DNA of 59,798 bases, the filler included, from Sphacelaria rigidula (Eukaryota): NCBI GenBank assembly GCA_964200075.2. It is 8 parts of 8 records of this genome, joined end to end, with 100 filler letters (N's around TTAATTAATTAA, not from the genome) between each part and the next. Parts side by side here need not be neighbours in the genome. Positions count along the whole stretch, not along the records: positions 29,951 to 37,337 come from CAXNAA020015147.1; 7 more parts are not named here. One strand, 5' to 3'. Every line of letters starts with the position of its first letter. Position 1 is the stretch's first letter. Below, one piece after another: positions 1 to 59,798 of this stretch. The notes beneath the pieces were generated by a model. It saw nothing but the letters and a program-made list of their open reading frames with translations, was not told the DNA's origin and did no database searches. Both the position numbers and the translations under genes were made by a program.

Positions 1-73
1 CTGATGCACCCACATACACCGAAAGGTGTAGACTGGTGCCCAGAATAAATGGGACGACAACACACACACACAC
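1..73 (+). mobile_element. 3' end of tRNA-derived SINE with (CA)n tail
   Basis: ctgatgcacccacatacaccgaaaggtgtagactgg...gacaac matches the 3' end of the SINE at 28083-28145 and is followed by (CA)n. Confidence 0.75.
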
Positions 74-393
74 TGTAACTGACCCCCCAGGGGTCCACCT
101 GTGGTCTCAGAGTGTAAAATTCAAATGAACAATGGGAACTCTCGTGGTAGCTCTGGGTTATTCGATATACTCAACGGTCAGTTGTTGGGTTATGCTCAAG
201 CGTCCCTCATACAAACCGCCCTGTCAGATGTGTGCCTCCCTGCGGACAATAAGTCGCCGACCGACCCCCCGAAATCCACGGCCCCCCCCTCCGCTATACA
301 TACCCGACAAATCCACCAGATGCGCCTGAACCTCAACCCTCAACTGCATTACTGGATAGATTTTCCCTAGAACAACGCGCCCGTTCTCAAACA

Positions 394-2214
394 TTGTGGA
401 ATGACATTCTCCCTCACTTACGGCACATTGTTTTTCATCTATCTGGCGATGGTTGGACATCCACTGTAATCGATAGATTGAGATCCATCTTGATTAGATA
501 TTCTGAACGGCTTTCTACTGCACCCTTGGATTTAGGTCGATGTACCACGACACCGTTCAAGATCGAGGTTCCTGATGGCACTCCGCCTATCGCTATGCGT
601 CCGTACCGTACGAACTCCCTCTTAGCGGATAAGATCCAGGTAATTCTCGATGGTTACTTATCCGCCGGTTTAATTCGGCACTCGACATCTCTGTGGGCCT
701 CGCCTTTAGTAGTCGTCCGTAAGAAGAATGGCAAAATCAGACTGACGGCTTATTATCAACGATTGAACGCTGTCACCAAAATCGCCTGGCTGCCACTTCA
801 ACGGATTGATGAAATCATTGACTCTCTTGGCGGGGGTAACGTATTTTCGAACTTTGACATGCAGTCCGGCTATCACCAGCTCATAATGGATCCAACTTCC
901 ATTGAACTGACAGCGTTTTGCACGCCATCAGGTTTGTACCCGTGGCTGGGTACACCACAAGGTGCCGCCGGAGCTCCAGGTGCGTTTCAACGTGTAATGT
1001 TCCGTGTAACTGATGGATTGCCCCAATGCCATATGTACCTTGATGATGCGATATGCCACGATTCCACACAGGCTGAACACGTCGAACACTTGGCATTATT
1101 CTTTAATCGGTTTGAACAACACAACTTGAAACTCGCCACCTCCAAATCCCGCATTAGCGCAACGAAGGTTGAGTTCTTGGGTCATTGCATCACCCCCGAA
1201 GGTCGTAGCCCAAGCCTCGACAAGGTCGCCGCACTCTCCGATATGCCCATACCACGGGACGCTTCTCAACTGCGTTCCTTGTTGGGAGGTCTGAGCTACT
1301 GTAGACAGTACTTGCCAAACCTTGCCCAAAAGCTAAAACCTCTCACCACCCTCCTAAAAAAAGGGGTGAAATTTGTGTTCACATTGGAAAGAGAAAAAAA
1401 CGTGCGCCGTCTTCTTGACACCCTTTCGCGCCCGCCGATTCTCGTCTTCCCCGACTGGTCAGCCGGGCAGACGGATTCCCGCCCTTTCCGGCTCCACACA
1501 GATTCTTCCAAAATTGCGTTTGGCTGCACATTAGAACAGGAGCAAGTCGATGCTACTGTTCGTCCCATTGTCTATCTGAGTCGCATCACCTTTCCGAATG
1601 GACAGAATTGGTCTGTCATGGAACAAGAGGCCGGCGCAGTTGTTTGGGGTGTGCGACGTCTGCGACAGTATTTGTATGACATCCCGTTTGTGATTTATGC
1701 CGATCACAAGTCTTTGGAAAGCCTTGCCAAAGTGGCGGAACACAACGCTAGGGTCCAACGCTGGTTCGAAATCCTGCCGTCCCACAACGTTCAACTGAAG
1801 TACCGCACAGGTCCCCAGAATGCAAACGCCGACTTTCTGTCACGCTTGCCCACACCAGCTCAACCTATCGATGAATCCCCCATAGGACGTGTCACCGATC
1901 CCACCGAAGACATTGTATATTTCATACGCAGGAATGGACATAGAGGTCTCTACCCACCACTTTCACTGAGAGAAACGCCGACTATAGGCATGGGTGGGCT
2001 GACGACCACAGCCCACGCATCAGTTCCAGGCAGCTTTCAACCTCAATCGTTGTACTCAGCTTGGAATGGACTGTCTACGAATACTGTTGGCTGTGATCAT
2101 TTTCGTGCAACTGGCCAGCGCATGGTTTTCGCAGCAGGTGTAGAACCGTCCTTTGCTGACTCCATCTTACCAGTTCAAGTTCGAGATTTGATTTCGAGTA
2201 GGACTCGTGGATGA
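394..2214 (+). pseudogene. pol: Gypsy pol: reverse transcriptase plus RNase H
   Basis: RT motifs SLWASPLVVVRKKNGKIRL, FDMQSGYHQ, TAFCTPSGLY, PQG and YLDD. RNase H motifs LHTDSS, EAGAVVWGV, DHKSL and NANADFLSR. Confidence 0.95.
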
Positions 2215-2612
2215 CGAACCGCCGAAACGGCCACCAAATTAGCCGTATCTGGTCCTGACCTTCCCCTTCCTGCCCCCACCCCGGTCCTCGATAGTTTCCT
2301 TGCGCCCCCGCAGCCTCCGCGACGCAAGGTCCCAAGAAAATCGACCCCGACCGTGCCGCCCCTGCCAACCATAGCCGAAACCACGGCTGTGCCCCCTCTC
2401 TTGGTGATGATATTGCAAACACCACCACATTACCCTCCACGCTAATCGACGCAGGAGTAGCCGTTAACGTTCCGTCTGAGAGTACACCAACTGGTAGGCT
2501 CACCCTTGATTCCGAAATCACCACTTCGTGCCGACCCCGCCCCGAACCGACCCAACACCCCGCCCCGAACCGACCCAACACGACGCCGACGCTTCAACAG
2601 ATGGTGTATCCA

Positions 2613-4003
2613 AGGAACGCTTGACTCTCTTCTCCCACGCCGATTGGGCCCGGGAACAATAGGCAGAACCTGCTTGTAAATCAGCTATTCAATTTCTATC
2701 TAAAGCTTACCCATGTCCATTCTCAGAAACCGAATTATTTTCGCCAGTCGGGAATCTCAAAGCGCCCACACAGGATGAAGTTACTGACCTTTCAAGGAAA
2801 GGTATGCTACATATGAATGATGATGGTATAGTTCTGTTAGTTCGCCGGCCCACAGCAGCCCTCCCCAGGGGCAAGCCTAAACGTCGACATGCCCGCTTGC
2901 TAGGTGATGAACCCGTCCGCATCTATGCCCCCATGCTCCTGCGCCCATGAGTTCTACACGAATGCCATTCCCAGGCATCGATTCATTTAGGCGCCATTAG
3001 GACCTCCCAGATGTTGGAACGTTTTTATTGGTGGATTTGTATGGATCAGTGTTGTCATTGGTGGGTGAGACGTTGTCTTCTGTGTCAGGCGCGAAAACCT
3101 TCTCGTCAAATAGTTCGTTGGCCGATTGTTTCCATGTCACTCCCAAAAGGGCCTGGTGAAGTAGTTTCGTGGGATTATTCTGGTCCTTTGCCCCTGACGG
3201 ATAGTGGGAATAAGTATATTGTGTTGTTTACGGATAGATTTAGTCGACATGCGGTGATGCACGCTGTCCCCGCCAGTAGCTATAACGCGGAAGTTACCGC
3301 CAACATTCTTGTATACATGTACATCCCTTAGTGGTGTATGCCCAAACGCTTACTGTCTGACACCGGCCCGCATTTTTCAGGCAAAGTTTCAGCCGCCGTC
3401 AGTGACCTTCTCGGTGCCCATCGTATTTTTACTACTTCATATCACCCTTCCACCAATGGTGGAACGGAACGAGTGACCCATACGATGGCACAGATGCTTG
3501 CTGCTGTAGCAAATGAGAGACAGATGGACTGGGACCTTCACCTGCCCCTTGTCCGAATGAATTACAACAATTCAGTCAATGCCGCTACGGGATTGTCGCC
3601 GAATGAAATTCATATTGGACGCATGCCTCGGTTACCTTCAACGGCATTCGAACGCAAAAATACAGGCGGACATCAGAGTCTAGATCGTGATTTTGTAGAG
3701 TATCATTTGTCGGTTAGCAATCGCCTTCGTCTTGCATATGAAGTGATAAGAGAACAGAACCAAATCAATTTGGCCAAGGTGGCCAGGGCGAACTCGATGT
3801 TGGATGATGTGGTACATAACCGCCCGGTGAGGAAGGTAGGCCAATGGGCATGGGTGTATAACGATGTGAAGATCGTGAATCAAGGGGCTAGCTCGAAATC
3901 ACCATTGGACAACGTGTTGAAGGCGAATCTATCGTTGAATTGGACCGGTCCTTGGGAAATTCCAGCTGTTGGTCCAAGTGCTACCGCACCCGACAAGATT
4001 TAG
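2613..4003 (+). pseudogene. Gypsy integrase with internal stops
   Basis: HHCC finger (H..HLG...FYWW...CLLCQARK) and D-D-E core (SWDYSGP, LLSDTG, YHPSTNGGTER), plus a GPW motif. In-frame stops near 2660, 2950 and 3330. Confidence 0.92.
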
Positions 4004-4106
4004 GTGGAAGCGAAACTTTTGTATTTGGATTTTCCCACGGATGAACCTGGTTTGAAACCAAACAATCGCGTCTCGATGCTACCATGAAAACCGTGTATCC
4101 CCCCTC

Positions 4107-4825
4107 ATGACTCCTCTGACATGCCCAAACAACTGCCGACGGCTTAGCCAGTATGTGTTGACCACGTATGCGATCAAAACTCCGCCGTATCATATGACGG
4201 TCGAGGATGCGGATGCACCCCTGGAACGCGTTGAGGTAGATAGAATTTCGGGCCACCAACTGGTTCGCGGTTGTAGAGGTAAGATAGCAGTAATGTATCC
4301 AACACATTACAGGGGTATCATGCGTGTTACATGGGAGCGTGAAGTTGATTTGCGTCATTTTCGTTGGGACATATTGCTGTACTGGGGGTAGGAGATACCG
4401 TCCAGCACCACCCGTTGAGTAAGAGATATCGGTCGATGCGCAAGGGAGCTGCCGCTCGGGAACTGGCACGTGAACACTCCGCGCGGTTTGTTGTGACAGG
4501 CTATAGCCTTCGATCGCGTTCACAATACATACAGTCTTTTCACGGAAAACGCTTACCGAAGGGGGCGCACTTTTGGTATAAGGCCTTAGATTCAGTGTGG
4601 TGGTTGGGTAAAATTCATGTCGTCGATCCTGCATCTGACCACTCCTACTTTATCCGTTTCCTTGATGACCCGAGCCCCCTTAAGATTCGCTTGGATGATG
4701 CGTACTACACCGAGGTGCCGACCGCTCGGAGGGGGTCCTGGTGCCTCCAACGACACGACCAAGGCGATATCGACACAGCCATTCTACGGAACACGGACAC
4801 CACTTGGGATGCAGATGACTCATGA
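4107..4825 (+). pseudogene. Integrase C-terminal extension: chromodomain-like plus Tudor/PWWP-like segment (frameshifted)
   Basis: VEVDRISGHQLVRG...YPTHYRG...TWEREVDL (chromo-like), then FWYKALDSVWWLGKI...YFIRFLDD (Royal-family-like). Both assigned by motif only. Confidence 0.6.
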
Positions 4826-6287
4826 TGCCGCATCCGAGTCTGCTTCCCCATTCACCTTGCGTAGTGTACCACGTTCGAGTCGCTTGTCTTGCGTCGTAGC
4901 GTCGTTGGAAAACCATGTGTTCCCCCCCCCCCCCCCATTCATTTGTTTTTCGTTATGATTAGCCCCCTACTTGTAGTGGTTGATGTTGTGTTCCGTACTT
5001 GGTATGTGGTCCTTTGTATTTTGTATTTTGTATTTTTCTTGTGTTGTGTTTTGTTTTTTGTTGCTTTGGACCCTGATGTTGTGTTTTGGTTTTCTTTGCC
5101 TTTGCTTCATTTTGTTTTGATTTATTTTTGTCTGTTTTTTTGTGTATCTCTTCTTTACTTCTCTTTTCGCCTCATGCTTTGTGTTCGTTTTTTTTGTGTT
5201 CAATAAGTAAATTTCTTGGTTATTCCTGGGTTCATCTGGCAAAGTACATGTGACGACCGTTCCATTCCTGACCCCGAGTCTGGAACCTTGAACCTCAGTC
5301 CTCCGCGCCGTACATTCACAACCATTCTATCTCCTGGAACAGTTGCCACGGGCTATTTATTTCTTCATTTTTCTTCACCGTACGCACTTTTTGTCTTGCT
5401 TTGTTGATTATATGGTCTTTATTTTTGATTCGTTTGTTTTTGATGAAGAGTTTCCGGAGCGAGCGCTAGCCATACCTTACACCCACGTCCGGAATATTTA
5501 CGCTCTTGTTCAATTGCTCCGTACGCGAATGCCGCCACCCTCTTCGGGATCGGTCGTGACGTGTCCCCCTTAAGTGTGCGTACGACGTTGAGTTCTATAT
5601 TAACGTGGGCGATAGTAACCGAAGCTGAGTGCCTGAATTGTCTTGACCTTCTTGGCTGAAACCTCCGACCCTACTTGCTTCGTACACACGATAACCGCTC
5701 CCGTTTACAAGGACGGTTGCCACGTGTTGTCTTTCTACTTTATGTTGCGGATATTTCGTTTTCGCTGTTGCACAGCGTGCCCCTGGTTTTGTATACTTTT
5801 TGGTTTTGGTTTCTGCGTCTATGTCGGGAATTTCGCCATGAGTGTTCCAACGTTCCTGACCCTCAAGTCTAGAACACTTGGCCTACTTTTGCTTGCGAAT
5901 CCTGCCGCGTGTGACCGACCTCGTTTATAGGAGGGTCACGGGTGATTCGACGCGATGATTTATATCTGGTGATTGGTAAGTTACAGCGAGGTCACCACTG
6001 GCCGCGTCGTACATCGCGGTGTTGAAGAATTGTCATTGAAGTCGTGGTATAATCGGTTGCAAACGTCTCCTCATACAGGACCATTACGTATCATGATAAG
6101 GTAGATTGCTCTTCCGGAACTGTCCGTTCCGCCATGTCGATATTCGACCGTCGGTACAGCCTACAGGCTCAGAGTCCGCCACTCGCTGTTCGTTCTGTCA
6201 CTTTTACCAGCTTTTTACGTACAATTATCCGCCCCTGAAATCGGTTGGTGGTGTTTTGTTTTTATCAGGGGTTATTGGACGAAGTAA

Positions 6288-6622
6288 TGTGACGGTACGA
6301 CCGGCTGTGGGTTTTACTCCAGTTTGTGTTCGGGCCAGTCTCGTTTTAGTCCGAACGGGCAGATACTGCCAGGAGTGGGCTGCGTTGGCCCTCTCTGTCC
6401 TGTGTATTCGTCGTGGTTCAGAAACGTTGTGGGCGATCCGCCTCGGAACTACGTCGTAGGCTCGAAGGTTGTGAATTGACTCCACCACGTTTCTTTTGAC
6501 TTGTACGGACACCTGACCTCGAAAACCTGTCGGTTGTTTTCGTATCGTAGTGCGAGAAGAAAAAAGAATGCTGTACGGCTGGATCATCAACCAAACGTCC
6601 TAAGCAAGTCGTTGCTCTCACA
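6288..6622 (+). repeat. Putative 3' LTR (335 bp)
   Basis: Starts TGTGA and ends TCACA (terminal inverted repeat), downstream of pol. No partner LTR in this contig. Confidence 0.6.
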
Positions 6623-7388
6623 AATATTTACCGACAATTACCTCACGTCAAACGGGTTGATGTGTCCGTATCATGCTATTTTGTTTTCCTTCCAATGTAT
6701 GGTTTTCGCGGGAAACTACCTTTTGTTGCGACGAAATCGGCTGTACGTTGCTGGCTTTTGCTGATTGACTAGGAAGAGTGATTGGTGTGAACTTGGTTAT
6801 CGGAGTGATATTATGCCTTGGCGGGTTTGCTTGTTTTTTGACCAGTGCGTAAAACAAATCGGACTTCCAGAAAAGAGTGAACTATTATATTCACGGTATA
6901 GTTATGGCAGGGTAGGATGGAGTCATGCTACGGTAGGGGGGGGGTGTTTGATTCCACGAAAAGATGGGCTCATAAATGCTTCAGACGACCTAACACACTC
7001 GCGGTGCGCTTGTATTTGGGTAAAACCGGTGTCAAGCAGTATGAATGAGCATTATTCATCGGAAGCAAGCGCGTTCGAACAACCGTTGCTGCTATTAACG
7101 ACGATTTCAAGTAAAATTTCGTGATAGAAAACGGCCCAAAACATCCCCCCTCTATTGTAGCATGACTCGATGATCGTTTCAATGATAAGTCTCTGATTTC
7201 CTGTGGCTATCCCGGAAATGCTAACGGCATTCTGAGGATGCTGCATTTTTGTGGTATATGGGTTTGATTTGTTTTTTCTAATTCTTTCTTATTTTCTAGA
7301 TTTCCCATGGCGCCGCCTGACACGCTCACGGAACATGAGAACGCTGAATTCTTGTAATGGTTCATTTTTTTTTGTTTTTAGAGCAATG

Positions 7389-7488
7389 NNNNNNNNNNNN
7401 NNNNNNNNNNNNNNNNNNNNNNNNNNNNNNNNTTAATTAATTAANNNNNNNNNNNNNNNNNNNNNNNNNNNNNNNNNNNNNNNNNNNN
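7389..7488. other. Artificial contig linker (first of seven)
   Basis: N44-TTAATTAATTAA-N44, with stops in all six frames. Also at 14877-14976, 22364-22463, 29851-29950, 37338-37437, 44825-44924 and 52312-52411. Confidence 0.98.
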
Positions 7489-7542
7489 TGTTTTCACGCC
7501 ACAACGTCATGGCCAATTCCCTCACTTGCACGCCTGTCGCAG

Positions 7543-7650
7543 AGAAAAAGAAGACGTGCAAGGACGACTACTACTGCCCGGCGGGCTACACAACCCTTGG
7601 TAGCAGGGAGTGCCGCGGCGAGTGCGACGAGTACCAATGCTGCTACAAAG
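7543..7650 (+). CDS. Cys-rich repeat protein, module exon 1 (108 nt, phase 1-1)
   Basis: cag|AG...G|gtgag. Encodes (E)KKKTCKDDYYCPAGYTTLGSRECRGECDEYQCCYK. Confidence 0.88.
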
Positions 7651-8382
7651 GTGAGCGGAACTCTGCTTCTGATCAGGGGCCAACGCGGAGAAGTGTTCCG
7701 GACACGTAGCTTAACCCCCCCCTTCCCCCCGGAGGACATTTTTTCGAAAATTGTCATGATTTTTTTCTTGTCAACTTTGTCGCCAAACACTGTTTTTTCT
7801 GTTACTTTTGCTACGAGAAATTGATCAATGAACACTGACAAACTGACGAGCCTGGTGGGCTTTGCGGGGTTCGTATATTCCCTTCTGCTGCTTGAAAAAA
7901 ATATATATGTATGTATATATCGATCTAGACAGTGAACATCTATAATATGGGAAGCATATATTTACTGTGTTTTTTATATACTAAATTGTAGAGTAGGGTA
8001 TACATTAAGGAGCAGAAATATACATGAAGTAAATAATACACGAAACATGGAATATAACGTAGACTGTATAATGTATAATGTATCCACCTTATATAATGTG
8101 TACCCCCCTCCCGTTACCCCCCACCCCCCCGTCAAATACTCAAAAATTCTATCTTGAGGCCTACGTGTCCCGAATATTTGTTTTCGCTGCCCCCTCGTAA
8201 AGACCAAGCACACACAAGAAAGCAGAATTGTTTTCGACGGCAGCTCATAAGGAGGTGACACATTATTATGACGTTCGGTCGATGATTCTACGTTGGTGAC
8301 TGATTCACAGCATCCGCAAATACTGCATGCGTTTTCACGCCACAACGTCATGACCAATCCCCTTACTGCACGCCTGTCGCAG

Positions 8383-8490
8383 AGAAAAAGAAGACGTGCA
8401 AGGACGACTACTACTGCCCGGCGGGCTACACAACTCTCGGTAGCAAGGAGTGCCGCGGCGAGTGCGACGAGTACCAATGCTGCTACAAAG
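8383..8490 (+). CDS. Cys-rich repeat protein, module exon 2 (108 nt, phase 1-1)
   Basis: cag|...|gtgag. Encodes EKKKTCKDDYYCPAGYTTLGSKECRGECDEYQCCYK. Near-identical to exon 1, including the intron flanks. Confidence 0.9.
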
Positions 8491-8707
8491 GTGAGCGGAA
8501 CTCTGCTTCTAATGTATAAATTTCGCATCGCCCCTCACGCGAAGATCAACCGTCGACGATTCGGCACACCTCTCTGTTCATGGTTGGAGATCAACACGTG
8601 TAGTCTTTGATTTACCCATGGACGTTGTCGTAGCATTTGACCGCAAAAGATGGCATGTTCTTTCGTACACGCCGTGACCAGTTCCCTCGTCTGCGTACGT
8701 TGTGCAG

Positions 8708-8812
8708 AGAAAAAGAAGACGTGCAAGGACTACTACTGTCCCTCGGGCTACCAGAACCTCGGCGCTAAGGAGTGCAGCGGCGAGTGCGACACATACGAAT
8801 GCTGCAAAAAGG
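8708..8812 (+). CDS. Cys-rich repeat protein, module exon 3 (105 nt, phase 1-1)
   Basis: cag|...|gtgag. Encodes EKKKTCKDYYCPSGYQNLGAKECSGECDTYECCKK. Confidence 0.9.
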
Positions 8813-9089
8813 GTGAGCATGCAACGAGCTCCTTAGTAGATTGCTCCCAGTCTCAACCTTTCTGGGAGTACTTCCCACTCGGCATGTGGTACCGGCAGCG
8901 CACGTCGTCCTCGTTGAATGCTAGCACCCACGTCATTTTAGGAGTTGTGCGGTCTACCGTCTCACGGAGAAACCCGCGCGGGATAGTTCGCGAAACATCC
9001 CATGTCAAGGAAACCTGCGAATCTTCAAAAACCTTGAGAAGGAAATGTGCCGCGCTTTTTTCGTGCCGTGGCTTTTCCGTCCATTGCAG

Positions 9090-9226
9090 AGGATGAGACG
9101 TGCAGCGACTTCCACTGCCCCAGAGGCTGGAGAGACCTCTACGGCAACATCAAATGCGACGGTGAATGCGACAAGTATGATTGCTGTGAGGAGAAGCGCC
9201 GCCGCCGTTCGAGGAGCGACGACTAA
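9090..9226 (+). CDS. Cys-rich repeat protein, terminal exon
   Basis: ttgcag| phase 1. Encodes EDETCSDFHCPRGWRDLYGNIKCDGECDKYDCCEEKRRRRSRSDD then TAA. Confidence 0.88.
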
Positions 9227-9354
9227 GACGACTGTGAGTCCTGCATCGAGTAGTTCGTGATAATCGAACGGAATTTGCACGTTCGCAGAGTGAAATACCA
9301 GGCAAATCAGAAAGGCCGAGGTGGCAGATCAGAGAAGGGTAGAAATGACGAGCA

Positions 9355-9592
9355 ATACTACGGTAACGGTGCACTTTTTGCGCAGAATCGTGTCTGGTTC
9401 ACGGGCTCCTGACGATTCAAGATGCACAAGAATATGGGTCAGGGTATCCCGTCTGCAAACTCATTCGTGATATCCCTGGCACGTTGGAACAGTAATCTTG
9501 GACACATGTTTCATAAAAGTCGTGGTTTGGATGTGACGAGGGGCTTCTGAAAATTCCAACCTCAGAAAATGTTCTCGCACCCCTACCAGAAC
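9355..9592 (+). mobile_element. MITE family A copy (about 240 bp)
   Basis: Colinear similarity to 30650-30895, with degenerate terminal inverted repeats (TIRs). Confidence 0.75.
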
Positions 9593-11008
9593 GCTACTCT
9601 GGCCTATCCTGTAAAAAGAGTGACAACAACAACCTTGCGCGTGTTCAAAATGAGGTTCAACTGCCGAAGAGTGGTGTCCGCAGGGGTGCGCAGAAGAAAA
9701 AATCCGTATACCTACGTCCCCGCCCCCCTTTCCGCCTCCGGAAGGGCGAGAAAAAAGACTGTATCTCAGCTTACATGCCCTTTCTTCGTCTTCCTCCTCT
9801 CAATTCGTGTGTACATTGCACGTTACCCCTCGAACCCGTCATGAATACCTACTTGTTAGAAGCGCGTTCATTCTGCTGTTGATTGGCTTCGGCTTGGGGT
9901 TAGTGGTTGGAGACGATCCCCGCCCAAGACCATCCCCTGGGCCGGCAAACTAACCCCAACAGTTACAAGAAAACGCTCACAACTTACATCCAAGCTCGTG
10001 AAAATAGGAGTAGTCAAAGCGAATCGTAATGGGCCTACAACGGTGGTGTGTACAGTGTAGTGGACGATTCTGCATGAGATCGGTTCTCGAAACAATATAT
10101 AGGACTTGGTATAGGATATACTAAACTCTTTTCCGGTGATAATCTCCTGAAGGTGGCTGGTTCCTTCTCCGATGAGTACCAGGGTAATACTTTACCATCC
10201 GAAACTTGTTGCATCTGTTTTTTTCATTTCCCCCCCACTCGTATCGGTCTACATATTTCGCTCTCTGTTGATTATCCGATGAATACATGATTGAAATTTT
10301 TCTTTCCCTCCTATTTTCTTCACGCACTTCGTTTATCGGCACGGTTTGCTCGGCAATGCAGCGTCACACCATCGTGAGTAGTGCGAGCTATGGCTCTATG
10401 CGGTGCCTTGTCCATGCCTGCACACATACGGCGTCCCTTATTGTGCGTCGCAATGCATTGCTAATGATTGGGATTATGTGACACTGCGCGCATCACACTC
10501 GCGTTGGTTCGCCGACCGCCCCTGCTCCGCCCCTGCTCCGTCCCCCGCTGTCAACAGGAACAAGTGCATCGAGTCGGAGGCCGCGATCGGATCGAGGTTG
10601 ACGTCGAAATACAAAGGATGTAGGGGATGGGGACGCATGATCTCGTCGTGCGGAACTCACGGAAGGGAGGCGGTCACTTGGCCTTCCGGCAGATGTTCGA
10701 AGCAGAGACAGTAAAGGAATATTTTACAGCAATACGAAGACAGATTTTGAGCAGTGCAGGAAGGGTGCCGTCCCCCATAATTGATTGCCTAGGTAACACT
10801 TCTCAACAAGTTTCTACGAGCAAAGCCGCGTCCACGTTGCGTAATCGTAGGTGACAAGTCAATCCGAGACTTCTGAAGCTTGTGGATTCAATCGTACATC
10901 TCCCGGGTTATACTGGAAGAACGAAATAGAGTTTATAAAGGTCAATGTGATCTCTGTGGTCGGGAGACGGTCCGCATGTACGTTGGGCATGATGTACGTA
11001 AGATGACA

Positions 11009-11463
11009 TGTTGCGATGGGGGTTCGACCAACCTGAATATGTACCGCCGGCCGATTCGGCAGACGATGAATAATGACCGCGCCGCATAATGCGGCAAAGT
11101 GTGAATATTATTGATAGCAAATGACGGTGCAGCTTGCTACAACCTTTCTTTTCATCTGCCGTAAACGTTGAAGGCAGCGTAGACGTGTACGTCAACATTT
11201 AGGGTGCAGTTTCGTTAGACGTGGAGGTCTCGAGTCACGAAAACTTTGTTTTCGTCCCGAGAAATTCGCAGCCAGAGTTCCCCCTACGGCTGTTACCCTC
11301 CCTTCCCACCTACTCACTTGCAGCTCTGTTTTGAGGAGAGACGAGTGTTGTAAGTGAGTGCCTGTCTATCGAGCAGTTGAGCTTGCCTGTCTTGGATAGG
11401 ATCAAACCACTATATTCCCGGGGGTTCGCGAACCATCTAGGACTTTTGGGTGACGCTGCGACA
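11009..11463 (-). repeat. Putative 3' LTR of second gypsy element
   Basis: Follows a polypurine tract. Ends TGTTGC...GCGACA. The left boundary is uncertain. Confidence 0.45.
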
Positions 11464-12139
11464 GCCCCCTCTCAAACCAGCCCCAAATATTCACGACGAA
11501 AATGACCCTACAGCGCATGATCGTCAGTGTCAGGCTACATGAAGCCGCTCGTATGGGCGACATTGGCGGAAGCGATCCCAACAGTGGCGATAGCCCCCCC
11601 TCTGTATGCTCCAGTTTTGTCATTTTGATTTGCATGTAGGTGGCCTCCGCGGTGCGCTAACCGTTGTCGCGGGTGGAACGTTTGACCATGAATACCATTT
11701 TTGGGCGCGGATGCCAGCGCGGTCGTGGTTTTCAGATGCATCAGCGTCGGCCATCGGCGGTGTTCGTGCAGACACCAGGATGTGGTAGCGATAGGCTCTG
11801 TAGCCTCTGCCAGACGATCAACGAGGGACTCCTCTAGTATCACTGGCCTCGTTCTTGACAAATCCCTTCTTCTCACTTGTTACTATCAGATCACAAGTCA
11901 GCAGCAAGGGGCCACACAGATAAGGGCCATCAATCTAGTGTCCCCTGTCCCCTGCGACTGCTCATGCATGCCATTATTCTAAAACCTACGGCTTGGTATC
12001 ATCAGGCTACAGCACCCTCAAGGCGAGTCCAAGACTAACGCACGAGTTTGACAACCATCAAAAACCAAGGCGAGATCACATGTGCCCAGATAACAAAGAA
12101 ATAACATACTTCAACGCTAGTGTACTGGCCAGCGGCCGA

Positions 12140-12800
12140 GTCAACCGCATTTTACGTACTTCCTTCAAAACAAATTCAGGTGCAGAAGAATGGATCTTAC
12201 GAAGAGACTCCCACGTGCGCTCTTCAGCACCGAACCTATCCCGATCGACCGAGACATGGCATCACCATTGTCATCCTCAGTAACGAGCACCAAAGCATTC
12301 ATCCGACATTCGCCTTGAGCATACGAAGGGCGAAATACATCTTTTAGTTCCGCAGTGATGTGCAACTGCGTGGCAGGATTGGATCGCTAACGAGCGACAT
12401 GGGTCGAGTGCGCGGCGCCAGAAACAATGTTCTGCACCGAATACACGTGAGCGTGATCGGCTCCGACCACTCTCCACGGACCTGTGCATGTGGATCTCAA
12501 GTTTGGCGTCACGCCTTGCCCACGAGCACGGGCATACACTACAAAATCGCCGACTGCAAACTTGGGCAACACAGCTTGGCCCGGAGCAAGCTTGCGTTTG
12601 GTTTCGCGAGACACCGCGACAGCAGCTTGCACTTCGTTACAAAACCGCACTTGCTCGCCAACCACGCGTCGAACCTTGTCACGCAACGAATCAGCATCCA
12701 TGACATCGACGTTCCACTCGCCGCCAGTGACAAAAGCCAGCGCGGGAAACGCAGTACGCGGCGTACGCCCAAAAATTACACAGTGCGGGGTGTCACGGAA
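12140..12800 (-). pseudogene. Integrase C-terminus and chromodomain remnant
   Basis: TPHCVIFGRTP...FAVGDFVV...GPWRVV...HVAR, then (frameshifted) FGAEERTWESLRKIHSSAPEFV. Confidence 0.75.
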
Positions 12801-12944
12801 GCGTTCACGATTAGAAGTTTTCAACGTCCACACTGCGGGGCTGGCAAAACATCAACCCATCCAGCCACCGGGCGTCTTTGTTCCGACAAGATGGACCGTA
12901 AAGGAGCGAAGCACGCAACCAATTCACCGCCTGCAGAAACTGCA

Positions 12945-13600
12945 TCAGCTTACTAGCGGTTGGAGGACGTCGCATCTATTGCTCAAACCTTGAGTACGGA
13001 CGAGATCATGCGAAACAGTACCCTTGGAGTGCAGCCTACCACGCCAAACTACTTCGTGGGCAAAAAAAGTACACTTACGCGCAGCGACGAATAGACCAAC
13101 ACTCTCCACGCGGCCAAGAGTTTCGTCAGGCAAAGCTCACAGTGCTTCTTCGGTTTCAGCAAAGTCGAAAACGTCATCCACCCACACTTTACAGTTTAGG
13201 CCTCGCAACGTGTCAGTCAGCACACCTTGGAAATACGCCGTGGCCTTCAACACACCCTGCGGGACACGAGTGGGCGTAAACAAACCGTCCGGCGTGACGA
13301 TCGTGAAGATCTCCTCAGCCTCCGGCGCCAGAGGCCTCTGCCAATACCCCCGTAGCAGGTCCAACTTGCCGAAGCACTGGGCTCCCAGCAACTCCTGCAT
13401 GTCTTCTTGGCTTGGCATCACCCTTGGAGACTGTTCCACTTGCACGTTCACCGCCTGGTAGTCGCCGACCAGACGGAATGTGTTCCCTCTTTGGCACCGC
13501 CATCGCCGCACTCGCCCACACAGCCTGGATGTTCCTCACCAACAAACCAAACACCACCAAAGCTGCGATGCATGAAGCAAGCCACACGGTCTTCACCGGA
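12945..13600 (-). pseudogene. Gypsy reverse transcriptase, frameshifted
   Basis: WASAAMAVPK, FRLVGDYQAVN, FGKLDLLRGYWQ, FTPTRVPQG, VWVDD, KCTFFAHEVVWRG. Confidence 0.9.
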
Positions 13601-16064
13601 TCGCAGCGGCGAGGCTTGACCTTCACAGCCTCCTTCATTGGCCCCACGCGCGCTGGCGGATCACCACGCAGCACACGACGAAATGTATCCACGCGACGAG
13701 CCAAAATATCGCGCAGACAATGTGAGCCATCGGCGCTCAGGTCCTTCGGCTTGGCCTGCCGCACACTATCCTCAAGCGCACATTTCCTTGAACCTCCCTC
13801 CTCTGCTGGGTCCATGAACATTCCCGGCCCCCGATCGACCGAGCGCTCCACCGCTTCATCCGCAGGAGCCTCCTCCTCATTGGCGCTCTGGAATGACCGT
13901 ATGAATACCATCACACGCCTTGCAGCAAGGTAACTGGCGTTTTCCACGCCGGATTGCACCGGCACAGCACGCGGACGTAACGTTTCCAACGCCAGCGAAT
14001 ATAAATCAATCCCAAGCTACTTCATTGTCGCCATCCCAAATAACCACGTTGTCTCTACCGGGCATGACAGCGAACGTGATGGACTGCAACTGTATAGCCC
14101 CCCACGGCGTACCCACGCTAACAGTAATCGGCACCGTTTGTGTGTGTAGCCGTCACGGGAGCACCCGTGGCGGTCTGTGCCGTTTGCGGTCCGTTTTCAA
14201 AGTGAATTTGAAGCTGAGCGCCGCCAAACTGCAAAGACATCTGTTCTAGAAACCCCACACCGATCGACGTGAGCGCGAACCCAGAATCCAAAATAACGCG
14301 GGCCATGAACGAACTACAGAACCAGGCAAGGCTAAATCTGCGCGTACGCATTCGGCCTCGCGATCGACAGGTACCACTCCAGCCGAAGGACCCTGACTTG
14401 TCCTAAGAATCACCTGACGCCAGGGCTGCCCTCCAGCACTTGGCATCGATAGCTGCGAATCGGCGGTCCACTCGGACCAAGTCGCCGAATATGCAGACGG
14501 CGCTGTTGCAGCTGCCGCAGCAGTAGGAGATGCACCAGACACGGATCCTGCCTGGCCGAGGGGTTGCGAGCTATTCGCTCCAGCACTCCCCATCGAAGTA
14601 ATTGCATTTCCCACGTACATTATCCGCCTCGCTACGGACGAACCATAAGATCCAGAGTCACCACCTGGTGACGTAGTGGAAGAAACAGCAGCGGAGGAAC
14701 TACCATCCGCCGCCCATTGCTTACTGCCGCGGCCGCCGCGCCCGCGTCCCTGATTGGCACGGCCCCGTCGACCGTGACGACCGCCCCGAGATCCTGATAA
14801 ATCTCGTGCATTGCCCTGTGCTACGCCTTGAGCGCGAGACTTGGGGGCAGTCCTTGATCATATGCTCGGTGTCACCNNNNNNNNNNNNNNNNNNNNNNNN
14901 NNNNNNNNNNNNNNNNNNNNTTAATTAATTAANNNNNNNNNNNNNNNNNNNNNNNNNNNNNNNNNNNNNNNNNNNNGACTTCGTCATCGGGCTAACTCGC
15001 TCGCGCTCGTCGAGCTTTCCCGAGTGATCCACTTTGCCTCAACCCCACGACTTACGGTCAATCCTTGACTACATAACCCGAGGGAAATCATCGGCCACCT
15101 TCGACGGTTTCTACCGTCACCGGGAGTCTCACGACTTCCACACCTCCTTTTTTTTCGTAACCATGGTCTACCCTATATCCTAAGAATATTGGCAACACCC
15201 TCTCCGCCCCGCAAGTGGCGACCTTGAACAAAAAATGAGACGCGATTTATTCAGTCAGTGTAGCTTGGACGTAAAGGCGCTTGTCGACTGTCGCCAGCAG
15301 ATGTGAGGACGCAACGCTTGCTTTTTACCCTGATGTTTCGGCGTTCTCTACTTTGAGTTGGATACACTCACACTTCCGCCGCCTAGGTGTGGTAGATTCC
15401 GCCATTTATTGCTGCGCCATTCAGGCGTCGCGTGAAAACTGCTCTCCTCGTTTTCCCCGCTGATTCTTCTTGGCGTGATTCCCGTCGGTGTGATGCATAT
15501 GAACCAGGGGGGAGTGTCGAAATAATAAAGCCGGAGAGGGTCGGAGGAGACCGGCAAATTAATGGTAAATTTCAACACTAGACTCACGTAGCACAAGAAA
15601 TGACAAGTTTTCAATATCCAAATCGGACGCAATACTGGAATAAAGCCATTCCCACCACCTAAGACCTGAGCTGCTGCTCTCAACGCCCCGCTTGTCTACA
15701 GTTGTCACCAATTGAACTCTTTCTTGCCGATTGGTCGGGAATCTTGCGAGTGTACCGCCTCAGTTTGTCGCTCTTTGATATTTTCTCTCGAGCGAACCAA
15801 TCCCGATCGTTATAATGAAATAGTTACAGATTCACGATCACGCAAGTGGGTGCTGTGCCTTAGAGATTTTACTTACAACGAAAAACAAAAGAGTGTCCCG
15901 ACTGTAAACTAGGGGAGACTCTGAGTTCGAGGTGGCAATTTCGGAAACAACTGAATGATGACCATTTGGTACATACGACAATGTTACATGTTGAATCAGA
16001 CGCATTTTGGTCCATCGATCAAAATTCCGAAGACCACTTTTTGATGGTGACACATCTTCAAATA

Positions 16065-16507
16065 TTGTACCGATCTGGGGATTTCAGCATGTCTGCAGGC
16101 AATTTCCTCCCGCTGATTGAGGTTTTGAACCCCAGTCCGTTGGGCAGTGTTTCTCGGCTAGCGGTGATAAAAACAGATAAATTTCCCGATTTTCGGGCGT
16201 TGAGTTTTGGTGTGTCATCTGCTCAAATCCGAACACTTCCCAATGTGCGTGTACAAAAAACAGATCTGCGGCCCAAATCTGTTCAGTGTACACACAAATG
16301 ATTGGGGAACGTCTCGATTTGAGCATGAACGGGACATACCAAAAATCAACGCCCAGATAATTAGAAAATAGGTACTGGTTTTCTCACGGCTAGCGGGAAA
16401 ACACTGCCCAATGGGCTGGGGTCCGAGAACTCAATCCGCGGGAGGAAATCCCTTGCAGAGATGCTGAAATCCCCTGCAGAGGTGCTGAAATCCCCAAATT
16501 TGTACAA
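16065..16507. mobile_element. MITE/fold-back with about 110-130-bp TIRs
   Basis: 16065-16176 is the reverse complement of 16375-16507. The right arm carries an extra short internal duplication. Confidence 0.8.
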
Positions 16508-18461
16508 GTAACGATGTTTTCGTGACATTTGAGAGTTCAAAGTACGGCTGAGAGTGAGAAGCGATCAATTAATGAATGGCATGTTTCAGTTCCGAAATGC
16601 CCCTCCATCAGGCCCGATACATTTCCTTCAGTAGCTTGCCACTGAAGCCTTTGATGCCCCTGAGTAGGATATCGACGTGTATAGCTGTAAATACACGACA
16701 GTGTTGCAGGCAGAGAAAGCTACACACGAAATGAAAAATTGGCAAGTTAGAGCGTATATAGTAAAACTCGCTCTCCATGAGCACTGAACTCTCAATTTCA
16801 CGAAAACATTGTGAAGTGCAGATTTCTCCCCATAAAAAGTTGTCCAACCCTGAAATCGATTCTTCGACATCAACTTGCTAGGGCTCGACCTCAGGTTCGT
16901 GATAATTGAGTCATACCAGCCGGTGCAAACGACAGATGGAGGTTTCGGTAGCTACGGCCGACGGGTCTTGAACACTTTTCACCTGCACTCTGGAAAATAT
17001 GCCGAAGAATAAACAGTCATCTGCCTGATCGAGATTCCGTCAGCAGTACAGGACAGGACAGCTAAACTGTGAGCATTTTAGTGATATCTCTTCCATCTTC
17101 ACGGGCATAGCCACTCGTACGCTGCAGGCCACCAAAAAGTGAACAACAGCCCCTGAGCGTGTTTGGGCAAAGAATGAAATGGTTTCATGCCCATAGTGGG
17201 AGCAGCAGTTTTTTTTTCATCATAAATGAACGGGATAATACATAGAGTAGCTGCTAGAGTGATATATACGTCTCCGGTCCGCAGAGGCATTGACATTGTC
17301 CTTCGTACCCTACTCCTCAAAATAGCGAATAACACCCTTTCTGAGCGTGTTCAAGAAGGGGATGACACGAGTTCATCCCCGGGGTGTCAAGAGGAGAGAT
17401 TTTCTACGATTGATGGGGAAGGTTGTGGCGTTCCGACGTGACATGAAAATTCACTTTTCCGCTCCCGACAAGCATCGCCATCCACACGATACGGACCAAA
17501 ACGACAGATAACTGCCCGCCCCCAAAGTGTATTCATCAAGGAGGGGTTGAAATGATCGCATCCCCGGGGTCATAGGGGTGGGAGGTTGGCATGAATCAAG
17601 AGGGCAGGACGGAGCAGTTCTGGTGATACCATTCCCATCTACAAGAGAATCGTTATTCCTGAGAAACTGACTGGCCAAAACGATAGATTCCCGTTGCCAA
17701 AACATTGCCAAAACGGCAGATTCACTCCCTCAGCATGCTTCGGGACTGGATTAAACGATTTCATATCCAGGGCGGGAAAAGGGGGGCTCATAAACCACCA
17801 GGACACGGCGTAGGCATTATCGTCATATGCAGTCCCCTTGCAAGGCTGTCATCGTTTGTACGTTGCAGACCGAAACGGGTGGTACCTCATATCCTTGAGG
17901 AGCATGGCCGGAAGGGAATGCGTTGATTTTGTTCCCGGCCGGGAGAAGGTCCCCCTCCCGTTTTTCCCAGATCACGAATATTGCAAGTATTATTTCACTT
18001 TCCCATGTCGCCCCTGTTATAGTATCGTCAGGGTCATGGACATTATTGATCTACAACGGGGCAAACCGCGATAGATAATATATTTCCCTCGATGCGGTAG
18101 ATATCATCACCTGTCGGGAAGGGCTACATATTGCCCTTCCCTGCCGAACCATGCACCCGCCTCCGCCGGATCCAATCTCACCAACGACGACATATTCTTT
18201 TTTACAAATACCTCCCGAGTATGAAATGTTGAAGTTCGGGGCGTCTCAAGGAGTGAGTTGTACAGTTTAAATAATAATACATGCATTGAACCCGAAAAAA
18301 TTCGAAAAATAATTATCCTACTTCGTACTTGGTGATGGACGTGTGTCCTGCGGCAATATGTATTTTTTCTCAGCGACCTACCGTACTGATTGTGCTTAGA
18401 GTAGTACTACATGCGCGGAAAACACGTATTTTTGTCGTTGAACCATACACATTTGTGTTTA

Positions 18462-18700
18462 TGTATATGTCGTCGTCCCATCTATTCTGGACGCCGTGTG
18501 GGTGCACCAGCCGGGGTCACACAGGAGGAAGGCCAACACAGGATTATTATTATTTTTTAATTTAGTTCCCCACCTTCCTTCTGCGGTGCTTGTCTTGATT
18601 TTTCATCGCAAATGGTTCAGCAGTCCCTTTCCCTCGTCGACCATCAAGTCGAATTTTGCGTACCCATGGGATGGTCGCTCTCCGCACTGTTGGGCATTAC
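18462..18700 (-). mobile_element. Headless copy of the tRNA-derived SINE
   Basis: Reverse complement matches the body and 3' end of 27915-28145 and 1-65. A shorter piece lies at 22768-22800. Confidence 0.75.
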
Positions 18701-18911
18701 TGAAGAGAATTTCGGAAAACGCTATGTTGTCATTTCAGAGTGCAAATTTTCTTAGGATCAGAGCGTGACGAAAAAATATTTCCCCCTCGTTCAAACTTGG
18801 TATACCCTTCATTTTTTCAACGAGTTTTTTTTTTTCATTCTGCATTCTGTACTCTGATCCTGAGATAGTTGCGCTATGAAATGGGAGAGAAGCGTTTTCC
18901 GAAACTCTCTG

Positions 18912-20418
18912 CGAGCTGGGCCAGCCTAGAAATGGATTTAAGCTCTCAAAGCAATACCTCATCGACATAAACGAGTTGGGCCATGACCCGCATATCGTAT
19001 GAATCGTCTAATTAAGGGGAAGGTGCCCATCTGCTCAAAAGTCTGGGCCAATATTTAATATTTTTTCGTTGATTAAACCCTATGTATAGTAATTCTTATA
19101 CCTAACGGAGATAGCGTCGACACTAAAATCTATATGAAACCCCGATCGATGCATTTAGCAGATGACGACGATTTTTGGTGTGCACATTCCCTGGAGCACG
19201 GGGGGACGATACATTCCCTCACCTTCACCTAATTCGTAGTCTATTTCGAGACATGGCGCACATAAGTTTCCAGAATCCAATCGGTATATTACAAGCAGAG
19301 GCACTTGATCAACTGAATTTGGATACGAGTATCGCGTCTCAGTTTTCGAGAGTTATGCTATGAAATTTCATATGGAGAACCGGTGGTGCATAATAAAGCT
19401 GAAGGAAATAACAGTTTAATATTTTTCCGTTTTTCATTTTTACGGGGAAACGATACATTCTCTTACCTTCACCTAATCCGTAGTCTATCTCGAGACATGG
19501 CGCACGTAAGTTTCCAGAATCAAATCGGTATATTATAACAGAGGCACTAGATGAACTAAATTTGGATACGAGTATCGCGTCTCAGTTTTCGAGAGTTACG
19601 CTATGAAATTTCGTATGGAGAACCGATGGTGCATAATAAAGCTGAAGGAAATAACAGTTTAATATTTTTTTTCCGTTTCTCTATTTTGTTTTTCCGTTTC
19701 TCTATTCTATTTTGTTTTTCCGTTTCTCTATTTTTTTCCCGTTTTTAGGGCAGTTTTGAGGAGAAATGAACACTACTCTTGGACCTTATCTCATTTTTTA
19801 GCTTACTTTTAAGAATTGTGATTCGAAGCTCGGGATAAAGAACCACAGGGGTATGCTCCATGAAGAAAAAAATGGCCCTCATTTTTTCGGGGTAGAAGGA
19901 TTCGGGCGTTCTCGTTAAAAAAACGGTCGCTCCCACACTGAGCCGCCCTAAACCAGTGAAAAGTAAAGAAAAATCAACCTCACCCACTTTCTTTTGTCAA
20001 TTATGCCCTAGTCGTGGCCCACACAAAGTTTCAATACACAAACACCAAACGTGGGCCGGTAAGTGGCCTGCAAAATACCGTCCCGAATTTCTTCTGACCC
20101 CGTCACTAAACGGCCCATTAACCGGCCAATATTTAGAGTTGGACCCTGAAATTTGATGTGGACAATGAGTAGGGAATGATAGAAACGAATACCAGTGCAC
20201 ACAAGGATTTTTTTTCCCCCATGAGTTAAGGGCAACAATTAGTTTTCAGGTATCAGTAAAATGCCCTTAACTCATGGAAAAAAAATTGTTTGCACTGGTA
20301 TTTGTTTTTATTATGCCCTATATTCATTGTCCATACCAAATTTCAGGGTCCAACTCTAAATGTTGGCCGGTTAGTGAGCCTGCAAACTACAAATTCGCTT
20401 CTCGGCTGGCCCAGCTCG
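18912..20418. mobile_element. Non-autonomous TIR element (Tc1/mariner-like, TA flank)
   Basis: TIR CGAGCTGGGCCAGCC at both ends, with TA on the right. Internal about 243-bp tandem duplication (19200-19440 / 19443-19680). A second copy begins TA|CGAGCTGGGCCAG at 28312. Confidence 0.75.
20112..20380. repeat. About 270-bp palindrome nested in the TIR element
   Basis: Arms taaccggccaatatttagagttggaccctgaaattt...gagttaagggca and tgcccttaactc...aaatttcagggtccaactctaaatgttggccggtta. Confidence 0.85.
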
Positions 20419-20529
20419 TACTGTGAGAGAGAAAATCCTAGATTGCTTCGAGATTTGAACGCACGACCCAACAATCGGGTGGTCACTGGGGTGCCTGCAA
20501 CCTCAAATTTCACACGCGGCGATTTGGCT

Positions 20530-20816
20530 ACCTCCAAACTCCCTCAAGGCGGGTACACTTTTCGAGCCTCCAGAGGGATGAATTAAACGCCTTCAGAGGG
20601 GTGCGCGGCCCTCCAGAGGAGGTTGTTTTGTTCCCTCCAGAGGGATTGAACGCCTCCGGAGGCTTGTTCTTGCCTTCGGAGGGGCGCGCATACCCCCAAA
20701 TTCCTCCGGAGGGGTGCGCGGTCCTCCGGGTCGGTAGAGTTTGGTCTCCTCTAGAGGGATGGAAGGCCTCCGGAGGCTTATTTTCCCCCTGGAGGGCCGC
20801 GCATCCCTCTGGAGGC
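20530..20816. repeat. Cluster of palindromic CCTCYRGAGG motifs
   Basis: About a dozen exact or near copies (cctccagagg, cctccggagg, cctctagagg, cctctggagg) in under 300 bp. Confidence 0.75.
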
Positions 20817-21188
20817 ATTACGGGGTGTAGCCAAACGGCCGCGTGTGTTGGACGTTATACAGACCTTGTGCAACGTCTGTAACGTCCCAGTTTTAGGTTG
20901 TAGGCACCCCAGTGGCCACCCGTGCTGTATCTTCCACCCACTCCTACCGATTCTCAAACTCCTGGATGATGATGAGGAGGATGACAAATCTTGCGCGAAA
21001 AAAGTCCCAATCAACCTTTCTAGCGGCCAATAATAAGGCTCTCTGCTCCGAGAACGCAACCTGACCGTCTCGCAGACATTTGGAGTATGGCAATTCTATG
21101 CATTGGTGGCCCTTTTATAGCCATCGGGCGCTGAATCGGACATGAATACAATTAGTTTCTTCTAGAAGTATGGCATCAGGTGTAATAA

Positions 21189-21860
21189 GGGCGTGTCTTA
21201 GCACATTTTTTTCGATCGAAAATGTGCGGTGGAAAAGGAAAACTCCGATCTGATAGGTCGTTATTTCAACCATCGTCGTTTATTTTGAATATGATTGAAA
21301 CTACGACCGATCAGGCCGGATGTTATGGCACACAGATTTTGGTCCACGGATTGTTCATTTGTATGGCGCATGAGCCACGTTTTGACCCCCAAACAGGAAA
21401 AATCACCAACTCACGTCTTGGACACTTTGCATCACCCCACAGAGAGGAGCCTAGCCCACTTTTCAGATTCGCTCGGCTCCAAGGTTTCGAGAGCCGCCGC
21501 TGAACAAAAATCCGTGTGCAACAAAATATACGGCGACCTCCAAAGATTACTGGACAAACTGGCGGGGGTCGCCAAGCACAGATTTTTGCACACGAATTTT
21601 TGTTCGGCGGCCAATCTCGAAACCTCGGAGCCAAGCGAATCTGAAAAGCAGACTCGGCTCCTCTCTCTGGGGTGATGCAAAGTGTCCAAGACGTGTGTCG
21701 GTGATTTTTCCTGTTTGGGGGTCAAAAAGGGGGTCAAATGTCCCCAAAGTGATCAAACCCTGGGTCAAAAATCTGTTTGCCATAACATCCGGCCTCAGAT
21801 CGGGATTTTAATTTTCCACCACACTTTTTCGATCGAAATATGATGTGCTAAGACACGGCC
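21189..21860. mobile_element. 672-bp fold-back element, PIF/Harbinger-like ends
   Basis: Almost entirely self-complementary. Ends TAA|GGGCGTGTCTTAGCAC...GTGCTAAGACACGGCC|TTA. Another terminus at 22230-22280. Confidence 0.85.
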
Positions 21861-22463
21861 TTAGTGTACAATCTAGAATATTAATTAATTAATTGGTTGG
21901 TTGTTGGTTGCTGGTTGGAAATGGATGGTTGGATGGTTCGATGCATTTAATTTTTGGACAAGGCAAAGACAAAAGCATAGCATGGCAGGTGTAATACGTG
22001 TACAGTATAGCATAGTTTTCCAGGTCCATCCATGGTTGAGCTTACGGGTTATTTTCTTGTCTCGTAAAAACGGGCCGGCGATACGTGCGTCATGTATGTT
22101 AAATCGGCAGCCATTGCACTTGAAAAAAATATGCATAATCCAGATGACCCACCCTCGCGGTCTGAGAGTGAATTGATTGCTTGATTGATTGCTTGATTAT
22201 CTCACATTATAAGCTGATTGCATCAATAAGGGCGTGTCCTAGCACTTTTTTGTTCGATCGAAAAAACGAGCGGTGGAATTGAGTCAAGTGAAAACTTCTC
22301 GTTTCGATGCAGTTGGGTCCGGATGGATTCTCAAGCTCTCGATCGAAAAAAGACAGTGAAATTNNNNNNNNNNNNNNNNNNNNNNNNNNNNNNNNNNNNN
22401 NNNNNNNTTAATTAATTAANNNNNNNNNNNNNNNNNNNNNNNNNNNNNNNNNNNNNNNNNNNN

Positions 22464-22534
22464 CTGCTCCGGGAATCAAACCCCCCTACTCAGCCAGCAG
22501 AAGGTTACGAGGTTACCAACTGAGCCACCGGGGC
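22464..22534 (-). mobile_element. tRNA-derived SINE head cut by contig edge
   Basis: gccccggTGGCTCAGTTGG (A box)...GGTTTGATTCC (B box). Matches 37438-37511 and 27816-27880. Confidence 0.8.
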
Positions 22535-23939
22535 GACCGGTCATAGCCGCCGGTTCTTGCCGCACCCTACCCTGCATGGTTCCGCCACCGCGCGACTGCG
22601 CGACCGTGGAAGAAGATGCTCAAGTTTCAGCTTCCACCAACAAGACATACATCATACTTCACTACTGCAGTGTGTATCTATATCCCTGTGCCCGGCTCGC
22701 ACTCTTTGCTGCAGGGTTATTGTGGTGGTATTGAAGCTGGGAATATAAATGTTGCCGGTATACAGTATGTGGGTGCACCAGCCGGGGTCACACGGGAGGA
22801 AAGTCAATATGAACGACGGGTGGCTACAGATATATCTGGTGTGATGGCCCATACCATAAGATTGCTGGGGTCCCAAAGTTGCCCTGGAAGCAGTTAGGAC
22901 ACAAGTGCACAAATGTAAATTTTCAAGCTGGAGGATACTGCACGGATCTGTCCTCCGGAGTCGCAGCAAACGCCTTGGAGGCCGTAGTCGGTCCCTCTTT
23001 CACAGGAATGATGCTCATATTTCCCTCTGCTGTTCATATTTCCCTCCAAGGGACGTTCACGAAAACCACGTGCTGCTGCAGAGTACCATATTTTTGGTAC
23101 TCTGGAGGGATTCAGACATCAGAACTCAGAAGTCACTGGAGCATCAGATGCCCTCCAGAGGATTCGTTCTATGACCGGAACCGAGTACGAAATACCCTCG
23201 AGAGGGTATTTTGTATTTTGATCTTCGGGAAAGGGTCACTTTACCCTCGAGAGGATGAAAATCGCGATAGAGGATTTTGAGGGGGTAGCCGAATGGCCGC
23301 GTGTGATGCCGATACCTTACTTGTCCATATCCTTTCCCACTCCTTGCTCGCGCTCTTTGCTTTAGTTTGACTCGGTAGTGTTCTCTCTCCCTTTTAACTT
23401 TTTTTCCTCTTGCCAAACAGTATACTCCAGCTTCATCGCATTTCTTCTTGAACTCTATTGATTCTCGTGATGTGTCGCTAAGAACTCCGAATACCAGCAC
23501 TACTACTAGTACCCTACCCGACCACTCTTTAGTCCTCCATCCGCCCTTCCTTATCGTCTCTCTCTCCATCTCCTTCGAGAGAATTTCCAGCTTGTTCGTT
23601 TTCTTTGTCTTGGGATATCTTCAACGGACAGGAGAGCAGGGGGGGGGGATGCATGAAGGGGGGGGGGTGAGGGTTCATGGGACAACATTTTTGCATACTA
23701 CTACCGTATAATGTACTCTTGATATACATATATACCCCCGAGAATATATATATATATGTATTAGAAGCAGTGCACAATATTATACCCACAACTGGTGCAC
23801 TTTGCTGCTGTGTGATACGCGGTAGTATGTACAGACACTTTTACTACTGCTGTATGTGTGGTGTAGTACAGTGTACAGACAACAGTGTATGTATGGTTTA
23901 CGGTGTAGTACGTTTACGTTTATTTTCACCAATGCTCAA

Positions 23940-24138
23940 TCCTTAGACCACGAGGATAGTCCATCTGGATCATGCATTTTTTTCCCAAGCGAAATTGATG
24001 CCGATTCAACAGATGACGTACTCTCGCCGTCTAAGCGTTAACCCTTAGACCACGAGATTAGTCTTTCTGGAGCATGCATACTTTTTTCAATTGAAATTGA
24101 TGCCGATTCACCAGAAGACTAACCTCGCGGTCTAGGGG
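23940..24138. mobile_element. Two adjacent about 97-bp piggyBac-like MITEs sharing a TTAA
   Basis: TTAA|CCCTTAGACCACGAG...CTCGCGGTCTAGGGG|TTAA, with core gaaattgatgccgattca. Confidence 0.8.
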
Positions 24139-26505
24139 TTAACAACAACAGTGCTTTTTAGCGCTGGAATTACGTAGTATGTACGTACACCGCAGAACCT
24201 TGTTGTTTCTTTACTGAACTGTCACAACGATACTGATCTGTAGCCTACAGTGCTGTACCGTACTTCGATGATGACCTGTGCATGGAATGTCGAAATGTAG
24301 GAAGAGCCAGAACAGTTGAACCGATTCACCAAGTTCTGGAACAATACCTACTTCATATATACAGACAGAGTGGAGACGGTCTAATCATAAGAGTCTCGTG
24401 AAGACGTTCAAAATCGCCGCTGAACACCAGGCCTAGCCATCATCGAAAAGCTGTCAGCCCCACCGAAAGCTGCGCATACCCACCCACAGACAGTACGTGA
24501 AGCACGAGAGCAGCGTGGACGAGTTTGAGGCAAAGCACGTACCTGTGTCTCGTGGAGGAGCGTAGGACAGGGGGGGTTTGAGACAGAACGGAGCTTGGCG
24601 CACACTGTTCTATTACTCGTATTGCTCTATCTTGCCATCTTTCTCGGGTCTGATATTTAAGAGCTTTTTAGTGCTGTCTACTACATTCCTTCAAAGCTGG
24701 GGAAGGTATCTGTCATCAGCACTTGAGAAGGGTCTGATGCGGTAAGGCAAAAGGGGAGAATGCCGTCCGTGCAGGATCAAGTGGACACCCTCATAAGGAC
24801 ACTGCAACCCACACCGCTTTCGGAACAGCGCCGGAGGTGAGTTGACGAACAGAAGCGGCCGTAGACAGTCGTTCGTTGGTACTGGTCAGCTTTCTTGGCA
24901 ACGTGTTTCTGGACCTGCACGAAAATAAGCTGTTTCCCGACTTTCCCCCCGGGCTTTTCCATTCTTCGTGCATTGGAATTTTTTCACGTGAGGCCAAACT
25001 GTCGAAGCCCTCGCCTCGAAAGCGTTGGGCATGATCAACCATACCCTACTCAGACGAGAGCTCACGTAGCCCTCGGTATGATCGCTCGGAATGTATTCCA
25101 GGATCTAGAGTTGTCCCGAGCGCAACCCGATCGTTGAAGTGATCGAGTAGCTATTATAGTTTTTGCTGGTGTGTTTCGTTCCTCAATTCTTGGTGAGAGG
25201 ACAGAAAATATACAAGTGTGCCAGCAACAACGACCTGAAAACGACCGCGGCGCAATCGTGCTGTGTGGTGCGGAAAAACAAGCGGAGATGTCCGGTTTTG
25301 CAAGAGTACAAGTACTGCTATTATAACACGAACAAACGGCTTCTTGTGCGCTTCATGATCGAAGTTGGATAAACAGCAAAGCCAACACAGAGTGAGAACC
25401 GATATAGTGCCGTAACTATTCTGCAGCAGTTCATTTCACAGCCAGTATCGAGGAGATGAGCAAGCACTTCTAAATCGTGCGTCGGGGATTACATAAACCA
25501 ACCATTTTCGTGCACATCCTCTACATGAAATCAGGTCGACCTTAACCTCAGATTTCGAACGGAGATCTTATTTTAATTTCTGGGACGTGTTAAATATCTC
25601 CGTACCCTGTGAAAGGAGATGGTCCGACCGTCAACTCCACGGTTCGTGGAATCAAAAATAACGGTACGTTGTCATGCCCTTTGCCTAGGCAATGTGTCCG
25701 ATCGTTCAAATTGCATACTGTGTACTTGCGAATGATTTCTGTTCTTGTCGGCTAGTGACTTCTGTCCCAACCTGCACAGTGCTAACATGTATCCGTGTGT
25801 TATCATGCTGTCTCATACTTGGAACAGATATTCATCGTCACGAATTTCGTGTCGTGCAGCATTCTCTTACTCTCGGTATGTGGTAAAGTATTGCACCCCT
25901 CGGTGGTCGGTATGCTTGAGCTTAGCTCAACACTCCATCATGACCGAACTCGTGCACTAGAGCCTACGGATGGTGCGTCTGGCCGCATGCAACACGCTTG
26001 GTGATTTGTCCCCAGAATCTACACATGGAACCGCATGACTCTGAGACAGTGCCTAAAAGTGCGGCACGTACTCACCAGAAGGCACCCAAGGACAATCACC
26101 CGGTGGTACAGTAGTAAGGGTCTGCTGCGAAAACATACTAGAAATAGTTCGAAGTTTAGCAAGACTTATCTTTCGCACTTCATTCGTCATTCGGGGTTCT
26201 GACCGCTGTCTGACCCTCAATCCCGCAGTACAACGGAAGGACAGATGGCTGGATAAACCGGTATCAAACGATCGGGAACAGTGGTAGCTAGCGTTGTCTC
26301 CTTCTCAATCTATGGGCTCATGCACGAAGAGAAGTGGATAAGTGCCTTTCGTTTACCTAACCTAACCAACCGTGTGAGTGCACATGAACAAGTTGATGAC
26401 TTTTTTCTTCGAACGAGGTTTGACGGTATGATGCTCATCTCGGTCTCATCATTTTCGAGTGAAATTGATGCCAATCAACACGTTGCTCAACGTAAAGATA
26501 TTTAA

Positions 26506-26835
26506 CTCTTCCGTCGCCAGCTTCTGTGATAGGGATTTGAATCACTTTTTGCAATGAAACTGATGCCGATTCAAAAGATGGTCCACCCCGACGGTGAGAG
26601 GTCTTGACCGCCGGGGAAGGTTACCTGCATCTCAATCCTTAGAGGGCAAGAGTAGGTCAACTATTGAATCGGCATCAATTCGCCCGAAAAAGTGTGCGTG
26701 ATTTAGATAGACTACCCTTCTCGTGGTCTACGGGTTGACCCTGTTACCACGAGGTTAGGACATCTTGTCATGCACTTTTTTTCAAGTGAAATCGATGATC
26801 ATTCAACAGACACCCTCAGCTCCTGGTCAAAGGGG
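26506..26835. mobile_element. Cluster of three degenerate piggyBac-like mini-MITEs in mixed orientation
   Basis: Core gaaa(t/c)tgatgccgattca or its complement, with ccttaga/ggtcta-like ends. Confidence 0.65.
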
Positions 26836-27815
26836 ATATATATATTCCAAGCCGGTCACACCACTTTTGCCACTCACTACGCTACGCTTGAAGTCTGTGC
26901 AAAACCCCGTTGCCCGTACGTCGGGAACGTCTGGAGATGTGAACAACGTTGAAACCGAATCTCTCTCGCCAAGTGAATACCGGCACTCCCACCGATTACG
27001 GTGCTTGGGCGTGTAGTGGATAACTATTATGAAAACAAAATATCAAGATGGAGTCGTTTCAACAGTAGGGTGAGACATGCAGTTTGAGTTTGCGCTCGGA
27101 TTCATTGCCCAACTCAGATATGCCCTTGTTCCCCCTGCTACGAGTATTATTCCTCGAAGCGACTTTGAAATAATTGCAATGAACCCTGCTGGCTTCTTCA
27201 CAGTGTTCCCTCCCTGGCGACAAATTGTTCAGATTCCCAAGCGGATACCCCGAAAGTGTAAACTTTTACAATCTTGGAGAACCTCCGTCCGTGGTACCGT
27301 ATAGAGTATACTTCGTGCTGGGTCTAATGTGGACATGTGATCAGAACTGTACCAACGAACGACAGGGTAACATGTATTTTGGTTCCATGGGATAACATCC
27401 TGATATCGATTACTGTCTTCCCATTGTTCACAAAAATCCGAAACAACAAAAAAACTCAGCTCACCTCGTACCAATCCTTCACACAAGATTACAGCTTACA
27501 AAAGCATTGAGTCACTCCTATCTCTCTGTACGTATTTTCCATTTTTTACCCGAGATTTGCAAGCTCTGGCGGTCGTGAGTGTCCCGTTTCCACTGGGCGA
27601 ATGGATCACGTGTACAGAACATCCTTTGCACCCGCTTTGCTACCCTGTGCATCCCTTGTGTCCTAGGTTTCTAGGTCCGCCCCCGGGTTGATGGTATGGG
27701 GGACAAGTTCACGGAACCCTTTCTTTGTGGTCCCGGTTGACATGAGAATAAGTCCCGCAGACGAAGCTTTAAAACTTACTCCTCAAGTATGTCCAGCACG
27801 CCCAACTCACGTTAA

Positions 27816-28145
27816 CCCCGGCGGCTCAGCTGTTACCCTTGGAACCTTCTGACGGCTGCGTCGTGAGTTCGAATCTCCGTGCAGTCACACGATCTGGAAT
27901 TTTTTCTCACACCATGCCCAACAGAGGAGAGCGACCATGTCGTGGGTAAACGAAACTCGACCTCATGGTCGACGAGGGGAAGGGACTGCTGGGCCCCCCT
28001 CGCCATAAAAGAAGAAGCAAGCACCATAGAAAGAAGGTGGCATTCTAGAGCAGAAGAAAGGAAAAACTCCTGTGTGGCCCCGACTGATGCGCTCATACAT
28101 ACCGAAAGGTGTAGACTGGCGTCCGGAACAGGTGTGATGACAACA
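27816..28145 (+). mobile_element. Full-length tRNA-derived SINE (about 330 bp)
   Basis: Head with degenerate A box (cggctcagctg) and B box (agttcgaatct). Body and 3' end shared with copies at 1-73 and 18462-18700. Confidence 0.8.
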
Positions 28146-28311
28146 GATTCGGGTATGGAACAATCTAATGTGGGTGTTCACCGAGGTTCACCACATCCCC
28201 TAAATCAAAAGATATCGACAGCAGTGTCTTCAACAAAGCTGAATTGCCCGCCGTGGAAGGCCATTCACGAGTCACGGTCATAGATCCAAGCCACACGGCG
28301 GTGTCGAGATA

Positions 28312-28910
28312 CGAGCTGGGCCAGTCTAGACACGGATTTAAGCTCTCGAAGCAATATCTCGTCGACACGGACGAGTTGGTGCATGATCCGCATGTTGTAT
28401 TGATCGTGTAACCAAGGGGAAGGGGCCCATATTTTCTCGCTCGATGAACCCCGTGTCTCTTAATTTCTTCACCTAATGGAGATAACGTCCATACTAGAAT
28501 CTACATGAAACCCCCGATCCATGCACTCAGCGGATGACGACAAATTTCGGTGTGGAGATTCCCTGGAGTACGGGGAGGCGATAGATACCCTCACCTTCAT
28601 CTAATTCGTAATCTATCATGATTTGACGCACACAAGTTTCGATTTTGAAATCAGTGTATTACGAGCAGAGACACTAGACGAACTAAATCTGGATATCGCG
28701 TCTCAGTTTTTGAAAGTGATGCTATGAAAGTTCGTATGGAGAACCGCTAGTGCATAATATAGCTTTGAAAACAGCTTCTATCATTTTTTTCGGGTTTTGG
28801 GGCAGTTTTGAGGAGAAATGAACACTGCTCTTGGGCCTCATCTCAATTTCTTAGCTCAATTTTTATAAATGTGACTTGAAACTCAGGATGAAGAACCACA
28901 GAGGTATGCA
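28312..28910 (+). mobile_element. Partial second copy of the CGAGCTGGGCCAG TIR element
   Basis: Colinear with 18912-19860 but carries only one copy of the 243-bp unit. Confidence 0.8.
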
Positions 28911-30649
28911 AAAAATAAAAATACTTGTGAAGATCATTCTGGGGTACCTTGGACTGTCGGGGTATGTAAAGTACCTAGCACTTCAAGGCACACAGGGTAT
29001 CTGTCCGCCAAAAGTGCTGAGTACCCCCGAGGACCGCGAAATCCTCGCCACCCCGAAATACTCGGTGTGGTATCTAGAGAGCTAGGGATCGAGCACAGAG
29101 GGTGTAGATGGCTCGAATTGCCGTATTTTGCACCTTTTCCCGAGTGTACCTTCGCAGGGTGGTTGCAGTATAAAATATGCGTCCATGTGAGGTAAAGGTT
29201 TGCCGAAAGTGGCGGTAGACTTGAAGGTCACTATCCTGTATTCAAAATCGGACCATGAGTATCAGGGCCGTGCGGCAAGCCTCGCAGTCTTGGGTGCCGA
29301 ATCAGCGACCTGTGGGTGAGATACAGATGTCGATCGTGTGTTGCTTTACTTTGAGTAGTTTTGCTGCGGCCGTCAGTATGTCCCGCACTCGAACGCGAAC
29401 GAGGAGTAGATGGACGAAGCCACGTATTCGCTTTTGTTTTTCATCTTGTATAGTATCCAGACGGACACATACGGGTGCCTCGAAATCTCAGCTGATTGCC
29501 GATCCTTTTCGCCTGTAGAAGGGAACATGGCCTAGCGGCCACGAACGAGCATGGCGGTTGGCCGCCGTAATCCCCCCGCTCCCCCTTCCAAAACACGAGT
29601 ATTTCGACTCTTTTTTCTTCTCGCTAGGTGTTGCTCAGAAATTTGTGTATTGATGGTCTGGTTCGATGGATTTCTTAGTTGATCGATGCACATTGGCCAC
29701 AAAAATAGCAATAGTTTCACACCCAGGCTCAATCAGAGAACATACTCGCCGAAGAAACTCGTGATGAGAAAAAAAGAGCATTTGTTCCCTCTCAAAATAT
29801 ATCAACCGGACATCGTTGAGTCATCCTGCGATAGGGGGGGGGGGGCGTACNNNNNNNNNNNNNNNNNNNNNNNNNNNNNNNNNNNNNNNNNNNNTTAATT
29901 AATTAANNNNNNNNNNNNNNNNNNNNNNNNNNNNNNNNNNNNNNNNNNNNAAAATGGACACAATCCCGGGGAGCGGTTGATTGTCATTTCAAAATACGTT
30001 CTCATTTTTCTGGCAACCCTGTTATAAAGCAACAACATCCACATTCGTCGCCGTATCAGGCAGCCTATTCCTCGACTACATTCCTTGCCCCCCTACCCTC
30101 ACCCACTTCTCCCATAGCCTGACCCAACACCCACCCCACCCCCGTTCCGCGTACTGTGTACTACGGTATACTCGCGTGTATCGCGCGAGTCTTGAGAGCG
30201 TATCCGCGCATCTTTTGACCGTACCTAACCAGAAATTCTTCGTTTCTCGGTCCGTGTACTGTGTACTTCGACATACTCGCGTGGATCGCGCAAATATGTT
30301 TCCGACTTTACCCGGCCAGGCATTTTTCGTTCACAGCCCCAACCAACACCCACCCAGCCGCGGTCCACTCGCCGTATACTCTGGTCCTTGCGCGAGTTGC
30401 GCAAATCGTTTCACTGCACAAGACGCTCTCCATCAACCCAACGCTCGATACACGAAGCTTCACGATAACCCAAGCGCAGCAGCATTCCCTATCAGCCATT
30501 ATCTGCAACGACCACGCTCTATACTCCCTTTACGCTGCCTTTCAGTCGCGGTTGAACTGGTCATCGACAGCAGCATAGGCTCACAGCCAGCTCTTGTCGC
30601 CGCGCTTGCCCTGGGTGATAGAGACACAAAACAAAAACTGGCTCGAGCA

Positions 30650-30895
30650 ATGCTACGGTGGGGGTGCACTTTTTGCGCGAACTTTTGTCTGGTTCAGGGG
30701 CTCCAAAGGATTCCAGATGCACAAGAATATGGGCCAGGGCATCCTCGTTCTCAAATTCAGTCGGGACATCCCTGGCACATTGGGTTTGTAATCCTGGCGT
30801 ACTCTCACATATTTAAGAAGTTGTGTTTTGGATGAGATAAAGGGCTCCTAACAATTATACCCTCAGAAAATATTTGTGCACCCCTACCGTAGCAT
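30650..30895 (+). mobile_element. MITE family A, best-preserved copy
   Basis: 20-bp TIR ATGCTACGGT(G/A)GGGGTGCAC, 19/20 match between the ends. Confidence 0.85.
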
Positions 30896-33058
30896 CACTC
30901 GCTCTCCGACCCGAAAAAGTAGCAAAATCCACGCTGTCGACCGCAACAGCCACGAACTCACACGCGAAGCTAGTCTCTACCGACAGCGCTGCTTGTCGTA
31001 CATGCCGTGCTTGCATTGTTGTGAGCATACCGATCCGAGGTACTGTTGTACGGTCTTCACAACGAGACGAACTCACTCCCGAAAAGAAGCGACACCTGGC
31101 CAGCACTTGGGGCACTGCAGTTGTAGTGCTGCCGTCAAATCACATTCTCAGCAGTGTACCGACAACACCATGTCCAAAGCAACAGTACCCGACAAGAAAT
31201 TGTCTAGCACCACCTACGTCTGTCCACGAGGGCAGGTGTGCTCAGCCAAGAGGCTCCCCTCCCCTCGCCCCTCACGCTTCACGTCCGCATACCGGCCAAC
31301 CGCCTGCGAAGCCCTGACTGTACCACAGTCCAGGGTATTGACCCTCACGACCAACGACAACAGAACTGCCCGAACTCACACGACAGTACCTGTCACCCTG
31401 CTGCGGACGTTCCAGGAACAGTGTGAGCGAGATTGCTCCTCATACTTGTACGCATCGACTGCATCATTCAGTTCCCAGCAAAGCAACACCGTATCCTCGA
31501 AAAATACGTGCATGTCTACCTCTACGTCTACCCCTGGATGCGGTCGCAGTAAGGCTTGAACATCTCACGATAGAAAGAGCTCCATATGTCCTCAACAAAC
31601 AATCGACACTGAAAATCCGAGCACAGGGATTGCCTAATAACGCTTCCATCCTTAAAGCACGGGAGGCGGGGGAAGGAACGAGGAACCTCGATACCATTTA
31701 CATCGAAACGGCGGGAGAGCTTTCGATGGCACCAAGTACGGAGTTGTCGCCGACTCAAAGAAAAAAACGAACCTATGTCATCATGACGGTGGAGGTGCTC
31801 ATTAGCAAATCAAAGACGTCGCTGGCCCAAAAGCGGCGTGTGTACCCCTACACCTCGCACTGAAACCGCTCGTAGTAAGGCGCAAGCAATTCAGTACAGC
31901 AAACGAGGCAGTCGTCTCCTGGAACGACGGAAAAAAAACCCCGACACACAAACAAAAATATAGTGCCGGTATAAAGTACATGAAGATATGCGCTAGGAGC
32001 TGCACGATACTGCCGCAGCTTGCCCAGCACCGAAAACGTCCCCCCAAGTCTTGAATGGTACGAAGTGTTCTAGGGCTACCGTATGATCGACACGAACGAA
32101 TCAAATCTCCAACAGCCACGCAAGCGATCATATTTGCGTCCTGGCGGAAAACAAAAATATCTGTAGGAGACAAAAACGATCGTTAGAGCAAGCATAGAGT
32201 AGCTGAGACCGTATATCGGGTTTCCTGCCAAGCTCACCGTTCAGCTCTGCAACAGCTTCAGCTTCACACATTAGGCAAAGTACAGGAGCCCGTCATGACC
32301 CACACCAAACTATGCACAATACACCAACACGATGTCAAACGTAGTCTCTGCACCCCTTGCCGCGGGGTGTATCCGTTTCTCGTTCAAGCCCGACATCTGT
32401 GTGGAGCCACCCGCAAGACAAAATAGCTGTGGCAGAACAACGTTCAAGAAAGAACGACAAAATGTGCCCAGTTGGTCGAAGGTCATGCAGCCGACGCTTG
32501 TTTGGCGACGGACAAAGGTCGAGTCTACCAGCGTATGTTCTCCTACCCATTGCATCCGCCTCAGGGCTGCTGACGTGTTACGCATCGCTGGCCCTGCGTG
32601 TCTCGCCTAGAGATAGACGAGGCGTGAGCATTTTGGGAGGGAACGACGGAAGAGGCAGGTAGGCCATGTAACCATTGTCGATCGGCAGGTATCTGTAGCA
32701 AATATCGTGTGCCCAAGAACAAGAGGCATGCACTATGTGTGCCCAAATGAAGCCTTGGGCGCCTCCACGGCTATGAACTGGAAAAAAAACAAAGCAGGCG
32801 CGTCGTGTGTCTGTGTCTGTAGAAGACGCAAGCGGTGTGGGAGACGACGAAGCTCCGTCTCCATGAGCGTACATGGATGCACATGCAGTGGTATCCTCGT
32901 GTCCTAGCGAACAGTTCTGTATCACATGTAGCATCCTTGGTGGAGCAAGATACCACAATGAAGTCGCAAAAAACACACCAAGGTCAAGCGAAAGTCGAGA
33001 CGAACTTCGCAGGGTGGTTCAAAGACCCGTGATGAGCTATTACAGTATCTCCCAACTC

Positions 33059-35468
33059 TCACCTCCTCCGACCCAGGAGCACCCTGCCTCCCCTATCACG
33101 GGGTTGGGGGCTGTTCGCGTATCCCCTCATGTGCAGGATCCACGCCCGCACGAGAGTTGGCCACCGGGTAGTGCGAGCCCATAGGGCGCACGTCGCCACG
33201 GCAAGCTCCAACGAAAGCACGACCATGGCAATGGGCATGCTCACACGAAGCAATGCCTCTAGCGCAGCAGCCCATCGGTGGTCGGGCATGCTCACACCAA
33301 GCAACTCCTCTAGCGCAGCAGCCCGTCGGTGGTCGAACGGGTCTTCCTCTAGAGAGACGATGCGGATCAGACGCTGCGAGTGCTCCATCACTCCGGTCGC
33401 ATCCTCGTCGTCGTACACAAACCCGATGGCCGTCACGGTCACGGTCACCAGTACGAGCTAGCCTACGGTCAAGGCCACCATACCTATCGCGTTCAGCTTG
33501 TGCACGATACGTATCGGCCCCGCAAGGTCTGGCCGAGCACACACGGCGTACGTGGTCATGGTGCTCACATAGGCAAAGACCAATGTGAGCGCGAGGTGCA
33601 ACGCAAACATCACTACAGGACCCGCATCGCCCCACCCGAGGGATTCCGCGTTCCACACGATACGACAGGCGTGTGTCACATCGTCGACCAGCGGGGTGAT
33701 GGTGACCAGAGAGTACGCGGATGCCACTGCGACGGAGATGAGCTTCTCCTCGCTCCACGCGCTGTCGTCGGCTAAGCGCTCTAGCAAACGGCCAGGGGGC
33801 CACACGACGCACACTGTACTAACCCAGTGCTTCGCCACCCGACAAACACGGACAACGGGCCGCATCATAGCCAGCTCTGGCAGAGCTCGGCCACCGCGAA
33901 TGATGCCGTGTCCTACGCGGACGAGCAGCGCTAACGTGAGCTCCCACGCAAACCACACCAATGTACGGAGCATGGGGAAGACATGGACGACGCAGACCAC
34001 GACAAATGTAATCGCTACTACCACGTGGACAACCAGAAGGCCAATAAAGCAGAGTGCCTGGAGGATGCAGGGGCAAGTATGCGGGCAGGCGGAGAGCAGA
34101 GGGAGTCGGGATCGTTTGCTGGGACAAACACAGCAGCTGCTGGTGACGAATATGCATCCCTCAAACAGGGTGAAAGAGCGGGGAGAGGGGGGTTACCACT
34201 ACGCAGCAGCAGGGAGGGAGAGTTGGACTTAAGAAGCAAAAGCACCAACGCTGGTTTTGATCTATACGAACACCTTTCGAAAATGGTGACGGATTGATGA
34301 CGCGTTTCGACGACACAAAATGGTGATGGCATGTGATACCTCAAGAACACGAGTAAACGAAGTGTGCTGGGCCCCACCTTGTCTACCTCATCACCGACAG
34401 ATTTCCACAAATATCTCGATACAAAAACAGCGCGAATGGTCTCAGACACAAGCAAGACTCCGCCCTTTAGCCAATCGGTACAGACTTGTCCCACTGGAAC
34501 ATGCGCCCTTCAGCCGCACTCGCGCCATTCCGCTGTTGAATTTCAAGCTGAAAATGAGCGTTACACTGCGGTCAACCTTTGTTTCTGGACACCGTGCACA
34601 CAGCGTTACACGCCTTCAACGTACGTCGCGACATGCAGTGCAGCAGAAGCCCACCCACCTCTCATCGGTCGTGAAGCTCGAGGTATTTCTCCTCCAGACC
34701 CAGGTACTCGTAGTGGAGTTCCAGGGTTTTGCGCTCTAGGATGGCCCTGTTGTTCTCGACGGAACATAGGCCATCCTCCGCAACGGCCAACTGCTCGGTG
34801 AGGTGGCCGATGCTCGCGTCAGCCGCTGACAGTTTGGCCCTGAGGACGTCCCCGTTGTCAATGGCTGCGCGCAGCTGTTTGCGAGCGTGCCGCAACTGCG
34901 TCTGCTCTTTGTACAAGGCAGTCTCTAGGGCGGTGTGTTGTGCGAATGCGGCACTTGCGCTAGCGGAAACCACGTTCGCCGCCTCTTTCACCCCCTGCGC
35001 CGACTCGCGGCATCGTTGCAGGTCGAACTTCTCCTTCGCCATCGCCTTCTTTGCGGCCACCTGGAGCATGTTTAGCGCCAATAAGGAAGCAGTGCAGATT
35101 AAAATCATGACAAAATCGAACAACGTTGCGTAGTTTGACACACAAATCAAGACGAAACAGGGCGGTGCGCCGGCAAATCCATTGACGAGTGCTCCTCGCT
35201 TCGGGGTTTTGTTGTCGGAATCTTCCAGTAGACTGCCGTTTTCGGGGTTTTGTAGTGTTGCCGTACGCGCAAGTGGCGCGATCTGCTGGGCGTGGAGGGC
35301 GAACGGGGTCGAGCGCAAGCGCATGAACTCCCCGCACGTACAACTCACCCGTGCCGTCTCCTCGAGGTCGAAGGCGATCAGAGGGTGGACACATTCGATG
35401 TCAGTTTTCTGCGCCAGCTCCTCGTTTCCCCCGCCACCGACCCAGTCATCGGCTTCGACCCCCGTCAT
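33059..35468 (-). pseudogene. Probable spliced pseudogene: coiled-coil plus multi-pass membrane protein
   Basis: Exons 35468-35349 (ATG...|gtgagt), 35060-34659 (cag|...|gtgggt) and 34057-33059 (ctccag|), all joined in phase 0. In-frame TGA at 34664-34662 and TAG at 33460-33458. Coiled-coil-like exon 2, several hydrophobic segments in exon 3. Confidence 0.5.
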
Positions 35469-36269
35469 TGTTTTCCCCTGGTCCTCTCCTCTGACATTAG
35501 ATCGGTTCGTCTCGGTGGAGCAGGAGGACCAAAACAGCAACCTCTGCAGAAACCCTTCGCCTCTGCACCCTCTGCAGAGGGCGACACAGACAGCCCGCCG
35601 GGGAGGAAGAGTAGGCAGCCGAGGGCAAACAGAGGCAAGGCTAGTGTCTTGGTCTGTGCGCAGCGCATCACACAGCATGGAGCACGACAAAACAAACAAG
35701 CACACTCTCGGAAAGAACAATTATCCCTCGTAATACCGGCAATGACCACTGGGTACTTCTTCTCGTGAAACCGGCTAGAAATTTTGTCATGCACATCTGC
35801 AATCGCAACATTGTATATGCTGGACTACCATAGTACGTCACGCATGATGAACTAAATACTGTAGTGTGGATGTTGCTTCGTCGCCGCCAGTCCACTAGGA
35901 ATCTCACGGGGCACAGTCGATAGCATATAGCAATGTAAACATGTGTCATTGATCGTGCGGTGCACACCGCTCAAGCTACACATCATCTGCTGACGCCCGA
36001 GCAAGGCGAGACCACAAACTCGAGCGACCGACTTACCCTGCTTGCACCCCAGGCACGCTGACGCCAATCCCTGCTTCAGCGCGAACTCCCGAACCGCACG
36101 CGAAAGCCGACACGGCGACAAGCAACACATGGACAAACATCGCGTCCGCCTCTAGGCAAACGTCCCCTATGAAGAAATATTCCAGCGTACGACGGACGGG
36201 AGCAAGACGGGGAGGGTAAGACATGCCGATGGCGTTAGTCAAGTGGAGCCAATGTGATATGATACAGTA

Positions 36270-36561
36270 TGCCCAGGAAGCTAACAGCGTATACATCGAA
36301 CCAGTGAGCGCTCACTGTGTCAATGAGTGAACTGTTTTGAACAAAAGATTTGCGGTTCGAGCCCCGGCATGTTCGATCGTGGAAGGAAAGTTTGAGATGT
36401 GAACAGTAAGGCTTGCGGGGGGCTGGGAGCCCCGGAGATCACTGAAGTGTCATGCCGGGACGGACCACACACCATAACTTTTGTCCGGAAAGGGAACAGT
36501 TTACCCATTGCATCAGTGAGCGCTCACTGGTTCACTGGGTAAACTGTTCACTTCCTGAAGA
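36270..36561. mobile_element. Hairpin-terminal-repeat element, family 2 (old copy)
   Basis: Terminal palindromes 36270-36343 and 36482-36561 centred on AGCGCT. Each continues inward through ACAAAAG to a B-box-like motif (GGTTCGAGCCC at 36354-36364). Confidence 0.7.
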
Positions 36562-36839
36562 TGATACGGTGCGGTACGGGACAGCTAATATCGGGCGTAA
36601 GCATAAAACGACGTCTTGTTAAAAAAAGGTACCGCATGATGAAGACAAAAACATGATTCGGGCAAGATTCGATGACATCAGAACAACTAGGAGGACTACG
36701 AGGGTCCGGGTCCAACTATCCCGTGTTGCGGAGGGCATGACTCGTGTGTTCGACAAATATTATCATGAGAACAAAAAACGCCATCCAGGGCGTGCCTCAT
36801 CAAATTCGGACCAGAGTACTGCTTGCTGAGTAGTCTTTT

Positions 36840-37262
36840 TACTGAGCATCCCGATACATGAAAATCCCCCGGAGTAAAACGTTTCACACATCGCACGAGC
36901 TTTTACTCGTCGAAACGAGTGCACTCGTGGATGGTTTTTCGGAAAACAAGGGGCATGGCTCATGTGCTCGAGTCATTATTTGTTTTCACAACGAGCAATG
37001 GCTCGTGTGCTCGAGTCATGCAGATTTTTCACAAGGAGCAACGACTCGTGCGCTCGAGCCATTTTGTTTTTCTACAACGAGCAAGGATTCGTGTGCTCGA
37101 GTCATTTTTGTTCTTTCACAACGAGCAATAATTTGTATGCTCGATTCATTCATTCTGCCACAAAGAGCAATGACTCGAGTGCTCGCCCTACATATGTATT
37201 ACTCAGCAGGTACTCCCCGCCGCTTTAGTAGAACTCTGATCTCTCTCCCTCTCTCTCTCTCT
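36840..37262 (+). repeat. Minisatellite-bearing dispersed element ending at (CT)n
   Basis: About 40-45-bp units acaacgagcaatgactcgtgtgctcgagtcatt. Inverted homolog at 52441-52925. Confidence 0.8.
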
Positions 37263-37437
37263 GTAGGGGGGGCGTTCTCATGTGTTGCTTGCCTTAGTCG
37301 TCTGACCATTGACCACGCATCCCTTTCGAGACGGAGCNNNNNNNNNNNNNNNNNNNNNNNNNNNNNNNNNNNNNNNNNNNNTTAATTAATTAANNNNNNN
37401 NNNNNNNNNNNNNNNNNNNNNNNNNNNNNNNNNNNNN

Positions 37438-37620
37438 GATCGCTCCGGGAATCGAACCCCCCAACTCAACCATCAGAAGGTTACGAGGTTACCAACTGAG
37501 CCACCGGGGCGCGGTGGAAATCATATATAACGAAGAAAAAATCAAATGCATCGGGAATCGAACACCCGTTCTCTCCACCCTTATGGCGACAGTCGAATCA
37601 TTACACCACCGGGACGCGGC
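37438..37620 (-). mobile_element. Two tandem tRNA-like SINE heads of different families
   Basis: gtcccggTGGTGTAATGA...TGTTCGATTCC (like 43571), followed by gccccggTGGCTCAGTTGG...GGTTCGATTCC. Confidence 0.7.
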
Positions 37621-38485
37621 GGTTTTTGTGTCTGTGCCATACTCTTTCGCATAGACCACAAAGGATTTGGCACAACTACTATAACGGTAGTACGTGGACA
37701 GCGGCATCACTCTACCATGGAGAGCACCTAGCCCACAACTAACGGGCGAGTGGGATTCAAACATCCGATGCACTCACGTCTCTGCAACCACATCCGTCCC
37801 TCCGACGGAGTCGGACATCGAGAGTGCATGTTATGTAAGCGAGGTGGCAGGCGAAATGCTCGCCGCGGATGTTATACTGCAAAATAGATATCGCAACGGT
37901 TGTTTTGTCTTGAGCGCGTCTTGCGAAAGACGAGTCATATGCACCTTGCCCAGGCTTGTCTGCAATTGGAGGAAGTAATGTGAGCAGTTCTGCTGGCTTG
38001 TATGCTGGTTGGTCGTGGCTCCGAATCAGGTCGAAGACGACTATCCAGCGAGGGTGTATACTCGTAATGTATAGAATTTCCGTGGTAGGGTTTTCGGAGG
38101 GTGGGACCCTATCTTTGTTGTACGGCTCTCTATATATATTATTGTATTATATATAACGGAGGTTCAAACGATCTTCGGGGTCATGATTTCAAATTTTCAA
38201 ATATGAGATGGTATTCGGGGTGGCGAGAAAGTTTATCCGACGTTGATCTTTGTTATCCGCGGAGAGTGCCTACCCACCCCCATCCTACACCAGACACATC
38301 ATCACCCCCGCACTGTCACTTACAACGCTCTCCTCGCTCCAGCTCATCCCCCCAACATAGTATCAAGAACTACTTCTGCCTGAACTTGTGCCCCACCCAA
38401 AGACCATCTACCTTCGAGATAGAACTAGTGTGTTTATTAGTAGAGGCAAATCACCACCTGCGTCTTCCCGAAATTTCCCGATAGG

Positions 38486-38607
38486 ATGGCTGTCTCATCA
38501 AGCGCTACCCTTTTGGCCGGGCTGGCCGTGATGCTGGCTACCGCGACGACGACTCAGGCACTGAGAATCGTCACGCCTTCAGAGGGCATGACTGTGGTTG
38601 GCGGCAG
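38486..38607 (+). CDS. Secreted two-repeat Ig-like protein, exon 1 (signal peptide)
   Basis: MAVSSSATLLAGLAVMLATATTTQA/LRIVTPSEGMTVVGG, then AG|gtgatg (phase 2). Confidence 0.85.
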
Positions 38608-39862
38608 GTGATGTTTTTACTCTTTCAGCAAAAGTAATGCTTTCTTTCCCGGTGAAGAATATTTGGTCTGCACCCAATTGGAGGTGCTGTCTGGGGCGTT
38701 GTGGTGGACGACAGTCGTCTGTAGTACTTGTTGGCTACTTGGTACTCCTTGTCTACTACATACTGTACTGTGCCGAGTCGCAGCTGCGTCCCAATGCACA
38801 GTCGCTCCCCGTGATATACGCGAGCCATTTCATCGCCATGTCCACCTATGCATATTTCCATGACCGGTGGTGGTGTATCTACTGTGTTGGCTACTACTGT
38901 TGTGGTGCATGCCTGATACTGGAGGTATCTCAAACTCGATGGGCGCGCGGTCCCTTCCAAGTACTGTACTGTACAGAGTGTTCCACTCTGATCGAGATTT
39001 CGAAAAACTGTCGAGGGGACAGGCAGGGGGATTCACTGCCAGTGAGTTATTCACTGCAAGTGAGTTATATCTAGTGCCCCCCAGACTGCTGTGCTCAAGA
39101 TGCTACGGCATGATAACCTATTTGCCCGATCCATGTCTACAACACGGTAGTTCACTGCCGCATCAACCGGGGAGTGTAGCTTGAACAATTGAGTCGCTGA
39201 GTTACACATGTGCTGTGTCGTATACATGTAGGAGACATGATTTGAAATTTTGCATTGGCATCCACGCACAATTCCCACGAAACGGCGTCCACTGCAAGTG
39301 CACACCGTACTGCAGAGCCAAGGCAGAGCAGTGTAATATTATAGTTGTATCAAGATCATGACAGCTCGCCGTAGCTCAAGAAAGATGTTGGTAGTGCTGA
39401 CATGCAGTGTCCGCCGCGCCTTGGTGGTCTAACTTCGAATCGCGCGAGCGTAACTAGCGGAGTGAAGAAGAGAAGGTGGGTGACGATTCCTCCCAGATGC
39501 CTTGGGTTTTCGAAGATATGACTCCCATCGTCGAAAGGAGGTATACTCGAAAAGACGAGAGATACTTGACTGGGTTTGAGTTGACAACGAGCGAGAGTGC
39601 TGACCCCATCCACTAGATCAACATGCAAGGCGTGTACCGGGGAGAGTTGGATCGATTCCTTGACACCACGAACTCGTCGCGAAGAGGAGGAGTTCCAAGT
39701 GAGGAGAAAAGAGGTGTAGTTACACAAGAGAACTCAGTACACACAGCACGGCACAAACCGTGCGAAGTCAGCATCCTTAGCCGTGCAGGATCCTACTACA
39801 GTAACCTGACTCCTACGTGTCCTCTCGTGATGATTCATCTGTATTGTGTAATTTTTTTGCAG

Positions 39863-39953
39863 CAAATATCCTGTGGAGTGGACAGGCGCCTCGGCAGACG
39901 CGCGATTCGAGATCGACCTAACCTACTGCGGCTCCTACTCCTTCTGTTTTGAT
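39863..39953 (+). CDS. Secreted two-repeat Ig-like protein, exon 2
   Basis: tttttttgcag|...|gtgagt, phase 2 to 0. Encodes SKYPVEWTGASADARFEIDLTYCGSYSFCFD. Confidence 0.88.
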
Positions 39954-40141
39954 GTGAGTAAAGCACTTCTGGAATACGGCACCATGATCGCTCATCTACT
40001 CCTTCTCCCATCATCAGCTCCATGACGCAGTCGTGGTTGGTCACACGATCGAAGAACGCGATCCGACCGCTGCAGATGCCCGCAACAGTATGCTAGAATT
40101 GTTGGGCTCGGATCATGTATTACCGTTCTAAGGTCGGAGTC

Positions 40142-40383
40142 ATTCTATGGCACGGGTTGCATATTTGGGCCCAGGTCTTCCTCATTCAAGGGTTCAAAAC
40201 GTTACCTCACAACATATTGCGCCAGGACATCCCCTGTTTTCCTACCTGTGGGGGATATCCCTGGCCCATTGAAAAGCTGATCGTGGCGTGCTCGCAGATA
40301 CTCCGTGGGGGGGGTTCGGGTAAGATAGAGGGCTCCTTACCGTCCGAACCTCAGAAAATATCTGTGCACCCCTCCTGTAGCAC
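40142..40383 (+). mobile_element. MITE family A, diverged intronic copy
   Basis: Right end cctcagaaaatatctgtgcacccctcctgtagca matches 30861-30894. Confidence 0.6.
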
Positions 40384-40761
40384 CACTCGCCGTAGATCCT
40401 TGGGTGGTGAGAAAGACTCGACTTCTTGCTTTTGTAGATTGAAAATGAGAGCATCCGTCACCCGTGTGGAACCGATTGGTTTTTGACCCCCCACCTCTCT
40501 TCTACACCTCACTGATGCCCACACCCCCTCCGTACCAAAGACCCCCACCGACGGAGGCACTCCGCCCCCGCCCAGCCATCCCCCCATACCAGCGTGCTCT
40601 ACTCTCATGGTGCTGCTTCACGTTGTTGGAACTCCTTTCGTGCAAGGCGATCAAACGAGCTTGCGCAATTGCCCGCATGTATGATGAACGGTTAGCCGAA
40701 CATGAACCGGATACTTACTGCTTTTGTCGCTTCCATGGACGCCATCCCTGCCTGTGCACAG

Positions 40762-41070
40762 GACAACTGCGGCTTTCTCTTGGAAAGCTTGTGTCCAGAT
40801 GAGGAGGCAGGATGCGCCCAGGACGCGGATGGTGGCTACAATGCGATGATGCCAGAGCCGCTGGGGAGGCAATCGAGCGGTGGCTACAGGGTGCGAATCG
40901 CGGAAATCGGAGGCGGCGTGGATTCGGTTCGGTGCTCAGACGACTTTTTCTTGATGGCATCCACGGATGTTTATATGACCGGCCAAGTGGGCGGGCCTGG
41001 GCCTAGCTTGGCTGTGACATCTCCAACGGCGGACTCAGTGGCACTTTCCGGGGAGGAGTACACCGTCGAG
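40762..41070 (+). CDS. Secreted two-repeat Ig-like protein, exon 3
   Basis: cacag|...|gtgggc, 309 nt, phase 0-0. Encodes DNCGFLLESLCPDEEAGCAQD...GYRVRIAE...CSDDFFL...LAVTSPTADSVALSGEEYTVE. Confidence 0.9.
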
Positions 41071-41271
41071 GTGGGCAATTCGAAAAAATAGAGTTGCAAG
41101 GTAACCAGTAAGCATTGTCTTTCCTAAGCTACAGAGTACAGGAATAATGGCTCACCTGCGCACATGGTCGCGGCATACAGTCTATCCTGACGCCCGTTTC
41201 CGTGTGCATCTCGAAACTGTCGATGAGCGACTCCCTCCCATCCCATCCCTCGGCCGCGTGTTGCGGTTCAG

Positions 41272-41407
41272 TTTGACTATGACAACGGGTTCGGCGGTTC
41301 GGTGGGACGCTTCAAGATCGACCTGTACGCCAGCGGCGGGAACGGCGATTGCGGAGATTGGGTTGGTTCCGTGTGCGACAATCCAGACAGTGGCTGCAGA
41401 GATTCGG
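41272..41407 (+). CDS. Secreted two-repeat Ig-like protein, exon 4
   Basis: ttcag|...G|gtgag, phase 0 to 1. Encodes FDYDNGFGGSVGRFKIDLYASGGNGDCGDWVGSVCDNPDSGCRDS. Confidence 0.9.
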
Positions 41408-41774
41408 GTGAGAGGCAAACACGACTGTGCCTTTGTCCCGTTTTTCGAAAAAAAAGTGACGTCGGCGTAGCCCGGAGCAAGATTAGTTTTCCCCCCGACC
41501 TCGTCACACGTCGGGGGATAATCGTGTTTCATATGAGATGAAAAACGCAACTGGAGCGATGCTGGAAGCCACCGCTAACTCTAACCGAAGCCTGCACGTG
41601 GAGCACACGCGTATGAAATGACATTTTGCACCACAGCACCCCATTCCCGTCGCGATCGGCATTACACTTGCAAGCTGAGGTTGTGAAATGCATCACGTGC
41701 TGAATGCCTCCTTACCAGCACTCCCGATCGCCTCCGTCTTCCCTGTGCTGTGTCGCTTTTTGTCTTCCGAGCAG

Positions 41775-41974
41775 CCGGCAACTACGACATCGTGATGCCA
41801 ACCGTAGATCAAGCTGGCATGTACAGCATTCGCGTGGGTGTGTTCGGCGATGACTCCGTCTACGCTTGCTCTGAGGAGTTCGAAGTGTTGCCTTCGAGCG
41901 ATAGCATGCCGTCATCGAGCGATGTCATGTCATCGAGCAGCGTGGGCTCCGATGCTTTTGTATTGAATCGGTAG
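41775..41974 (+). CDS. Secreted two-repeat Ig-like protein, exon 5 (terminal)
   Basis: gagcag| phase 1. Encodes AGNYDIVMPTVDQAGMYSIRVGVFGDDSVYACSEEFEVL, a Ser-rich tail and TAG. Spliced CDS is 858 nt (285 aa). Confidence 0.88.
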
Positions 41975-43570
41975 TGTCACGGCCCCCACCAAAAGTTGTT
42001 GATGACGAGTGTCGATTTTCTGGGCGAGATCACCTTCCTAGTCCTATCGGTGGATCTTGGGGACCAGAACGGCACATTCTGTGCTCGATGAGTGCCAGCC
42101 AGCATCTTGCCTGTCCTGCGTCCTTTCTGTATGCTCGTTTTCCGAGCATCTGGCAACTACGCCATCGATTGGATCGGACCATCGAAGAAGGTAGGCTGGT
42201 AGACGATACTGCTATCTTTGTGTTGATCGTTGTGTTGAATCGGTGAGAGCCCGGCTCGCCCACGTTGTTGATGCCGAACTGTTGAATGTTCGGAGCGAGA
42301 GCACCTACCTGTAGTACAGGTGGAATCTGAGACCAGTGCAGTACCCTCTGTGCCAGATGAGTGCCGCCAGCCTGTTTGCCTTGGATCGGTATACGTGGGC
42401 ATGTGAGACCTTTGCTATTCGTTTTTTCGAGGTGGATTGCGTTCATGTAGCAGTGCGCGTGAACGGAACGCGTTACTCCAAACGGAACAGTATGTTGGGT
42501 ACATGCTTACCTCGGCGCGAGTATGGTTTTGGGAGTGTTTGGCGCGGCGAGAAGGATGAATGTGGTTTAATGCTTCCCCTGATGCTGGGGTCACAAAAGT
42601 GGTGTGTTGTTGGGGTTGCGTACATAGAGTAGAACAGAAGCCCTTGGGCGACGAAGTTGTATGATGGAAAACTCTTGGGTTTTCAAGCGAGGAACGGTTG
42701 TGTTTTCGTATACTGTAGATATCGGGAGGTGCATGTGAGGTTCGATGTCGGTAGTGGTTTTGCTGAATGTTGGCGAGTAGCGCAGCTGTCCACCGGCAAG
42801 TTCAACTATCAAACACGATTTTAGAGTGATTCAATTTGTCATCTGCCGGTGCGAAATGCAATTGCAAGTCTCGTGGAGAATATTGTCAAGCATGTTGGAG
42901 CAACAAAGTGTTGTCAAATGTTCATTGATCTGTGAGGTCGATGACTCTGGCTTTTAACACCCGGTAAATGATCTTTTCGGGACCTGAATGCTTGAGCGGA
43001 GCGCCGCAACCATCTGGAGGCCCTCATCGAGGCTGTGTTCGCTTAAGTGGGGGGATATCAGGGTGAAATCCAACTTGGACCCCCCTTCTCAAAAAAGCGG
43101 AAACAGTACCGATTTCGCTAGAAGTGCACATTCAAAATAAAGTGGAGGGCGCTTACTCAATGACCTCCAGTAAGGAGGACAAACAAAACAGAAAAGATTG
43201 AAAGTACTGGGAAAATAGTTTGGTAGCCAGGGTATGACCGGGACCATTTCGTATGGCTGTGTCTTCCGGTACGTACTCGTACTCAAAATACCAGGGACTC
43301 TAGTACTCGGGCACTCCGGTATTACGGTAAAAGCTTGAGTTTTTTTCATTTTCGGGTAAACGATGCCCTCACCAAGCACTCTCCAGGTAACTGCGTAGGA
43401 AGGCATGCGGACCGGTCCACATCTGGTCTAATGCGAATGAATACCCCAATTCAAAGACAAGTTGTCGCAATCCTCATTTTGCATTATTTTGCAACTTCGA
43501 GAGTTGGTGTATTCGAGGGTCGAGCGATTGCATGCGGCGGGGTAGAAGATTGACAACCCTGAACCGCCGC

Positions 43571-43840
43571 GCCCCGGTGGTGTAATGGCCCGAATGTCGC
43601 CACAGGGGTGGAGAGAACGAGGGTTTGAGTCCCAATTTGTTGGGGTTTTTCGTAATGTATGATTTCCACCGTAGAATGCGTGAGAACATGAGTAAACAAA
43701 GTAGTTGCCCGAGGTTGGACGTGAGTCGGCGCGGTGCGGGAGTGCTGACCCAATCCGCGAGACCACAAAGAAAGACATGTACCGGGTAGAGATGGGTTTG
43801 TACCTTGAGACCACGGACTCGGCCCGAGGAAGAGGAGGGG
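43571..43840 (+). mobile_element. Second tRNA-derived SINE family copy
   Basis: gccccggTGGTGTAATGG (A box)...GGTTTGAGTCC (B box). Head shared with 37515-37620 on the minus strand. The 3' limit is uncertain. Confidence 0.6.
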
Positions 43841-46800
43841 TTTAAAGTGCTACAAATAAAAGCAAATAAATGATGAAATCAAATGAACCCACACTGGGAT
43901 ATCGGGTGCTCCTCCCACCCCCCGTCCGTATGCATGGGTGGCAGTTTCAACTTGTGGGCAGCCTGAAGTCGATGCAAATCCAACACTAAACCAAGCACTT
44001 GCTGTCTGAACGTTCAAGTCAAACGGTTTCGAACAGCATGGTGAACACACGATTGATGCAGATTCAAACACTGAAGTACCATAACGCCAAATACCGTTTC
44101 CACGTTGGACACGATTCACTTACAGTGCACCCCAGGTCGAGTAGGTACAATACTGGTACAAACCACATCAAACTCGTGCAGTGCTTCACGGAATACTACC
44201 AACAACTGTTTGGCCGCACTATACATCTAGTGATTGTCGACGCCATACGGCCACTAGGAGGCGAGAGTGAGAGCTGATTGATGAACCCAGAGTACAGAAG
44301 TGTCCTGAGGGTGCGGCGGGGGGGCTGGTTGATCCCATGAGAGCACAACCTTTCCCAAGGGGGACCAGTTAAAAGTATGACCGAAAAATACCCGTGTGCG
44401 TAGACGCCACCGCATAGAAGGGGGAAATTGCTACGAGTGTCTATCGACGTCTCCTCACGCTCTGGTGTCGATTGGCGACGCCATGAGATGATTCCGTATG
44501 AATCATGACCAGGAGATCCGGGGTTCTAATGGCGGCCTCCATTGATGTGAACGGCATACAGTACAAAACCCTCAAAGTCAGTGAACAAACCAAGCCTTGA
44601 GGGTGGAGAGGAATATACGACAGAGGGTGGGGGACTCGCAGGTAGTGTTGCAAACTCGCGGAGGAGTCTTGTGAGGAAACTGTTGCCTTAAAAACCAAAC
44701 GCAGGAGACTTATGAGCAGGAGGTGCACAAATCCCCATACCTGTAGCGGGTGAAAAGGGTTTCGACGATAAGCCTTTTCTCGCGAAGAACGTGCAAAAAG
44801 ACCTATACATGATGGGATGGGGGCNNNNNNNNNNNNNNNNNNNNNNNNNNNNNNNNNNNNNNNNNNNNTTAATTAATTAANNNNNNNNNNNNNNNNNNNN
44901 NNNNNNNNNNNNNNNNNNNNNNNNTCACCCCTCGTGATCTCGTTTTCGGACTCTTGTTTTCGAGAAAATCCCAGATATTTCTATACCTCGTTTGGATCTT
45001 GGACCGTCATATCCCATCCCTGCATCAGTCAAAATGTAGAAATAATGAATTCCTCGACACTCTTGCAGTCCACCTGCACCAGTTCTTCGAAAAAATTGGA
45101 CGCATCATCCACATGCTCCTTCTGACATGAACGACAAGCCTGTCACGTGCTCGTTCAAACACGTGACAGTCCATACAAAAACGTGCCATGGTCAAAGATC
45201 ATTGATGCATGCGCGCGTAATGTCTTTATCTTCAACCGCCGGAAGCACTCGCGTCATACCTGCTCACATACGACGAGACTACGCATTTTATGTCTTTCAA
45301 GTCATTTCCACGCTAACAGCAGGTGTCACCGTCTCCTCCAGTCAGTGCGAGCCTACGCATTTCGTAGTGTTTTGCTCATTTTCACTCTAACAGCAGCAAT
45401 CCATATACCGTGCAGTCAGTACGTGCAAACCGCACAAATATGATTAGACTGTGTTTCTGCGCGAACAAGATTATACGAGCTTCTCTTCATTGAGCGTACA
45501 GAAGGATACTAAAAACTGCCCCACCCTAGGTCGTCACCAAATACCATTCATATCAGTACCATTCGAGCAAAATTCGCACATACCTGCCAAAATTACACTC
45601 AGCATATGAAAATCCGCACATGTATGCCAGCATTTTACTCAGCACATGCAATGCCACCTTCCTCCTTGTAAACACCATGCATCGCCCGTTCCAACCAGAT
45701 CAGCACAACACACACATGCCAAATACCCACGTGTACGCCAGAGTTTTACCCTGCACACGCGATACGATCATACTCACTTAACAACCATGTTTCATGCGCA
45801 AATATGACCACAAACCACACAATAACAAGCTGCAATCATTCTCAAAACGATTCGCGAATACCAGTCATACTGTGTTTCCTCATTCTGAACAAGCACTCAA
45901 TCACCTCAGCACTTGCTCCTCAACATCAGCACCCAACGCGGCGCTCACCTCAACAGCAAACACCTCAGGTAATGCTTTCTTTGCAGTATTCCAGCCCGCT
46001 CCTGAGAAACAGCAGCACTCGAACCACAACCCCATGCACAGCGTAGAGCAGCTTTCCCACTCGAACACTCGCTCCTCGCGCCATGAGTCCAGCTACAGCT
46101 CGCACCCTCGTGGAGCCGCTCAGCTCGCCAATTAACGGTATATCCGCACCACCGAACCAATGCGACAAGCCATCTGCCTCCATAGATACCATGGTAGTCC
46201 TGAACACCTGTGCTTCAGTCAGTTTTACAGAGAAAACCAGAGGCGAAACGGGAACATCCACACAGTCCCGAATAGCAACACCTCCTGATGGCGGTACGGC
46301 ATCCTCCTCAAATACCCCGCGGCGCAACGATGGAGAAACCTCCGCCATCGCCGTCAAATATGCCAAAGCTGTCCATGTGAACCGCAGGGCACACGACCAC
46401 CCCAACACCACGCCACGCTCGTCGTCGCCGTCAGAATTGTGATTGCTAACAGCATCACGAGCTTGGAGCTCACTCTGCGTACCTGCTTCACGCGGGTCAC
46501 ACGCCCCTGTTGTTTCGATCATGCAAGGCGTGTCCACAGCTACGCGCTGGTCCGGCGGCAATTTCGCCAACCCGGCATCCACCTGTCCTTCAAGCAGACA
46601 CCGCTGCGAATTATCTGAACGATCTCCCACCATGTCACTGACGTAGATAGATTTACCATGAGCACGGCAAGCTCCTTGCTCACCCTGCTCGTCCGCAATA
46701 CGCGAATAACACCCACCCTGCAGCTGGTCCGGCGGCAACAAGCAACTGGGACTTCCACCCACTGGTACTTGCTTATTGTCCCATGTAGGCCTCGCCCTCT

Positions 46801-47074
46801 CAACATTGCCAACAGCAGCAGCAGTATCACCCATATTCGCTACAGCCGCCACCTCCTGTCCGGCTTGCTCCTTGACGGCAATAGCGGCAACGCCTCAAGC
46901 GCTCTCGTTGCTGTGCCGTCCGACTACCGATGGCTGTGTGGCTTATTCGTCTCTTCCAACAGCACTGCCAGCGGCTGCTAATCCAGCACCGACTACTGTA
47001 CTCTCACTGTTCTTGCTGCCCAGTGCGTCTCTTCGGACAGACATGTATCGTCACCTTCGCGCCCCTTAAAGTGG

Positions 47075-47460
47075 CACCGCGTTGTTGCTTCAGTCGCGGG
47101 TGAGCTGCTTCTACTACTGCACGCTCAGCAGGTGCACTATCGTGCCCGTCCCCTCGGGCAGACACATGCCTCTCGGCTTTCACGGTGCAAGCATCTGCCC
47201 TGTATCGTTGCTTCAGATGCGGATCACCTACTGCACGTTCGGCGGGTGTACTGTCTTGCCTGTCCCCTCGGGCAGCCACATGTTTTAAAGGCTTTCACAG
47301 TGCAAGCATCTGCCCTGTATCGTTGTTTCAAACGTGCACCACCTACCGCACGTTCGGCAAGCGCACGGTCGTGCCTGTCTCCTCTGACAGACACATGATT
47401 TTTGCTCTTGACAGTACATGCGAGAGCGCTCTCATGCCTGTTCCCTCTGACAGACACGTG
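47075..47460 (-). repeat. About 114-bp tandem repeat (about 3 units), coding-like
   Basis: Units read HVSxRGDxHDxAxAERAVGxxxLKQRYRADACTVKA on the minus strand. Confidence 0.75.
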
Positions 47461-47833
47461 CTGTGTGACAAGTATGCGCTTCACAGTTCGATGCACCCCA
47501 CAGGGCGACGCATGCTTGCGCAACGCGAAAAACACCTGCTCGCTCTCAAACGAGCATGTTTCAAGAACGTATCACGCAGACACTTCGCAATATGTTTCGG
47601 CATGAGGTCAGAAATGCTGCCACCTCCGAGAGATTCGTCCATCGCGCGTTCACCTGATCGACATCTCGCAAATATTTCTCGTATTTCCGTAAATACTCGG
47701 CAGATTTCTCGATCGAAAAACTGCGGCCGTAGTACGGCACCTCCAGCGCCAGTACAGGAACAACACGGCCATCGACGATGACATATTCCTGCGCCTCATC
47801 ATTTTGAACAGTCGAGCGGACTGTGCCGCTACC

Positions 47834-50800
47834 TGTGAACCTGCCTGGAATCAGAACAAGATTACAGTGCTGCTCCACAGGCTTCCTCCCTGTCCAAGGC
47901 TCCAGAGACTTCAAGACTTCAAGCAGTTATAGAAACAGCATTCTTCGTTTACCAGAAGTGATCGACCTACCTCGTTCTGTATATATCATACATCACAGAG
48001 TCCGCCGATCATACTCTCAGACCCGGTATCCATCAACCAGCATATAAACGCCTGCTACGCATTTCTCCACTGCAGTAATAGGTAACAATGTTGCCCGGAG
48101 TCTACAGCACCCCCAAAGTAGTCAACCTAGAGCGTGATGAACTCAGACATCATGGTTGCCGAAGTTTATCGTCAATCCTCACATAGAGTGGCAATCTTTA
48201 CCACAGTATTCGATGACAGCCGTACAACTTTGTCCAATTTCAGAACAACTCGCAAGATATCCATGATGTCCATCATGAACACGCAATCACGCTACTCGCA
48301 TCGCTCCGAGTCACGGAGCGATATCTGACGCCCAATTTTCAAACCCATGCCTCAAACAAGTTCCCCTGACTCCAAACCGGCAAAAAATGTAAACGTCAAC
48401 GAACTTCAAATTCTGGAGCCATCGTGACAATTTGTCTCTCGCATTCGATACCGTTCAACATACAAATTCCTCTTTCGTAAGTTCAATACCTGCGCAACGG
48501 AGTGCAACAGCCAAGTAATATACCTGAAACTAGAATCAAATATGTACCCAACACGTCTAGAACGCAGCTGGCCTCTTGCTTGTTCAACTCCCTCAAAACG
48601 TATGCCTCGAACACCTCTTCTTCGTGAAAGCTTCATTGCCCCACTCAACTCATGAGTATACTACAAAAAAGAGAGAAGCCATGGCTCAAAGCGCATTTCA
48701 AGCCATGCATACCACTCCAACAACGGCAAACGGACCTCGACCTCCGCCATCATTGGCAACCCGTAGTGATGTCGTTCTCAAACTCGTTTTTACCGAGTAC
48801 ATCCCAGAAAGCACCCAAATATAATGTCCCAACTTGGATCTAGGACCGTGATATCCCATCGGTCAATCAACCGCGATAGGCCATATCCCAGCAGACTTGC
48901 ACCTCACCTACACCACTTCCTTAGACAAACGAACGCTCCATCTACATGATCCTTCCAGACGGAATTGAAATATTCCCTCAAAGGAAGTTCCATAGCCAAA
49001 GATCAGTCACCTTTAGCCACAAAAACGCTCGCATTTTCCTTGCGCACATACGAGCCTACGCATTTCGTAGCTACAGGTCATTTTAACGCCAACAGCAGCA
49101 ATCACCATCTCCTACAGTCAGTACCCACAAACTGCACAAAGAGAACTCCGCCACGGGTCTGTGTGAGCAGGAATATACGAGGTTCACGTTATCCAGCATA
49201 CAGCATTATGTTGAAATTTTCCTCACCCTGACTCTTCGCCAGTTACCATGCGCACTAACATAATATAGCAAACATTCCACACATGCATGCCAGCATTTCA
49301 CCCAGCACATGCAATGCCACCTTCCTCCTCGTAAACACCATGCATCGTCCGTGCCAACCAGATCAGCACGACACACACATCCTAAATATCCACGTGTACG
49401 CCAGAAGTTCACCCTGCACACGCGATACGATCATGCTCGCTCAACAACCATGTTTCATGCGCAAACATGACCACAAACCAGACAATAACAAGCTGCAATC
49501 ATGCTGAAAACGATTCGTGAATACCAGTTATAATGTGTTTTCTCATTCTCAACGAGCACTCAATCACCTCAGCACTTGCTCAGCACCCAATGCGGCGCTC
49601 ACCACAACAGCAAGAACCTTAGGTAATGCCTTCTTTGTAGTCCTTCAGCCCGCTCCTGAGGAACAGCAGCACTCAAACCACAACCCCGTGCACAGCGTAG
49701 AGCAGTCTTTCCTCTCGGACACTCCATCCTTGTACCTTCAGTCTCGCCACACCTGGCACCCGCATCGTGTTGCTCAACACGCCTCTAAAAGGTATATTCG
49801 CACCGCCAAACCGATGTGATAAATCCTCTGCCCCCACAGATGCTTGAGCATCAGCAAAAGCTCGTGCTTCACTCATTTCTTTAGAGAAAACGAGAGGCGA
49901 AACGGGAACAGCCATACAGTCCCGCACAGCGACGCCTCCCGATGGCATCACACCATCCTCCTCAAGCACCTGACCGTGCAGCGATATAGACACCTCAATC
50001 AACGCCGCCAAGCACGACAAACCTGTTGATGTAAGTAGCAGTGCATATTACCACCCCAACACTACGCAACACTGGACGTCCCTGTAGGAATTATGACCGC
50101 TAATAGCATCACAAGCCTGAAGATCGCTCTGCCTACCCGCTTCACGCGGATCACACACCCCTGCTGCTTCCAGCATGCATGGCGTGTCCTCAGCTACACG
50201 CTGGTCGTGGAATACAAGTCTGTCGCGCGGATCTAAACCCATCAACTTGGAATCCACCTCCCCTTGAAGCAGAGATTCCTGCGGGGCTGTACTTGCTCCC
50301 GCCGGAGGATCATAAGCATCGCACCTGTGACAAACTCAGCCCACACATCGCCAACAGCCTCGGGGCACTGTATTTTGGTTGGGCGCGCTATTTGGCTCAT
50401 CAGCGGCTGCTGCAGCCGCGGCGCGTCGGCCAGCCGCTGACAATAGTTTCGCTGTGCTTGGCAATATCAGGTGCTTAATCCTGAGCCTTGCCATGTCAAA
50501 ATTTGAAAGAAATGTAGAAAATTTCCAGCTGCTTCCCAAGCACAGAAACTGCAACTCTACCCGTACACCAAGACGAGCTTTATCAGTAGCACTATGGCGA
50601 CCACAGCACCTCTTTTCACGCAGCTCTGTGACAGTTTAAGAGACAACCAACTAGACTACTGATCAGTCAGCGTTGTCTCTTAAACCGTCACAAAAATTAG
50701 TCGCTGGTTCGATTCCCGTCGGACGCATTTTTTTTAAAGAAAACAAAAGGAGAGAAAACCTCTGTAAAAATTGGCCCCAAGGAGAGAAAATCTCAGCAAA

Positions 50801-51792
50801 AATTGGCCCAAAGAAAAAGGGTGGGGTATAGCCTGGTGACTAAGTTTGGAGTTGACTGCTATGGATCCCAGTGCACACTCTCTTGGAATGAGTGGGGGAG
50901 ACGAGTAACTCTAGGATATGGTGGGAAGAGACAACATTAGAGGTCCTGATTGCAGTCGATAGAGCGCCAAGGGGATTCGCCCTCCTCGGAGTGAAAGTGA
51001 CGGGGATCGAACCCCCACGACTAACTTTTGTGACGGTTTAAGAGACAACCAACTAGACTACTGACCAGTCAGCGCTGACTGGTCAGCAGTCTAGTTGGTT
51101 GTCTCTTAAACCGCCACAGCTCTCACCACGTTTGGAAGTCTTTCCTAGACTTCTCTTCTTGAACGCGGCTGGCCAACCTTGAACTAGCCCTCTTGCAATT
51201 CTCCCGACTGAGGTAGTAATTGCGCCGCGTTTTATCGCAGGCTCTCCGGGCAACCCAGCTGGTGATCAACCGATACCAAAGCGTACCCTGGCACTGCATC
51301 AGAACCTTCTCGGCTCTACTCATACCATCCTCCTGTGCGCTGCCATCTTCCCAAAAGGCTCCCCTCCTTCAGTTACCTTGGCTTATATGACCAGCGCCTC
51401 TCTTTCCGCCGCTTCGTCCCCCCCTGTTTTCAACGTGAGCGTCCCCCGTTTTTCAGACTGTGGAGTGCGGCTTCAAAAACCCTTTCCAGAAACGACAAGT
51501 TTCCTGAATAAACGTTTATTGTGAACCTGCCTGGAATCAGAACAAGATTACAGTGCTGCTCCAGAGACTTCCTTCCTGTCCAAGGCTCCAGAGACTTCAA
51601 GACTTCAAGCAGTTATAGAAACAGCAGTCTTCGTTAACCAGAAGTGATCGACCTGCTTCGTTCTGTATATATCATACATCACGGAGTCCACCGATCATAC
51701 TCTCAGACCCGGTATCCATCAACCAGCATATAAACGTCTGCTACGTATTCCTCCACTGCAGTAATAGGTAACAATGTTGCCCGGAGTCTACA
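47834..51792 (-). mobile_element. Complete non-autonomous LTR element (3959 bp) with TACC TSD
   Basis: Near-identical 273-bp LTRs at 47834-48106 and 51520-51792 (TGTGAACC...GTCTACA). TACC on both flanks. G-tract next to the left LTR on the minus strand. Confidence 0.9.
50627..51118. mobile_element. Hairpin-terminal-repeat element, family 1 (492 bp, GCTC TSD)
   Basis: Palindromic terminal repeats at 50627-50692 (24-nt deletion) and 51029-51118 (90 bp), TGT...ACA. Inward A/B boxes. GCTC on both flanks. Confidence 0.9.
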
Positions 51793-52437
51793 TACCTCCG
51801 CGCTTCTCATCAAGCGCCGAGCCACCACGACATGTGTACATAGTTGACAATCACAAAGCAGCACCTCAACAGCGTTCCAGAAAATCCAGCCTTGTTTCTC
51901 AATCACAGGAACAACAACTTTCCATACACCAAGATGCGCTTGGCCACCAAACGACAATGGCAACAGCGCCTCTTCCCCACGCAGGTCTCACCACGTGTTT
52001 GAAGTCCCTAGACTCCTCTTCCTGACCGTACCTGCCTGACCAAGGGTGGAACAGGCAACCCTCGCTGGCTCCACCAAGCAGTGATTGCGCCGCTTTTTTT
52101 TAAACGCTCACGGGCTCGCCAGCTGTCGTCCCCCCGCACCTCACGCACAATGATACCACAGCCCACCCTAGCACTGCCTCAGAACCTCCTCGGCTCTACT
52201 TCTCCAACTCCTCACGACGTTATACGCCTTGAGCTCGTCTTGTTTGCTGCAAATTGATCAGGCCTGCAGATTTCCCTATCTTGATGTGTCAGCTGCTTTT
52301 CAGCGGACCTANNNNNNNNNNNNNNNNNNNNNNNNNNNNNNNNNNNNNNNNNNNNTTAATTAATTAANNNNNNNNNNNNNNNNNNNNNNNNNNNNNNNNN
52401 NNNNNNNNNNNGCACCACCCCCCCCCACTACCGACAC

Positions 52438-52440
<3 letters not shown>

Positions 52441-52500
<60 letters not shown>

Positions 52501-52925
52501 AGAGTTCTACTTAAGCGGCGGGAAGTATCTCTCGAGTAGTACATTTATAGGAGGAGCACTCAAGTCATTGCTCGTTGTGGAAAAATGAATGACTCGAGCA
52601 CCGAGTCATTGCTGGTTGTGAAAAAAATGAATAACTTGAGCGCACGAACCATTGCCCGTTGTGAAAAAAGCTCATGACTCGAGCAACGAATCATTGCTCG
52701 TTGTGAAAAAAATGACTGACTCGAGCACACGAGTCATTGCTCGTTGTTGTGAACAAAATGAACGGCTCGAGCACACGAGTCATGCTTGTTGTGTTTAAAA
52801 AACAACATCCATGAGTGCACTCGTTTCGACGAGTAATGACTCGTCCGACGTGTGGAAACTTCGTTTGCACCCCTGTGTGATGACCCGCACTCTTCAGGCA
52901 CATTATGTGACAGGATGGCACTCGG
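52441..52925 (-). repeat. Second copy of minisatellite element abutting (GA)n
   Basis: (GA)n at 52441-52497, then atcagagttctact...gtcattgctcgttgtgaaaaa units. Reverse complement of 36840-37262. Confidence 0.8.
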
Positions 52926-53002
52926 GAGGTAACTTAATACTGCACGAGCGAGGCGTGAACTTGTTGCGGTATTTTTTATCTCCAAAATCACTAATATATT
53001 GA

Positions 53003-53112
53003 CCCATTGACGGCCGGAGGTGGTCCATTTGTGGAATCGAAGTTATTTGCACTTCCTTTTCAAGTGAAAATGATGCCGATTCACAAATAGACGACCCCTG
53101 GCCGTCGAAGGG
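53003..53112. mobile_element. piggyBac-like mini-MITE, solitary copy
   Basis: CCCATTGACGGCC...GGCCGTCGAAGGG TIR, core gaaaatgatgccgattca, degenerate TTAA flanks. Confidence 0.65.
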
Positions 53113-54046
53113 TAAAAGCACCAGGAAGACACCGCCAAGCTACTCATGAGCTGCAGGAGGAGTGTTCCAATGTGCACAAGCGACTGGTTTCGTGAACTGA
53201 ACTTATGCTAAACCCCTCCGATAGGGTGCGGCACGGTCCTCAGGTCCCTAGCAAATTGTAATTGAACTGATGTAAGATATCTCCCTACATTATACTATAT
53301 TATTAGCGTCCTATCGTCTCGAAGACCCTTTTTTCAAATTAATTGGAGTTCCAAAAGGCGTAACTGACACGTACGTGCGCAAGCGGTACAGCGTCCACTC
53401 TGACGGAGTACATACTACATACTACATACTACACTGCATACTGCACCGTTGTAAGATTACAATGACAATCGATGTCATGTAGGATGCGTGATAAGGTTGG
53501 AATGGAGATTACATACCGTATCGCCCTGTCCGACGTCTTGGGCAATTTTCCCCTACAGTCATCTCCCGCCGCCAACGCGCTTATTCTTCATACCCCATCG
53601 CGTTGCGCCTCTATCACCATTCCATGGGTGATCATCTTGACATCTGTACACACCAATAATAGCTCCCGAAATATTAAATTCTTCACCCGTGACGATCGTG
53701 CTCATCGGCGAATCTGCAATTATTTTACGCGACGTGCACTGTCGCTGTACGTTCACGATGCGATCGGCTCATGTGTCAACGACGGACGACTCGACATAGA
53801 ATGCCGTTTGTCGTTGTCGGTAAATTTTGAATATAAAAAAGATTGCTCCCCGCTTATGTTCATCAACGATCTCTATATCCTCCTCGTTCGTGCTCCTCGG
53901 CGAATCTGTGATTTTTTTACCCCACTAGCACTGCCGCTGTACGTTCGCTATAATCGGCGAATTTGTGAATGTAATGATTTGGTGCTGTGATTTCGACGGA
54001 CGACTCGACATAGGCAGCCGTTCGTGGTTATCGGAAAATTTGAAAA

Positions 54047-54315
54047 TTTTCAAGGGTCGGACGAATTGATGATTCGTCTGAAAATTACCTGATTATAGTC
54101 GGATGATCGATTCGTACCGTAAGAGTCAATCCTTGCGCTTTGTTTTCAGCGTTTCGACCCAGGTACACGTAGCCCCGGCACGTGGAATGGCGCGAAAATT
54201 GCGTTGAGACCTTTTTGACCAGCGGTCAACGTTTTTCTTTTTGTTGAGCAACCAGGCCTGAAAAATTGTGGGTTTGGTAATTCGAACCGACGATGATTCG
54301 TCCGAACCCTGAAAA
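54047..54315. mobile_element. Probable MITE
   Basis: TIR ttttcaagggtcggacgaat / attcgtccgaaccctgaaaa, lying within degenerate ctcatcggcgaat repeats (53690-54520). Confidence 0.55.
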
Positions 54316-54778
54316 GTTTTCCTCACGCCATTTTTTTCAAATTTTACTCCCCGCTTGTGCTCATCGGCGGTTTGGTAAGTTTCACCTCTTTTATGGTGCA
54401 GATTTTGATACGTTGAATTTCACGGACGATCTGATGTCTACAGCCGCTATGCGATCGTGATCATCGGCTAATTTATCACATTTTACTCCCCGCTTGAGAT
54501 CGTTGGCGAATGGGTAAACTACCCCTACCGATCACATACATATCCCAACAACAATAATAGTTAGCTGTCGACACACGTTTCGGTGTCATGGCATCTCAAT
54601 ATTCTGATAAGTGCCCCGCAATCTTCCGTCAATATCGACGGACGAACCGACATGTCAAACTGTCTCGCCCCCACGCAACCCCTTCCACATAATTATTTCT
54701 GGCGCCCTCAACACAGCCTCTATTGTGCTGCACACTTATATGTCGGCCCCACTGATTTCCATCAACGTCCCGAGTAAA

Positions 54779-55123
54779 GTGTAGTGGCTGACAACGGCTT
54801 TCCAATAAACGGGAACCTCAAGAAACAGCGTCATAGGTACCTTCCACAAGGAGTCGAAGGTTATATACTTTCGTCTTCCTGGGTGCTGCTGCCAGCCTGC
54901 GACGCTGAGTACTCGAAGGAGGTCGCATCCGATCTAGCTAACAGCTTGAACCGGCAGATGAAGCTCTTGAGATCGTGTGCGACCTCCTTCGCGTCCTCAG
55001 CATCGCAGGCTGGCAGCACCCAAGAAGACGGGAGTCTGACTCCGTCGACCCCTTGTGGGAGGTACCTATTACCCTGTTCCTTGAGATCCCCTTTGATGAG
55101 AAAACCGTTCTCACCAATTACAC
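54779..55123. repeat. About 345-bp imperfect palindrome (fold-back)
   Basis: Arms of about 155 bp complementary around a short loop near 54940-54965. Confidence 0.85.
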
Positions 55124-55554
55124 AGGCCGCTCGATCGGGGACGATAACGAATTTTTACTGGGTCGGCAACAAAAGATACGTACGCTCCTCTTCTGCAAAG
55201 GACCGCTGGTATGTTCATTTTTCTTCTGCCGATATATTTGCGCCGACCGCTGGCTGCAAAACTTGTCGAATTATGAAACTGCTTTTCGATTCATATTGTC
55301 TTCTCCTTGTCCAATCCCCCCCCTCCCCCCCAAACAACAACAAAAAACAGTTTATCCCATCTCAAAAAAACAAAACAAAAATTTTCTTGTACGGCTGTTA
55401 TTCCGGAGTTTTGGTTGATAGACGTGCGCTGCTCAAGCTCTATTTTCCTCAGAGAGTGACACCGATGAGTGGTGCGACGGTAGGGGCGCACAATAACTTT
55501 CTCATGTTCTTCCCTTTAGGACCTCGTCGATGAAAATGAGCATCTGAGTCTAAG

Positions 55555-55609
55555 TTGTCGTCGTCGTCGTCGTCGTCGTCGTCATCATCGTCGTTATTGT
55601 TGTCGATGC

Positions 55610-55692
<83 letters not shown>
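55555..55692. repeat. Compound microsatellite (TCG)n(TTG)n(ATG)n
   Basis: Read directly from the sequence. Confidence 0.97.
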
Positions 55693-58290
55693 CATTTTAC
55701 ATCAGCCCTTTTTCGCCAACTTAGCGCCCGTGGCCACGAAGTCATGGCACAGAAAGACAGAACATATGGAAAAAAATAATGCGCACACGGACAGGAAAAT
55801 ATGACACCCCACAGAGCCGGGTTCTACGCACACGTCAGTGAAAACAAATCAAGTACACAAAAGTACACGTACGGCTCGAGAAACAAACTAAAAACGAGGG
55901 GATATCGTCGGCTACACGCCACGTGGGCCATGGGAGACAAAAAAGGCCAAAGTAGGGGAACGATATAGTTCGGCATACCGGACAGGGCAAGGCAAGGCAC
56001 GGCAAGACGACGCGACACGGGCCAAAGGATGGTAGAACCAAAAGACGAGCCTACACAAAGGGAAAAGGAGCGGACAAAACAGGCCTGAACAGCATAGGGT
56101 AAAACAGAATAAAAATGGAACACACTAGCACAAACCAAATCGAAATCAAAACAAATGGCAAGTATCACAAGGAAAAATGAAATAAAAGGAGGGTGTTGTC
56201 ATCAGCCGGTCACGAATGTCGCCACGCTTTGCTTCTTCCATCTTCTTTTCTTCTCTGACAGTGGTGCAGGGGGGCCCTCCTCCGCTTTCCGGTTTCGTTT
56301 CTTTCTCCTTCCGCCTCCCTGCCAGTTCGTGTTCTTCTCTGTCCGTCCGCAGTCTCTCTCTCCTCTCTCGTTCGCTTGTCTTATTTTCCACTCTCTCCAA
56401 CCGGCGCTTCACCGATGCTTTCTGTTCTTATCGATGCAATTTCGCCATGAACCATTTCACCCCCTTTTCCACCTTGCCGTGCCATTCTCTTGGTTCCGTG
56501 GAGCTCGTTTCGGCGCTCGCTTTCCATATCCCGTCTCCTTCTGAGAAGTGAAGGTCCTGCTCTGGGCATTTCACCCCCATCGAGTTGCTGCCACCCTCTG
56601 TACCCCACTACCTTCTTCAACGTTCCCAGCATGACGCGCTTAGGGAGTTGGTCAACAAATCAACGGATGACGAATCCGGCATAGAGTAGTCTCCTTTTGC
56701 GCACGGTGACCTCGAGGGTTTCGGTCCAGTTGTTCTTGAGGGCCTCGACGTAGGACAGAGGGAGGTCCGTGCGCATCCTCTTGTTTCACCCGATGCAGCG
56801 TGTGAGGAACTGGCCGTGGGCCCCATAGAGCTTCTCGTCTTGCTTGTTCAATAAGGTCCACGTCGCGCTCCAGTACTAGAGGGTCTTAGCCACTTCGTCT
56901 TGGAGCGGTCGTACTTTGAGCCGGGAGGAAGCTTTCGACGGTCGCACATCAACTGGCCATTTCGCCTGTAGCATCTCCATGCTCGGTACGGGGGATTCGA
57001 CAACTCTTTTCCCATCTTCCCGTTCTCGGAAATAGTCCCCGCGAGGTATACAAACCTGCTGGTTTGGTCGTGCCGGCCTTGACCCTGAATGGGCACTCCT
57101 ACATTCCTCTTCGCAGCAAGCATATGATCTTCGTCTTCGCCTTTGATACTGTCGGTCCGAACCAACCTGAAATGCGCACGGTGGTCGACATAATCTTCTC
57201 GAGGCTTTCTGGAGATCGCCGAACGATGCCCGTGTTGTCGGCGTGTAGCTTGCCCCAGAGCGGTTTCGCCGCCTCGGCCATCGTGACCTTGCCCCTTTTC
57301 CCTGGCAAGCTCTTGATCTTGGCCGTTTCCATCGTCACCTCGTCATCTTTGGCGAACTCTTTTACAAACACAATGAGCATTGCGGCAAAGAAAAGATTGA
57401 ACAGCAGCGCTGTCAGGTTGCACTCCTGTCGGAGCCGCTCGCCCACGTCGAACCGGTCGGAGCACATCCCGTTGCTCATCCGCACACACGCCCTCATGCC
57501 GTCGTGGAAGTGGCGGGCGATCTCCAACATCTTGGGGGCTGTCGAATCGCTTGAGCACGGTTCACAGCAGCTCTCCATCGACGGAGTCATATGTCTTGTC
57601 GAGATCGATGAAGCACGGGTAGAGGTGGGCGCTCTTCTTCCGCGCCACTTCATGGAGTCGCCAGATCACGAACATCACATAGGTCGAGTGGGCTGGGCGC
57701 AAGCCGCTTTGCTCCTCCAGGAGGATGCCCTCGCTCTCGCAGTAGTTGCTCGAGCGTGTGGCGACGAGTTTCAGTGTCACTTTGCTAGCGTGTGCCATGA
57801 GGGAGATACTTCGGTAGTTGCCACACTCTGTCGTGTGGCCCTTCTTGAACGGCACCTTAATGCTGGTGTCCGTACACTGCTGTGGCACCACTTCCGTCTG
57901 CCACATGGTGACGATGATATCGTGAAATCGATACAGGAAGTCTTGGTCTCTATCGAGGACTAATTTGATGAGCTCCTCAGAGAGCTCGTCCGGCCATCCT
58001 GCTTTCCTGTTGGCCATTCCCTGCATCGCTTTTTCGACCTTGAACATGAACGGTATATCGTCGAGCGGCACCACTGGGGCCACTGCTTGATCTATTCGAT
58101 CATTCGCGGGTTGAGGGTTGGCAACTTGATGTTAAGGACTTTGTGAAACCATCTGGGCAACCGCGCGGGGATGAGCACGGGATCCCGCGCGTGCTTGCCG
58201 TCCTCGCCCTTTATGTTCTGCGGGGCGAAGGACCGTTTGCCTTCCACGTCCAGCCCCTTAATGTGCCGAGAAAAACCGGCCATTTCACGG
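55693..58290 (-). mobile_element. Non-LTR retrotransposon (RTE-like LINE) relic, 5'-truncated and frameshifted
   Basis: RT motifs across frames: KAGWPD...[37 protein letters not shown]...LLFNLFF, LHADN (decayed YADD), KTKII and FVYLAG. T-rich 3' region ends in (CAT)n. The 3' extent is inferred. Confidence 0.85.
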
Positions 58291-59740
58291 CTTTTCTCCT
58301 ATGAGGAAGACTCGTGAGACACAGACACCTCCCCGTACGTCAAGCCCCTCGTTTCCACCTTTAACAGTGGATTTCAATTTCTGGGGTTGATCTCTAAAAT
58401 AGGGTTCAAGTTGCATATCGTTTTTGCAGGGATGATGCGAAACAGTTACACCGAGCGAAACCATCTTTCCCCCCAAAAGTCTGCAGCAGTTGAGCACTTG
58501 TGGCTAGGTGCACCGAACCAATATGGTGTACACTCGTGTCGATGACGATATCACTAGAGAGACAAGCAACGACAGAGAGGAAGCTCCTCGTCCGTGTCCT
58601 TTGTGTGTCCTCGCTCGGCGGTTGCCAACCGCTCGAAATACTGGCATCATGCATGTTCCCAGCATGTAACCAATTTCTCATGTGCCGGTACGCATGTTAT
58701 ATTGCTGCACAGCCCCCCAAAAAACATCGATGTGCGGAGGGAGGTTGTGTCTTCTTGTCTGTGGAGCTCACCAATGCAAATATCGATTTCTCTCTGTCTC
58801 TCATTTTGGGCAGGATGCTCCTCTGTGCGCTGCAAAACACGTCGTTGAAAAACAGGGCGAGATTCCCGTCACCGGTACTGTTCTCTGTCACACACATGAC
58901 AGCAAGGACGGTGTTGCGGCAGTAACAGATCCAATCAGAACTTGGCAGGTGTTATTCATCGCTAATTTTCCCCGACATGTGACCCTCTGGATGCGCGACG
59001 ACAAGAACGTGCCAACCGCCAGTTGGGGGAAAGTATGAGAGATCAAACACTTGAGGAGACCTTCTTCACATGCGGAATGAAAAAAGATACCTATGATGGT
59101 GACTTAACTGTTGCTGGCGTGGCGCATAGGGGTGCCTCCATGCTACAATCTCGAGCACACTCACCCGCTGCGTGAACACCGCGGTACAGTAGATTTTCAG
59201 CATTCCGATGTAAGGAGGCCATACACTACAAGCTGGGGCGAAATATCTCCCACGAGGAACAAGAGTGCTCTATGATCAACCACTTGTCGTTGCATTTGAC
59301 ACCTATGCCATCAACCGCGGACCGCAAAATATCTTGTGGCTTCCACGCAACGCTGGCGACACCATGGCAGGCAAACCCGATCATAGCTAGCTTTCGTTGC
59401 TCTACTGTAGTGACTGTCGTCTGCGCAGTCACCGTAGGAACATGCATGCACGGAAATTCACAACGACTGTAAAAACTAAACTGTTTGATTTTCTCAACTA
59501 ACTCCACACAATTCAAAGGACTCTCAAAAGCTGAAGGAAAGTGGCCGCTTTGGGTCCGGTCAAACGTGCGACGATACTGTCGAACAGCAATACCAAACTT
59601 TACTGAGCTTGGCATAAGGCAATGAGTACAGAACTGAACAGAAATCGACAGGTTAACGTTCTTATTAGAAAAGAAAGCGCATGAAACGGTTTGCAGGCGG
59701 GAAAACACCGATTTTCATGGAGGAGAAACTCTCTGTGCCC

Positions 59741-59798
59741 TGTGACGGTTTAAGAGACAACCAACTAGACTACTGACAAGTCAGCGCTGACTGATCAG
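59741..59798. mobile_element. Third copy of family-1 hairpin terminus, cut by contig end
   Basis: tgtgacggtttaagagacaaccaactagactactgacaagtcagcgctgactgatcag, near-identical to 51029-51086. Confidence 0.9.

Follow-up and report, generated by a model that had tools for sequence, protein, structure and literature searches.

MITEs (miniature inverted-repeat transposable elements), like foldback elements, are small and non-coding, carry terminal inverted repeats (TIRs) bracketed by a target duplication, occur in many copies and have a strong potential to form hairpins. These features, the target duplication being putative, are seen at the locus described here, positions 36270-36561 of a 59,798-nucleotide stretch of Sphacelaria rigidula DNA (GenBank assembly GCA_964200075.2; below, the window), and a second family in the same window has the same layout. 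Unlike in MITEs and foldback elements, here a single terminus already makes up a zero-loop palindrome, 80-90 bp long, conservation is strongest at its tip and foot, and a B box lies inside the repeat. Because each terminus is self-palindromic, the terminal repeats are direct and inverted at once. The inverted terminal repeat (ITR) of adeno-associated virus (AAV) is composed of a palindrome and the D sequence, has its nicking site at the palindrome foot, and folds into a T-shaped hairpin. The elements resemble the ITRs of AAV and parvoviruses in that a terminal palindrome is followed by a short unique stretch, with the inverted arrangement at the other end, and in that a motif is placed exactly at the palindrome foot. 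They differ in being 292-492 bp long, chromosomal, multi-copy and flanked by target duplications, in lacking a Rep gene, in residing in a brown-alga-like host, and in forming simple rather than T-shaped hairpins.

Ginger1 and Ginger2 elements end in TGTNR and duplicate 4 bp of target, at CCGG/CCGT or in AT-rich sequence (PMC2836005), and IS481EU elements, bounded by TGT...ACA, make duplications of two discrete lengths, 4 or ~15 bp (PMC10045372). As far as these descriptions extend, the ends of family 1 (TGTGA/TGTGG) fit TGTNR, its flanks include a possible 4-bp repeat, and IS481EU is a case of one group with discrete, differing lengths; however, the ends of family 2 (TGTCC, TGTTC, TGCCC and TCTTC) do not fit TGTNR, its flanking repeat is 9-10 bp, the CCGG/CCGT target of Ginger1 is not seen, and neither family could be tied to an integrase-type transposase. 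Mutator-like elements, foldback forms among them, are described with 9-10-bp duplications and long terminal repeats (PMC3169594, PMC3310237), both of which recall family 2. Family 1 with its 4-6 bp does not match them, no MULE transposase was found in the window, and self-palindromic ends are absent from the descriptions available to us. None of the known families compared fits both: taken singly, family 1 could be mistaken for an element that has an integrase-type end, and family 2 for one that has a Mutator-like duplication.

IS200/IS605 and Helitron elements have hairpins of ~10-30 nt, with Helitron-type ends of the form 5' TC...CTRR 3', and insert in one orientation without regular duplications. 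Replitrons are described with short direct terminal repeats and a palindrome of at most 11 bp (PMC10288648). With these HUH elements, as described, our families share palindromic or hairpin sequences at the ends, which in HUH elements are recognised as structure; their ends and flanking repeats differ, and no HUH domain was found in the window. Dada elements, which according to the description available are devoid of inverted repeats and insert into tRNA or snRNA genes, so that the gene comes to flank them (PMC3706591), were considered and rejected: the flanks here are not tRNA-like, and the tRNA-like pieces lie inside an element with long inverted repeats. tRNA genes and tRNA-derived SINEs have in common with our elements a perfect B box/T-arm motif and, at one terminus, acceptor-like sequence and a T8 run; unlike in these, there is no cloverleaf, the family-2 A box is at chance level, there is no tail, and the units are paired in inverted orientation within one duplication. 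A lead rather than a match comes from an Ectocarpus microRNA study, which describes many "complex, extensive palindromic" loci with multiple small RNAs over several hundred bp (PMC4513859); the likeness in palindromic character and size was drawn from that description. Full-text literature searches, run mostly outside subscription journals and excluding Repbase/Dfam, turned up no element described as joining a tRNA-like piece to ends that are palindromes in themselves, and our claim of novelty is modest. A paper on introners (PMC12130899) held no hairpin, palindrome or tRNA terms.

We propose, with a probability of roughly 0.6, that a short, non-coding element of MITE/foldback type, present in many copies and moved in trans, most likely as DNA, has left an old and partly decayed copy at 36270-36561. 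The hairpin-ended families are best filed as a variant of miniature inverted-repeat or foldback elements, for which the label "Pol III" is overstated and the mechanism is possibly structure-dependent.

Results

Anatomy of the family-2 element

The window is made up of eight ~7.39-kb pieces joined by runs of N around TTAATTAATTAA, and pieces that are neighbours here need not adjoin in the genome; the spacers (7389-7488, 14877-14976, 22364-22463, 29851-29950, 37338-37437, 44825-44924 and 52312-52411) show as a 7.47-kb periodic "repeat". The element at 36270-36561, referred to as family 2, lies in piece 5 (29951-37337), and family 1 is found within piece 7, with a further hairpin where piece 8 ends. 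The family-2 locus comprises the following features.

36270-36561: family-2 element, 292 bp, non-coding, with two inverted palindromic ends, bracketed by an imperfect 9-10-bp direct repeat
36260-36269 (no strand): direct repeat flanking the element on the left, one putative copy of a target-site duplication, 8/10 identical to 36562-36571 and flush with the element ends
36270-36343 (no strand): left terminal palindrome, decayed, with a 16-nt centre at 36302-36317 and 75% identity to 36482-36548
36344-36371 (plus strand): left inner, non-palindromic part of the TIR, with AAAG, a spacer, a T-arm/B-box-like motif (36354-36364) and then CCCGGCATG
36372-36450 (no strand): unique interior, non-coding, with a small GC hairpin at ~36421-36435
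36451-36481 (minus strand): right inner part of the TIR, with a decayed B-box-like motif (3 mismatches to the consensus) and the foot motif
36482-36561 (no strand): right terminal palindrome, 80 bp, the best-preserved part and multi-copy core
36562-36571 (no strand): direct repeat flanking the element on the right, the other putative copy of the target-site duplication, partner of 36260-36269

Read inward from either end, the order is a palindrome of 74-80 nt, the foot ACA/AAAG, a spacer of 6-12 nt, the T-arm/B-box-like motif and CCCGGCATG, inward of which the two sides diverge and leave ~80 nt of unique interior. As inverted repeats, the arms 36274-36336 and 36495-36557 are 79% complementary over 63 nt, and the homology reaches to ~36371 and ~36451, that is, ~100 nt on each side; the compound terminal repeat is put at ~100-130 bp per end. 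The family-2 terminal repeats are also direct, with 75% identity over 67 nt. The left inner part (36344-36371) holds a perfect match to the B box GGTTCGANNCC and can be aligned with the other three termini. The interior (36372-36450) has no second copy in the window and no similarity to the family-1 interior. An open reading frame and Pfam scan of the region detected neither coding capacity nor a Pfam family, and a search with the adjoining 352-amino-acid open reading frame returned no relatives.

The earlier note on this DNA had claimed an 80-bp palindrome at 36482-36561 and a decayed one at 36270-36343, and both are borne out by measurement. In the right palindrome, complementarity between the arms 36490-36522 and 36521-36553 reaches 88% over 33 nt, pairs form about the centre at 32 of 40 positions, and the single-stranded DNA folds at -22.9 kcal/mol (z = -6.6), a value equalled by none of 200 shuffles. 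The left copy pairs at 21/40 positions, and its DNA fold is ordinary (z = +0.6; 144 of 200 shuffles were as good). After this much decay it no longer qualifies as a palindrome by itself and was recognised by homology: its outer arm is identical to 36482-36521 at 28 of 40 positions, and it shares the 16-nt centre. This centre has two exact matches in the window, plus the family-1 centre at two mismatches, where 0.03 were expected and none of 100 shuffles reached three. The claimed identity of the inner junction with that of family 1 also holds, the foot 10-mer TAACTTTTGT being exact at 36475 and 51022, and the inward motifs and flanking bases read as the note gave them. Searched over its full length for zero-loop palindromes, the window yielded solely the intact hairpins of the two families (scores 20 and 39), and none of 12 dinucleotide-type shuffles used as control reached 16.

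Kinship of the two families

Family 1 consists of one element and a further partial hairpin.

50627-51118: family-1 element, with the same layout as family 2, including the inverted-repeat ends
50627-50692 (no strand): left terminal palindrome, most of the inner arm deleted internally; DNA fold z = -6.5
50693-50735 (plus strand): left inner part, with the foot motif (1 mismatch), a perfect B box at 50706-50716, an 8-nt acceptor-like stretch and T8
50997-51028 (minus strand): right inner part, with a perfect B box (51003-51013, minus strand) and the foot motif
51029-51118 (no strand): right terminal palindrome, 90 bp, 43/45 paired; -45 kcal/mol, z = -16.2
59741-59798 (no strand): third hairpin, partial, ending at the window end; 97% identical to 51029-51086

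Alignment of the termini indicates that families 1 and 2 are homologous along the whole terminal unit, beyond a merely shared plan. Between families, the arms are identical at 20/40 and 21/40 positions (50-53%). Identity is concentrated in the ten positions adjacent to the tip (8/10 and 9/10; 12/30 in the rest of the arm) and in the 10-nt foot motif, which is identical in two termini and carries one and two mismatches in the other two. With the stems aligned over 40 positions, both intact hairpins are paired at 32, and at 14 of these 32 the base pair differs between them, i.e., is compensated. The pairing of the stem is thus kept through ~50% sequence divergence, which implies either selection on master copies or a copying process that rebuilds one arm from the other. 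The proposal of the earlier note that the locus represents a class rather than a one-off gains support from the homology of the terminal units, the 14 compensated pairs, the kept tip and foot, and the multi-copy hairpin found in public contigs (below).

Where conservation falls within the arm bears on the mechanism. TIRs bound by DDE transposases usually conserve their outer ends most. The retention of tip (8-9/10) and foot over the rest of the arm (12/30) is the reverse of this pattern and counts against a plain DDE-type MITE. The main alternative, possible albeit unlikely, is that the palindromes act not as linear ends for a DDE transposase but as DNA hairpins or cruciforms of a hairpin-dependent mobile element of an undescribed eukaryotic kind. 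In such an element, a Rep/HUH-type nuclease, a hairpin resolvase or a site-specific recombinase would recognise the tip and the foot and nick or resolve the DNA there, much as happens at parvovirus ITRs or at the hairpin ends of HUH/resolvase systems, and the B box would tie the element to Pol III/TFIIIC. The arrangement of a palindrome and a unique inner part, inverted at both ends, is in keeping with this, as are the focus of conservation on the tip and the 10-nt foot, the 14 compensated pairs that preserve the stem, and the unequal flanking repeats of the two families, which would suit a less regular insertion step. However, the host resembles a brown alga, and to our knowledge no parvovirus-type replicon is known from brown algae. 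The ends of IS200/IS605 elements have their modules arranged on the same strand, whereas here adjacent modules are inverted. The Pfam scan revealed no Rep, resolvase or recombinase gene in the window. Finally, flush flanking repeats are typical of staggered-cut transposases and unexpected for HUH elements, which, as described, as a rule have none (PMC10288648). We therefore regard a non-autonomous DNA element of MITE/foldback type as the better account of these termini.

Flanking repeats and element ends

The earlier note saw no 4-bp target-site duplication in the flanks of the family-2 element and left them unresolved. The flanks, TGATACAGTA and TGATACGGTG, agree at 8 of 10 positions when read flush with the element (null p = 0.0077) and at 8 of 9 when the element is begun one base earlier (p = 0.00075). 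Even when a few registers are allowed for, they are best read as a decayed, imperfect 9-10-bp target-site duplication, with p of ~0.0008-0.008 applying to fixed registers. In family 1, the flanks agree at 4/4 positions (GCTC, p = 0.0075), or at 6/6 (CAGCTC, p = 0.0006) if the terminal CA is shared. With one complete copy visible per family, the lengths are 9-10 bp for family 2 versus 4-6 bp for family 1. This apparent inequality, if real, would run against membership in one superfamily, which would be expected to give one length.

An empty site was sought in two ways. None was found among the contigs of four public runs aligned to 35000-37337, and in the comparison of paralogues, neither a 3.7-kb duplicate at the family-1 locus nor a satellite-bearing homologue of the family-2 flank could be aligned across the insertion points. 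The former belongs to a ~3.7-kb duplication in which 45613-46552 aligns with 49276-50206 (81%) and 47834-48106 with 51520-51792 (96%), and in which the ~1.3-kb middles do not align; the second middle holds the family-1 element, and the first a 115-bp tandem repeat (47114-47402). The satellite is a 42-43-bp tandem repeat present at 36955-37185, ~400 bp from the family-2 element, and in opposite orientation at 52554-52793; the surrounding sequence 36882-37262 is 80% identical to 52857-52476. In all four runs, one contig form skips 60 bases (36236-36295), a deletion that takes in the left flanking repeat together with 26 bases at the start of the left palindrome.

TG...CA ends are present on three of the four hairpins. 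This raises the question of a miniature terminal-repeat retrotransposon similar to TRIM elements, in which the TG...CA palindromes would be tiny long terminal repeats and the tRNA-like piece a primer-binding site. The direct repeats (75% over 67 nt) and the 4-6-bp flanking repeat of family 1 would agree with such an element, which we nevertheless consider very unlikely: the tRNA-like piece reads inward in the tRNA sense rather than being complementary to a tRNA 3' end and does not start with TGG, no polypurine tract precedes the right repeat (36460-36481 is CT-rich), and the flanking repeat of family 2 is 9-10 bp long.

Relation to tRNA genes

The earlier note ascribed a Pol III architecture to both families. 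The B box stands, being perfect in three of the four termini, and the remaining parts of this architecture, i.e., A box, tRNA fold, match to a tRNA model and terminator, do not. The B box GGTTCGANNCC has four matches in the window versus 0.5 expected, and 0.12% of 45-nt windows hold a perfect match. An A-box-like motif is present where the note had placed it; scored against the A-box consensus TRGCNNAGTGG, it has three mismatches, a level reached by 38% of 45-nt windows, so that the label corresponds to chance. In total, the A-box mismatches number three and four in family 2 and two and four in family 1, and two mismatches are reached by 7.5% of 45-nt windows. The two-mismatch match in family 1 lies 35 nt upstream of a B box. 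A run of at least four T follows just one of the four termini, the left one of family 1, where T8 starts 11 nt past the B box in a geometry like that of a tRNA gene, and in this terminus the A-box-like part of the hairpin is deleted.

No tRNA-like fold was seen from the hairpin centre inward (z = -0.9, +1.6 and +0.45). ARAGORN at default settings and Rfam at gathering thresholds each gave no tRNA model match, nor did Rfam to an E value of 10. With relaxed settings, ARAGORN reported a "tRNA-Pro" over the right hairpin of family 1, which had a 47-nt intron and flanking bases as acceptor. We rejected this call, as it needs a 25-nt unpaired variable region, nothing similar appears in the other termini, and the same setting gave 23 "genes", mostly with huge introns. 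Matches of the hairpins to Rfam microRNA precursors (22.8 bits against a gathering threshold of 70, and 35.7 against 113) were likewise discarded, since any long hairpin scores so. A search for a dinoflagellate spliced-leader relic gave no matches. The likeness to tRNA is thus confined to ~20-30 nt about the T arm.

Another candidate reading is that each hairpin with its tRNA-like piece is a Pol III unit whose transcription, by way of A and B boxes, would start close to the centre of the palindrome and run inward; the unit would then be a small hairpin-RNA gene or a SINE-like retroposon derived from a tRNA. The perfect B boxes in three of four termini, against 0.12% of background windows, speak for this, as do the recurrence of a B-box-like motif in the loose-end consensus of other copies (below), the family-1 A-box-like match with two mismatches 35 nt before the B box, and the single terminus with tRNA-gene-like 3' geometry (T8, 11 nt after the B box). 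We nonetheless consider it improbable. The family-2 A-box match is at chance (three mismatches, 38% of windows), the sole terminus with a terminator has lost its A-box-like region, and the other three lack a T run of at least four. Neither a tRNA-like fold nor a tRNA call (Rfam to E 10, ARAGORN default) was obtained. Moreover, the units are inverted pairs within one pair of flanking repeats and have no A-rich or repeat tail, unlike SINEs.

Elsewhere in the window, a tandem pair of tRNA-like sequences, whose B boxes are perfect or nearly so, is located at 37438-37510 and 37543-37615 (both minus strand). A T run follows the latter, and the former ends at a piece boundary. Since ARAGORN at default settings and Rfam searched to E 1 report neither of them, they look like tRNA-derived repeats or pseudogenes.

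Copies in public contigs

Contigs from four public runs (two studies, one possibly of the source sample) were aligned to 35000-37337; the summed contig depth obtained in this way is not equal to copy number. Over 36482-36559 the summed depth was 25,134-72,760, versus 112-435 in the next flanking bin, an 84- to 224-fold difference seen in all four runs. The interior was intermediate, with 10,335-36,089 over 36404-36481 and 657-2,612 over 36326-36403. The 42-43-bp satellite reached 137,567-628,814, far above the hairpin family. Past 36559, the contigs that continue numbered 71, 77, 68 and 80 per run, and their consensus begins with CAAAAG in all four runs. A B-box-like motif is found in the loose-end consensus of one run. 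The agreement among the loose ends is low (0.37-0.40), and hence the inner parts vary among copies. Family 2 is thus a multi-copy family in a brown-alga-like genome, the extra copies being known through summed depth and loose-end consensus. A second version of the family-2 locus, ~10% diverged, likewise carries the element, which makes the insertion an old one. Exact patterns of both hairpins and a class-level pattern had no match in metagenome, viral or prokaryote genome contigs.

These data also bear on whether the palindromes are mobile at all. The locus lies within a low-copy repeat with a diverged second version, and the window is rich in repeats; such surroundings could give rise to palindromes as products of local rearrangement or as assembly artefacts. 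However, the same hairpin occurs in contigs of all four runs and both studies, at very high summed depth and with varied neighbours, its layout is common to two diverged families at three places in three separate window pieces, and none of the 12 shuffles yielded a palindrome of this kind. We therefore regard a non-mobile origin as extremely unlikely and retain the reading as a mobile, non-autonomous element.

Other sequences in the window

No transposase or autonomous partner was seen in the window, where Pfam searches of 110 open frames returned retroelement pieces and one chance-level match. The former include a Pol of gypsy type, in which reverse transcriptase, RNase H and integrase zinc-binding domains were recognised (253-2211 and 2951-3328, plus strand), and further reverse-transcriptase fragments at 13140-13535 and 57565-58131 (both minus strand). 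The closest named relatives of the Pol at 253-2211 are Ectocarpus proteins (46-50% identity), and the stretch also occurs in public runs labelled "algae metagenome" and in those of a coded organism; for these reasons the host is treated as brown-alga-like. A further atlas search with the Pol frame yielded no informative taxon. At 7504-8818, three copies of a cysteine-rich, coding-like unit occur at spacings of 840 and ~322-325 bp, each with a GT donor-like end. By their sequence these look like repeated exons of a gene for a secreted cysteine-rich protein, and they have no Pfam match.

The window further contains a pair of ordinary foldback or MITE-like elements (21320-21795 and 16070-16480), neither of them a sequence relative of the hairpin-ended families. 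In one, the inverted arms measure 188 nt (83%) and are set 58 nt apart; in the other, they measure 100 nt (83%) and are set 198 nt apart. Ordinary inverted-repeat elements thus exist in this genome, a point in favour of the MITE/foldback reading.

Discussion

Inverted-repeat ends, flush flanking repeats, multi-copy status, the non-coding sequence and the kept pairing together support a DNA element of MITE/foldback type at 36270-36561. Its compound end would comprise an outer 80-90-bp palindrome (TG...CA where intact), a tip centred on AGCGCT, the foot ACA/AAAGTTA and the B-box-like inner piece. As the element encodes nothing, it was presumably moved in trans by an enzyme encoded elsewhere. Transposition at the DNA level, which we infer from the features above, would proceed by cuts at the outer ends and a staggered cut in the target, followed by gap repair that gives rise to the flanking repeat. 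The palindromes may represent a cis-acting requirement of the enzyme, which would need either two inverted copies of its end sequence or an extruded hairpin. We take the B-box piece for a passenger of tRNA origin, to which TFIIIC may bind.

A plain DDE-type MITE is at odds with two observations: conservation within the arm is lowest at the outer ends, and the flanking repeats of the two families, as seen in one complete copy each, differ in length. The preservation of stem pairing, tip and foot, while the arms drifted, points to an enzyme that reads structure. We know of few eukaryotic transposons that depend on DNA hairpins at their ends, and this makes an autonomous partner worth finding.

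If the reading as a non-autonomous DNA element is true, the two families would provide a repeat-library entry for a poorly annotated, brown-alga-like genome, in which near-perfect hairpins of 40-45 bp risk being mistaken for microRNA or tRNA-related genes. In addition, the B box carried inside these repeats could scatter putative TFIIIC-binding sites across the genome.
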